NCBI GenBank assembly: GCA_051294905.1
Contig: CM119372.1
Coordinates: 1,924,001-1,988,000 of the forward strand
Length of the DNA: 64,000 nt
Direction of reading: 5' to 3'
Origin: Botryllus schlosseri
Lineage: Eukaryota
The notes below the pieces were generated by a model. It was not told the DNA's origin and did not search any database. It was given only the letters and a program-made list of their open reading frames with translations. The translations under genes and the position numbers were made by a program. Numbering within the stretch: position 1 is the stretch's first letter; every line of letters starts with the position of its first letter. Positions 1-64,000 of the stretch are shown one piece after another.

Positions 1-967
1 GTGAAGATAATTGCAAGTTAAGATACTTTACTGTTTACACTACGAGGAATCAAGGAAATTTGGTTCGTATGTGTGTCGGGCGCGCATGGTCCCTTTTACC
101 CCCGGATACGCCTGTGTTAAGTTGTGATCAGAAATTTGGGCGACGAACCATAGTAATAACGTCCAGAGCGGCGACTTGAGCGTAAGTGTTCGATTCATCT
201 TATAACGAATCATCATATGCGAACTCATATATTCTCCTTCAAGTATGTACATAATGAATTATGCCACGAATGTCATGAGATCCAGACCTGCACGATATTC
301 GATGTTGACAATCGTGATTCAACTTCCTCATTCATGACCAAACTAACCACCGCATTTAATTCGAAATTGGCGATCATATTTCCAAGGTTTTCTCCTTCAA
401 CTGTGACGCTGAACCGATATGCGATTCGACCAGTGTCATAAGGATATCGTGTCCATAATTTGCTTTGATGGACTTCATTTCATTGTGACGCGGATATAAA
501 TAGCAATGGTACGACAAAGACAATAACGATCTCCGGATCACCCTCAAGCGTATAATAGTCTGCATTAACACCCAATAACTGCTTCATTTCGGAATCTAAA
601 GCGAATATATGTACATAATGTGCATCGTACAACACACGCGAGTCCGAACCATGCAATTACCTTATAATCATTACGGATTACGCAAACAAGAATCCATCGC
701 TATATTCAGTACGACGGACCACGACTGTAGAAGAGTATTTCGCCAGCAATGCGACAGTCTTCGAGTATGTCCTAATTCAATTCAACATATCAGCAGATAT
801 TCTACTGAATGGATGCTAGTTTGTGCTCGAGGTTACTGGGCCACGATCTGACACCTATTTCGCGCCACTTTCAGTGTCAGTTTATGAAACTGCAATATAT
901 CAAAACATGCTATACCGCAAGGTCGCGACTCAATGAAAAGACATGATTGAGTAGAAACGACTTGTAG

Positions 968-3032
968 CAGTGGCGGCTCGTCCTATAGGGCAACAGGGGC
1001 ATTGCCCCACCTAAAATTCTGTTCAATAATAATTATTTACCATTTATAGACGCAGAGCTATCAATATATACCGAAATCACAGCGAAAATCGTATTCTTCT
1101 TGTCCTTTCGCTTGTAAATGCCCATATATAGCGAAATGTCTGCGAAAATCGAATTCTCTTCTGTGTTTTCGCTTTGCGAATGCCTAGCCGGGGCATGCCC
1201 CGGTAGCGCTCATAACAAGCTTTCACTGTCTATTCTCTCAAAGCCGCGCACAATAAAGAAACGGTGATTTACTCTCTCCTATTCATAAAATTACCGAGCA
1301 AGTGGGGCAACCTACCTGGTTGCCCTTAAGGTGTGATGTAACAATCGTATCTAAATCTGAACTCGGTTACCGTAATATGCGTTGAGTCGACCTTTGCTGG
1401 TATAGGTCGATTTTGACGATGTTTCGCTCCATGATAATTCTTGTAACTTGGTATGTTATGTCGTGAAGGTCGTATTTAACACTGCTCCAAGTTTCAGGGC
1501 TGCTACTTAAAGTGTACGGTAGTAATGTCGTTTCCAAACTTGACTGTGTGCTGGCTGATGCGTCATGTATCGCAAACAGATTTTACTCAAAAGCGGGTAT
1601 TGGTCTCCATTGATTTTGACGATGTTGCATACCGAGATCGGTCATGACATTTGGCATAGTTGGTCTTAGTGCTAGTATCGATCGCCGTACCAAGTTTAAA
1701 GTTTATCACTGAACTATGTGGGTGGTAATTTCGTCTCCTAAGTCGAGTGAGAGCTGACTCGTCATTTATCACTAACAGATTTTACGCAATACCGGTATTG
1801 GTCTCTATCGATTTTAACGATGCTCCATACCTATATCCGTCTTGAGCTTTTGGACGGTATATCTTGATTTCAGTATCGAACGCTGTGCCAAGTTCCGAGG
1901 TTGACACTCAGTGATTAGGGCAGTAATTTCATTATCGAGGTCGAATATGGTAGGCCTAACGCTGACTAACGCATTGCGGATTTCACGCAAAAGCCGGCGT
2001 TGGTCTGTGCTAATTTTAACTGTGTTTCATACTAAGATAGGTGATGAGATTATGATCTCATGAAACAGTTTACTAAGATTCTCGATTTGCATTCAAACTT
2101 TATTTTATATTCTCCAATGTCAATTTCACCGTGAAATTGTGGCCTTTAAGCCATTTGCTTACAACCCGATGTCAAGCGCGTTAGCTAATAGTTCGTTTTC
2201 GATGACGGCTAACAGCTGATCAATTGATCAGCCTATTCCTCAATATATTTTACGTAAAATTCAGTGTTTTTAGGCAAGACTCGGCCCTTATCAGCCTGGA
2301 AATTGTCCATTGATCTAATCGTACACGGGAGGAAAGCGCACTCTTACCTTTTCCCAACGTATTGCGATAAAAAATGAAAGGCTGACGTATAAGCGAGAAT
2401 AAGGACGCCTTGTTATACACTTTTACACTGCTGGTGCCAGGGGACAGTGTGTCTAGTTCGACCGAAATTGGGTATCGTGATCTGAAGCATGTGGTCTACT
2501 GCAAACTGTGTCTCGATATTACCCGGTAGTCGACATTGCTCGGCTCGAGTTGACTTGTTCATATTCCAATACATCTTTTCCCGAAGTAGTAACCGCTAGT
2601 GAACTTTTAAAATTCCTATAGTTGAAAAATCGCTTTCTATCAACTTTGCTGCAGTGATTAGGCTCGATGCGTTAGATGTGCTCCCGATTCTCAACGCTCT
2701 CATTCTGGGTATTCCATATTTCAATGAACTCGTCATTGAACGATGTACATTTTGCAACTATGAAATCACGCCGTGCGCAATAGGCCTACTGATACAAACG
2801 TTAAAATATGCAGGTATGAACAACTGTACTTGATAATTTCTTTCGAATAATTTGAAATACGTAAGTCTTGTTTACCACGCTTAATGTATATACCCCATAC
2901 AAACTGTGTGTGACCACCACGAAGTCACATTTTCACGTCGGATTACACTATTGTGACGTCATCTAGACAATTAAAATCGCGTACACCTACACCCCTTGCC
3001 CCACCACCCGATATTAGCACGAGCCGCCACTG
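968..3032 (+). mobile_element. hAT-type non-autonomous element, copy 1
   Basis: TIR CAGTGGCGGCTCGT, 8-bp TSD ACTTGTAG at 960-967 and 3033-3040; internal degenerate ~150-180 bp repeats. Confidence 0.9.
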
Positions 3033-4707
3033 ACTTGTAGTATTCTTTTATCCAAGCCTTCTAGCCTTGACTTATAGAACAGTATGGTTCTTTACCTTTA
3101 GTAACCCAGGGCACGTTAATCTACAAGCCTACAGGAACACCAAATTTTCGAGTTATACAAACAAAAAATCTACCACAATACACATCTAACTAAAAGTCTA
3201 ATTCTAATACATTACCATAGTTTACTGATGCATAAAATGTCCTTCTGTACACCGACAAAACAATTGAAATATGATTTTCACACAAAACGATGACATGATT
3301 ATGAATATTTATTGCAAATTAGTGTGAATTTCGCTGTTCATAAATGCGATACTTCAACTTGCAAAGTTTAATCGTAATTTTCGGTCGAGACGCAAAAGTT
3401 TGAATTGGAGATATAATTGGCATTTCAGAAGGAAGGGGTATCGAATTTGAACCCTAAACTCCTCTGCGTACCTCACCGCACACGGCATATCACCGTAACA
3501 GTCACGATCGACTTCTGATCGGACATAATTGCCTGTAAGCAATGATGGTCAAGACGTGCGTGTCATCACGAAGGGTCCAGACATTGAAATTCCAGTGTAG
3601 ACTCCAAAGTTATTGCGTTATTTAAAGAATAGATTGATTTGATGACGAAATCGTAAAATGCTTACACAATTTCCAAATTTGGTGAATCTACTGACGATAA
3701 TAGCATCAAAGGCGCCTTTTTGAATGTAATATAGATGCGGGCGAATATCGTATCACCGCGTCCCTTGAAGCAATATGAAATATCACTCCAGAAGCCGTGA
3801 TTGATGTCGTGATTGATGTCGTGAAGACGCTTATAAAACGAAGCTCTCAGTTAAGATTCGTCGTCGCAAGGCACAGCAGCTGAAAACTGACGCTGAACAA
3901 GCCAGTTGATCGAAATCAGGATTACTGAACTTGGTCGCAGGATGAATGGTTTCGGTCTGAGTGCATTTTCTGTGAACATTACGAAAATATGTAAAATATA
4001 TAAGCATTCAAAAGTATGGTGGCGTCCGCACGCTCCCAGAAAAGGCAGTGCTTCTCGGCGTAGAGATTTTAGTAAACTATTACTTATCGATATTTGAAAT
4101 ATGAAATATTCAAGTCGAAGTGTTTAAACTTTAATAACATTGGGGCATGAGAAGTAGAGCAGCCTTGTAAACGGTTCCACAGTGTATGCGGCAGGTGTCA
4201 GTTGATAGACGACAGTGTTAAGCGTCCAACCTAAGAGGGGCATCGCAGAGGGAAAAGTATATTATCTCGTAAAAGCAAGAATAAATTGGATTTGACATTA
4301 CGATATATATTTGATAGCTGAAAAGTGTTTCGTTACTTTTAACGTATATTTTCCTCTTTCAAATTCCAAAATGCAATAAGGATTTGGGGATTATTGGCAA
4401 TGTTTTTGGGGCGATGGCAAGTTTTGCCTCGACTCGTGATATCATTGCTACGTCTGAAGGAGTACTTCAATAAAAAGTACCAAAGTTTATTGATTTAATA
4501 AGATCTGTGACAAATAGTTATTTTTTGGAATGACTTGATGTGTAGAAGTTGGGTCTGATATACAAAATAAATATGAGCGAGAAATTCGTAGACGATACCA
4601 AGAAAAACTCACAGGTCTATAGTTTTGTGAAATATGATAACATATCGGCTAGCATTCTTTTCTAATTGCGATCCATGGTTCTTTTTAGCGTTATTAGTAA
4701 ATTGAGA

Positions 4708-7700
4708 ATGCGTGCGCCATCCATACTTTTCTTCCTATCACTGGGTAAGTATGTGATTTTGTCATTTACGATCCAAGTCCCAGAAACGTTTGTCTAGGGT
4801 TACCATATTTTGGAATCGGAAAGGAGGACACTTTTCAAAATTTTCAAACTTAGAATACCGGAAGAAATTCCTGAAAAATGGTAAATGGTAACCCTACGTC
4901 TGTCGGTGTCAAGATTCAAAATATCGACCTTCAGTGACGGGACCTTTTTTTCCTCGGCTGACTCTCTGTGGAACAATTTTACAGCTTTTATCGAATTGTC
5001 TTACACACCTAGATGTTTCAGGCGTAAATTCGAAACTGCATTCCAACTGCAGTAGTGTACAACTGTATGCACTCCGTCCTTTCATATCTATATATTTTTT
5101 TAATATATTTTATTGGCCTTGTGTAGGCTACAGCGCCCTAGTGTAAGGATGATATAAAGCATTGCTATATTCGGCGCTCTATAAATTATTATTGCATTGC
5201 AACCGCTAGAGACTAATGATAGTATGTTGATAAAATACAACAAATTCGCCCATTTGAGCTACCGCGAATCAGTGTTTCGGATAAGAAAGAGTCTCCCAAC
5301 CGAAATGCATAATGGGGAGACTTTGTTATCAGTAAGCTGTAGCCACCGTCTATTTAGATTTCTTATTTATCACTTCCTTCATGTCGCCATTACACTCGAT
5401 TACGTTCAGATGTTTGGACATCGTACTCCGCGAAAGCGCCGTGTCAGTCCACGATATCCACCCGCGGATACGGCGAGATTCGATCTCCCGATTACCCAGC
5501 AGTGAAGTCGGCTTATACCTGCTGGAATTACTTCTATTACCCGCAACCAAAGGGTGCTGTGGTCTTCAACATCACCGATATCTCACTATATTATAGTCGG
5601 GACCGGAAAAAAATTTGCTCCGCATCGTTAGAGATTGGGACGTGTAAGTAACCGTGCGGTATATATTTGCAGAAAGAATTAGCACCAATAAATTGCAAAA
5701 AGAGGATTAGAAGAGCTTCTTTGGGGTACAGAACTTCAATATACAAACGAATAATATTCGTATTGAAATAAACCCGGATATTATCGGCGAGTGTCAGTGT
5801 CAGGTTCGGGTTCAATATGAATTCTTCAATTGTACACTGAAGTTGTGTACCTCCAAGAAGCTCTTCAAAGACTTCCACAGGCATACACTGAAAGTCAGCT
5901 CTGTATCCTAAATCAACTGATAACGACCAGCGGAAGATTAAGGAAGATCTGGGTTGTGCCGGTGACGTCATATTGGTTGATACGATTGTTGATATCCAAT
6001 TTTCTTTTTAATTTTCTACTAGGTGCCGAAGATTATCCCTTACGAGTGTCAGTCAAAATATTCGGGTTTATTTCAATATGAATATATTATTCAGAAAAGT
6101 ATTAGATAACTACAATTTTAGTCAGTCTTATTTTATGAATGTCATATATTGGCCAGAAGTGCTAAGTTCCGAGATATACTTCTGCTTTTTCGGCAGATAC
6201 TCAGGTGGTTATGTTTTTTAGGCTATTTCCACTTCATTACTGAACAGTTTGCTTGCAAGCCTACTTGCTTTTATCAATTTGGATGATGGAAGTAGAAAGT
6301 AGTTTTGGGATAAGTTTGCGTCACATTTATGAGAGAAATCGTCATAAAAGCCGCGTGAAATAGCCCCTTTATCACGGTAACTGATATATTTTCGACGACT
6401 ATATCTATCCTTGTATCGTTAGTCATTTAACGGTAGCAATTCCGAAAGTGGCCACCTCCGATTATTTGCTAACCTCGGGCGACCTCGTGACCAAATCTAC
6501 TATTTTAAACTATAGTCGCCCAGTACATTTCAGGGCATTCATTTTCTGTACTGTCACTCGAAGTAGGTTTATGTGTCTTGTGAACGGCTAGTTCTACTTC
6601 TACTAGAGTAGCAACGCAGGCTACCATGACCGCCTCAGAGCTTCGCGCACTATGACCTCTCTACGCGACTATATAATTTCAAAAATCGCATGCTTTAGCG
6701 CAGGGGCGGGCAACTTCTCCAGTCGGCGGGCCGGATATAGGAAAATTAAATACTTTGCGGGACGGATTGCTGAATCGGTACATTATTCGCCCATTTATCT
6801 ACATATACAAGGAATAAATCGTATTTAAAGAATTTATTTTAACGACAGCAATGTCACTTCAAAGCCATTTCTCACCGATAATGACGAGGATATAATGTGG
6901 ATTTGAGAACAGCATTGTCATACAGGCGCCGCCATGTCTGCTTCTCCATGATAATAGTGTCCTATATGGTGTGAACACAAGAAAATCTCGCGGCTCAGTG
7001 AAATTGGTGTACGTCACACTTTCCATTTGATCAAAGGCAATTTGGCGGTAGTTCTTGACCAACTTTCCGAGCAATAAATTTGATAAAAAGGGTATCAATC
7101 GAAAGCTATCGCGGTGCTGGTTGCGAAAATATGGGTTGTATTCTGCTCGTGGACCTGGAACCCCCCAGAATCAACCTCGAATGTTGCATTGTAACGGAGT
7201 TTGGTATTGTGACGCAGCCATGCCATGCCGTCTGAGCTGCTCAGGAGCAAGCGCGCACAAGAGTAAGAGCGTGAATGCTCAATGCTTAATCAAGGGCCAA
7301 TACGCTTGCGATTTACTCTGCTCCTCACTTGCTCCCAGACGGCATCGTTGCGTCACAATACCAAACTCCGTTACCATGCAACATCCGAAGCTGATTTTGG
7401 GGAGTTCCAGGACCACGAGCAGAATAGAATTTATATTTTCGCAATCAGTACAGCGGTAGCTTTCGATTGATACCCGTTTTATCAAATTTAATGCTCGGCA
7501 AGCCGGTCAACAATTACCGTCAAATTGCCTTTGACCAAAGGGAAAGTGTGACGTAGACCAATTTCACTAAGCCGTGAGATTTGCTTGTGTACACACCATA
7601 TAGGACACTATGCTCCGATCAATGAACACACGGTGCAATCCCTAATTAATATTTCAAGGCATTCGATAAAGCCCGGTGCCCCAAATTTACCAAGATATCA

Positions 7701-10700
7701 ATTCATTAGGGCTGAGTAGGTGATGAGATAGCGTCGTTGTTCATCTGTGTGGCCTATTTTATCTCGACATTGAATTCATGCGGACCGCGGAATCTACGAA
7801 ATTTGAAAAGTGACCCGCGACTCGTTTTGAGTTGGCGACCCCTGGCATAAGCGGTGTCTTACAAAAACCTAGAAGTGTGCCGCGGTACAATTGTAGTCTA
7901 CAAACGCCATGATTACTGCAAACGATATTAGGGTTGAGTGCATCGTAAATGCCGATAATGCAAGTCTTCTCGCTTCGACGAACTTACGCGCAAGCTCCAC
8001 TCGCACGCTGCGCAAGTGCGCATATACATGTACAAAATAACATACAGTCACTAAAATTTGACGTAGTAAGCAAGTAGCGGGAAATCTCGGCAGACTGTGG
8101 CCGCGGGCCACATTATCATATACGACTGAAAACTGTCCGCGAGCCGGACAAAATTCCTTCGCGGGCCGGATCCGGCCCGCGGGCCGTATGTTGCCCGCCC
8201 CTACTTTAGTATAAATAGGAATTTGAGAGACATGTCGAATAGGGATGGTGCAAAACCCTGAACGGTTCTGGTTCTTGGTTAGTCACGTTCCATAGTTCCA
8301 CAGTGCGAAATAGTATCGAAGCAATAATTTTCGTTCATAAGTTAACTTGTAGTGGCGAGGAGCATATCATTTCAGTACTCGAGAAAGTCATATATTACTA
8401 CTTGGCTCTAAGCATCAGAATTAATACTAGATTCAGATTAGAGTGCTCGAATCATTGTGCCCAGCCCTATAATTGTGCTACGTTGGAATTACTATTGGAA
8501 CTTGGAACTCAAATTGGTTTCAGATAAAGCCCCGTGCGTGGACGCATCACCGTTCTGTCTCGTTTACTTCAACGACATGAAATGCATCCAGCCGCTCGTG
8601 ACAGAGTACAGAACCTGCCTTTGGTTCGAAACGGAGAGACGGAGCATTGATGTCAAAATATCGTCGGACGGTGGTGTTGGAAAAGACAAGACAGACAACG
8701 GAACGATGTCGAGTTGGAGCTACCCGAAAGGAGTTAAAATGAGCTACGAGTTCATTGATTGCCCGCAAGGTAGGCCTATGTGTTGTATGTTTCCCTAGCT
8801 TAATCAATTTCGTTCAAGGTGGTGGTACCCACCCGTTCTAGCGACTTTCATCTTTTTTTTCCGGATGCCGGGATTGACTGCTTAAATTCTTAGGCTGCCT
8901 GTAAAAACGCTGCACACCAAATTTATCTGGATTCCAGTTGGTAGATATGAACGCACAGGAGGTTACAACTTTTGAATTTATGAAAAAAAACATATAAACA
9001 TTTTTTCAAATCTTACTGTCAACCCCACGGAATTGATGAGTGGTCTACAAAAACGATGCAGAACAAGTTTGACGCAAGCTATGTTCCCTCTAAGCTGCGC
9101 ACGTGCGCAAATGCGCAGTGCTGACACGGTCTCTGCGCACAGAAAATCTAAGTTGCGCACAAAAAATCCGAATTGATGACCTTATTTTTAGTGGTTACGC
9201 AGTGTTGTCCAAGAGTCTGCGCAGTGAGTTGGCGAGTGTTCGCAGACTCGTCAAAAATGAGAGGGAAGATTGGACGCAAGTCTAACTCGTAGAAGCGAAG
9301 TTATTCAGCGATTATCCACCATTCACGCCATTTTTGCGAATCCAAATTTTCAACTGCAATCACTTCGCTTCTACCGGCTGAGAGAGAGCAAAAATTCTCG
9401 TTAAACATCGTTCTTTTAGACAACTCACCAATTTCACGGGGTTGAAAATTTGAAAATGACCCGTTCCAGTCCAATATTATCAGATCTGTGATTTATAAAC
9501 AGTGTCCCGTTTTCCGGATCTTAAAATATGGTAACCCTATCCTATATTCAGACCCAACAGCAACAAAGACCCCAGCGCGAACTCACAGATCATCTGTATC
9601 TCCGGGACCAGTCCTGGAACGGACAACTACATCACCCTGGCAAATCGCCACTATTAGCACTTCACAAACCGTAACCGGCTCGACCGCCGGTACTGCAAGC
9701 AACAGTTCTTCAACTCAACAAGTGACGTCACCAAAACTACCCGGCAAGCAGCGAAGTGGCAGAATTCTCACTGTGCCGGAAATAATCGTGATAGCGGTCT
9801 CGTCGTTCGTCGTGTTCATGGTGATCATTATCATAATCACGCTGATCATAATCAAAATGAAGTGAGTGCGTTCTCCAATCAATCTTCGTCGGAATTCTCC
9901 GTATAATTCGAAGAGCCTTTCGTACACCAAGAATTGCTCATGCGTGCGGTTAAAGGGACACTGCGCTCTAAATATGATACGGTCTCAGCCATTTTCTTCA
10001 GAAAACCGCCGTACTTGAACTGAAGATAGTTAAAAAATGCACCATAGCATTCTAGCGGCAGCTGTAGCCATGATTCGGACTCGACCCTCTGCTCGATGAC
10101 TTGGACTCGGACTTGACTCGGTGGTGAATTGAAAATGACTCGACTTGACTCAAGTCAAAACTATAACAGTTAGATTGACTTGTGACTCGGAACCTTGTGA
10201 CTTGGTTACAACCCTGGACCTACGTCTTAGTCCCATTTGTTTGAGTAATTACGTGGGAAATATGTCATGAGTCATCCACCACGATTCCACCTAATACAAC
10301 AGCACATAATCTCAATGCAATGAATTAAAATAAATGATGATTAGAAGTCTATGTTCAAGTTCTGCACGTCTAATCGGTTGCTGTAAAACCCAGTGGTGGC
10401 GAAAGTCAGCATTACTATTGAAACATAATAGAAGTATTAGGCCGTCTGGGAACTATAACATGCGACATTTAGATTGGGAATATTCAAGCATGACAATGCC
10501 TTCAAATCTGTTCGAGTAAAGGCTCCGAAGTTTTGGGAATGTGCCTTAAGCTAGATGCTATATTTTCTTTTATTATCTGCTGAATATATCGGCTCAAAAA
10601 TCTGATGTACAGGTCAGGCTCTAGTTGTTATCATTGTCGCAACGAATATAGCAACTATACCGCATTCTCTGTTGTCGTATACCTCGTTAATTTATGTTGT

Positions 10701-10870
10701 ATCGAATAAACATCAAATGCACGATACCGCTTGTATGACAATCGATGGATAGGTCAATTTTCCATTACAGCAAGAAAAAGAAGTCTTGGAATATGCGACC
10801 GCCTAACGTAATCGGCCGAGAGTACAGAACCGGGGAGATCCCCCCTTCCGCCAGAACGAGCGCGACGTGA
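4708..10870 (+). CDS. Single-pass type-I membrane protein with divergent CUB-like domain (paralog 1), 5 coding exons, ~308 aa
   Basis: Hand-spliced exons 4708-4744, 5410-5643, 8524-8769, 9552-9861, 10771-10870; all GT-AG and phase-consistent, 927 nt. Signal peptide MRAPSILFFLSL (in-frame upstream ATG at 4675 possible). CUB-like: CQSTISTRGYGEIRSPDYP..YTCWNY..VVFNITDISLYY..KICSASLEIG..KGVKMSYEFIDC. Then S/T-rich stalk, TM IIVIAVSSFVVFMVIIIIITLIII, KKKK stop-transfer and a short tail. Confidence 0.85.
4795..4896. mobile_element. Short MITE (TAGGGTTACCAT family)
   Basis: TIR TAGGGTTACCAT/ATGGTAACCCTA; TSD CGTTTGTC/CGTCTGTC. Relatives near 9530, 26511-26834, 27229-27631 and 52984. Confidence 0.75.
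6701..8203. mobile_element. hAT-Charlie-like MITE with nested insertions
   Basis: TIR CAGGGGCGGGCAAC / GTTGCCCGCCCCTA, GCGGGCCG subterminal motifs, imperfect TSD CTTTAGCG/CTTTAGTA. Confidence 0.65.
6953..7612. mobile_element. Foldback MITE with ~160-bp TIRs and P-like (C)ATAG...CTATG ends
   Basis: 6953-7113 is the reverse complement of ~7453-7612; TSD is degenerate. Confidence 0.8.
9079..9272. mobile_element. hAT-type MITE
   Basis: Imperfect TIR CTATGTTCCCTCT/AGAGGGAAGATTG, perfect 8-bp TSD GACGCAAG; partial copy at ~43440-43516. Confidence 0.8.
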
Positions 10871-13373
10871 GAATCTTCCAAGTTCTGCTTGTCGCGAACA
10901 AGCGCGAAGCTAAATGTCCAATTGAAAAATAGTATCTGCGTGCTTTGAAAATGCGGATTGTTGTAACTCATCTTCTTCGACACGCGCGTGACATATCGAG
11001 CTTTTAGGATATTGGAACATAGAACGTGACTGATATTTATACACAGAATCGATTCTGCGTTTTCCTGTTTCATGAATGACACCATGAGTTCACTGTAGTA
11101 TCGACCGTGAATATACAAGATTACGACTGTATAGAACAGTGGTCGGGAACCTATGGCTCTTTTGAGTATAAGATATGGCTCTTTGATATATTTTCAATTT
11201 TGTGCTAAATCTTATCGATATTGCAGCAACGTGTTAGTACATTTTCTTAACGACCAGAATGATTATTCTCGTTACAGAGTAAACATGTATTTGAGAGGTC
11301 AAGACAGTGGCGTATTCAGGGTTACGGGCTCGGACCCATTTACAAAATCCTCAACTTTAAGTTGCTGTGGCGCGAGCGACCAATGTCCCACGCGAATTCG
11401 ACGTACCCGGCATCGCGTGCTGCGTAATCTTGGATTGCACCATGCGAGAATATAAGATATAGGGACGGCTGGGACGCATATATGACAATCTAGATTTAAA
11501 ATACACATTGTCTTCCTGATCTACGCCGAGAAATGAACTGTCTTGGAAGTGACATTCTAATTTCAAATCCAAATTACAAACAACGCTTCGCTATCCACGT
11601 CCAAATTGATAAGAAGCTTTCTGTAGTACTGACGTTAAAATGTAGGCGTGTTGTGCAACATTTATGTTACCGTCGATTTGAGGAGTCGACCAATATTTAG
11701 AATCAGTATATTCGGAATCAGTTCTATGGTTATTTAGAGTAATATATCATGTATTTTAAATTCTTAGCTATTTACGATGACTTGCGCTATCACAGGATGA
11801 TTAGTAGCTTACGAGTTTTACATGGGACCCATCGGTCGCGTTGCTGCTAGGACTGTGAAAACTTTAGTATCGTGGTGATCCGATTTCGAATCGAGAATAA
11901 GGCTACGCGTACCATTCACTCTGACGTTATAACTGCATGAAAGACTTGGAAAGCTAAAATATAAAGTTTTTGTGCGACTACAAATACAATGATGCCGGTT
12001 ACATCATGATCTTTTGGCGTTTGCGACCATATGTATTTCATAGCGCTTCTATGGTCCGGCACAAACACAATTTCACGGAAATGCCGTTTCCGACAACGGG
12101 ACCAGAGCAACATTTCGCTGCAGGTTTAGAATACTGAAATTGATCCCTTGCTTCCATGAAGAGAAGAATGTATTCCGAAGCTATAATTCTCGTCCATAAA
12201 ATATCCCCAGTTGTTACCTGAGCTTACTTTTCGTATTAAAATAAAAGATGTTAGCTTGCAACAGCAATAAATCTGTAGGAGTTGAATTCCCGCATCCGCG
12301 TAGCTAGTTACATAATATCCCAATAACCTATTGTAATGACCTTCGAATATGTAGCATACCGGCTAGCTGAGGATGTCTGAGGAAGACTTTAAACATGCAT
12401 AACGAGCAAAAGCAACCTGGAAGCGAAAGTAGTCTTCAGAATGAGTAGCGATTATGTCATCTCATAGCCCCGTTTTATCGAGACAGTTTCGATGACTTTG
12501 CCGTCCAAGTACAAAATCTACGCTTGTATACAGGCGCCTGTACCCGGCATAATAAAAATATAATCCATTACAGGAGCAAATATGACTGATTGCGCAAAGT
12601 TGAATACATTATTTCTCATCTTTTCCGAGGTGAAACTGCATGGTCAACGCACTATTTCGCCAAATGCGCAACCAATTGCAGCCTCGCGATTTGATGAATC
12701 ACCGAAATCGAGGGTCGCGTGTCGTGAGTGATACCTTAGGAGTTTGTTACGGCACGATTTTCCGCTTAATCACCGATGAGCTATATCGGAAGACGTACTC
12801 ATCTCACGCTCCGTCACAGAGACTAAATTTAGTTGGTCATTTTCCCTATGACAGTATGCGCAATGCAGTCGGAAGTCAGAGGGTCAGATATATCACTCGC
12901 TGATTGATCCGCTCCCCAGCATAGGCAGACTTGGACAACTAGATAATTTTAGTTTACACAACTACATGACTTCAGTTGATTAACTCCTCTAATTACAGCA
13001 AAATTTAATTTGTGAAATGTTTCTAAGCTTTAATTTTAATTTCAATCGAACGTCTGGTATTCCTGAAAATGCTACGCAGAAGAACTGTATCGCTTGGATT
13101 AAAATGTTGTGTTTGATTTATATACCGTGAGGTAGGTTCGGGATTCATGTACCGCGGGTGGTCAATGGTCATTCACACTTGTATATCACTCGTAGGGCAC
13201 GGATGTGAATACACGCTTTTTTCGCTAAGAGTGTAGGCTACCCACTACACAAGTATAATGGGCGGATCAGTCCTGAACTTACCGTAACAATAACATCAAT
13301 GATATCCCTATCATGATATGAATTGAAATGCGGTTAGAAACAAACAAAAAGCATCGTCGACCTTGATTTGTAG

Positions 13374-16300
13374 GAACCTCGTTTGGCGAATCCAATGCAT
13401 ACCGTCGGTGCAACGACTTCCTTTGGAATCTGCTTTCGAGTGGATCTATCAGGTCTCCGAATTATCCAACCGAGAGGAATGCCGTCGCATGTAAAAACTA
13501 CTACCTTTTTATAAGCAACTCGAGCTACAGCGTTTTCGAAATCGACGATATCAGCCTGTACTATACAAACCACGGGTCAAAGATCTGCTCGGCAACTCTG
13601 CTCTTCGGAAAATGTGAGTATAGAAATTGATCTCCGGTAGAGCAATGATAAAACTCTTCTCCTTTTCTTTGAAAACTCAAGTAATATGCCTCTACTTAAG
13701 CTATACTTATTCAAATGTAATACGCTACTATTTCTACTTGTATAAAGGTATAATTCGGTTCTGTGCCGTGAGGAAATTGACCTCTACAGATCGCTGTAAT
13801 TCAGTCAGAGAACTTTTTGTTCAATCAGTACGCCGACTCAGTACTTTCGTCAAAATTAGTTCACGCGTAAAACATCTCTATATAGATGTATGCGTGTGGG
13901 TATATGTATATGTACGGTTGTATCAATGAAATTTAAGTACAATGTAGGCTAATTCCGTATATTTAATGTACAAGTCCATGGCACTAAAACGAAACAGTGC
14001 ACGTATATTTATTTGATTCGAATTCTCAATAATAAGTCTTATACACGGGGCGCTCAGCAATCACGGATAGCATGGAGGAGAAAAAAACGGGGGCGCAGAC
14101 AAGATGACCTCATGGGGCCGTATCGCAACTCCGTCGTCAAAGCATCTCGATGGTGCAGGCGAAAAAGAATATCATATCTCTCTCTCTCTCATAAGCGCCA
14201 TTACCAGTATTTTATTATTAATAATTAGGGTTGCATTTAAAACAAACGGTGTTTTAAAACACTTTGTTTGAAACATGTTTTAAACAGTATTTTAAATAAA
14301 GGCCTTTTTGAAAAAAAAGTTGTGTTTTTTTAAATTAATTTTTAATAAAAATCATGCCATAATTGTGTAAATATTTTCCAAAAAACATGTTGTATGAGCC
14401 ATTGAGCCTACGGACAATTACCACCCGATACAGCCGACGTATATCGATATGGGATGGTTGGAACCCACAAAATAGTCGGCTCCACATTAATAGTACAGAT
14501 ATTTCGTCAAAGGGGCTATATTTACCCTATATTTTCAATTGTCAATGACAATCGACTATGACGTCACAATTGAATATTAGTGACGTCATGGATGAACAAA
14601 AAAAGACATGTTTTAAATTAGGGCCTTTTTTTAAACATGTTTGTTTTAAATTGGTTTTTGTTTCAAATGCAACCCTAATACTCTCGTTATTAATGCACTG
14701 CTTGATACTCTTCCACATCCAGTCGATACGCTCGCCAACTGTTGGCTCTCTGTTACAGATGAGGTACCCTGTGAAAACGATAATCCGTTTTGCGTAGTTT
14801 ACACGAACGACCGACATTGTTTATCGGATGGTTTACCAAGAAGATACTCTCACTGCTCGATATTTCATACCGATAGTTATTACGTTCCGGTAATACTAAA
14901 TTTTCGAGGAGGATATGGAAACGAGTCCCACTGCTCCGATGCCAATCCACGCAAGGACCCGTGCGATCTCACGCACACAATGACGTTTGCAAGGGGCGTG
15001 AACATGAGATACCAGCAAGTGTATTGCAGAAAAGGTGATCAATTTCAACAGTCTAGCAAGTATTTTTGTTGAAAAATGTGACGCGGTGTCTAAACTTGCC
15101 GTCATTTGATGGACATCGAGGTTGTACAAGCTTCCAACCTAGTTAGTTGACGGTCAACTAACCACTGCTTTTTTGAATGATATATACTCGTATTGAACAG
15201 ACCCGAATATTTTCGGCTGACACTCGTCAGGGGTAATCGTCAGCAACTAGTAGAGAATTGGAAAGAACATTGTACATAAGTGATTCCCAACCGCGGCTCC
15301 CATTGACGTTTGAAAATACCCCAAAAACATTAAAAAAATCAATGTATAGCAAAAAAATATAATTCATATTGAATAATTTACCCTTGCTTGGCTTGGAGTT
15401 TATAATTGAGGGTGAAGACTAATTCCCCTGCTGTCGAGCAGCGATTCTCTACTCAGCAACCATTTCGTTACTCAACTCGTCATATAAGTATACTCACACT
15501 CAAATGCGTTCTGATCGGCACTCAAATGTAAGTCAGCTCACGACCAGACTTAAGTGCAAGGGGTGGCACAACACATTTTCCGACGGTATCTGACCATCAA
15601 ACCAATGGATCATTTGATGCATGCAACTGGCTTATCTGCAACGTTATTGATGAGTTCAGCCGCCGCATTGGCGGAATGAATCCTCTTTTGCCCATAATGA
15701 AAATGTTTTCAAATCCTATTGCCGTTAATGTGGCTCTGCTAGTAATAATTATCAACTTGAGTTGCTAGACACGCAGTCCGATATCGAGCTCAAGCAATAA
15801 TTTAAAAGTGAAGACTTACTTGAATTTTGGAGTCAAGTTCAATAGGGAAAGTATCGCAATTTGATAGTCAAGGCCTAGAAAAACGATTCTCTGTTGTGAT
15901 CAACTTATGCATGTGAAGCACGTTTTAGTAAAATGTCAAGCGTCAAGCAACTACTTCGTAGTGCGTAGGCCTATACTGCATTCTCTGCAATTTCTCCTCG
16001 CTTTGACACACTTCTTGAAGCTCAAAGCCAATGCCAAGTTGGACATTAAATTGATTTGTGTACTTATTTCTTGTTAGTGTTGCTATTCGTTGGTACGTGC
16101 TTACATGCTTTATAATTTTTGTTATACCTGATGAGTCATCATACGTCGTAACTGCCATTGAATTTCGAATAATCGAGGCGAAGAGATCGCTTAAGCCCAA
16201 TGTGTATATTTTTAGATAGTACACGAACTCCCTCTGTTGGCAGGGCCGAAACAGCACTTCACCCCCTCCTCTCCCCCCAAAAAAAGAAGAGTTGGTCTTG

Positions 16301-19300
16301 GGCCCCCACTGAGTGATAAACCAAACTTTTTGCCGGCAGAGCTGAGTGAGGTGTTGTCTTGGAAAATGTATGGCCCCGTAAATAATAATTAAGCATATTC
16401 GAGCGGTTCCGTTGGTATAACGACTTCGTTTCATGATGTTATTTCGTGACTTCCTCTCTGCCATGTCGAAAGATATTGAAATCGACCAACCGCACTACCA
16501 AAAGACGCACACGATGTCAAATTGGTATTTCTTCACTAGCAAATACAATTTTTGCCTTCGGGGTGCATTTTTCTTGTGGGGTTCAGATTGCCAGGACAGG
16601 AACATTTGGTGCCAGCCATTTCAGTGCCTGAGCAATTAAACATATATGTATATCAACTTTTTCGGTCAGCATAACGACAGTCCTTTTCGACCAAGGTTTT
16701 CTGGGAGACGATCGTTCTGGTACACTTCTCGGAATCGCATGTTCGATGACCTAAAGCTTCATATGTCTTGGTGCATCGTGGCACCTTAATGACTGTCGAT
16801 TAAATGGATCATTTCTAGAAATCATGCGAATTTTTTTCTTGGAAGAAGAGTTCAAAAATCAAGATATGGACAACAATAAATCACGCGTAGCGCGAAAAAA
16901 GTTTCAATAAAGTTGCATAAATATTCAAAACAATGCTACATTATTTTTGTTAATTCAGGAAATAATTTTGGGCACTTTTCGAAATCGCCCCCACCTATTG
17001 GGGGATTTGGGGTGCGGCAGTCACGGTCCTGTCTGTTGGTAAAAACTAGGGTGACGTATTTTGATAAAAGTCGACTGCAAGGCCCATAAATGAAAGTGTG
17101 AACGGCCACTCTCCTCGACGTCATATGAATATATTATTCAATTGTACATTGAAGTTCTATACACCCCAGAAGCTCTTCAAATATAGTTCTAGTTGTTTAT
17201 TTAAAAAATATGAAAACACGTGTCGTCGTTTGGCGTGAATCGTGATACCTGTAATCGTGATATTTGTTGCGTGATGTTACTAAAGCCATTGCCAGCTCAG
17301 TCATTACTACTAACAGTGGTGTATAGACGCTATAGCCACAGGGTGGTTTTTAAGGTTAAGGCATAATATTAGTTCTAGTTCTAGTTGCGTGTGAGTGAGT
17401 GGTCCTAGTTCCAATTCTATAGCTGCGCATTTTGGACTCCGGTAATTTTTGCAAGTCAGATCGAGGATCTATCTTTTATTGCAGCGATTTTAAAGGATGT
17501 AATGTGAAATCTATTGTATTTCTTCGACTTTCAATTATATGGTAATTTCTTAGATCCTACCCTCAATTTGATCAGCAACTCCCAAACAACCACTCCAAAG
17601 ACGAAGCCCACTTTCAGTACAAGCGAGTCGGCCAGGATGCGGGAACCGGGTCAAAACAACGTCGATTCTGTTAAAAACGACGAAGTTGACGAGAGCGGGA
17701 GATATGCAATCATGTTTTCTGTAATCGGTGTCTGTGCCGTGTTATTGGCAGCCATTATAATGATAGTAGTGAGAAGGTATGTTGATTGTTTTCCAGATAT
17801 TATCATATGCTCGTATTTTACGTTGATGACAGGCTGTCATTGATAGCACATATACTGTCATACAGTTGTTAATGTCGTTGTAGTTGATGTTATTGTTGTT
17901 CAGTAGTCATGGTGTTTAGACAAATAGACATGTTGAGCCATTTTCACTGGGCTATATTCCCTATCACCATTAGGGCTCGGCAAAATCGAGTATACTTGAG
18001 TGATTCGAATAGAGTCGATGAGGTCATAACAGTAAATGAAAGACATGGAAAGTTCAAATACGTACTTTTTCTTGCGACTACATAGAACGCAGTGGTTCTC
18101 AAACTGGGGGGCGTGAAAGCATCTGAAAAGGGACCCGAAGCTGCAGACAACTGAGAAATTTTTCGCGCTTCGCGCGATTTACGTCGAATTCATAGTTATT
18201 GCTCTGTATATAATTTCATATATGAGGATTCACTCATCAACAGTCATAACCTTTCATGCCATCAAACTATCCGTTGGGATTGCTAGCATTCTGGTTGCAT
18301 TTTGTGACATGACGATAAGGGGCGCGGAATTTTCACTATCAAAAAGGGAGGCGTGTCTAGAAAAGTTAGAAAACCACTGACATATAATGAAAGGCCAGTT
18401 CTACATCTCATTGAAGAATATATGGTATTTTTTTCGATCGTAGGCCTACGTATTTCATTGCTCTTTGTGACAATGCTGTAGGTTAACCTCGTCGTTACAG
18501 ATATGTCATTTCCTCTATATGTTTGGTATGCTGCGATAAGACAAATCGAGGTTTGAAGGTCGAAACTATAATTTTCGTCATTAGAAAAAACGAATAGCGC
18601 ATCATTTGATTACTCGACAAATCATCTCTCACTACTCGGCTCGAATCATTCGAATTAATGTTCGGTTCAGATTCGAGTAGTCTGTTCGAATGTTAATTGA
18701 AGTGATTCGAGACTAGTACTCAAATTATATGCCCCTCGCCACTACGAATTATTTTATCAACGAGAATTTAGGCTCGATACTATGTTCCACTGTGGAAGGC
18801 CGTAAACCTCGATTGACAGTATCACGTCATACAGATTGGTAGTACAAAGCTGCGTACGTCAGTGAAAATTACGTTGTCATAAAGCGCAATTAAACACCTA
18901 TGGAAAAATACCAAATTATCCTTAATGTGATGTGGAACTGCCATTATATTCTTCGTGGTCGCTTATTTCAACTTTTCACATCATTCATATTCACATGACG
19001 TCGTGATTAGTGTTACTAGAATACGCGACTCGAAGCATATCACCCGATTCAGATTTCAAATCACTCAGGTATTAAACTTTGCCGATCCGCTGGTTGTAGC
19101 ATTGGAACGTGCAATTACGCTGAACCAACACCACTCCGTGCAGCAACATGAACTGATTGCAATTCCGAGTCAAACTATATTGCTAATTTGCTCAAGCATC
19201 AATCATTCGTAAATTACAATTGCCAACGCTTTTTTAATTGAACGTGATTACGCGCAGACGCAGTTTCACAAATGCCAGATCTCGAAAGCGCATGATGCGG

Positions 19301-19558
19301 AACCAAAGTTCCACGGCTACCATGGTGAACTCTATCATCTACGGGAGCAGGCGCGATGTCCACCCATCCACGCCTACTCAATCTTCCGCTGACGCGGAAA
19401 CTTCCAGACCAGGCGAAAGCGAATACTGCTACATTGACGTGGATCTCGGTAAAGCGGAACGGGAGGGAAACTTTCGCTTCGCGTGTCAATACAGACGACA
19501 CGGCTTGAGTTCTATGGCGAACGAGGAACGAAACAACATGTTGTACGAGGAGAAATGA
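13374..19558 (+). CDS. Single-pass type-I membrane protein with divergent CUB-like domain (paralog 2); first (signal-peptide) exon not resolved
   Basis: Exons 13374-13613, 14759-15034, 17554-17776, 19258-19558, with the same intron phases (1,1,1,2) as paralog 1. Shared motifs GSIRSPNYP, DISLYY, KICSA, PFCVVY.ND..C, RGVNMRY..C. TM YAIMFSVIGVCAVLLAAIIMIVV and a ~100-aa cytoplasmic tail with several Tyr. Confidence 0.85.
14226..14677. mobile_element. MITE (TAGGGTTGCATTT TIR)
   Basis: TIR TAGGGTTGCATTT / AAATGCAACCCTA with TTTAAA/AAAC subterminal repeats; no clear TSD. Confidence 0.65.
15201..15234 (-). ncRNA. Minimal type-I hammerhead ribozyme in a Penelope-type terminal repeat
   Basis: Minus strand ACCC-CUGACGA-GUGUCAGCC-GAA-AAUAUU-C-GGGU: conserved core, 4-bp stem I, palindromic stem III. 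Confidence 0.72.
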
Positions 19559-20158
19559 TTCGCACATCATGTTCCAAAGTTTCAATGTTTAGATGAGATA
19601 CCGGTTTGCATATAGTACCCCTACACGTTGAAATTAAACGTCGAAACCTATAATATTGTGAAAAGACTTCAGTTGATGATCAACCAATAAAATATTTCGT
19701 TCGAATGGAGAATTTATTCGGGAAAATTTAAAAACAATCATTTTTTCAAATTTAATTTTCCCTAATAAATTGAAAATTTTAATTGGATCTGCGTAGGCCT
19801 ATATTTGTTAGTATTGAACCGAATTTGGCGTGCTGCGTTTTTTAGGGTAACCCGACAATTTAATCAGCGAATGGCTGGAATCCGATAAAAAAGTTATTTT
19901 TGAATAGCCCTAATGCACATTTAAATATCTGACTCTAAAGAGGCCAGTGCCTCACCAGCGATGAACTTCGCCGTACGACACTGCGTCTGATGCCTTACTC
20001 AAAGTCCAGATTACTGGTATTCGAATAAACTGTGATAAAATAATAACACCATTAAAATATGATTTTCACAGAAATCGAACATATTATAACGAACATTCAT
20101 TGCAAATATGTATTTTATATATCTGCTGCTCCCATTCAGACACTAGTTCAGAAATAAA

Positions 20159-21450
20159 CAGAGGTGGTCAAAGTAGTCAAGAAAGCTACTCAAGTAGAAG
20201 TAGAAGTAGCGAAGAAAAAATCTACTCAAGTACAAGTAGAAGTACTTCTTTCATGAGCAACCTAAAACTACTTGAAGTAGAAGTAGAATTGACTGACTTT
20301 AAAAGTACTCAAGTAAGTAAGTAGTTGTGAAAACTATCCTGATTGGGTGGATTATAAAAAGGTGCAAATTGAGCTATGTGGTAGGTGACGAGCTTGATTC
20401 ATATTGATGCATACCAGCAGGTATACAATTTTCGATAGCATAAGCATAAGCATTCGTCCACATCATGGGATGAAAATGATAGTATTGATGAGGAAATGCG
20501 ATACTAATCCTGTTTTCTCGAACAACACGTTTTGGAAAATAGCATGGTATGGCGCCATCCCCCATATTATAAGGCCCGTAGTTTAGTCGAAGAGCAATAC
20601 GGAGAAGTTGTATAGGATACGGGGTAAACACTTTGCGCGATTAGTAAACGTTAATAAAAAATATGGTGGACCGTAACAATGCCATATTGTGTAGCTTTAT
20701 TTCCAGAAATTAAATGCAATACTGCAATTGCTTTTATACTTCAACATGTATGTTATTTGGACAAAAGAACTGATATTAATTATTATAACTCAAAGTATAT
20801 GATACTGTGAATTAGTGAAATATAAATACTACTTCCAAAAGCAGAATAGGTATTTCATGTTTTTAGTCCAGAAAGTTTCAAAGGTAGTATGCTAAAACAG
20901 CTCTAAAACAAAAACGTCAAAGTCCACTCTTCCAGATTAGGACACGCCATAGACATATGCTAGATTACGATATGACAAGAAAATGCTAGATTGCGAAACA
21001 TCAGTTTCAAACGTTTTGATGAGCCATATATACTGTGATGAATTATTTCATATGGGTGAAGGGCGACAATGTGGTGTGAACGGAACCACGCCAACCCCCC
21101 CACCTAACTAAATTACATTCACCGATACTTCCGTGAAATCATACTGGTCACTCCGTATCCACTGCGCACGACGAAAATTCTGTGATTTACTAAACTTTTA
21201 TGAAAATTAAATGTTAATATTCCGTGAAAACAGCTCCGAAATTCCTCAGGCTATCTTCTTGATTGGAAGATTGAACTACTTCTACTTGACAAACTGAAAA
21301 TAGCGAGAAGTAAGTAAGTAGATCACAAAATATTAAGAAGTAGAAGTAGAAGTGGCGAAAATCAGATCTACTTGAGTAAGTACCAGAAGTAGAGGAAAAC
21401 TACTTGAGTACTTCGTAAAAGTAGAAGTACTTCGTTACTGACCACCTCTG
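20159..21450. mobile_element. hAT-type non-autonomous element with AGTAGA subterminal repeats
   Basis: TIR CAGAGGTGGTCA / TGACCACCTCTG, perfect 8-bp TSD GAAATAAA. Confidence 0.88.
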
Positions 21451-21557
21451 GAAATAAATGCGATCTTTAAAACAGTAGAGATAGAATTATGATTTCAGAA
21501 TGACAGGGCTTCAAATTCGAACTCCAACCTCACGGCCTATAGGCTACCCCTGCATGG

Positions 21558-23397
21558 TAGGGATGGTGTGAACGTGAGGTTCACGTTTGCGTTATGTGTG
21601 TGAACCTCGGAAATTTAGAGGTTCGCGTTCACAACAGAACCCTGGTAGGTTCTGCACTGTGAACCTTTTGGTAAATTGTAATTTTCACTCCATTATAAGA
21701 TTTTTGGCTCAAATTTATTGCATTTCAACTGCGGGCCACTTCATGCATGGTGCTGGCAGCATAAAAAATAAACACTAAACGAGCATGCACCATGCACCTC
21801 GACAACCTTAAAAGTTTCACTTGCTTTGTTGCAAAAATTTTCTCGGAATATCCAGCTTTCTGTTTGTGAATATTTAGTGACTCTCTGCTGTGAGCTTGAC
21901 CCGCAATCGATATACGTAGTCATAGTCAGCGAATGATGCTTATTCAACCAATCAATGACATTGATATCGTCTTCTGATGCAAAAAATCGAACGGTCGTAC
22001 TGAGTCAATCTTGACTTCACATCTTTACTGTATTATTAAAACTAGGGATGGTGTGAACCTCTGAAAGGTTCAGGTTCGTGTGAACGCGAACCATTTTCAA
22101 AGGTTCTGTGTGAACGCGAACGTGAACCCCATGACGTCACGTTACGACATATTGCTAATTCCAACCGTACATTTCAGTGAACATTTCAGCGACGACTCGG
22201 GCCACATAATGCCACACTGCTGAAGTACATATTGACGTTTTAAACGTCACCAAATGCATCAACTGGGGCAATCAAATGATATAATAATCCCATAAAATCA
22301 ATATCTTCTGCCACTTTGCCACGAATTTCGACTAGGACTTGCAAGGGAATATAAGCTTACGTCTTAACGGTCTAGGCCAGATCGGACAATGTATTCGGCG
22401 TCCGAGTGTTGCTACGTTAATATTGAGCAGAGTGAAGAACGGGTTTCAGTACTTGCTACCGATATTACCCCATTAACAAGTTATACAGCAGCAGCCAACA
22501 CCCCTATCGCACGGATTTGGATTTTATGATGCAATAAACATATAAAATCAAGATTGACCCCGTACACCTGATAGATTTTTTACATCAGATAACGATATCA
22601 ATTTCATTGATTGGTTAAAAAAGCATCATTCACTGACTACCTATAATTGTAGTGTGTTGCGCTCTTGATGTTGATTTTTTTATGCTGCCAGCGCGATGCA
22701 TAGAGTGGTGCGAAGTTGAAATGCAAAGAATTTCCACCAAAGATGTTATAATGACGTGAAAAATGGTAATATATGAAAAAGGTTCGCAGTGCAGAACCTA
22801 CCAAGGTTAGTTTGTGAACGTGAACCTCTGAATTTCTGAAGTTCACACACAGAACGCGAACGTGAACCTCACGTTCACACCATCCCTAATTAAAACCAAA
22901 TCCGTGCGATTAAGGTGCTTGCTACTGCTGCATAACTTGTTGTTTGTGGTATCGGTAGCTAGTATAGAAACCCGTTGTACACTCTGCTCAATATCAATGT
23001 AGCAATACTCAGACTCCGAACACATTGTCCGGTCTGGCTAAGACCGTTAAGGCGTAAGCTTATATTCCTTGGTAAGTCCTCGTCGAATTGTTGGCAAAGC
23101 GACGGAATGTACTGATTTTATGCAATTATTAGGCTATATCCTTTGATTACCGTTGTTGATACATTTAGCGACGTTTAAAATGCCGATATGTACTTCAGCA
23201 TTGTGGCATTATGTGGGCCGAATCTTCGCTAGGTATCGTGTACATTAATATAGGGCATGGGCTATCACTTCATTGAAAGAAAGGGTTGGAATTAGCAATA
23301 TGACGTCACGAGGTTCACGTTCGTGTTCACACAGAACCTTTCAAAAAGGTTCGCGTTCACGCGAACCTGAACCTTTCAGAGGTTCACACCATCCCTA
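21558..23397. mobile_element. MITE (TAGGGATGGTGTGAAC family) containing a nested copy of its own family
   Basis: Outer TSD CTGCATGG. Inner inverted copy 22043-22888 with TSD ATTAAAAC. Third partial copy at ~53295-54039. Confidence 0.92.
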
Positions 23398-23721
23398 CTG
23401 CATGGTCAAGACGGGCGTTTCATGTGTATAAGATGAGAGTGTGTCCTTCCTGACGTCCACGCACCGATCAAGAACCACTGATGTTTGACGCTACTACGAT
23501 TGGACAATTCATTATGCACCGACGATCGAAGTTCATACTGTTAGGAGAAGTGGAGCGTGTAAATCCGACGTTTCTGCTAACAATAACCTGACATAATATA
23601 GCACCGTAACTTGTCCACGTGTGTTCAGTTTATAAGCCCGTGTAGAAGTAGAGGGTAATCGTTCTTTTACAAAGAAATCGATTAGGCATGTGCAATAATC
23701 GATTGCAAATGCTCGAAAATG

Positions 23722-24089
23722 CAGGGTTGGAATGACTCGAGTCAAGATTTTCTGTTCACTCGAGTCATTTTCTCAAAAGACGGAAATGACTCGACTCGGG
23801 ACACAGACGGCCAAGACCGATATTTCATCGTGATTTCTAAGAATAGTAAAGTAACGACCCTATTGGGATTTCGTCTATTGGTAGGCCCTACTAGTACTTG
23901 AAATTGCGATCAGAAACTGCTAAAAGTGAGGAAAACTTGTATATTATAAATGTGAGCCATTCAATATCACCATAGTTATAAAAAGTGAGTTCAACAAGAT
24001 TTTAACTGAAAACTGAGCAGTCAACACATTGACTTGAACTCGAGTCGAAACTACAAGTGAAATTGACTTGCGACTTGGTTACGACCCTG
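23722..24089. mobile_element. MITE of the GACTCGAGTC-rich family
   Basis: TIR CAGGGTTG.AA / TTACGACCCTG, perfect TSD CGAAAATG. Relatives at ~10070-10216, 32290-32625, 33189-34235, 35275-35789 and 36300-36806. Confidence 0.85.
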
Positions 24090-24399
24090 CGAAAATGCTG
24101 TAACCCTCGTAATCGATCACTAATTATGAACAACCCAGGTCTGCTCGCCACTCAACACTCGATCTTGCCCGACCTGCTCGTTTCACACCAGGGCTTCGGA
24201 GCAGCCGTAAATTTGCATTGCTCCAGCGCTTTCTTCTATCATACATCAGCTCCGGAGCAGCATTATTACCACTGCTCCGGCTCTGAAAACCATCGAAGGT
24301 GTCTGTCTGTATCAGGGGTGAGCAACCCGCGGCCCTCTGAATCAAAAGCGCACAAGTACAACACACGCGGGTCCACGTCGTCCAAATATTATATGATCG

Positions 24400-24810
24400 A
24401 CCGAAAAGATCATCGCTCTATCAAATATGCCGGACCTGATGTGTGGAACAGTATATCCCGCCGGCCATCCGACAGTCGACGAGCATGTCCACATTCAAGT
24501 CGAAATACAAGCAATTACTACTAAATAGATACAGTCCATCCTCAAGATTACCGGACCACAACTGACCTATCGATCTCGCTTCCCATGACATGCCGCCCTA
24601 TTTCTTGTCGCTTTCTTTTTCTATACTATCTTCTTTACTTTCATTCAGTGTGCATGCCTCCTCTTTACATCGCATAGGCCAAGGTGGGTGTCAGATTCCA
24701 TAGACTACTCCTTGTCGCTTCGACATCTTCCTGTCTTTTCATTGTATCGCATTTTTGTGGTGTATTGAACTGATAAAATTGCTAATAAACCAATGATGAT
24801 AATGATGACA
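24400..24810 (+). mobile_element. 5'-truncated CR1/L2-type LINE 3' end
   Basis: SIKYAGPDVWNSI ORF2 C-terminal motif, 3' UTR and (TGA)n tail; 24527-24810 recurs nearly identically at ~60136-60414. Confidence 0.75.
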
Positions 24811-27800
24811 TATGTGGCCCGCGAGAAGGCTTTGAGTAGCCCGCGAGCTAATTTCACATTATATTATCGAAATTCTGTGATATTATCGAAATTGAATTGC
24901 TCAGATTGTGAACTCGCTAGGCCAACCAAAAATATGATTAGTCTAGCCGCGGCACTTGGGATGTTATTGATGACTGGACTAAATTATCAGTTTCGACGCA
25001 TTGGCAGATCCAGGGTCCAGTCACATCTTAGTAAACCGTCGTATATTACAATAAACTAAAAAAGCATTTTACTCCGTGCCACAGCATTAAAATTCTGATG
25101 CAGTGTTTTAACACTGGCACTGTACTCATTACCATTACCATACAGCTTAATTCAATCTTTAAGTGTGCGATTATTATTCAACTTTAACCGTAGTAAGGGC
25201 AAAATGGGCGGACATAACGACGTGATCAATAGAAATTCGATTTGTACCAAATGGCCATTGGTTTGACGTTCGATATTGGTGCACTCGTTACCAGTCCATC
25301 CGGTGTCGATCAAGTTTATCGGAATAATATTTTCCCGTTGAAATGAATCGAATAAACACTGTGCCGTTGCGGTGAAAGGAGCTGTCTGTCCGATATTCTG
25401 CGATGGTATATACAGCAAGTCCGTATGTTACGGATGGCGGCTTCCAATATCCTTAGCTGGCAGTAGCGGATACGAACGTCCTGCGTGTAGCTCTTGACCG
25501 GTAGTTCAATATACGACAATTGCCTTTTCCATATGTATTGGACGGATGGTTACTTCAAGCAGTAGGTTATACGGCGTACATGAGTCTCATATCGAAAGGG
25601 ACTAATATGCGATCAGTTATAACTATGCGATAAGTCACGTGATGTAGTATTTCTCCATACAGATAGGAGAGAGGGGGCTAGAGCTCCCACACCGTGCACA
25701 TTGCGCCATGCCCATAACGAATTAAACTATGCAGTATGCACATTACACATTTACAAGTTTACGAAACAGATGATTACAAATTGGAAATCGCGTATCAAAT
25801 CAGTAGTTTGTCTCCAACATAGAATACTATGGGGTTTTGGCCTATTCTTCTGCCATCCCCTATTAAGCTCGAAAATCCTTACTGGAGATGACAATGATGC
25901 GCAGTAACGAATTGCAATTAGCATGCATAATTGCATACTCGCAATAACACTGTCCACTTTCGCGGCCCGACTAAAGAACTATCACGAAAAAACGAGTATT
26001 TGCTTATCCGATTCATAGCAATGATGAGACGGAATTTCTCGGCTCGTGCTCGTCATATCGGCATTTGCAACAAAATCACGTTTTTATCCTCTCTCATATT
26101 TCGCGTAATACATAGTGATCATTATTTTCGAACCGTATACAATTGGCCAACAAGGTTGTGCTGATGATGAAATTGCGGGTATGCCGAATACCCACAATAT
26201 TCACAGGCATATGTCGCATACCGAGGTTCGGCACTCATATATAAAAATTGAACATACCACTGCTCTGCTTTTAAACCCCCAGGAACATGGTTAGTAAGAA
26301 AAGATTCGAAATATCGCGAAGGCCTGCTGTTGAATTCGGTGAACGTAGCAGATACGGTTATTGCATATATAATAGCATCTTATGAAATACGTCGGAGCCG
26401 GAGCTACCCCTCAAATAACTGGCTCCAGCTCCAGCTGAATTTTATATAGAGCTCCGGTAAAAATGCACGGCTCCGGGGCTCCAAAGCCGTTTCACACTAT
26501 ACGTATGTAGTATGGTTACCATATTTTGAGATCCGAAATAGAGGAAAGTTATAAAAAAATAAGTAAAAGCTATAATACCGGAGAATACGAGTGATCTCGA
26601 AATAGTTTCGAGTAATAGTATTGGGTTGAACGAAAATTGTGAAAAAGTAAATTTTTCCGAACTCGCTCCCGGAGTAGGCTACCCATCGAGCAGTATTTTT
26701 CGTTTCTTTTCTAGCCAACCCTGGCGTTCCAACACTTTCTCTTTAAAGAGGGCAAATTCCGAAACAAAGGACATTTGAGCGTCCTCCAGGAAACTTTCAA
26801 TTTATTGAAAAAAGGAGGGCATATGGCAACCATACTATATAGTCCTCTTGTAGCATTTTCAGGAAAACCAGTAATTAGATTCGAATTAGAATAAGAGCAA
26901 TTCAGCATTGTCATATTTCACTAAGTAGATTAGATTACCGGGATTTCGCTTCAATTAGTCGAATTATAAAACAAGTCAGGTTAGGCTTTCAATGGAAAAT
27001 GGCAGATGGTGATATGACTGCAATTATTTCATTCATATCGGGAGTCGAATAAAAGTGACGACCTTATTTTTTTATCATAAAATTAACGGAAAAAGCGGTT
27101 AATTCGGGAGTCGAATCGAATTGATGAACTTTTCTTTAGTCAACCAACTACGAACTCATAAATTTACCAATTTTTCCTTCTGTATTTTAAGAATTTTAAG
27201 TGTCTTCTTTTGAGATTTCCAATATATGGTAGGGCTACCATACGTCCACTTTCAAGAGATTCGTCCTGACGTCCTCTATTTAGAAAGTGTCCTCGGAGGA
27301 CGCCCAAATGTCCTCATATTTGAGATTTTATCCTCTTTTTTGAGAATTTAGGTTAAATATATGGCAAAATAGAATTGGATACTGTAAATCCGGCGAGTAT
27401 TTTGGGAGCTTGGCCGGAAAGTTGACTTTTTTTCATTCTTAGTCAAGCACCTGATAACGCGTAAGAAAAACCGTATTTTGGGCGATTAGCGAGAAAGATT
27501 CCCTTTTTTTAGTCAACCGACCACGCAGTGGGAAAAATTTACCATTTATTCAGGATTCACCCCCCGATTTTCAAGTCTGAAAACTTTGAAAAAGTGTCCA
27601 CTTTTCAGATTTCGACAATATGGTAACCCAAGTTAACCATAAGTCTCTGGTCTCTTTTCCCAGCCGCTCCGGCTAATAGTTCTACCTTGATAAAAATTGA
27701 AATGATGTGACTTGTACACCAAAGGAAAGAATTTATTAGCTGCTAAAGGTTTTGCACACTTTCGCCCATTGTAATACCACATCATATACAGATCGCGGTA

Positions 27801-29713
27801 CCCTTCAAATGTTCAACTCGCCAAGCAAGTTATACCATAACGAGGATTTCCTTATCGCTATGCGTCCTAGGCCTTTGACGAATTCGATGCAGGTGAAAGC
27901 AGCCTTGGCCTCTTTGGGGAAGTCTTGGTTGTACCGTCCCGGAGCTTCATTTTTCTCTTGGAGGCCTGCGACGTCGCTGGGGCTGGGCTTTCTTGACCCA
28001 CAAGTCCCGCTGTCGTAGATGTTCTGAAAACATGAGCGTCCTTTCAGGTACAGAGGAGAGGCATCCGTCCAGGTAAAACCCACGGGCGTCAAGGTGGTGT
28101 CATAAATATCGCTTCGTTGACAATATAGAGTCAATACTACGTTTTGATAGAAATATTGGTGTTGGCAATTTCCACGACAAAACAGCACGGTAGTAGGAGT
28201 CAGACAGCTATAATCTGTGACTGTTACACTGCGAATATTGATATTTCTTGTACGGTAGCTTACAGGAGTTCAGAAGCAGCCATTCTAGTACATTTCATGT
28301 CCATTGTCCACACATGAAAATAGGCGTAAAGGTGTTCAAATTAATGCTCTCAAGTTTTGGAAACGCACCCTACGCTAGATGTCGTATCTTTTTAATAATT
28401 GAGTGAATATATCGGAGTAAACGGTGAAGGTGCTAGTCATCGAAAATCTGTTTGGGTTACTGTCAGATTTGCTACTAATAATAATAGCGATTGATTCAAC
28501 ATCGTTATGATTAGCACATAGGCTCTTAAACTAGGGTCCGTGAATCCGTTGAGGGTCGGCAGACTACGTCAACGTGTCCATGAAAGGCAAATGAAAATCT
28601 TACGATCTATTCCAGTGGTGCGGACCCCAGTTTAAGAAACCATGTGCTAGAACTTCGAGTAGAGTTAGATAATCACTCTTTTTTGCACTTGCTAATTGGA
28701 CAGACTCTATTCAGTCTATTGCAAATGACACTCTGCTTGAGATGCCCATTGTTCATTGACTCACTACTTCGAATGCCTAGCGATTTTTCGCCTAGCTGAT
28801 TTCTTTTTATAAGAAATCCCAATTCGAATTGCAGCATTATAATTATTTTATTAGTTATTGATTAATAAACCTAATGCATGTACCCTTCACATGCACTTGG
28901 TTGTGCCACTAGGAATAAATATCTCCCCAGGCCTAGCAATAGTTGAATCGGTTGACTTTTTATCCAGATTCACGAACGCATACCGGGGATATGACAGGAG
29001 TCTAGATATCTCCGATGCATCCAAACTTCAAATAGCTTGTGCCAGATATTGTTATTGAAATATGATGTGTCATGTCCATATCTCCAGTTTACCACTGCTA
29101 CACCCTACAAACATCACTGTGCTTCTTATTGAGCTAACTTATGAGAATGATGTAATCGACTTAAACGGAAGGTTAAATTTCGGGCTACTTGGGTTCCAAT
29201 ATTTTCAAGTATGAATTGATAAAACTAAGTCAAAAAATAGTCAGTTAATGAATAGGGAGACGCACCAGATAAAAGAAAGTGTCCACAAATAAACTCCTTC
29301 GGTAAATGAAGAATGGATTACAAATCAGATTTGTAGACAGATAGGTGGACACTGTACAGGCCTACATTCATAAATCCTAACCCACACACCTTTTTTCTGA
29401 ATGCGATGGAGTGGCTTTGGCTTTTCGCAGAACTTTCACAGCCTGGAAAAGCATTAATTAACCATTTCAGCATAAAAACACATAGAAAACAGTTCTACAA
29501 ATAAAACTCCCATATGGAAGACAGATATATAACGAATAGAAGATTGAATCGAACAGGAGGCGTGCAATAAGCGAACACAACGTCTGAAATAAAGACTAAT
29601 GAACTAGTGAAATACATGTGACAAAACGTTTGTGGAAAGTAATTTATTTGAAGAGCTTCTTGGAGGTACAGAAATTTAATATACAATTGACTAGTATATT
29701 CATATTGAAATGA

Positions 29714-29747
29714 ACCCGAATATTTTCGGCTGACACTCGTCAGGGGT
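29714..29747 (-). ncRNA. Minimal type-I hammerhead ribozyme (identical copy)
   Basis: Same 34-nt motif, within repeat 29650-29860. Confidence 0.72.
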
Positions 29748-30031
29748 AATCGTCAGCAACTAGAGGAGAATTGGAAAGAACATTGTATATCAACAATCGT
29801 ATTAGCCGAAAATATTCGGGTTCATTTCAATATGAATATACTATTCAATTGTATATTAAAGTAATTTATGATGACAAACCAACAACGCAGCCAGCAAAGT
29901 ATTCTCCATGGTCATATGCTAGGCTTGGCAGTTGGCATGTCAGGGTTTCAATTTTGGCAACAAGTCTTAACCCTATCTCCGCGGTCGGCCTCGAGTCCAA
30001 ATTTTACCGCTCTCACGAAAAAGATCATAAA

Positions 30032-30114
30032 ATCCGAACAGTGGGACTTGAACCAACACCCAATATATCGTTGTAAGCAGGAAACAGCTGCCTAACCAAC
30101 TGAGCTACTCGGAT
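30032..30114 (-). pseudogene. tRNA-like sequence (tRNA pseudogene or SINE head)
   Basis: Minus strand A-box TAGCTCAGTTGG, B-box GGTTCAAGTCC, pairing ends ATCCGAG/TTCGGAT; the anticodon arm does not fold cleanly. Confidence 0.55.
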
Positions 30115-33100
30115 TGATCAGCTGGGAGAGCTGAAAGCGCTATGAGAAGAAGTGTTTCAGGTTTTGAAAAATTAGAAGAGAATTTTGTTACTGAATTTGC
30201 CTTTACGTCATACATAGACGCTCTCGGGGTGAAATCATCGCCTGACTGATTTCACAGCAATATCACCTTTCTAAAATGTCCTGAGTGAGCTTCATACCGT
30301 AACACAGTCGAGTGTGAAGGCCGTTTATGTAACACGTGCTCAACGTCGCGCATCTTGCAAACGAGGCTCACACACGCGGCGCGCGTTGTTTTGATAGTCT
30401 GGCCGTCACAATATCATTGTATATAATCGGTAATTGCCTATCAATCAGTTGTACGATTTATTGCTATGCGTTGAAATAAACCTTGCTCTTTGAACAACAA
30501 CAGATGAATCCATGGTGGTTGAATTGACCGGTAGTGATAACCTGCAACTCCTCCATGCTTCCTCAGGCACAGATATGCCGTCAATATGGTTTATTGTGTA
30601 TCGCATGCGCATCGCGGCATATATATTCAAGTAAAACGATATATTTACGTTTGGCACAATACAATATATTTCAATCATAAGTGGAATACTGACAAACTAC
30701 ACTGCTCAAGGATAACATATATAAAACGGATGATTCAACTGTCTGTATGATGTTGGTATTACAGGCGCGAATACCGTACACTCGCGCCAACTTCCACACC
30801 CATGTCTGCAGTGGTTAGCACTGGCTTCGCGTAACTTATATACGATCAACCTTCGTGATACTGATCTTGTTGAAGTGTTATGGACTGCATCTAACTATGT
30901 GTGTGACATTCAACTGTGTAAGACAATCGTAAGTGAATGTATATGGCCTTATGTGCCAATGCTCATACGTGCGCGGCATTTTTCACGTAACAGAACATTG
31001 CTATATTTCTCATCAATTTGAAGAGTGTTCTATCCAACTAATTGCCGATATTATGGTTGAAATGAACTCTTGCGATCAACAACTACTCTAAAACGACAAC
31101 TGTGTCTGCTTACGACGTGTAGAACGGAAGATGTAAGGAATTATAAGATTAGCGTTCATTCAGGCGAACTGAGCTACACATTGTATTTTGCGGGAAACGT
31201 TTTTCTGTATTCAATCTGCATTTTGAACAGGTTATGCCATAAGGCAATGGTTTATATATAGCTGGTCGTATGCGTATCGACAATCGCTATTTCTAGACGA
31301 TCATTGTAACCGTTTACGACCCCTACAACGCAAGATGTCGTTAATTGATTGAAGCGTGTTTGTGAAAAACTGTGCATGGATCCTATAGGATCCACCCGCG
31401 GGGAAAGGGATAAATCCCTGGATTGGGATTTTCAGATGATCAACAAAGTAGGAAAATAAACATGCATCAACAGAAATCCCATTGATTTATTGTAATACTT
31501 ATTCATCCGTACAGGCCACTACATAGGGTAGCTTGTACAGGAATTGGTTCGTTGGTTAAAGTAAGGAAACTGTATAGACCAGACTGATTGGTTCTAGTTG
31601 GCCATCCATTTTCACAGACAAATTTTCAACAGTGAACTGCACAGGATGAACCTTTGTAACACTGATTGAAGTGCAAGCCATGACTTGTGAGATATATAAT
31701 AATTCTTCAGCATAAAAAATTGAACATGCCTCGTTCAAAACTCTTCTCATTAATAGTTAATGTATATTGCTTGTGCGCATCCAAGTTGGATAATTTCTCA
31801 ACAAGCGATTGATGTCGATTTCAGTATTTAATAAACTTGCAGGCCTATGACGTTTCATCTATACCAGCTGAATACGGAACAATTAATTCTGCCATTCAGC
31901 AAGTTTCCAAATGTACCTTTGTAAAAGGACCTAATGCACCTGTTGAAAAGTCATTGAAAATTAAGTGAACCTATTCAAATCTGAAGCTGTATGATGCTGA
32001 AGAACGATGAAAAATCATATATAAGGCGAAGACAGTTATTTTTACCGGTATGGCATTATAATTCGAGTAAATGATTACAAAGACCCGTTGGAATTATGAC
32101 TTAGGCCAAGTACTTGCGAGTATGATGGTGGATTGAGGGAAGTAGCAAGATCTGATTGGTCAAGAAAATCCACAGGCAATCCATGTTCCAGAGCTACCAT
32201 CTTCAACAATCCCTGTGTCAGCGTGAGCATGATTGCGTACTTTTCCCCCACTGACTCGCGATTCTGTCATCAAAATAAAAAAGTAATTTTTGTAAGTAAC
32301 AATTTATTCAACTCTGGTTCGCATTTATAGTATACTAATTTTACCCACTTTTAGCGGTTTCTGGTCGCATTTTCAAGTACCGGTATCAATAGACGAAATC
32401 CCAATAGGGCGGCTACTTTAATATTCTTCGAAATTACAATGAAATATAGGTCTTGGCCGTCCGAGTCTCGAGTCATATGACATGGTTCGAGTCATGTGTA
32501 ATGACTCGAGTCCAAGTTGAGTTGATACACAAAATGACTCAAACGAGTCATTTCCTTATTTTGAGAAATTGACTCAAGTCAAGTCGAGTCATCAGAATAT
32601 CGTGACTTGGGTCATTACAACCCTAATAAAATTATTTAGTTAGCTACCGCAATAAAATTACAATTCATTGATTGCTGTTAAGCATCATGCTCCAACTGTC
32701 ATCTAAGATCACTCATTAAACACGAACGCAAGGCATGAGGACATTCAGGTAATCCAGGGATATCTATAGATATCTCTAGGTAATCTTATAGCTGGCGATC
32801 GGAGCAAAAATTTACTAAAATTGGTCTTAATTATAAACTACTGTCGCACTGATTTTGAAAATAGAGATTAAAATCGGGTTAGGGCACTGCAAGATATTTG
32901 ATAATATTACACCCTAATCGCAAAGTGCAAGATGTTGAAGGCTTGTCACTTCATGAAAGAAAGACATCAAGTTTCGAACTGATTCAAACTCCACCATTCC
33001 TGTGATTCACATAATTGTGACATGGCATTAGAATCGGTAACATGTTCACACCGTCGCCGGTGACAACATACGAGTGACAACTTTGAGCCGTCTCTGAATC

Positions 33101-33314
33101 GTGCAGTTTACATCAGTGGTTCTCAACCTATTTTGCCCTCGCGGACCGGCAGATTTCAACTCAGAATTTTTTTATAAAATCAATACACCAGGGTTGTAAG
33201 GACTCAGTCATGACTAGACTCTACTCTACTCGCGATCTCCTGATGACTCGATTTGACTCCAGACATTTATCAAAATACAGAAATGACTTGACACGATCTA
33301 AGCTGTGTATTGAC

Positions 33315-33942
33315 CAGGGTTGTGGCGTCGGTAAATTTTACCACAGACTCCGGACATTTTCGTTATACCAACTCCCACTCCGACTTCTGAGTGTTTAAAC
33401 GTACCGACTCTGAATTGTTTCATTGTGGCACAGCTCGAATTATTCACTATGCAATTAACATGAAGGAATGCCTTTCTAAATATCCTTCATTTTTTCATAT
33501 TTTTATAACATGGACTGTCTAATATCCAAATATGTATGAATCATTAAAGCATTGCATATATTCAATCCTTGAAGAGCTTCTTGGAGGTACAGAACTTCAA
33601 TATACAATTGAATAGTATATTCATATTGAAATGAAGCCGAATATTTTCGGCTGACACTCGTCAGGGGTAATCGTCAGCAACTAGAGGAGAATTGGAAAGA
33701 ACATGGTATATCAACAATCGTATCACAAAATATGACGTCACCAGCATGAAAGAGAGAGCGTTCAATGTACTATTTTTAGGTGGTACACGTCATTTTCACA
33801 AACTCCGACTCCAATCAGTATTTTTTCCACGACTCCGACTCCAGCCACTATAGTATTCACAACTCCAGACTCCAAGACGTGCTAAAAAGAGACTCCGATT
33901 CCATTAAGTGAGAATTTGCCAAACTCCGACTCCACAGCCCGG
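33315..33942. mobile_element. MITE with ACTCCG repeats nested in another MITE
   Basis: TIR CAGGGTTGTGG / CCACAGCCCGG, TSD GTATTGAC/GTTTTGAC; empty site at ~36381 in the duplicated segment. Confidence 0.75.
33635..33668 (-). ncRNA. Minimal type-I hammerhead ribozyme (one stem I mismatch)
   Basis: Same motif ending GGCU instead of GGGU, within repeat ~33570-33745. Confidence 0.6.
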
Positions 33943-34876
33943 GTTTTGACTTGACTGGAACTCGACTCGAGTCACCGACGGCCAATACGGACATGTCATT
34001 GTATTTTCGAAGAATAGTAAAGTAACCGCACTGTTGGTATTTCGCCTATTGGTACTGGTACTTGAAAATGCGACCAGAAGCTGTTAAAAGTGAGGAAAAT
34101 GAGTATATTTTAAATCTAAACTACTTGATATCAACAAACAAGACATTAACTCGAAACTGATCAGTCAACACAATGACTTGGAGTTGGATTCGAGTCATAA
34201 TACCATGACTCAGACTCGACCCTCTGCTCGCTGACTGACAGAATGGGAGCAATAGTTTAGTAGTTTACATTCAGCGAACATTAACTGTGCCAAACAAGTG
34301 AAGATTCGCTTAATAGTTACGCAGCTGAAGACTAGAAACGCCATTACGATACCAAACAATAAAACTTTGCCACTGGTTACCCAGCAAAGACAGATTTACG
34401 GAGTAATAAGATTACCGATCCGAAATCTTCTTTAAATGCTAAGCAGTACTTGAAAGAACTGATGAACATTGCTTTATGATTTGCAGCTGGTGCATGAAGC
34501 ACGTCTGCCCACCCCTGATATATGCCAAGGACGCACGCGCACGGCGAGGTAGAATAATTTATACATTGTTATCCTAAAGATGTTGCTATACTCTTGATTG
34601 AGTAGATTTTTAATCTAAGGACGGAGGTGGAAGAGTTCATCATTGCTATTACTGCGCACATAGTCGCTAGCTTTGCGACACAGGCCGTGAGTAGGTTTGG
34701 GCGAAGGTGATGACCAGATTTTAGTAATCAGCACACCAAATTGGAGAGTTGACATCGCGGACAATTTTCAAATCGCAATTTGGGGTCGCGACCGAAAAAA
34801 GTTTAGGAACCCTGATCAAACAGAATGGACCTCAATGTTGACTACTACAAGTGGCAACAAAATTATTATCGCTCAC

Positions 34877-37644
34877 ATTCCACTTGAATCGAAGATTTTC
34901 ATATGCCTTCTTCAATACATCCCTATCCTTCTTCATTAAATCCTTTTCCTTCTTCAATACATCCATGTCCTTCTTCAATACATCCCTTTCCTTGATCAAT
35001 ACATCCCTTTCCTTCTTCAATGCATCCCTTTCCTTCGTCCTCGTTTCCAAACAATCTTCAAGCTTATGGTTCTCCAACACCAACTTTCCCACTAGCGATT
35101 GACACTAGGAAAAGAAACCATAAATATGACACTGCGGGCGCATCGACGATATTTTCGCACTTGCTGCAAATCCTTTTTCAACTCGCAAGCATTCAACTTG
35201 TTCTGCTGCTTGTTCACGTTCATGTATATCTTCGGAACCACCTGTCAAATACATTGTATAAAATTCACGGTATTAACCAAGTCACAAGTCAATCTCACTT
35301 TTATAGTTTTGACTCGAGTCAAGTCGAGTCATTTTCAATTCACCACCGAGTCCAACTCATCGAGCAGAGAATCGAGTCTGAGTCATGGTATTTATGACTA
35401 GAGTCCGAGTCCAAGTCATTGTGTTGACTGCTCAGCTTCCAGTTAAAGTCTTGATAAACCCACTTTTTATAACTCTGTTTGATGATATGGAATCGTTCGT
35501 GTTCATGGCGTAACATACCGTACTAATTTTCCTCACTTGATCATCAGTTTCTGGTCGCATTTTCAAGTGCCAGTACCAATAGACGAAATCCCAATAGCGT
35601 GGTTACTTTATTAGGCTATTCTTCGAAATTACAATGAAATGACCGCCTGAATCTCGAGCCATATGAATTGGTTCGAGTCATACGCAAGTCGAGTCATTTT
35701 TTTGTTGTTGAGAAAATGACTCGAGTCAAGTTGAGTCATCAAAAAATCGTGGCTGCAGTCGAGTCATGACTAGAGTCATTACAACCCTGATTAAATTATT
35801 TAGTTAGCTACGGCAATAAAATTACTATTAATAGATTACTGTTGAGCATCATGCACCAACTACAATCTAAAATCACTCATCCAACATGAATTCAAAGGAT
35901 GAGAACATTCAGGTAATCCAGGGATATCTAGATAAACGTAGCTGGCATTCAGAGCGAAAAATTGAATAAAACTGGTCTTGATCGAAAGCTACTGTCTTAC
36001 TGATTTTGAAAATAGAGATTAAAATCAGGTCAGGGCACTGTAAGATATTTGATAATTTTACACCTTAATTGAAAAGTGCAAGATGTTGAAGGCTTGTCCC
36101 TTGATAAACTCCGCCACTCCCGTGATTCACAGATTTGTGACACAACATTAGACCTGGTAGCATGTTCGATTCGACTATTAAGTTCACACCACGAGTGACA
36201 ACTTTGATCTGTCTTAGTTTACATCAATGGTTCTTGACCGTTTTTGACCTCACGGACCGGCAGATTTTAACACAGAATTTTTTTATCTAATCAATACACC
36301 AGGGTTCTAATGAATCAGTCATGACTCGACTCGAGACATTTTCCCAGAATACGGAAATGACTCGACTCGAGTCAATCTGTGTATTGACTCGACTAGGACT
36401 CAGGAAATTGCACATGACTCAGACCAAGTAATATGACTCGAGTCTCAGACAGCCAAGACCAACATTTCACTGTAATTTCGAAGAATAATAAAGTATCCAC
36501 GCTGTTGCTATTTTGCCTATTGGTACTGGTACTTGAAAATGCGACCAGAAACTGTTCATAGTGAGGAAAATTAGTATATTTTTTAATGCGAACCACTCAA
36601 TATCACCAAATAGAGTTATAAAAAGTGGTTTTAACAAGACATTAACTCGAAACTGGGCAGTCAACGCAATGACATGGACTCGGACTAGACCCTCTGCTCG
36701 CTGACTTGCACTCGACTTCGTGGTGAAGATAAAATGACTCGAGTCAAAACTATAAAAGAGAGATCAACTTGTAACTCGAGGACTCTTCTGACTTGTTACA
36801 ACCATGCAATACATCACAAGATTGCCTTGTAATGAAAAGAGGGTGCCGAAACTAGTTGGAGTAGGCTACCGGGTATCGTTTTTTAATCAGATACCCGCCA
36901 TGGCCTACAGCAGGTAAAATTTTCTTCTAACTTGTCTCTGTCTGTGCAACACCACTCTACCAGCCTAGTACAAAATTCGATCAGTTTTATTGGTGTCAAT
37001 GTTTGGAACAAGCTGCCACCTAATCTCCGCAATTTAGACTCTAATGCATTTAAAAAACAATATTTTCATTCTCTTATCTCTAACTACGGCTGAATTGTAT
37101 TTGCATGGTATTTCGAATTGGTCCATGATACTGTTACTATGTCTTATTTTTCTTTTCGTTCGGTACCGGTAGGTAATTTAATTTTTTGTTTATTAGCTAT
37201 CAACTTTGAAAATTGCTTCTGTCCTGGGTGGCTCGACTCTGAAGACTTTGTCATATCGAGCTTCCCGTCTACCTTGCATGTCGCATTTCACTGTTGCATT
37301 TTTGTAGTGTAATGTTGATGCGTAATGTATACGAATAAAGATTCTCTCTCTCTCTCTTACCGAGATTACTGGCAAGAACAGGCATCGTCTCCAAATAAAT
37401 GCTGTACCTGACTGTCATTCAACTGTGCTCTGCATTGTGGACAGGTTTTACGCGGTCCACAGTCCCTCAACCACCGCGAAATACACTCTCCGTGGAACAC
37501 ATGCCCGCAAAACGTTACACTGATGTTCTAAATACAAAAGAGAAGACGGGCGATTTGAGTACACACTGCAATGACCAACAACACTTTAGAACAAACCTGA
37601 TCAGATGAATACGAAATAGTGCAGATTGCACAGTTTCCTTCCAT
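34877..37644 (-). CDS. RING-H2 E3 ubiquitin ligase with coiled coil, TRAIP-like N-terminus; 3' exons unresolved
   Basis: Exons 37644-37597, 37527-37408, 35241-35161, 35104-34877 (all phase 0, GT-AG) give MEGNCAICTISYSSDQNISVTFCGHVFHGECISRWLRDCGPRKTCPQCRAQLNDSQVVPKIYMN..., a C3H2C3 RING followed by a heptad-repeat coiled coil (KERDVLK-like). Confidence 0.8.
36880..37357 (+). mobile_element. 5'-truncated CR1/L2-type LINE in intron 2 of the RING gene
   Basis: SISFIGVNVWNKLPPNLRNLDSNAFKKQY..ISNYG*, followed by a UTR, AATAAA and a (TC)n tail. Confidence 0.7.
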
Positions 37645-38180
37645 AGCTACCGATTACCGTACAACAAAACAAGCCAGTTCCAGATCTATGGTCTCAAGAA
37701 ATTGCAACTCCAATAGTGCGCGAGACAGACGAGGCGTGGTCAATTTTGAAATGACCCGAGACTGCCGTGATTCATGGATATATTCATCCGCTGTCCCACG
37801 CATATTCACTGGTTACGGTGCACTGTACTATGTAATTTCAGACGCTTTTTTATGCGAAAATACCATCAGAAATATTATCCCGTTGCTTTCCATGTAATTT
37901 CACATATAAACATAAAGGCAGTGGCTATTCGTCCGGAACCGGATGAATAGCCTGCAGCCATAGTCCAGGCTATTCGTCCGGAACTGTGTGACGTAACTAA
38001 GCACCGCCAGCATCTGTTGTGTGACGTAATTATCCGCCGCCAGCACCAGCATACTGACGTTGCTGAGTTGACGGACTTCGGCTTGGCTGTTGTTTAATGT
38101 TTACATGTTTAGTTTATCGCTGTATATTACCGGAACATAATACCGTCGCTGGTTACCTATCTCTACTAATATCCAAACAA

Positions 38181-38285
38181 GGGAACTCTAGCGTAATGGT
38201 GACTTCCGCCACCTACAACGCTAGCGGCTTGGGTTCAATTACCAGAGGATTATCTGGGCTACTTTGGCCCAGTGTTACTCGGTCC
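38181..38285 (+). mobile_element. tRNA-derived SINE 5' part, interrupted by the Harbinger
   Basis: A-box-like TAGCGTAATGG and B-box-like GGTTCAATTAC at tRNA-like spacing; abuts the Harbinger left TIR. Confidence 0.45.
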
Positions 38286-39078
38286 GGGTGGAGGCCAAAA
38301 AGCTGAGTAAAAACATCCTGGATTTTCGCTTAATCTGCGAGTTCCAAGATCTCCCGATTTAGAAGTAGATGATCCGCACGCCAAAACATTGGATGTTCGT
38401 GCGAAGTTAGTAGATCTACAAATCCAGGATGTATGACGTTATTGCGTCAATATGACGCAAAATGTAGTGATCCGTGGAAGGTTGCCATGTCAACCCATCG
38501 ACTTCGTAGTAAATATTATGCTTTGGCCATGCTGATTGGAAATGTCGTCGATTTTGGTCATGTGCTATGAACAGGTGCGTAGCCAGCCGAAAAATAAGGG
38601 GGGGGTTTGAAATAAAAGGGGGGGGTTTCGATTTTTCCCGAATTTAGTAACGTAGCATCGATTCATTAGGGTTAAGTACATGCGATGCGTAAATAACGAT
38701 TATACAACATCCCCGTGTTGGCGATTATAGGCGTATGATAAGCTTGTCGACGAGTCCGGAAGTACTGGTAATTAGCGACTCCCTGATCTGTCGTGAACAA
38801 TGAAATACGCACGCGTCGAACATTTGAATACGAGCGTTTATCAACGCGCTGAACAATTAAATTCGCGCGCTTATCAAAGCGTCCAACAATTAAATACGCC
38901 TGCTCATCATTGCGTCTTGTGTCTTACGTAGCCTCGGCGACGATTTGCGCAAGTAAAAATTTACGAGTTTTTATGGAATATGTGCTATAATGACGCCGAT
39001 TTCAGGTGGTTCAAACCTTACCTCTTATAACTCACGCCTACTGGACTATAACTGAAGACTAGTGGAAATCAATTACGC

Positions 39079-41068
39079 ATGTACGCACGCGTCGAACATG
39101 ATTGCGGACATTCGATGTCATTCACAGGGATATCTTCAGTGCGCCACCTGCGTAGACTATGTGAAGATATGACAGTGACGCCAGGCAAACTTGATATGAG
39201 ATATTTGAAGGAAAGGACTAAATCTTTATCCGAAGAAGAAAAAATTGTCACCTTAATGATAGATGAGGTTTACACAGCACAGCGCGTGGAATATACAAGC
39301 GGTTCTTTCATTGGTTTAACGGAAAGTGGGAATACCGCCAAGACGGTTCTAACATTCATGGTGCAATCACTTTTCGGGAAGTACAAGGATGTGGTTTGTC
39401 TCATTCCGGTTGACAAACTTGACACTAAGACGCTGCGAACATGGTTTGATATAGTAATGGAAACGATCAACGATATGCTACTGGTGATAGCAATATCAAC
39501 GGACAATCATGTCTGTAACCGGAAATTGTTCATGGATCTCTGTAATGGAGAACTTTGTCACAGCATCGAACATCCTCATCGACCAGGAAAAAAATTATTC
39601 CTGATTTTTGATTTTACTCACAATTTCAAAAACATCTTCAACCATTTTGTGAATAAGAAGCAGATGCATCCCCCTATTAAAGGCAATGAGGATATATTTG
39701 ATGGGCCATGCCATGCAAAGTTCCTCCATATCAAAAACCTCTATGCTCTGGAAGAAGGCAAGACATTGAAAGTTGCACATCAGCTCAAAAAAGTATCTCT
39801 TGACCCCAGCAGCATTGCTCGAACTTCGCCCCAGCACGCTTTGAGCGTGTTTAGCGAATCAACGGTACTGGGACTAAAACACTTCGCAGCGGATGGACAT
39901 CCAGAATTTAAGGAAACTTCACGATATGTTGAATTCATCCTCACCATTTGGAATATCATGTCCGTTAAAAGCCCAAGTAAAGGTAAGTTACATTATACAC
40001 GTTTCTCGCTGTAATTTGACTTCAACCTAATGCAACAAAATATTCGTTTCAGCCCTGCGGAAGAGGAATTCATTTTTTACGCCACTGCACATGGGTGAAG
40101 ATCATCCCGGTGTTAACTATTTAAGAAGAGCCATAGACATTTTCAAGGATTGGCAAAAATCGGGTCGTGCTGGTCTCAGCAATGAAACATTCATGGCCTG
40201 TATTCAGACAATGGGGGCTGTGCTATCGTTGACGGAGTATCTTCAAGCAAACCACAATGTGCAATATTTATTATCCGGCAAAATAATGTCGGACCCGATC
40301 GAAGCCCGATTTGGGATGTACCGCCAGAGCAATGGCGGTAATTTCTTCATGTCTGTGAAGCAATTGCTGCTGGCGGAAAAGAAAATCCGGTGTCTAAGCC
40401 TGCTGCGACAGGACAAACTGTCCGGAGTAATCACCAGTTATGAACCGGGCGAGGAAGATGCATCAGCAAACCGCGAAGATTTCCAGTGGCTTGCTGACTT
40501 TATGCAAACTGCTGACACGGATGATGTGGACGATACTGATGCATCTGTTGTATTCTACGTTAGTGGGTACATTGGTCGCTCAATTTTTCGCCGTAGGAAT
40601 TGTGACGACTGCAAAGGCATGCTTATATCCGGTATTAATAATGCTCCAGATCTTCAGGGCGGCATTCCTGAGAAATATAAAACAATATTTCTCATGGCAG
40701 ATCGTGGAGGACTTGCTGAACCGACTGAAATTTGCTATGCTATTACATTATTGGCTGTGCAGTATTTCTCAGCTGTTTCAGCAGATGAAGATACATTAAA
40801 AAAGCTGATGTGTTGTATGAATCAGCGCAATGTTTTCTTAGATGCAATGCGTCATGTTGTGTCTTCTTCTTCTGTTCTTTGTCGCCTAATGGAAGTCGAA
40901 TGTAAATCTAGTCATTCGAACTTCAATCTTATTGTGCAAAGTGCTTTTAATTGTTTTGCAAAGAATCACCTCAAGCGTTTGAATAGCAAACCGATGCTTG
41001 AGGAGGCACCGAAGAAAAATTTTCGCAAGATCCGTAAACTGACCTCAAAGGCTTCTGCTAAATGCTAG
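39079..41068 (+). CDS. P-element/THAP9-like transposase lacking the THAP domain; two exons 39079-39982 and 40053-41068 (639-aa open frame)
   Basis: SVRHLRRL, LMIDEV, STDNH, FDFTHNFKN (DxxH), SDPIEARFGMYRQSNGGNF, YVSGYI..C..C, DRGGL. A 70-bp GT-AG intron (39983-40052) joins the two listed ORFs in frame. Confidence 0.9.
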
Positions 41069-41278
41069 GCCAGTGTTCGATTTCCCATTTTGACGTCACC
41101 ATCACAACTGTGACATCCTGGTCATCATTTTTTATGTTGTTTCCTAATAAACATGAACAAAACACATGTCCTGGATGTTTTCTCAGTACTTTTTCTAGGT
41201 ACATGGTTGCATCGACATCGGCCTGCTATCGGTCGCCCCTTAAAACCGTGTCCCATCCCGAAGTTCTAGATATCCCTG
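39125..41278 (+). mobile_element. P-superfamily element with a 5' internal deletion
   Basis: TIR CAGGGATATCT...AGATATCCCTG, perfect 8-bp TSD GTCATTCA at 39117-39124 and 41279-41286; encloses the P transposase. Confidence 0.92.
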
Positions 41279-42094
41279 GTCATTCAGTTACGAGATGTCA
41301 CTCTTTAATCACAATCGCTAATCAGCTTATACTTAATAGCATTTTATCTAAGCCATCGAGAAATAGGAGCCAAAGCATGGTAGGCCCAAGACGCGGTAGT
41401 TAGGCTATCGATATCTTTAGTACTAGGCCTATTGCAGATGCGATTGTGATTGCCAGCGAAGATATCGTGCACATGCACACCAAGCCAATGCAGATGTGAT
41501 TGTGAAGGCCAGTGACGATATCGTGCGCACAGAGCCTATTGCAGATGTGATTATTCAAGCCAGCGGAATTAGGCTCGTCGGAGACGCGGTAAGTCAGGCT
41601 AGCAATGATTGCCGAACGCGCGACAATGAATGACCCGATTTCGCCAATCATCTCAGCGGGAGATCGTGTCGCGTTACATTGTGCAGTGCAATGCGCACGG
41701 ACGAATCTGGCTAATTAGCAACACGCCTTTCGTTAATTGGCCGCGACTTTCGTTAATTCGCCGCGCGCAATACTGATAATACGACTTATTGAATTGCAAC
41801 CGACTATTAGCGTCAGAGCGGTCATTTAAAAAGAGCAAGGTTTCGCGTTAAAGGAGGGGGTTTCGCGTTTCTAAAGGAGGGGGTTTCGCGTTTCTAAAGG
41901 AGGGGGTTTCGACCCCCGAAACCCCCCCCTGGCTACGCGCCTGGCTATGAATGCCATCGTTTCCTAGGTGGACTTATGAAATTGATTTGAAGCCACTTTG
42001 CAGCTTTAATGCATATTACTCTGTAGTTTATTCACAGTTATAAGTTCTAAAGACGGCATTGCAAACTGGTACTGTTGTTATTACTGTCTGTAGT

Positions 42095-43134
42095 ATGGAT
42101 ATTTTGGACAACGTAGATGGCATGCAGTTCGGACTACTAGAATACAATTGTCATGCCCAGGCATTACTTGGCAAACATATCGGACTCATTTGTAAAATAC
42201 CCAGAAAATGAATTCGTTGACCGCTACAGATTTTACAAGGGAGCTACGGTAATTCTTATTGGACATGATTAAAGACAGCCCATGGTTGGATGTACGGTGC
42301 CAAGCTTTGCACTCCATGATGCAATTACTCTGTGCTCTCCGATTTTTTGCTACTGTCATTTTCAACAAACAGATGCTGACTTGATTGGTGGCAGCCGGAC
42401 AACTGCACGCCGAATCATCCACTGCATTTCTCGGGCGTTATCAGAGAATAGAGAAAATTTATCCCACGATTGGATGATTTGTTACAAACAAAGAGTGATT
42501 TCTTTGACATAGGTGGAGTTTCAAATGTCGTCGGTTGCATTGATGGTACCCACATCCCAATAAAGTCCCCGGGTGACTCTGTACCAGAAAAGCTTATCGT
42601 TGCAGGAAAGGATATTTTTCTTCGAACTGTCAAATGGACTGCAATGCCAAGAGAATACCGGTAGTGACTAATGCTGTTGTGAGATGGCCAGGGAGTACTC
42701 ATGACTCAAGAACTTTTTCAAATTCCAGATTAAAATACAAGCTCGGCCAGAAAAAATACAATGGGATTTTGCTGGGAGGCAGAGGCTCTATGCTCTAAAA
42801 ATGTACCCGATGACTCCATTAACAAATCCACAGGCTGCACAAGAAAAAAAAATACAGCTATATGCACTCAAAGACACGCGTGCTGATCGAGCAATGCTTC
42901 GGCGTTCTCAAACAGCGTTTCCAGATGTTGCTAAATCCTATGCGAATGCAAATCGAAAACACCATCCTGGCAATCATTGCAACAATATGTTTGCACAATT
43001 TTGCTACTAAAACCAATGAGCCAGTTCCTGATATTGCAGTTACTCCCGAGGAAGCTACGGATATAACATCTGAAGTTGGATACAATGACGCAATAGCCTA
43101 TCTTGAAAATAAGATCAACACATATTTCTACTAA
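42095..43134 (+). pseudogene. Harbinger (HARBI1-like) DDE transposase, frameshifted
   Basis: Motifs spread over several frames: FVDRYRF, QLLCALRFFAT, FQQTDADLIG.SRTTARRII, VVGCIDGTHIPIKSP, RWPGSTHDSR, MTPLTNP, HSKTRVLIEQCFGVLKQRF, ICLHNF. Confidence 0.9.
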
Positions 43135-43652
43135 TTATGTTTATTTTAAAATTTTAACGAACACAGTAAACCGTGCTGGTGTAAAAATAATAAAGAGAAT
43201 GAAATGTGCATGACTTCGTGGAATGAAAGATTCAACTACAATTGCACTGTAGATAATAAACAAAGAGCAGGTGTCCCATTATTTGTATTCAAATTGACAA
43301 ATATGAATTCAAAAAATGTACCGAAATATTTGCACCGTCGACAATACCTATAAGGCGAGGAACACTTGGCAGGCACAATGAAATATTATAAAGAAATGTT
43401 GCATTTCAAAAAATGTGCACCGTCGATAATACCTATAAGCAATGTTCCCTCTAAGCTACTCACGTGCGCAAATGCGCAGTGCTGACATGGTCTCTGCGCA
43501 CAGAAAATCCAAGTTGCCTATAAGGCGAGGAACACTTGGCAGGCAGGCACAATGAAATATTATAAAGAAATGTTGCTTTTCAGAAAATGCGTATTCGGCT
43601 ATTTAGATAACTTGACATAATTGAACAAAGAAATATTGCATTAAATATGTCA

Positions 43653-45680
43653 CTAATTCCTCAATTGTCCATGTTCTAATCTATATTTTTCCATTTTTAT
43701 CGCATGTTCTTCAATACGCATTTCGAATTCTTGCTTTCTGAAATATCATTCTTCGTCTCTCATCTCTTTTCTTTCTTTGAGGTCCTCAATATTGGACACC
43801 ATCAGTTTAATTCTCAGCTCATTGTTTTTCTGATTTAAAAGAAGTTCATATCGACTCTGCGATGAGGTAGTAACCTATGATTAAACTAAAACATGTATTA
43901 GGAAGCCAATCACAAAAAAATCATTTGGAAATTCTCTTTGCCTTGTTGGCTGATATTTTTTCCTCTACTGCCTGATATCAATATCTGTTTCCAAGTGTGG
44001 TATCCATTCGATATGAGCGGTGAACCAATAATCGGTCAGTCTCTAGTCATTAAAAACTTGTATTCTGCAACCAGCTGATCACAAAGTGCAGAATTGGTAG
44101 TTTTCATTGTATTGTATTTGTATACTAGAGCCCGACTGATATTGGAGTTTTGGGCCGATACCGATAAAACCAATATCTAACTCCTTCACCGATAACCACT
44201 ATAGCCATATTCAAATGGTGTGGAATACCTTAAAATGCGCATTTGAAAAACTTCAGGGCATCTATTTGAATAGCTTTACAGCCGATGCGATACTTGGACA
44301 GGAAATAAACTAGAAAGGCTGTATCAGGACACCTGTAGAGTGTAATATATCTGAAATATATCAATATTCTCAGTCTAGTGGTAAAAGATTATAGTTTATG
44401 GAGTTCCTATCACCATGCTATGACCTCACGAAAACTGCCCATATATATTCATGTCCAATGGCTGATACCAATAATTCTTTCAAAGAGTGATATCGAGTCT
44501 ATATTATCGGCAAAGCGATATAATCGGTCAGGCTCCATTGTACACCATCTTATATCAATTGTTACAGGATTGTAACTATGTGCATTGCACTGGTAATCAG
44601 CAATTTTTCGAGCAGTCAAACACCATTTCCAACTCTATCGTTCGCAAATACACTTCACTAGAAAACTAAGAACAAAGTGGAGAATTTTTACATAACAATG
44701 GTTGGGGCAGTGGAGCAAAAGTTTGCCAAATCCTCCGAAACTGCAAGATTGTATATTTTAAAAAATCAACTCGACTTGAAATCCAAATGAGTAGAAGCTA
44801 CATACCAGGTGGCAGATCACTCGTCTTTGTCACGTATGTTGACTGCGATTCCATATAGCTTGCTTCTGAAAAAAAATGTGAATGTTTCAGAAGGATTTGA
44901 GGCTATAGGCCTACGCATGTTTACACATGTACAATGCACAATTGCACATGCACATTTGCTAGTGATGGTGAAAAATACTGAAACCGATCATTTGACGACG
45001 AGCAAAAAATCTCATTAAAAATCGCTGAATGTATGACAAGAACGTTTGATATTGTGAATGCGTTCCCTTCAATACACCACCGGGTAAGAAATTGATATAA
45101 TATACATCTACACTTGTAATTGATATGTTAGCAAAAAGTAGTGATGAAAATAACGAGAAGAGTTGCCTCTGACACGAACCGATCTTCATCATGGGGAACA
45201 TTTCTCGATGTGGTCAATGTATCGAACAAGTTCTCATTACTCTCTCGCAACATAACTTACATGATTGATTTTCTGCAGTAACTACAGACAATATGGTGGA
45301 ATCACTTTCAAAATGATGTTCAAATGGCTGAACCTCTGCTGGCATGACAGCTTTAACCATTAATTTACTGATATGCGCCATATTATGGATAAAATTAATG
45401 TCTACAAACTTACCTTGCAATAAATAGCACCGTCACCGGGTCAGATACTATTGAATGTTCTGAAGGCCTTCTGTCATTTTCAGTTTTGAGACTTTCTCTT
45501 GTTTTGAAGCAACCTTCAATCGCTGTTCTGTTTTTTGCCATGTTTGGTGATGTGGCATTTCACGGCTTGGTTGATTGTTTCCAATGCAAGACAACGGCAG
45601 AACTCGTTTATTACATAGTTTGTATGCAATTATCATTAAACATTCTGTAATAACATGATCATCAGTCAATAAGGAGAAGC
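43653..45680 (-). pseudogene. Probable Harbinger accessory (Myb/SANT-like) gene remnant
   Basis: Convergent to the transposase and inside the TIRs. Charged coiled-coil last exon (..KQEFEMRIEEHAIKMEKYRLE..) and a QTWQKTEQRLK..KMTEG segment. The Myb core itself was not clearly recognised. Confidence 0.4.
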
Positions 45681-46719
45681 ACAATTGAGTACCGGTAACA
45701 AAATATCGCTAACATGCAATATTCACTATCTTTATAATGAGCCTCAGATAAGCAATTTCAATCTACAATGACATAACTATTACAAACCTCGCCAAATTTA
45801 TATGCTTGTGTACCTTAATCTAGACTTTAATCCTGGTGGCGACCAGGATCAAGAAGCAGCAGTCTATACTCAGTCGGTCCTGGCAGAATCTTACTAATCT
45901 ACCTTTCTGGTCCGCAGAAAATCCAGCAACGTGCAAAATCCCCAGATCTTTTATTTGATCTATATTTTTGGCCTCCACCCTATAGTCGTCGATAAGCGCA
46001 GAGAGAGACTAGTTGAGGGACCGGAACTATAGAGATTGTACAATGTTACAATCTCTATACCGGAACAAAGAATCGAATGAAAACGAGAGTGTAAGGGCTG
46101 TCTGAAAATGGAAGACGCGACGAGATCAAGATCGAACCTACACGAAGCTGAGGTGGAAACAGGATTGAGATACTATGGTCTTCCGGCATCCTAATGTCTG
46201 TTCTGTTCATTACATCACATTACGTCCTGTATATCGCATTTGACGTGTGTGTACTGTGTATTTGAAAATGTATGACCCGACGATAATCACTACGAAATTG
46301 AATTACAAGCGCCGTGATCAAATATAACGTGCATTCTATACTTCATAAAATTGACAGATTGGATTGGCGAGTGGAGGATCCACGTAGGCAGACTACGTCT
46401 AGTAAGAAGACTCTGGCAGTTATCGCAGTTGCTCTCTATCACAATACCATCAAATTACTCCTGCATGAACTGAACACTGATTATTTCGCATTCGTTTCTA
46501 TGATGATCTCCCGATCCTTTCGCTACAGCGCGACTATATACTTTTGTCCTTGCTTGCTGTAGTTTTTGTATACTTTTTGTTGATCCTAATGTGTAATTGT
46601 ATTGCAACGTGTCTGTAATACCATCGATATGCCTTCATCAGTCAATGAAAAGGAATTGGTCGTTCTACATGAGGTACAGAATACAGCCATCCACAACGCG
46701 ATATATCCCGGGTTACGAT

Positions 46720-47234
46720 TAGGGCTGGGCAAAATCGAGTACCTGAGTGATTCGATTCTGAATCACGTAATATGCTTCGAGTCGAGTCGAGTAATCGAGT
46801 ATCACTCCTTATGACGTCATAAGAGACTGTTATACGTCAAAGATCAGATATGTACCGTTTATGCCACAACAAAGAATATAATGCCTGTTATCCATCTCTT
46901 AAAACATACTTTGCTATTTTTCGACCATACCGATTTCATTCCACTTGGTGATAATGTCGTGGGATAATCATGACTTCGGAAATGTGCTATGTCCAGTAAC
47001 CTTCGTAGCTTTATAATAATGTTTCGTCTGCTACGATACCGCAAATCAAGGTTTCAACGCTTCAACAGTGAAAATTCGTATCGAAACTATAATTCTCGTT
47101 GATAAATTATCTGTCAGTGGTGAGAAGCGTGTAATTTCAGTACTCGAAAAAATCGTCTTTTACTACTCGACTCGAATCATTAAAATTAATACTCGATTCA
47201 GATTCGAGTACTCGAATCATTGTGCCCAGCCCTA
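46720..47234. mobile_element. MITE (TAGGGCTGGGCA family)
   Basis: TIR TAGGGCTGGGCA / TGCCCAGCCCTA, TSD GTTACGAT/GTTATGAT; relatives at ~8300-8469 and ~17971-18736. Confidence 0.82.
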
Positions 47235-49678
47235 GTTATGATATATATCTTCATTCTTCATCTTCTAGCAGACGTGCTGGAAAGATGGAGATGAAAACGG
47301 GGCGAGTTGAACCAGTGTCCAAATACCTGGTCTAATATCAGTTCAGTTCGGTTTATTAGCATTTTTTATCAGTTCAATGCACCACAAAAATTGCTTTTGG
47401 GAGAAGACGGCTATTATTTATTGTTAAGTCTGCAAAGCAGAGGTTGCATAGCAGAGATGCAGTACTTGCTTAAATTTTTCTTCGGATGCTACCATATCTT
47501 TTGACTGCAGCTGACTTGCAGACTACACATCTTGATGTGGTCGTATCGCTGTGTTCGTCTTTTTTACATATTTGTGTAAACTCTCATCGTACGAATAAAG
47601 AATCTGTCTGCCTGTCACATCGCATAACAGTGGACAATGTTGGACTGGAAATCACTGCACAATGTACCGCGTGCTCACTGCTCATGCTCACGCATCGTGT
47701 ACTGTGTCCTTGAGATTCACTGTGTGCTGCCATACAAACAATGTATTCGATATATTTAAGAGCATGGCGCTATTGTGTACCGATAACCTAAACAGCCGAA
47801 GTCCGGCAATGCTCAATAATGCCAGTATGCAGTATGTTGGTTTTTAACAGTTACGTCACACAAAACATTTATTTCGGATAGTTACGTCACACGGTTCCGG
47901 ACGAAGAGCCTGGACTATGGCTGCGGGCTCCGGACGAATAGCCACTGCCAAACATAAATTCCTTTCAACATTCATCACTTGCTTACCTAGCATGCCGGTA
48001 CTTGTGATGTCACTATCAAATGTAAACAATGAATATGTTTTAGCAACGACCAGAGATATCTATCCTTGGCAACAACCGATTTTTTGGCTTCGTTCCGCTT
48101 CGCTGAGGTTGAGTTGAAGATCGCCTCACGGCATCGAATGTAGGATTTCTAGCAATCGTATAGCTGGCGCACAGAACGCAGAATTAAATGAAACTGGTCT
48201 AATGTCGCACATTACATTCGATAATGCGTGGCTGTACGTTGGCTGTTTACTACTTAGTTTTGGCAATGATATATATACAATGATTGGAAACTCCAGTGAG
48301 CTCTGCGTTTGAGCGCGTCGCGAGTCATGCTTCACTACAGGTATGAAATCGATGTAAACAAACGGTTCGCCAGCAATCTTTCTTCAGGAACTGGCGTTTA
48401 CGTAGTGGAAAGTTTTTCATCGAGACCTCTTTTGCACGTGAAATGTGTGCATACTGTACAGGTTTTGGCCAATACCAGTAGCATGGGTTAATATTCAGAC
48501 GAAACTGATGTACCAGTGTGCCTACGTGATGAACATTGTGATCGGAGGTGGTCTCGCAGTATCAAATAAAGGTGGATACTTCATAGTACGAGCTAGAGTT
48601 GGGATCAGGTCACTATCTTCAAGACATTGCAAATTTTTAATCAAGTCACGAAGTCATTTCTAAATTTTTCAAGTCAATTCAGGCAGGTTCTAAAACTGAC
48701 TCTGAAGTCAGGCCTTCTGAAGTTGTGAAAGTAGGCAAAACCTACTTGAGGATATCGCAAAAAGCATCACGTTTTTGAAGTAATAATAGTCATTATTCCT
48801 TTGTTACGGAGATTCATCTTGTGATCCGAATGCTCATATATACAATTGAATAAAAATAAATTTTGTTTGATACATATCAGGAGTAATCGTCAGCAGCTTG
48901 TAGATACAGTATACAATTGACTAACAGATGTATACAAAGTAAAGTCTAACTCATATCTTCATACTACTCGAGTTCTTTTCAGACCGTTCATTTTCTGCTT
49001 CAACAAGTAGATATAATATCCAATTGACTAAGAAACGTCTGCAAAACCTGGTCTTAACCTACTTTTTCAAACTACGGTACTTCATGAGTACAATTTACCA
49101 TGATATGATGGTATATCTTATAAGTGTATGTGTGCGCAAGAGCGACCCAGAATAGGTAGAAAGTTCCTGCCACTGTCCATGTCAGGTTTGATAGACTTGT
49201 GCACAGCCAATGATCTATAAATGATTGTTCACAGCATATACTTTGTATAGTCATTAAATTGTAATGTTGTCCATGTCCAGTCCAGTTTGTCAACTCTTAC
49301 AATCATAGTTGACTTGCAAGATGGTGACTTCGAAGAATGGGACGGAATAAAGACTATCCAACAATCCCCTTCACTCAACAAATCTCCGAACTTACACATC
49401 ACCAGCTATTCCCTCAACGGTCGAGGTGATCATGGAAGAAGTTGATCGAATCCAAGCATTATAACAATGTGTCATCGCATGGGTATTACAGAAGCAGGAT
49501 TTTGAACAGCTTAAATACCTCACCTCTTCATGGACTCCCAACTGCTCTGATACTAGTCGTGTCTAAATTTCAATGAGGATACCAACACCATAATATCATT
49601 GAGAATTTTATACAGGGTATGGATATTTCATTTACTATAACACTTGAAAACTGCATAAACAACTTTTGTTATCATGTC

Positions 49679-52600
49679 AGACTTGTTGTCATCCAAATTC
49701 AGAATAACAAGAACCAAAATCATAGTCAACGGAAAGCATTTAAGTCAAGTGAATATATAGCAAAAGGGGATTTTCATGTTTATGCAAATTACAATATCAG
49801 ATATAGGCCTACCTATGTTTAAGCCAATCGATAAATGTACTGTCTGCATCTATTTTTGTTGTAATTTATGAAACTGTGCTGTGCTATTATGAACAATCGA
49901 ATAACTGCCTAGTAGTTGATAGCGTCAATGTTTCTTGTCACGTAACTAAAATATATGTTCTCAAATGTTATTTTTTCGAGCTTTCTTATCCTCTCTTAAT
50001 GACAATAACAGGACAGCAGTTGGATGGTAGAGCACTAGAGCAGCGATCTCACATGACGTTGAACATCGGAGGGCATTCAAGCATCAAGTACCATGGCATT
50101 TGAACACTAGTATGTTTCAAGCCTCTTTAGAAATCAATTATTCTTTGAAAATTACCATATCGCCGGTGCGGCCAGATTTCCTGATCAGGATAAAAATGAT
50201 TCCAATAACGGATCAAGACTCAATCTCTTGGTGATAATGAGGTAGTCTGCTCGATGGATTGGCAAAAATGTCCGTATCAAATTTATCATTGTTGTTTTCT
50301 TGTCTCTTTGATAAGCTTCCCTGCTCACGAATTTCGTTGCTGTTTCTGCGGCATAAGAATATCTCCAGTTTTGCAGTAGCGGCATATCTTTTTCCAGCTA
50401 GTACAAGTGAAGCAATATTATCTGGAATGCAATATGGCTTTAAATGGCAGTTGTAGCTGAACTTGGTTGTCACATTCACAAGGCACACAAAATTATCCAC
50501 AGGTTGCATTGTAGTGTTCATCTCTTCACCTCTCGTACTCGAATAATATGCATAGTCTTTCAGCAAGACTATTTTTCTCTGCATCAATCGATCCAATGAG
50601 TATCAATCCAATCCGGCACCATTCGTCAAAGTATTATTCATTTTGACTACAATCTTTGGAAATATCTCAATGTCTGAAGCAAAGTGGAACATGACATGGT
50701 TGCTTCTCATGGACGGCCTGGCGTGCCGAAATCCCATAAGATAATGATTTGCACTTTTATTAAGATCCCTGAATCCTTTTCAATTTCCTCGCGGCTGTGG
50801 GTTGCTTTGCAGCTGTTTCAATACACGAACAATCTTTTCTTGAAAGTTAGAATGGACTATAATTTATAAAAAATGTTAACGATCCTGTAAAAAAATTATG
50901 CATTAGACATTTACAGATTGGGAATTTGTTATGTCACAGTTTTGCCAGTCAACTACAATTGAAATCAAGTTATTTATTCAATCCGTCAAGTATTTTCCGT
51001 ACTGCCGCATATGCAATATATATGAGCAATGTGCATATTCAAGAGAGAGATTTTGCATTGGATGATTGTGGAGTTACATTGCTGGGAAAATAACCTGGGT
51101 ATTTGAGGCAGCAGCACATACAATGCAAGTTGATGCTCATGCTCAGGTCATAAAGCGTGATGCAAATCGCGAAAAGTTATGAAGGTTATACATAAAAAAC
51201 CATAGACGTACAGTCGTACACACTATACAATGACGAAGGTTACAAAATCATTTCCTAACCTTTCAATGAATAAGACACCATAGAATGTTGCTCGCAAATG
51301 CATAAATCATCTATTTTGTACAATCCTTCCAGCTATCAATCTTAACGAGTACTCCATGTTAATTTTCAAGGTTTACAGGCAATTCATGGGGAGCACTTCA
51401 CAACGGGTAGATCATATCAAAGAAGTGCCAAAACGTTTACCAGGTATATTTTGAATAAATGGGCATTGGTAGACGCTTTCGGACATCCCGGTGTGAAAGA
51501 TTCAACTATTGATAGCACGACATATCACGCCAGGTCGATGTGCACAATACCAACTATGGAGTGATTATCCTCAATGTCATTCTAGTGCATTGTTTTGCCG
51601 ATGGAATATTGTTTGGAACAATGCCGATTCTCATCATTGATGTGGAATGAGGATTCAACGGCCTGACCCGGTAAAAAGTTATATCTGTTAGCATTTTACC
51701 AATCAGTACAATGTTAGTTTCCGGTTAGTTCCGATATTATATTATGAAGGTACAATCGCTATACTGATACTATGGTTGCCAGTGAACTCGGCCCTACAAC
51801 ATTACAACATATACTATATAAAACAACTTGGTTGCTCACACAATTATCGTAATCAACCCTTCTCTTTTAAAAAATCAGGTGACATAACTGCTGCCAGAAT
51901 ATTTTAAAATCCTCTTTTAATAATCCTTCTAGGTTCTGCACATCTATATTGACGCTCACCCACAGTATCTATTAATTTTTTTGGCTGTGTCGTACATGCA
52001 TGGTTGCAACCGATGCTAAAATGCCTCACAGCTAGTCGGTACTTTGATAAATGTGCATTGTTAAAAGTTATATTAGATCCTAGTATGCAGCACTGCCTCA
52101 CTATGATCAAGAATCCAACAAAAACTAAACCAATTGGGGAAAATCAGTGAATTAGTACGCCAGAAAGGTCGATTGCAGCACTCCCCCACGGTCGACATAC
52201 GCAATTACCTACCTGTACTCAAGCATATCCCGCGACGGACTGATTTCGCCGGGAATCCATCTTATAGCGTTAAGGGGCGTGGCAGTTTCCAATCATTGTA
52301 TATATATATATATTCTTATGCCGCAGAAACAGCAACGAAATTCGTGAGCAGGGAAGCTTATCAAAGAGACAAGAAAACAACAACAATGATAAATTTGATA
52401 CAGACATTTTTGCCAATCCATCGAGCAGACTACCTCATTATCACCAAGAGATTGAGTCTTGATCTGTTATTGGAATCATTTTTATCCTGATCAGGAAATC
52501 TGGCCGCACCTGCGATATGGTAATTTTCAAAGAATAATTGATTTCTAAAGAGGCTTGAAACATACTAGTGTTCAAATGCCATGGTACTTGATGCTTGAAT

Positions 52601-52984
52601 GCCCTCCGATGTTCAACGTCATGTGAGATCGCTGCTCTACCATCCAACTGCTGTCCTGTTATTTTCATTAAGAGAGGATAAGAAAGCTCGAAAAAATAAC
52701 ATTTGAGAATATATATTTTTGTTACGAGACAAGAAACATTGACGTTATCAACTACTATGCACTGTTATTAGATTGTTCATAATAGCACAGCACAGTTTCA
52801 TAAATTACAACAAAAATAGATGCAGACAGTACATTTATCGAATGGCTTAAACATAGGTATATCTGATATCGTAATTTGCATAAACATAAAAATCCCCTTT
52901 TGCTACATATTCACTGGACTTAAATGCTTTCCGTTGACTAGGATTTTGGTTCTTGTTATTCTGAATTTAGATGACAACAAGTCT
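49679..52984. repeat. Inverted duplication with ~680-bp arms (49679-50362 and ~52310-52984)
   Basis: Arms are near-identical reverse complements; the same spurious ORFs appear on opposite strands in the ORF track. Confidence 0.9.
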
Positions 52985-54153
52985 AGGCTTACCATATTTT
53001 GGAAATCAAAAAAGAGGACACTTTTTGGAGAAATTTGAGACTTGCAAAACTGGAGAAGAATTCTCAAAAACCAGTGAATTTTCCCAACTGTTCGATCAGA
53101 TATCAAAATACCGTTTTTCTCACCACATTGCCAGGTGGATGACTAAAAAAAGGTCATCTTTTCGCTCAGAGCTAAAATCGCCGTTTTTCACTCCAAAATA
53201 CCCGCCAGAGCGTCACTTCTGTGCTAATTTGCGGCATGTCACTCGCAATTTGCCATAAATCTGACCTACATTTTCAAAAAAGAGGACAAAATAAGTTTTA
53301 CTTGCTTTGTTACAGAAAATTTCTCGAAATATCCAGCTTTCCGTTTGTGAACATTTAGTGACTCTCTGCTGTGAGCTTGGCCAGCAATCACAAAACATCA
53401 CCGGCGAAATACGTAGTCGGCGAATGATGCTTATTCAACCAATCGATTACATTTATATCGTTTACTGATGTAAAAAATGTAACAGGCATACGGGGCCAAT
53501 CTTGACTTCATATCTTTACTGTATCATTACAACCAAATCCGTGCGATTAAGGTGTTGGCTATCGTTGTAAAACTTGTTGTTGTTTGTGGTATCGGTAGCG
53601 AGTATAAAAACCCGTTTTACACTCTGCTCAATATCAACAATGTAGCAATACTCAGACTCCGAATACATTGTCCAGTCTGGCTAAGACCGTTAAAGGCGTA
53701 ACTTATACTCCCTGGTAAGTCCTCGTCGAAATTGTTGGCAAAGCGACTTAATGTATTGACTTCATGGGACGATTATATCCTTTGATTACTGCGGTTGATA
53801 CATTTAGCTACCTTTAAAACGCCAATATGTACTTCAGCATTGTGGCAATATCTGGCCCGAATAGTCGCTAGGTATCGTGTACATTAATATAGGCTATCAC
53901 TTCATTGAAAGATAGGGTTGGAATTAGCAATATGACGTCACGTGACGTCATGAGGTTCACGTTCGCGTTCACACAGAACCTTTCAAAAAGGTTCGCGTTC
54001 ACACGAACCTGAACCTTTCAGAGGTTCACACCATCCCTAGTTATTATCAACAACTTCTCCAACTATCACCATCTGAATTCCACACGGGATTGATAGTCGT
54101 GCTCGTAACAATGGGTTGTTCACTACGCAAAGCGGAGCGTGAACGATCTAAAG

Positions 54154-55597
54154 CAGCGGTTCTCAACCTTTTTGGCTTCGCGGACCCCTTTTGGCCGTCA
54201 CGGACCCCCTCAAGTTTTAGTTCAATTTTAGCTCTATTAGGGTGGAACCTTCAAGTTCAACTGTCTTGTGCAAATATGAACTGTTGGCTTGTGATAAAGA
54301 GCAAAATCTCGATTTTTCTTGAAAATGACATCATACTATTTATATAGAAATTCGTAGACTTTTATTATTTCAAAACTAATTTTGTTGCTGTATTGTGGTC
54401 GAGTCTTGAAAATCCGAGTCTTCGTTTTGATATGAGCGAGGAGTGCCGAAAACCATTTCCGCAAAGATATATATGGAGGCTAATGCAATATTAACGCATA
54501 ACGCCTCCGACGATAATTTTGGTGTGATCGTAACATTTATGGCACCAAAATGAAGAAACTTATATTTTATGGACATATCACGTCCAGCATCTAGCGCAGG
54601 GACGGGCAACATACGGACCGCGGGCCGGATTCTGCCCGCGACGCATTTTGATTGGCCCGCAGAGAGTTTCTACCACGTGAAATCCTAATTTAATAGTATA
54701 GACAAATTTTATGCGCCAAAGAATGGAACCAAGTTTTCCGTCCTGAGAAAGACAGTCATGAAACGACTTGTTCTGTTTGGGTTTACATATATATTTACGA
54801 GCAAACATTTTCGGCCATGAACAATTGAACATTGACAAGACGAGGCTGCATACCGATATAACTGGTGATATAAATTTCAGAGTTGGAGTGTAATGCTTTG
54901 ATAGCAAAGAAACACTCCTTGTTCATCAAAAAATCAGCTTTGTCGATAGGGCATCTGCAACAAGAATGCGTCAAATCTGATAGCCGAGCTTTAAGAGCAG
55001 GTATATCATCGTCCGATTTATGACGAGTGTCAGCCTAAAATATTTGGGTTCATTTCAATATGAATATACTATTCAATTGTATATTAAAGTTGTGTACCTC
55101 CAAGAAGCTGTTCAAATAGTGGCTATGTATATCACAGGATGAAGTGGATTTCGTGTCGAGGTTTCAATCCCTGCATTGGGACAAATTAGGGAAATACTTC
55201 GTAAATTTTTATTTTAAACGACTGTTCACTAATTTGATGAGACTGACAACTTAAAATCGAGAAGACATTACGAAGTCACCCTGATTGATGTTACTATCTC
55301 CATATTTTTATTTTTTCAACAAACCCCAACAAAACGTCTCTAAACAGCAATATGTTTGTATCAGCAGGTTATTGGAAATTTGGCAATGAAAATGAATTTC
55401 CACACTCCGATAGTTCATGTCAGACGATTATTATGATGATATGAGTTATGAGGTTTCAGCAGTTGTGGTGCGAAATTGCCTCATGCTTTCTCAAATTAAA
55501 AAATAAAATAAAAATTACGTTATCAACCACTTAAAAAATTTATTGGTCTCGCGCACCCCCTGAAATTGCTTCGCGGACCCCCGGTTGAGAACCGCTT
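54154..55597. mobile_element. hAT-Charlie-like element with nested fragments
   Basis: TIR CAGCGGTTCTCAACC / GGTTGAGAACCGCT, perfect 8-bp TSD ATCTAAAG. Confidence 0.82.
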
Positions 55598-56611
55598 ATC
55601 TAAAGGGAGTTGAAAATTATTGCGCACAGTGTAAATAGTGCAGTTTAATTATTATGAGTATTTCTGTGTGAATATGCGCTAGAACTATTACAATATCAAA
55701 TATTAAAAGTATTACCTGCAGTAATACCATAAATATCCATTTTAACAAGATAGTTACTGCAGAATCACGCCAACAAAATATGTCGCGGATGAATATCAAT
55801 GGGGCATTTAAATCAGTCGTCACTCCATCCTATAACCTCACTAACTGAAGCAAGACTGCGTGGGCATTGTGGTATGTAAGTAAGTATCTTTCACAGTTGG
55901 TTCGTGGTACAGAACTTGAAGATAGCTTTCAATACAACACCCATTGCAGTAAAATATTTATTCAACTCGAAGATTTTTCGGGTGCCTCTTTTCAAGAGTT
56001 AACGGCACACTGAAGGGATTTAAAGGTCAACTGCATCTTATAGACAACTTCGCCTAATCATGTTCAGAATTTTTTTTCATACCGAAATTGCCGACTTTCC
56101 GTATTTCAAACTAATCGGAAATTGCCGTAATTTGGACTGAAAGTCCCAAAATTGGTATGTTTACAGAAAAAGCGAAATGTTCATTGTGACGTCATGTAGT
56201 TGACATCTCTTCTGACCGCTGCGGATGTATGCTATAGGGCTGGTGCTTTTGCAGTAGCATGGCGATTATATTAGTTAGTTATCGTGGAGGTTCCGCTTGT
56301 AATGGATTCACCAAGTGAGTGCGATTACTCAGATGACGAATGTAAGTATGCTTTTCGCCCTTGCTTACGAAAGTAATGTTTAAACTGAACAGTGAACACG
56401 TATCAAGTGTTGATGAGCTCAATCCCGTATCAGTGGAACTCCTTGCTGCTCCGAAAACGAGGGGTCGTTTGAGTATGATTATTGATGAATAACCTAAGGA
56501 GGTTAGTAATATATAGTATGATCAGCCTGGCTTGTTCAGCTGAAGCCGCTTGTCTATACCAAATGAAATACACCGGTATGTGTAATTTGGTGGAGTACCC
56601 TACCTCTTTTC

Positions 56612-58980
56612 CAGTGGCGGCTCGTGACAATATCGGGTGGTGGGGCAAGGGCTGCGAGCGACTTTTATCAACATGACGTCACAATGGCGTTTTCCAACGT
56701 AAAAAAGTAACTTTATGATGGTCACATGAATTTCCCGACAACAGTGATTTTAAAGTAGGTGCCGCGAGAGGTTTGCCGGTGAGCCGTGACTTGAAGTGTG
56801 GTAACAAATGTTTTATTCATTTATTTTTAATCAAAGGATTATTTTACAAAATGTACGTGAACTAAGAATCGTCCCTATGCCACGAATCAAGTATCAGGTC
56901 ATCCTTAGTAGCATGCGTTTTGATTTCATGGTAGAGTTATAGATTACGCAAATCGATAGACCCTAAAATCCGACCGTCACCCCAAATTCGAAATCCGGAT
57001 CCAGTCCGGCCAGGTAAAAAAACATTGAAATCCTGCTCCTGCTCCTGAACCGGACTGTGGCCATCTCTGGTTACGACCAGGTGATAATAGGCAACCAAAG
57101 CGGAGGCACCCGGCGTACGATTGGATCAATAGACTGGACAACTTCTAGACCTCTCATTTTCTCTCTAAAGGCAACTGCGTAAACTACGTACGGAATAAAG
57201 ATTCAATACGATTCATGTTCGCACTTGACTTGACCTGACTAATTCCAATGACTAGAACTCGAGAGATTGCGTAAGCCTAACTGGAAAGGTCAACGAGTTC
57301 GGACACATACGCAATTGTTATCTCATAGATTGGGCCTGTCATATTGAATCCAGAACATCAATTTGAATGGTCTTTGAAGAACTAAGGACAACAGCCTCGG
57401 AACTTCGGTCTCGGAACAACGTAGGACATTTTGGCCTTGAAACTGGAGACTGTGACACAACACATACGGCTCACTGTCTATAAGTCTGCTGCGAAATCGC
57501 CGTTGGAAAATATATTAATATATAAATACATGAATAAAAGCCGTAACTTAGTATACTGTTACAAGAAATCATCGAGAAGTAGCATACGTAATCTCATAAC
57601 CCATTCCGGTATGGTACACTGTCAAAATCAATGCAAACAGACGAACACCGAACTTTGAGTAAAATAGATCGAGGAATAGGCTGATCGAATGATCAGCTGT
57701 TAGCCGACATCGAAAATGAAATAGCTATCGCAATTGACAGGGGATTGTAAGCAAATGGTTTGAAGGCCACAATTTCACAGTGAAATGGACATTGGCGAAC
57801 ATAAAATTATGCGAATACTTGAATGCAAACCGAGAATCTTGGTTGGCTGTTTCATGCGATCATCGAGATATACCATTGGAAATATCACCACCGATCTCGT
57901 TATGGAACGCAGACTATAGATTAGCACAGACCGACACCGGCTTTTGCGTGAGATCCGCAATGACGTAGGTAGGCTAAGTATCAGATCAGCGCGCATCTCT
58001 ACCATACTCGACCTCGAAAACGAAATAACTGCCTCAATCATTGAGTGTCAACTTTAAGACTTGGCACCGCGTTCGATACTAAAATCAAGACATACCGTGT
58101 GAAAGCTCATGACAGATCTAGGTATAGAACATCGTTAAAATCAATAGAGACCAATAACGGCTTTTGCGTAAATTTGTTGGCGATAAATGAAGAGTCAGCT
58201 CTTACTCGCCTTTGGAAACGAAATTACCACCCACATAGTTCAGTGACAAACTTAAAACTTGTTACATCGGTCGATACTAACACTTACCGTGCCAAATGTC
58301 ATGACCGATCTCGGTATAGAACATCGTCAAAATCAATGGAGACCAATACCGGCTTTTGAGTAAAATCCGTTTGCTGTACTATGTACATGATAGATCAGCA
58401 CACACTGAACTTCGGAAACGGAATTACTACCATTATCTTTAAGTAGCAAGCCTAAAACTTGGAGCAGTGTTAAATACTACCTTCACGACATATCATACCA
58501 AGTTTCAAGAATTATCATGGTGCGAAACACCGTCAAAATCGACCTATACCAGCAAAGGTCGACTCAACGCATATTACGGTAACCGAGTTCAGATATAGAT
58601 ACGATTGTTACATCACACCTTAGGGGCGAGTAGGCATATTTGCCCCGGTTGCTCGGCCATTTTACGAATAGGAGAGAGTAAATCACCGTTTCTTTATTGT
58701 GCGCGGCTTTGAGAGAATAGATAGTGAAAGCTTGTTATGAGCGCTACCGGGGCAAGCCCCGGCTAGGCATTCACAAAGCGAAAACACAGAAGAGAATTCG
58801 ATTTTCGCAGAGACTTCGCTATGTATGGGCGTTTGCAAGCGAAAGCACAAGAAGAACGCGGGTTTCGCTGTGATCTCGGGATATATTGATTGCTGTGCGT
58901 CTATAAATGGTTAAATTGTTATTGAACAGAATTTTAGGTGGGGCAATGCCCCAGTTGCCCTATAGGACGAGCCGCCACTG
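56612..58980 (-). mobile_element. hAT-type non-autonomous element, copy 2 (inverted relative to copy 1), inserted in the Kolobok
   Basis: Same TIR, 8-bp TSD CTCTTTTC at 56604-56611 and 58981-58988; ~57650-58980 is the reverse-complement homolog of ~968-2260. Confidence 0.9.
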
Positions 58981-59019
58981 CTCTTTTCAGTTATTAATCT
59001 TGGTATTATCAATTACAGG

Positions 59020-59400
59020 ATAGAGGATGGAGGTTATTGCCAACTTATGCAAACTATTAGTGGGAGAGCAACTAACGAATTATTAGTGCATCACAGCATT
59101 ACCAGGATTTCAATCAGTAGCTCAATCAGAGAGATATCTCACTATAGATATCAACAGAAATATTGTCATATAATTATACCATCTAGTTTGATGCATGAGC
59201 GAATGAGTCTCATTCACATGAAACGTTGAGTCGTGTGCCAAGTAATTACCCGTCAGTAACACAACAATTATGCTTTTCAGGAAGCTGAGAAAAACTGTGT
59301 ACGGAAGTTTTGTTTGCTGGCCATTGGGATTCTGCAAGACAAACCAACGAGAAATCCTGTCTGTACATCCGATCAAAATTCAAAGGATTTCAATTTTGCA
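59020..59400 (+). pseudogene. KolX (P2X7 C-terminal-like) gene remnant of Kolobok
   Basis: Degenerate translations GYCQLMQT, CITALPGFQSV..LNRE, KLRKTVYGSFVCWPLG..REILS..IRSKF.GF match the KolX pattern CITxHPGFxxVCLN...YRQFxxWxxG...RxxIPSC...IRxxFP...GF. Confidence 0.6.
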
Positions 59401-59429
59401 ATGCTTCGCGAAGGAATAATTGTATTGAA

Positions 59430-60880
59430 AATAATAAATGCAACATAACCAATCCATCAACAGTACTACTGTGTCAGGGAGAGAAATATAGTTTTGTGTC
59501 CAACAATAGCTTCTTCTGTCCAGCAATGGCTTCAACTAATTTTCACGATGCTGCTAGTTGAATGAGGAAGCCATCGCAATAGACTTGGTCGACTCTGCCG
59601 TATCTGGTCTTGCTTGAATACATGCGCCAACTTCTTCATTGCAGGAATCTAAAGCAGGAGCAAAAACATTGCAGAGTTTTATAATAAAGTCGAATCAAAG
59701 GCAGTATACCAAATGCTGCTCCGAAGTATCATAAAAATGAAGGATTGCCAACTGCATCCTACCTAACTTTTAGACTGCTATGGTGATAGTGATACGTTTT
59801 AATCTTTTACTGAGCTGTCGATATCTTGAGAGATTTAGTCACTGATATCTGACAGTCTTCATTCAGTAACTTAAGTAACTAATATGATTATATGACTAAA
59901 CATGTACTGTACACAAACAGAAGTTTATTTTCAAAAGTAATAGCAACTCTTCCGTTAAAATGAGGTCTGCGACATAACCATTATAGATCATGAAGTCAGC
60001 AGGTTACAGACTCCTATTAACTAATGCCTTTATACATCTTTTTTCTTGATTGATTTTCAAGTGGCTTTATTTCAGACTAAGTACACTTCTACTCTCAAAG
60101 TTTTTCAAGGCATACTTATTTCAGTTATTTGCCTATATACAGTCCATCCTCAAGATTACCGGACCACGACTGATCTATCGATCTCGCTTCCCATGACATG
60201 CCGCCCTAGTTCTTGTCGCTTTCTTTTTCTATACTATCTTCTTGACTTTCATTCAGTGTGCATGCCTCCTCTTTACATCGCCTAGGCCAAGGTGGGTGTC
60301 AGATTCCATAGACTACTCCTTGTCGCTTAGACATCTTCCTGTCTTTTCATTGTATCGCATTTTTGTGGTGTATTGAACTGATAAAATTGCTTATAAACCA
60401 ATGATGATGATGATTGCACAATGCACATGCACATGCGTGTAAACAATAACTACTTTGATGACTACCGTACCACAGTCAATACTACTATAAACAGTTAGTT
60501 ACACTCTTACAATACTAGCTAACACAGTACATTTTCACTTACCGATTTTGGACACTTTGCATAGCTTTAGAAGTGCGTTCCTCTGCCATTACCACAATTT
60601 CACTGGTGCGTGAGAATAAAGTATGAACGGCACTACTGCAGTACGTCGGCACTACGTGTGAGAGTTTCCGTGGTCAGCAGTCAACTTTATTGCGCGTTGC
60701 GTATATCGGATACGTCATTGAAAATGTCTCTGCCTTTGGTTGTCCATAAGTCCGCACTTTTGGTCTTAGCGGCGTCCGGTCGCCTGACGGTATACGGATG
60801 GATTTTGGCAGCGATGTAAAGACATTGTGGGCACGGCATATTGCGTATTGGAGCAACCATACGCGACATAACATCTGACT
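59430..60880 (-). pseudogene. Kolobok THAP-domain transposase remnant
   Basis: 5' end reads VRCYVAYGCSNT..SLHR..NPSVYRQ..RHF..TAVVPF (THAP-like). 3' part reads KLVEAIAGQKKLLLDTKLYFSP*HSS. Many stops and frameshifts, plus a LINE insertion. Confidence 0.55.
60136..60414 (+). mobile_element. LINE 3' tail, second copy, inserted in the Kolobok
   Basis: Near-identical to 24527-24810; ends in (TGA)n. Confidence 0.78.
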
Positions 60881-61298
60881 CTATGAATCACCTCCTTCAC
60901 AGCCTTCATGATCTCACTCAATGATTGAAATCTACAGCAAATCTAAGCAACGAATCCCACCTAACAGCCAACAGGAATAACAAGGATTTTTGTAGTGTCA
61001 ACTACTTGACGTCATTTCACGGCTGGATGATTTCGGGATCGTTTTTCGGAATTTCGATTTGTAATTTAAGTTACTTGAAAACTATCATGTAATTTTCATT
61101 TTCATTATTTTTTTCTTATTCCTAACCACATAATCTACGAAATAAGCAAAAGTCTTTTCGGACATGCAGTTGACCTTTAAGCAGAATGAAAAGCAAAACC
61201 AGAAAGGCAAAGTATGACGCAACAATAAGAAATTACATACCATGAAGTCGGCAATGTAACAATGGCAACAACAACAATTTTGAACTGTACGGTACTAT

Positions 61299-62327
61299 GG
61301 TTGCCAGTAAACTCGCCCCAAAGTAAATTCGGCCCGTCGAATTCGGCCCTCGGTCACTTCGGCCCTCGGTGAATTCGGCCCTCGGTAAATTCGGCCAGGG
61401 CAAGAGTAACAACAACAGTTACAATACCATTATCTAACCTGAACCCTAACCCTAATCCTAACCTAACCCTAATCCTAACCTAACCCAACCCTAATCCTAA
61501 CCTAACCCTAATCCTAACCTAACCCTAATCCTAACCTAACCCTAATCCTAACCCTAATCCTAACCCTAACGCTAATCCTAACCCTAAACCTAACCCCTAA
61601 CCTCCAAATCACTTGATAATATTATAATTATGTAATATAATACACATTATTAGTTTGTAATACAATTGCACACAATGTTATCAAGTGATTTGGAGGTTAG
61701 GGGTTAGGTTAAGGGTTAGGATTAGCGTTAGGGTTAGGATTAGGGTTAGGTTAGGATTGGGGTTAGGTTAGGATTAGGGTTAGGTTAGGATTAGGGTTAG
61801 ATTAGGATTAGGGTTAGGCTAGGATTAGGGTTAGGTTAGGATTAGGGTTAGGATTAGGGTTAAGTTAGGATCCTGGCCGAATATACCGATTGAATTCGGC
61901 TGTCGGTAAATTCGGCCCCGTAAACATCGGCATATATATATACATATATATATTTATACGCATACCCTGTTCTCCAAATCACTTGATAATAATATAATTA
62001 TGAAATTAATTCACATTAATAGTTGGTAATACATTTTTATAAAAAATTCTCCGAGGGCAGAATTGACCGAGTAACCAGTGAATTGACCGGTGAATTCGGC
62101 CGTCGGTAAATTCGGTCCCCGTGAATATCCGCGCTATCTCCCGTGATTACGCGATCTACGCATACCCTGACATCCAAATCACTTAATAATAGTATAATTA
62201 TGTAATTAATTCATGTTAACGGTTGGTAATACATTTTAATACAATATTCTCGGTGGGCCGAATTTACTGATGTAATGGTCGAATTTGCCTGGGCCGAATT
62301 TACTTTGGGGCGAGTTTACTGGCAACC
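61299..62327. mobile_element. MULE-like foldback element with telomere-like internal repeats
   Basis: 37-bp TIR GGTTGCCAGTAAACTCGCCCCAAAGTAAATTCGGCCC, perfect 9-bp TSD CGGTACTAT at 61290-61298 and 62328-62336. Confidence 0.88.
61435..61870. repeat. Inverted arrays of TTAGGG-variant repeats (17-bp unit CCTAACCCTAATCCTAA)
   Basis: C-strand array ~61435-61600 and G-strand array ~61695-61870 around an AT-rich spacer. Confidence 0.9.
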
Positions 62328-62481
62328 CGGTACTATATTAACATAGCAATTGGGAACTAAACTAAACAATAACAAACACGAATTAGAACGCACTAATGGG
62401 AAATTTGTAAGTGGTACAGAAAATCTTTTTGTCTACATAAAATAGGCTTGGTCAATTGGATGATTGTTGATTCTAAGACTT

Positions 62482-62870
62482 TCAAATGAAACAAGGATCT
62501 AAGACTTTCAAATGAAACAAGGATCTACCTCGCGCAATGACAGTAAACATTTGGTCATTATAGTTTTGAGCGCAAGAAGGGTTCTCACTTAAATGTTGGC
62601 CAATTGAAGCGTATGCTTGATAATCGTCATAACAGTCAGTTTTTGCGGCTAATTTGCATTGGCGTCCGAACTCCGTACGGTCATTTGCGCAAGTTTTTGA
62701 GCGAATCAATTTGGGAATGTGTTGCGTTATCCGTTCAAACAATCTTTGTGATGTACGTCCCACATACCTACTATCACAGTGGCACTTAAATTCGTAGACG
62801 ACGTTACTTGCATTTAAAGCAGGAAGTACATCCTTTCGGAAGTTTGGCAGAAGTAGTTTAGTTGTATACA
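62482..62870 (-). pseudogene. Penelope-like retroelement GIY-YIG endonuclease fragment
   Basis: KDVLPALNASNVVYEFKCHCDSRYVGRTSQRLFERITQH...SIGQHLSENPSC...FTVIARGRSLFHLKVL. Confidence 0.88.
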
Positions 62871-64000
62871 GCACCGTAACTGCCGCACCCCAAACCCCCC
62901 AATTGGGGGGGCGAGCACGACGGGGGCCGAAAATAATTTCGTGAATTAGCATAAATCATGGAGCATTTTTTGAAAATTTATGCAATTTTTTCAAAATTTT
63001 TTCGCGCTGCGCGCGAATTCAAGTACCCATTTATCTTTATTATTGGGTATTGGGCCATTACCGCGCAACGACTAGGGTTGGGACTTCGGGATCAAATTTG
63101 AAATCCCGGGATCGGGATTTCCCGGGATTTTCGCTTCTCAATCCCGGGATTTCCCGGGATTAGTAAAATAGTAAAATACACATACAATACAAGCTACACA
63201 AATAACATTTATCCCTTGTAATATCGACGCAAAACATGAGAGCATCAAGAGCAATGATTCCAAACCGTGGCTCCAAGGTTGCGGCTCTGAGTGACCTCTA
63301 AATATGCCGCAAAAATATAATGGACGACAGTTGTTGTTTGTTTCTATGAATAGTTATAGGCAATTTCTGTATCTGAATGCTGAAATGAGGCATATTTGTT
63401 ATGCCTAAAGCCGTCCAAGACCGCTTGTGAAAACAGGGAAACAGAATTCTTGCAGACAAGCGTCAAACGCATGGATGAATACCCGCCAGACAACGATATA
63501 TTTGAGTTCTGCTGATCGCACACCTTTATATATCGACTTTGTGAATAGTAAACGTCGACACAATTTTACTAACATCAAAATAACGGCTCATAGTCAAGTA
63601 TAAATAGCAATTAGTCCAATATTATTCGGCGAATAATTCTCCCGCAAACTTGTGTATCAAGTGCTGGAATGTACGAGGATTGAGGAGCTAACACGACAAA
63701 ATATCAAGTTATACTAATGATATGCAAATTCAGTTTATTTCAATGCATATTGCATAGCACTTGTCAATCTGCGTATATAAATGCTAATATAACCGATATA
63801 GAATCAATAGAAGTCCATGTGCATGTGCATGCTGTTGAGATAGCTAGATGGTGAGATCCAGAGGTAGGTTATTCCTAGCTACCTTGAAATTTTCGTCTTA
63901 AGTATATAGCCTACTCGAGTGTTTATGCGGCTCCCTACGTATACTCCGAAGTTTGAAATGCAGCTCCGACATCCAAAATGGTGGAACCACTGATCAAGAG

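Follow-up and report, generated by a model that had tools for sequence, protein, structure and literature searches.

Variation appears confined to the CUB-derived ectodomain of two tandem predicted membrane receptor genes of a styelid-type ascidian

A window of 64 kb of genomic DNA from a styelid-type ascidian contains two adjacent genes, G1 and G2, tandem paralogues whose predicted products are type I membrane receptors with a single CUB-derived domain carried by a mucin-like stalk. The CUB domain appears to be strongly variable between individuals and the transmembrane (TM) helix and tail constant, that is, variation appears to be restricted to the ectodomain. This variable-outside, fixed-inside pattern, as seen in Hydractinia Alr1, leads us to the reading that G1 and G2 are polymorphic recognition receptors whose ligand is a self or allo-marker, the best explanation at a probability of about 0.42.

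GT-AG splicing of the window gave a G1 model of five exons (4708-10870, plus strand, 308 aa; intron phases 1,1,1,2) and a G2 model of four secure exons (13374-19558, plus strand, 346 codons; intron phases 1,1,2 after the required phase-1 first intron), with the first exon of G2 standing apart. Exon 1 of G1 (4708..4744) holds the start codon and the hydrophobic portion of the signal peptide and ends at a phase-1 donor of score 5.1. The first half of the CUB-derived domain, with C1, IRSPxYP, C2, DISLYY and C3, is encoded by exon 2 (5410..5643), and the second half, with C4 and four extra cysteines, by exon 3 (8524..8769). Exon 4 (9552..9861) encodes an S/T-rich stalk and the TM helix, and exon 5 (10771..10870), which is predicted only, a short basic tail with one Tyr and no YxxL/I/V motif. 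In G2, the two domain halves lie in exon 2 (13374..13613) and exon 3 (14759..15034), the latter including a G2-specific loop with two further cysteines; exon 4 (17554..17776) encodes the stalk and TM helix, and the coding part of exon 5 (19258..19558) a 101-aa tail with five Tyr, including those of EYCYIDV, followed by a 3′ UTR (19559..19697) with AATAAA at 19686. The introns of G1 and G2 interrupt identical aligned codons, which bears out the first-pass annotation in describing adjacent genes with the same intron phases and architecture. Outside the coding exons, BLASTN detected only four short matches between the two gene regions, and TBLASTN found no third copy in the 64-kb window. Intron 4 of G1 (9862-10770) has an AATAAA (10705) and matches a contig of 391 nt from run X10 (depth 11).

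Elsewhere in the window, a 154-codon, Cys-containing frame on the minus strand (27805-28269) has no Pfam or PDB match, no good splice sites that we found and no relation to G1/G2. A P-element/THAP9-like transposase with two long frames, TNP-like RNaseH_N and GBD matches and a strong donor at 39983 occupies 39052-41068 (plus strand) and may be intact; it is followed by a fragmented DDE_Tnp_4 transposase remnant (42186-43134, plus strand), which we take to be Harbinger-like. A large, nearly perfect inverted repeat of several blocks, 95-98% complementary, spans 49679-52984. At 61434-61862, a 17-nt unit composed of TTAGG/TTAGGG-like repeats forms inverted arrays, in all likelihood the two arms of a non-autonomous transposon, and a 157-codon frame on the minus strand (62482-62955), without significant Pfam match, resembles by eye a GIY-YIG/Penelope-type endonuclease remnant.

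RNA junctions, which the first-pass annotation had proposed as a check, are provided by spliced contigs. Runs aligned to 4300-20500 (4 of 24 listed) included X1, X10, X14 and X18; X1 and X10 carry no RNA label on record, yet contain spliced contigs, and both also contain intronic pieces. Contig X1-6 joins 14759-15032, 17552-17774 and 19256-19697, corresponding to G2 exons 3-4-5 (0 differences in 223 nt of exon 4), and ends at 19697, 11 bases past the start of AATAAA. Contig X10-8 joins G1 exons 3-4, with 0 differences in 275 nt of exon 4, and holds 184 further letters that would fit exon 2. The first 38 letters of X1-6 and 40 letters of X10-13 match the end of G2 exon 2 and overlap neighbouring contigs by exactly 30 bases, so that the G2 exon 2-3 join is supported indirectly. 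Junctions for G1 exons 1 and 5 and G2 exon 1 did not occur among the 15 of 742 joints listed, which are dominated by repeats, and the raw reads of X14 and X18, 98-99% repeat-derived, included no exon junction among those listed.

On alignment and cysteine register, the G1/G2 domain is of CUB ancestry. The domains of G1 and G2 are identical at 58/154 residues (38%, E 1e-30; ectodomains 36-38%), and their Smith-Waterman score of 248 compares with a shuffle mean of 31 and a maximum of 63 in 1000 shuffles. The claim that the two genes share only scattered motifs is thus too modest, although the four motifs named (IRSPxYP, DISLYY, KICSA and PFCxVYxND) do occur in both. The extra cysteines described earlier are real: eight are present in the G1 domain and ten in that of G2, where the additional loop in the second half contributes two, compared with four in classical CUBs. 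Eight cysteines are conserved across G1, G2 and both Styela clava CUB1 records (see below), four of them at classical positions in an alignment with four classical CUB stretches. Like cubilin, C1s, MASP, neuropilin-2 and PCPE1, the G1/G2 domain has G-x-I-x-SP-x-YP, the four cysteines in classical register and a terminal aromatic strand, but it is ∼35-45 residues longer, has four to six extra cysteines and lacks the YD aspartate after C3; the likeness lies mostly within the first half. The CUB fold is a ten-stranded beta-sandwich, and the aspartate after C3 is a calcium ligand in classical CUBs. This residue is Ala or Gly in all six family domains, and G2 also lacks the late SD motif. In the accessible text of PMC11567036, CUB domains bind Ca2+ through acidic residues, up to three, and the G1/G2 domain would lack the acidic ligands of the calcium-binding subgroup.

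A profile of the two exon-2 translations, searched against 1.84 billion representatives, gave seven matches, the best being Styela clava LOC120342231 (E 1.9e-9); the other six were five multi-CUB proteins and one unrelated CARDB-repeat protein, P0003, that was rejected as a relative. The second domain halves alone align weakly with Styela (E 0.006-0.22), so that homology of the second half rests on the cysteine register. Pfam returned nothing above cut-off for seven exon translations of G1/G2, and none of the four half-domain translations, scanned singly, matched CUB (PF00431) at E<=1. A PDB sequence search gave no match with the exon-3 profile and insignificant matches only with the exon-2 profile; Atlas gave no usable match for G2 exon 3, and a word-based homologue search with G2 exon 2 retained 0 of 39 candidates. 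The earlier proposal of an atypical CUB domain in spliced type I membrane genes is supported on alignment and cysteine register, with Pfam silent on the single half-exons (0/4).

Serine and threonine make up 38% of the G1 stalk and 29% of the G2 stalk. Each protein has a single TM helix, whose 19-residue core is free of charged residues in both. The tails, of 35 and 101 aa as estimated before (∼35 and ∼100), do not align with each other. The description of the G2 tail as Tyr-rich was overstated: five of its 101 residues are Tyr, and its motifs do not exceed chance: shuffling gives p 0.06 for the two overlapping YxxI/V motifs, and 9% of shuffled tails also contain a relaxed ITIM-like motif, of which the G2 tail has one. 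No canonical ITIM, hemITAM or ITAM was found in G1 or G2. Paired activating/inhibitory receptors have near-identical ectodomains and an ITIM tail versus a charged TM or ITAM; with ectodomains 36-38% alike, no canonical ITIM or hemITAM and no charged TM residue, G1 and G2 would not form a pair in this sense, and both classical paired receptors and Themis were rejected as identities for them. Read-through of G1 into intron 4 reaches a stop three residues after the TM helix, and a tail-less G1 isoform is possible.

The uncharacterised Styela gene LOC120342231 is the only relative of full architecture that was found. A profile search retained 2 of 5089 candidates, both this gene, from two accession series (XP_039266912.1, here P0002, and XP_077967409.1, here P0012), each cluster comprising isoforms of one series; the two series probably represent assemblies of different animals. 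The Styela protein resembles G1/G2 in its atypical CUB1 (29-31% identity; G1 over the whole domain 27%, E 4e-12), eight cysteines in register, S/T stalk, single TM, Tyr-bearing tail and restriction of variation to the ectodomain, and differs in having two CUBs per chain and a longer tail (232 aa, 12 Tyr) that cannot be aligned with that of G2 (E 1.7). This tail has seven YxxL/I/V motifs (p 1e-4), including the ITIM-like VSYAKV. Isoforms X1 and X2 (P0002/P0009) differ solely in the last tail residues, right after the ITIM-like motif. The Pfam CUB score is 48.2 bits against a cut-off of 21.4, PDB sequence matches are to C1s, cubilin, MASP and neuropilin-2 (best E 3e-7), and the top families in Atlas are CUB without exception. 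Mean pLDDT values were 33.4 and 30.7 in two structure predictions of the protein, and a word-based search of the Styela CUBs against short proteins retained 2 of 206, both classical CUB fragments. The second domain, CUB2, keeps four cysteines; the four lost together are C1, C2, the terminal cysteine and one of those in the insert. Putative disulfide pairs are C1-C2, C3-C4, Cx-Cz and Cy-C-terminal, the last two being suggested by this joint loss. With a relative carrying all eight cysteines in register in Styela clava, the family that had been called lineage-specific needs widening.

Comparison of the two Styela records, P0002 and P0012, locates the differences between them. Substitutions affect 36/147 residues of CUB1 and 36/138 of CUB2 (72/285 CUB residues), compared with 9/78 in the stalk, 1/24 in the signal peptide and 1/257 in the TM and tail; all cysteines are retained in both records. 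Of 32,835 contig pieces for the window's species, 16, selected by length, were displayed, and 13 of these were used; two mixed intron-exon pieces (3/357 and 1/357) and one repeat piece (25/227) were left out. The six pieces that lie wholly within CUB exons show differences from the window at 42/1444 bases (0, 4, 5, 1, 17 and 15), and the seven unique non-CUB pieces at 2/2054. Since sites within a contig are not independent, a Fisher test on these counts is descriptive. Inside two single spliced contigs, 9/518 CUB-exon bases differ versus 0/940 elsewhere. The CUB-exon signal comes mainly from G2 and one run, with G1 at 5/244. Contigs over G2 exon 2 show 0, 1 and 17 differences in 234-236 nt, the last two being X10 contigs of equal length and with equal ends, and those over G2 exon 3 show 4/274 and 15/220. 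Among the three exon-3 variants displayed, one is silent and two change a residue. The 88% cut-off conceals more distant versions, and 52 letters of X10-13 fall outside its displayed piece.

These counts bear on the earlier call for a polymorphism check, with allelism presumed, and CUB-exon-confined variation here and in the Styela relative supports the suggestion of a fast-evolving recognition receptor. The divergent CUB versions are probably alleles, and selection would maintain many of them with the TM and tail fixed. The variable columns of Styela CUB1 and CUB2 are not shared beyond chance (p 0.82) and do not avoid columns conserved between G1 and G2 (p 0.69), so that no binding patch is defined.

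An intact signal-peptide exon for G2 was not found in the window sequence. The only strong intergenic donor, at 13132 (score 5.0; the next scores 2.1 and true donors 2.4-6.2), delimits a candidate exon 1 (12999..13131, plus strand) with a hydrophobic frame open for 43 codons; in the required phase, this frame is hydrophobic at its end and its last codon is TGA (13128-13130). No other convincing first exon was seen upstream of 13374 in the window. The TGA may indicate a null allele, a sequence error or a wrong exon, and G2 may be null in this haplotype. Contigs X10-11 and X10-12, whose alignments begin at 13368 and thus six bases inside the intron, match neither upstream exon and may be unspliced RNA. 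Alternatively, G1 and G2 may be one locus with two isoforms, in which exons 1-3 of G1 are spliced either to its own exon 4, giving the short tail, or to exon 2 of G2. The second isoform would read signal peptide-CUB-CUB-stalk-TM-Tyr tail, a Styela-like architecture, and would account for the absent G2 signal exon. The start of contig X1-5, at 13372, would fit if the exon before it ended in AG, like exon 3 of G1, but donor 13131 explains this start equally well. The G1 exon 3-G2 exon 2 join leaves a 518-aa frame open, which is no evidence for it because phase-1 introns make this automatic. No such joint is among the 15 of 742 listed, G1 has polyA-like signals of its own (10705, 12266 and 12551), and a tree places G1 with G2, apart from Styela CUB1 and CUB2, with weak support (85/88, not starred, long branches flagged), suggesting that the CUB was doubled independently in the two lineages. 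We consider the single locus unlikely; it concerns architecture and is compatible with any proposed function.

We infer the ligand, the signalling by G2 and the allorecognition role as follows. On a contacting cell, the CUB-derived domain would bind either a polymorphic marker of self or its own allele; G2 would signal the contact through phosphorylation of the EYCYIDV tyrosines and recruitment of SH2 proteins, and G1, without such a motif, would serve as binding partner, ligand or decoy. The tyrosine step is the weak one, given that the motifs do not exceed chance and that neither a charged TM residue nor a canonical hemITAM or ITIM occurs. Nor is polymorphism in itself proof of a role in self-recognition, since Ciona vCRL1 is highly polymorphic and yet no self/non-self determinant in fertilization (excerpts of PMC9265791). 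Diversity driven by pathogens, with the CUB as a pattern-recognition module or a parasite-exploited host surface protein whose variability is maintained by host-pathogen conflict, as has been proposed for the single-pass Biomphalaria proteins PTC1/PTC2, would likewise lead to variation restricted to the ectodomain. High extracellular diversity of snail transmembrane genes is interpreted in this way (excerpts of PMC10875847), and a relative exists in a solitary ascidian, i.e. without colony fusion. However, no expanded cluster is seen, with two copies in the window and one Styela gene detected; we hold pathogen-driven diversity to be somewhat unlikely, and allorecognition somewhat likelier.

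A role in gamete recognition, as a self-sterility factor analogous to Themis or HrVC70, would fit ascidian self-sterility in being based on multiallelic gene pairs, and the CUB domain of HrProacrosin binds vitelline-coat proteins (both from the portions of PMC9265791 available). The architecture of G1/G2 is unlike that of s/v-Themis (PKD-like and fibrinogen-like, nested), and the Tyr-motif tail of the Styela relative indicates immune-type signalling; this role is highly improbable. It is distinctly unlikely that G1 and G2 are ordinary CUB adhesion or co-receptor proteins whose apparent hypervariability reflects paralogues with homogenised tails, or relaxed constraint. The divergent versions may be paralogues in either species, and G2 may carry a nonsense codon; however, relaxed constraint should leave more change in a disordered tail than in a domain held together by disulfides, the opposite of what is observed, and the cysteines are intact in both Styela records. 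The polymorphic recognition receptor remains our preferred reading. According to a wider proposal, which we regard as rather unlikely, G1/G2 and the Styela orthologue would define an allorecognition system that is built on CUB domains, is conserved among styelid ascidians and does not depend on fester/FcoR and fuhc, which are Ig-based; in such a system, the hypervariable cysteine-rich CUB would bind allele-specifically and the invariant tyrosine tail would read the binding.

Among known systems, Hydractinia Alr1 and Alr2, as far as the available text describes them (bioRxiv 10.1101/2022.03.25.485889), are likewise single-pass, variable outside and conserved inside, with Tyr motifs and tandem paralogues with different tails; Alr1 alleles are about 30% identical outside and 94% inside. 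They differ in their Ig-like domains, in their demonstrated function and allele-specific homophilic binding, and in deeper divergence. With allelism presumed, G1 and G2 would share the Alr-type combination of a variable ectodomain with a conserved TM and tail. For scale, Botryllus fuhc-sec alleles differ at ∼25/550 residues (excerpt of PMC12065747). Botryllus fester/FcoR are also adjacent ascidian receptor genes, of which one carries tyrosine motifs and the other none, and the G2 motifs fit their 'core-1' YxxI/L/V, again at p 0.06 in shuffles; unlike G1/G2, FF/FcoR have Ig and Sushi domains, FF has three TMs and the families exceed 35 genes (accessible parts of PMC12582321, in which the string CUB occurs a single time, inside a DOI). 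An identity of G1/G2 with FF/FcoR was rejected, as neither the exons nor the Styela relative have an Ig or Sushi match. Biomphalaria PTC1/PTC2 are hyperdiverse single-pass proteins with stalk-TM segments too, but form large clusters tied to parasite resistance, with no CUB mentioned in the available portion of PMC10875847.

In the literature accessible to the search, we found no account of a polymorphic tunicate receptor based on a CUB domain. What would be new here is the location of variation in a CUB domain, an Alr1-type pattern on a non-Ig fold as far as sequence comparison can tell. The invertebrate allorecognition receptors compared (Alr, fester/FcoR) are Ig-based, and a CUB domain with the variable-outside, fixed-inside pattern in two ascidians would extend the idea of a convergence of unrelated folds on signalling by tyrosine motifs. 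The available text of PMC5465252 cites allograft rejection in Styela as well as contact reactions of solitary ascidians, and a gene of the G1/G2 type offers a genotypable candidate locus for both. If the wider proposal of a CUB-based system were true, this system would be a candidate determinant of allograft rejection and of contact reactions between hemocytes of solitary ascidians. It would also place a histocompatibility-type receptor on a fold without any such example in the literature searched.
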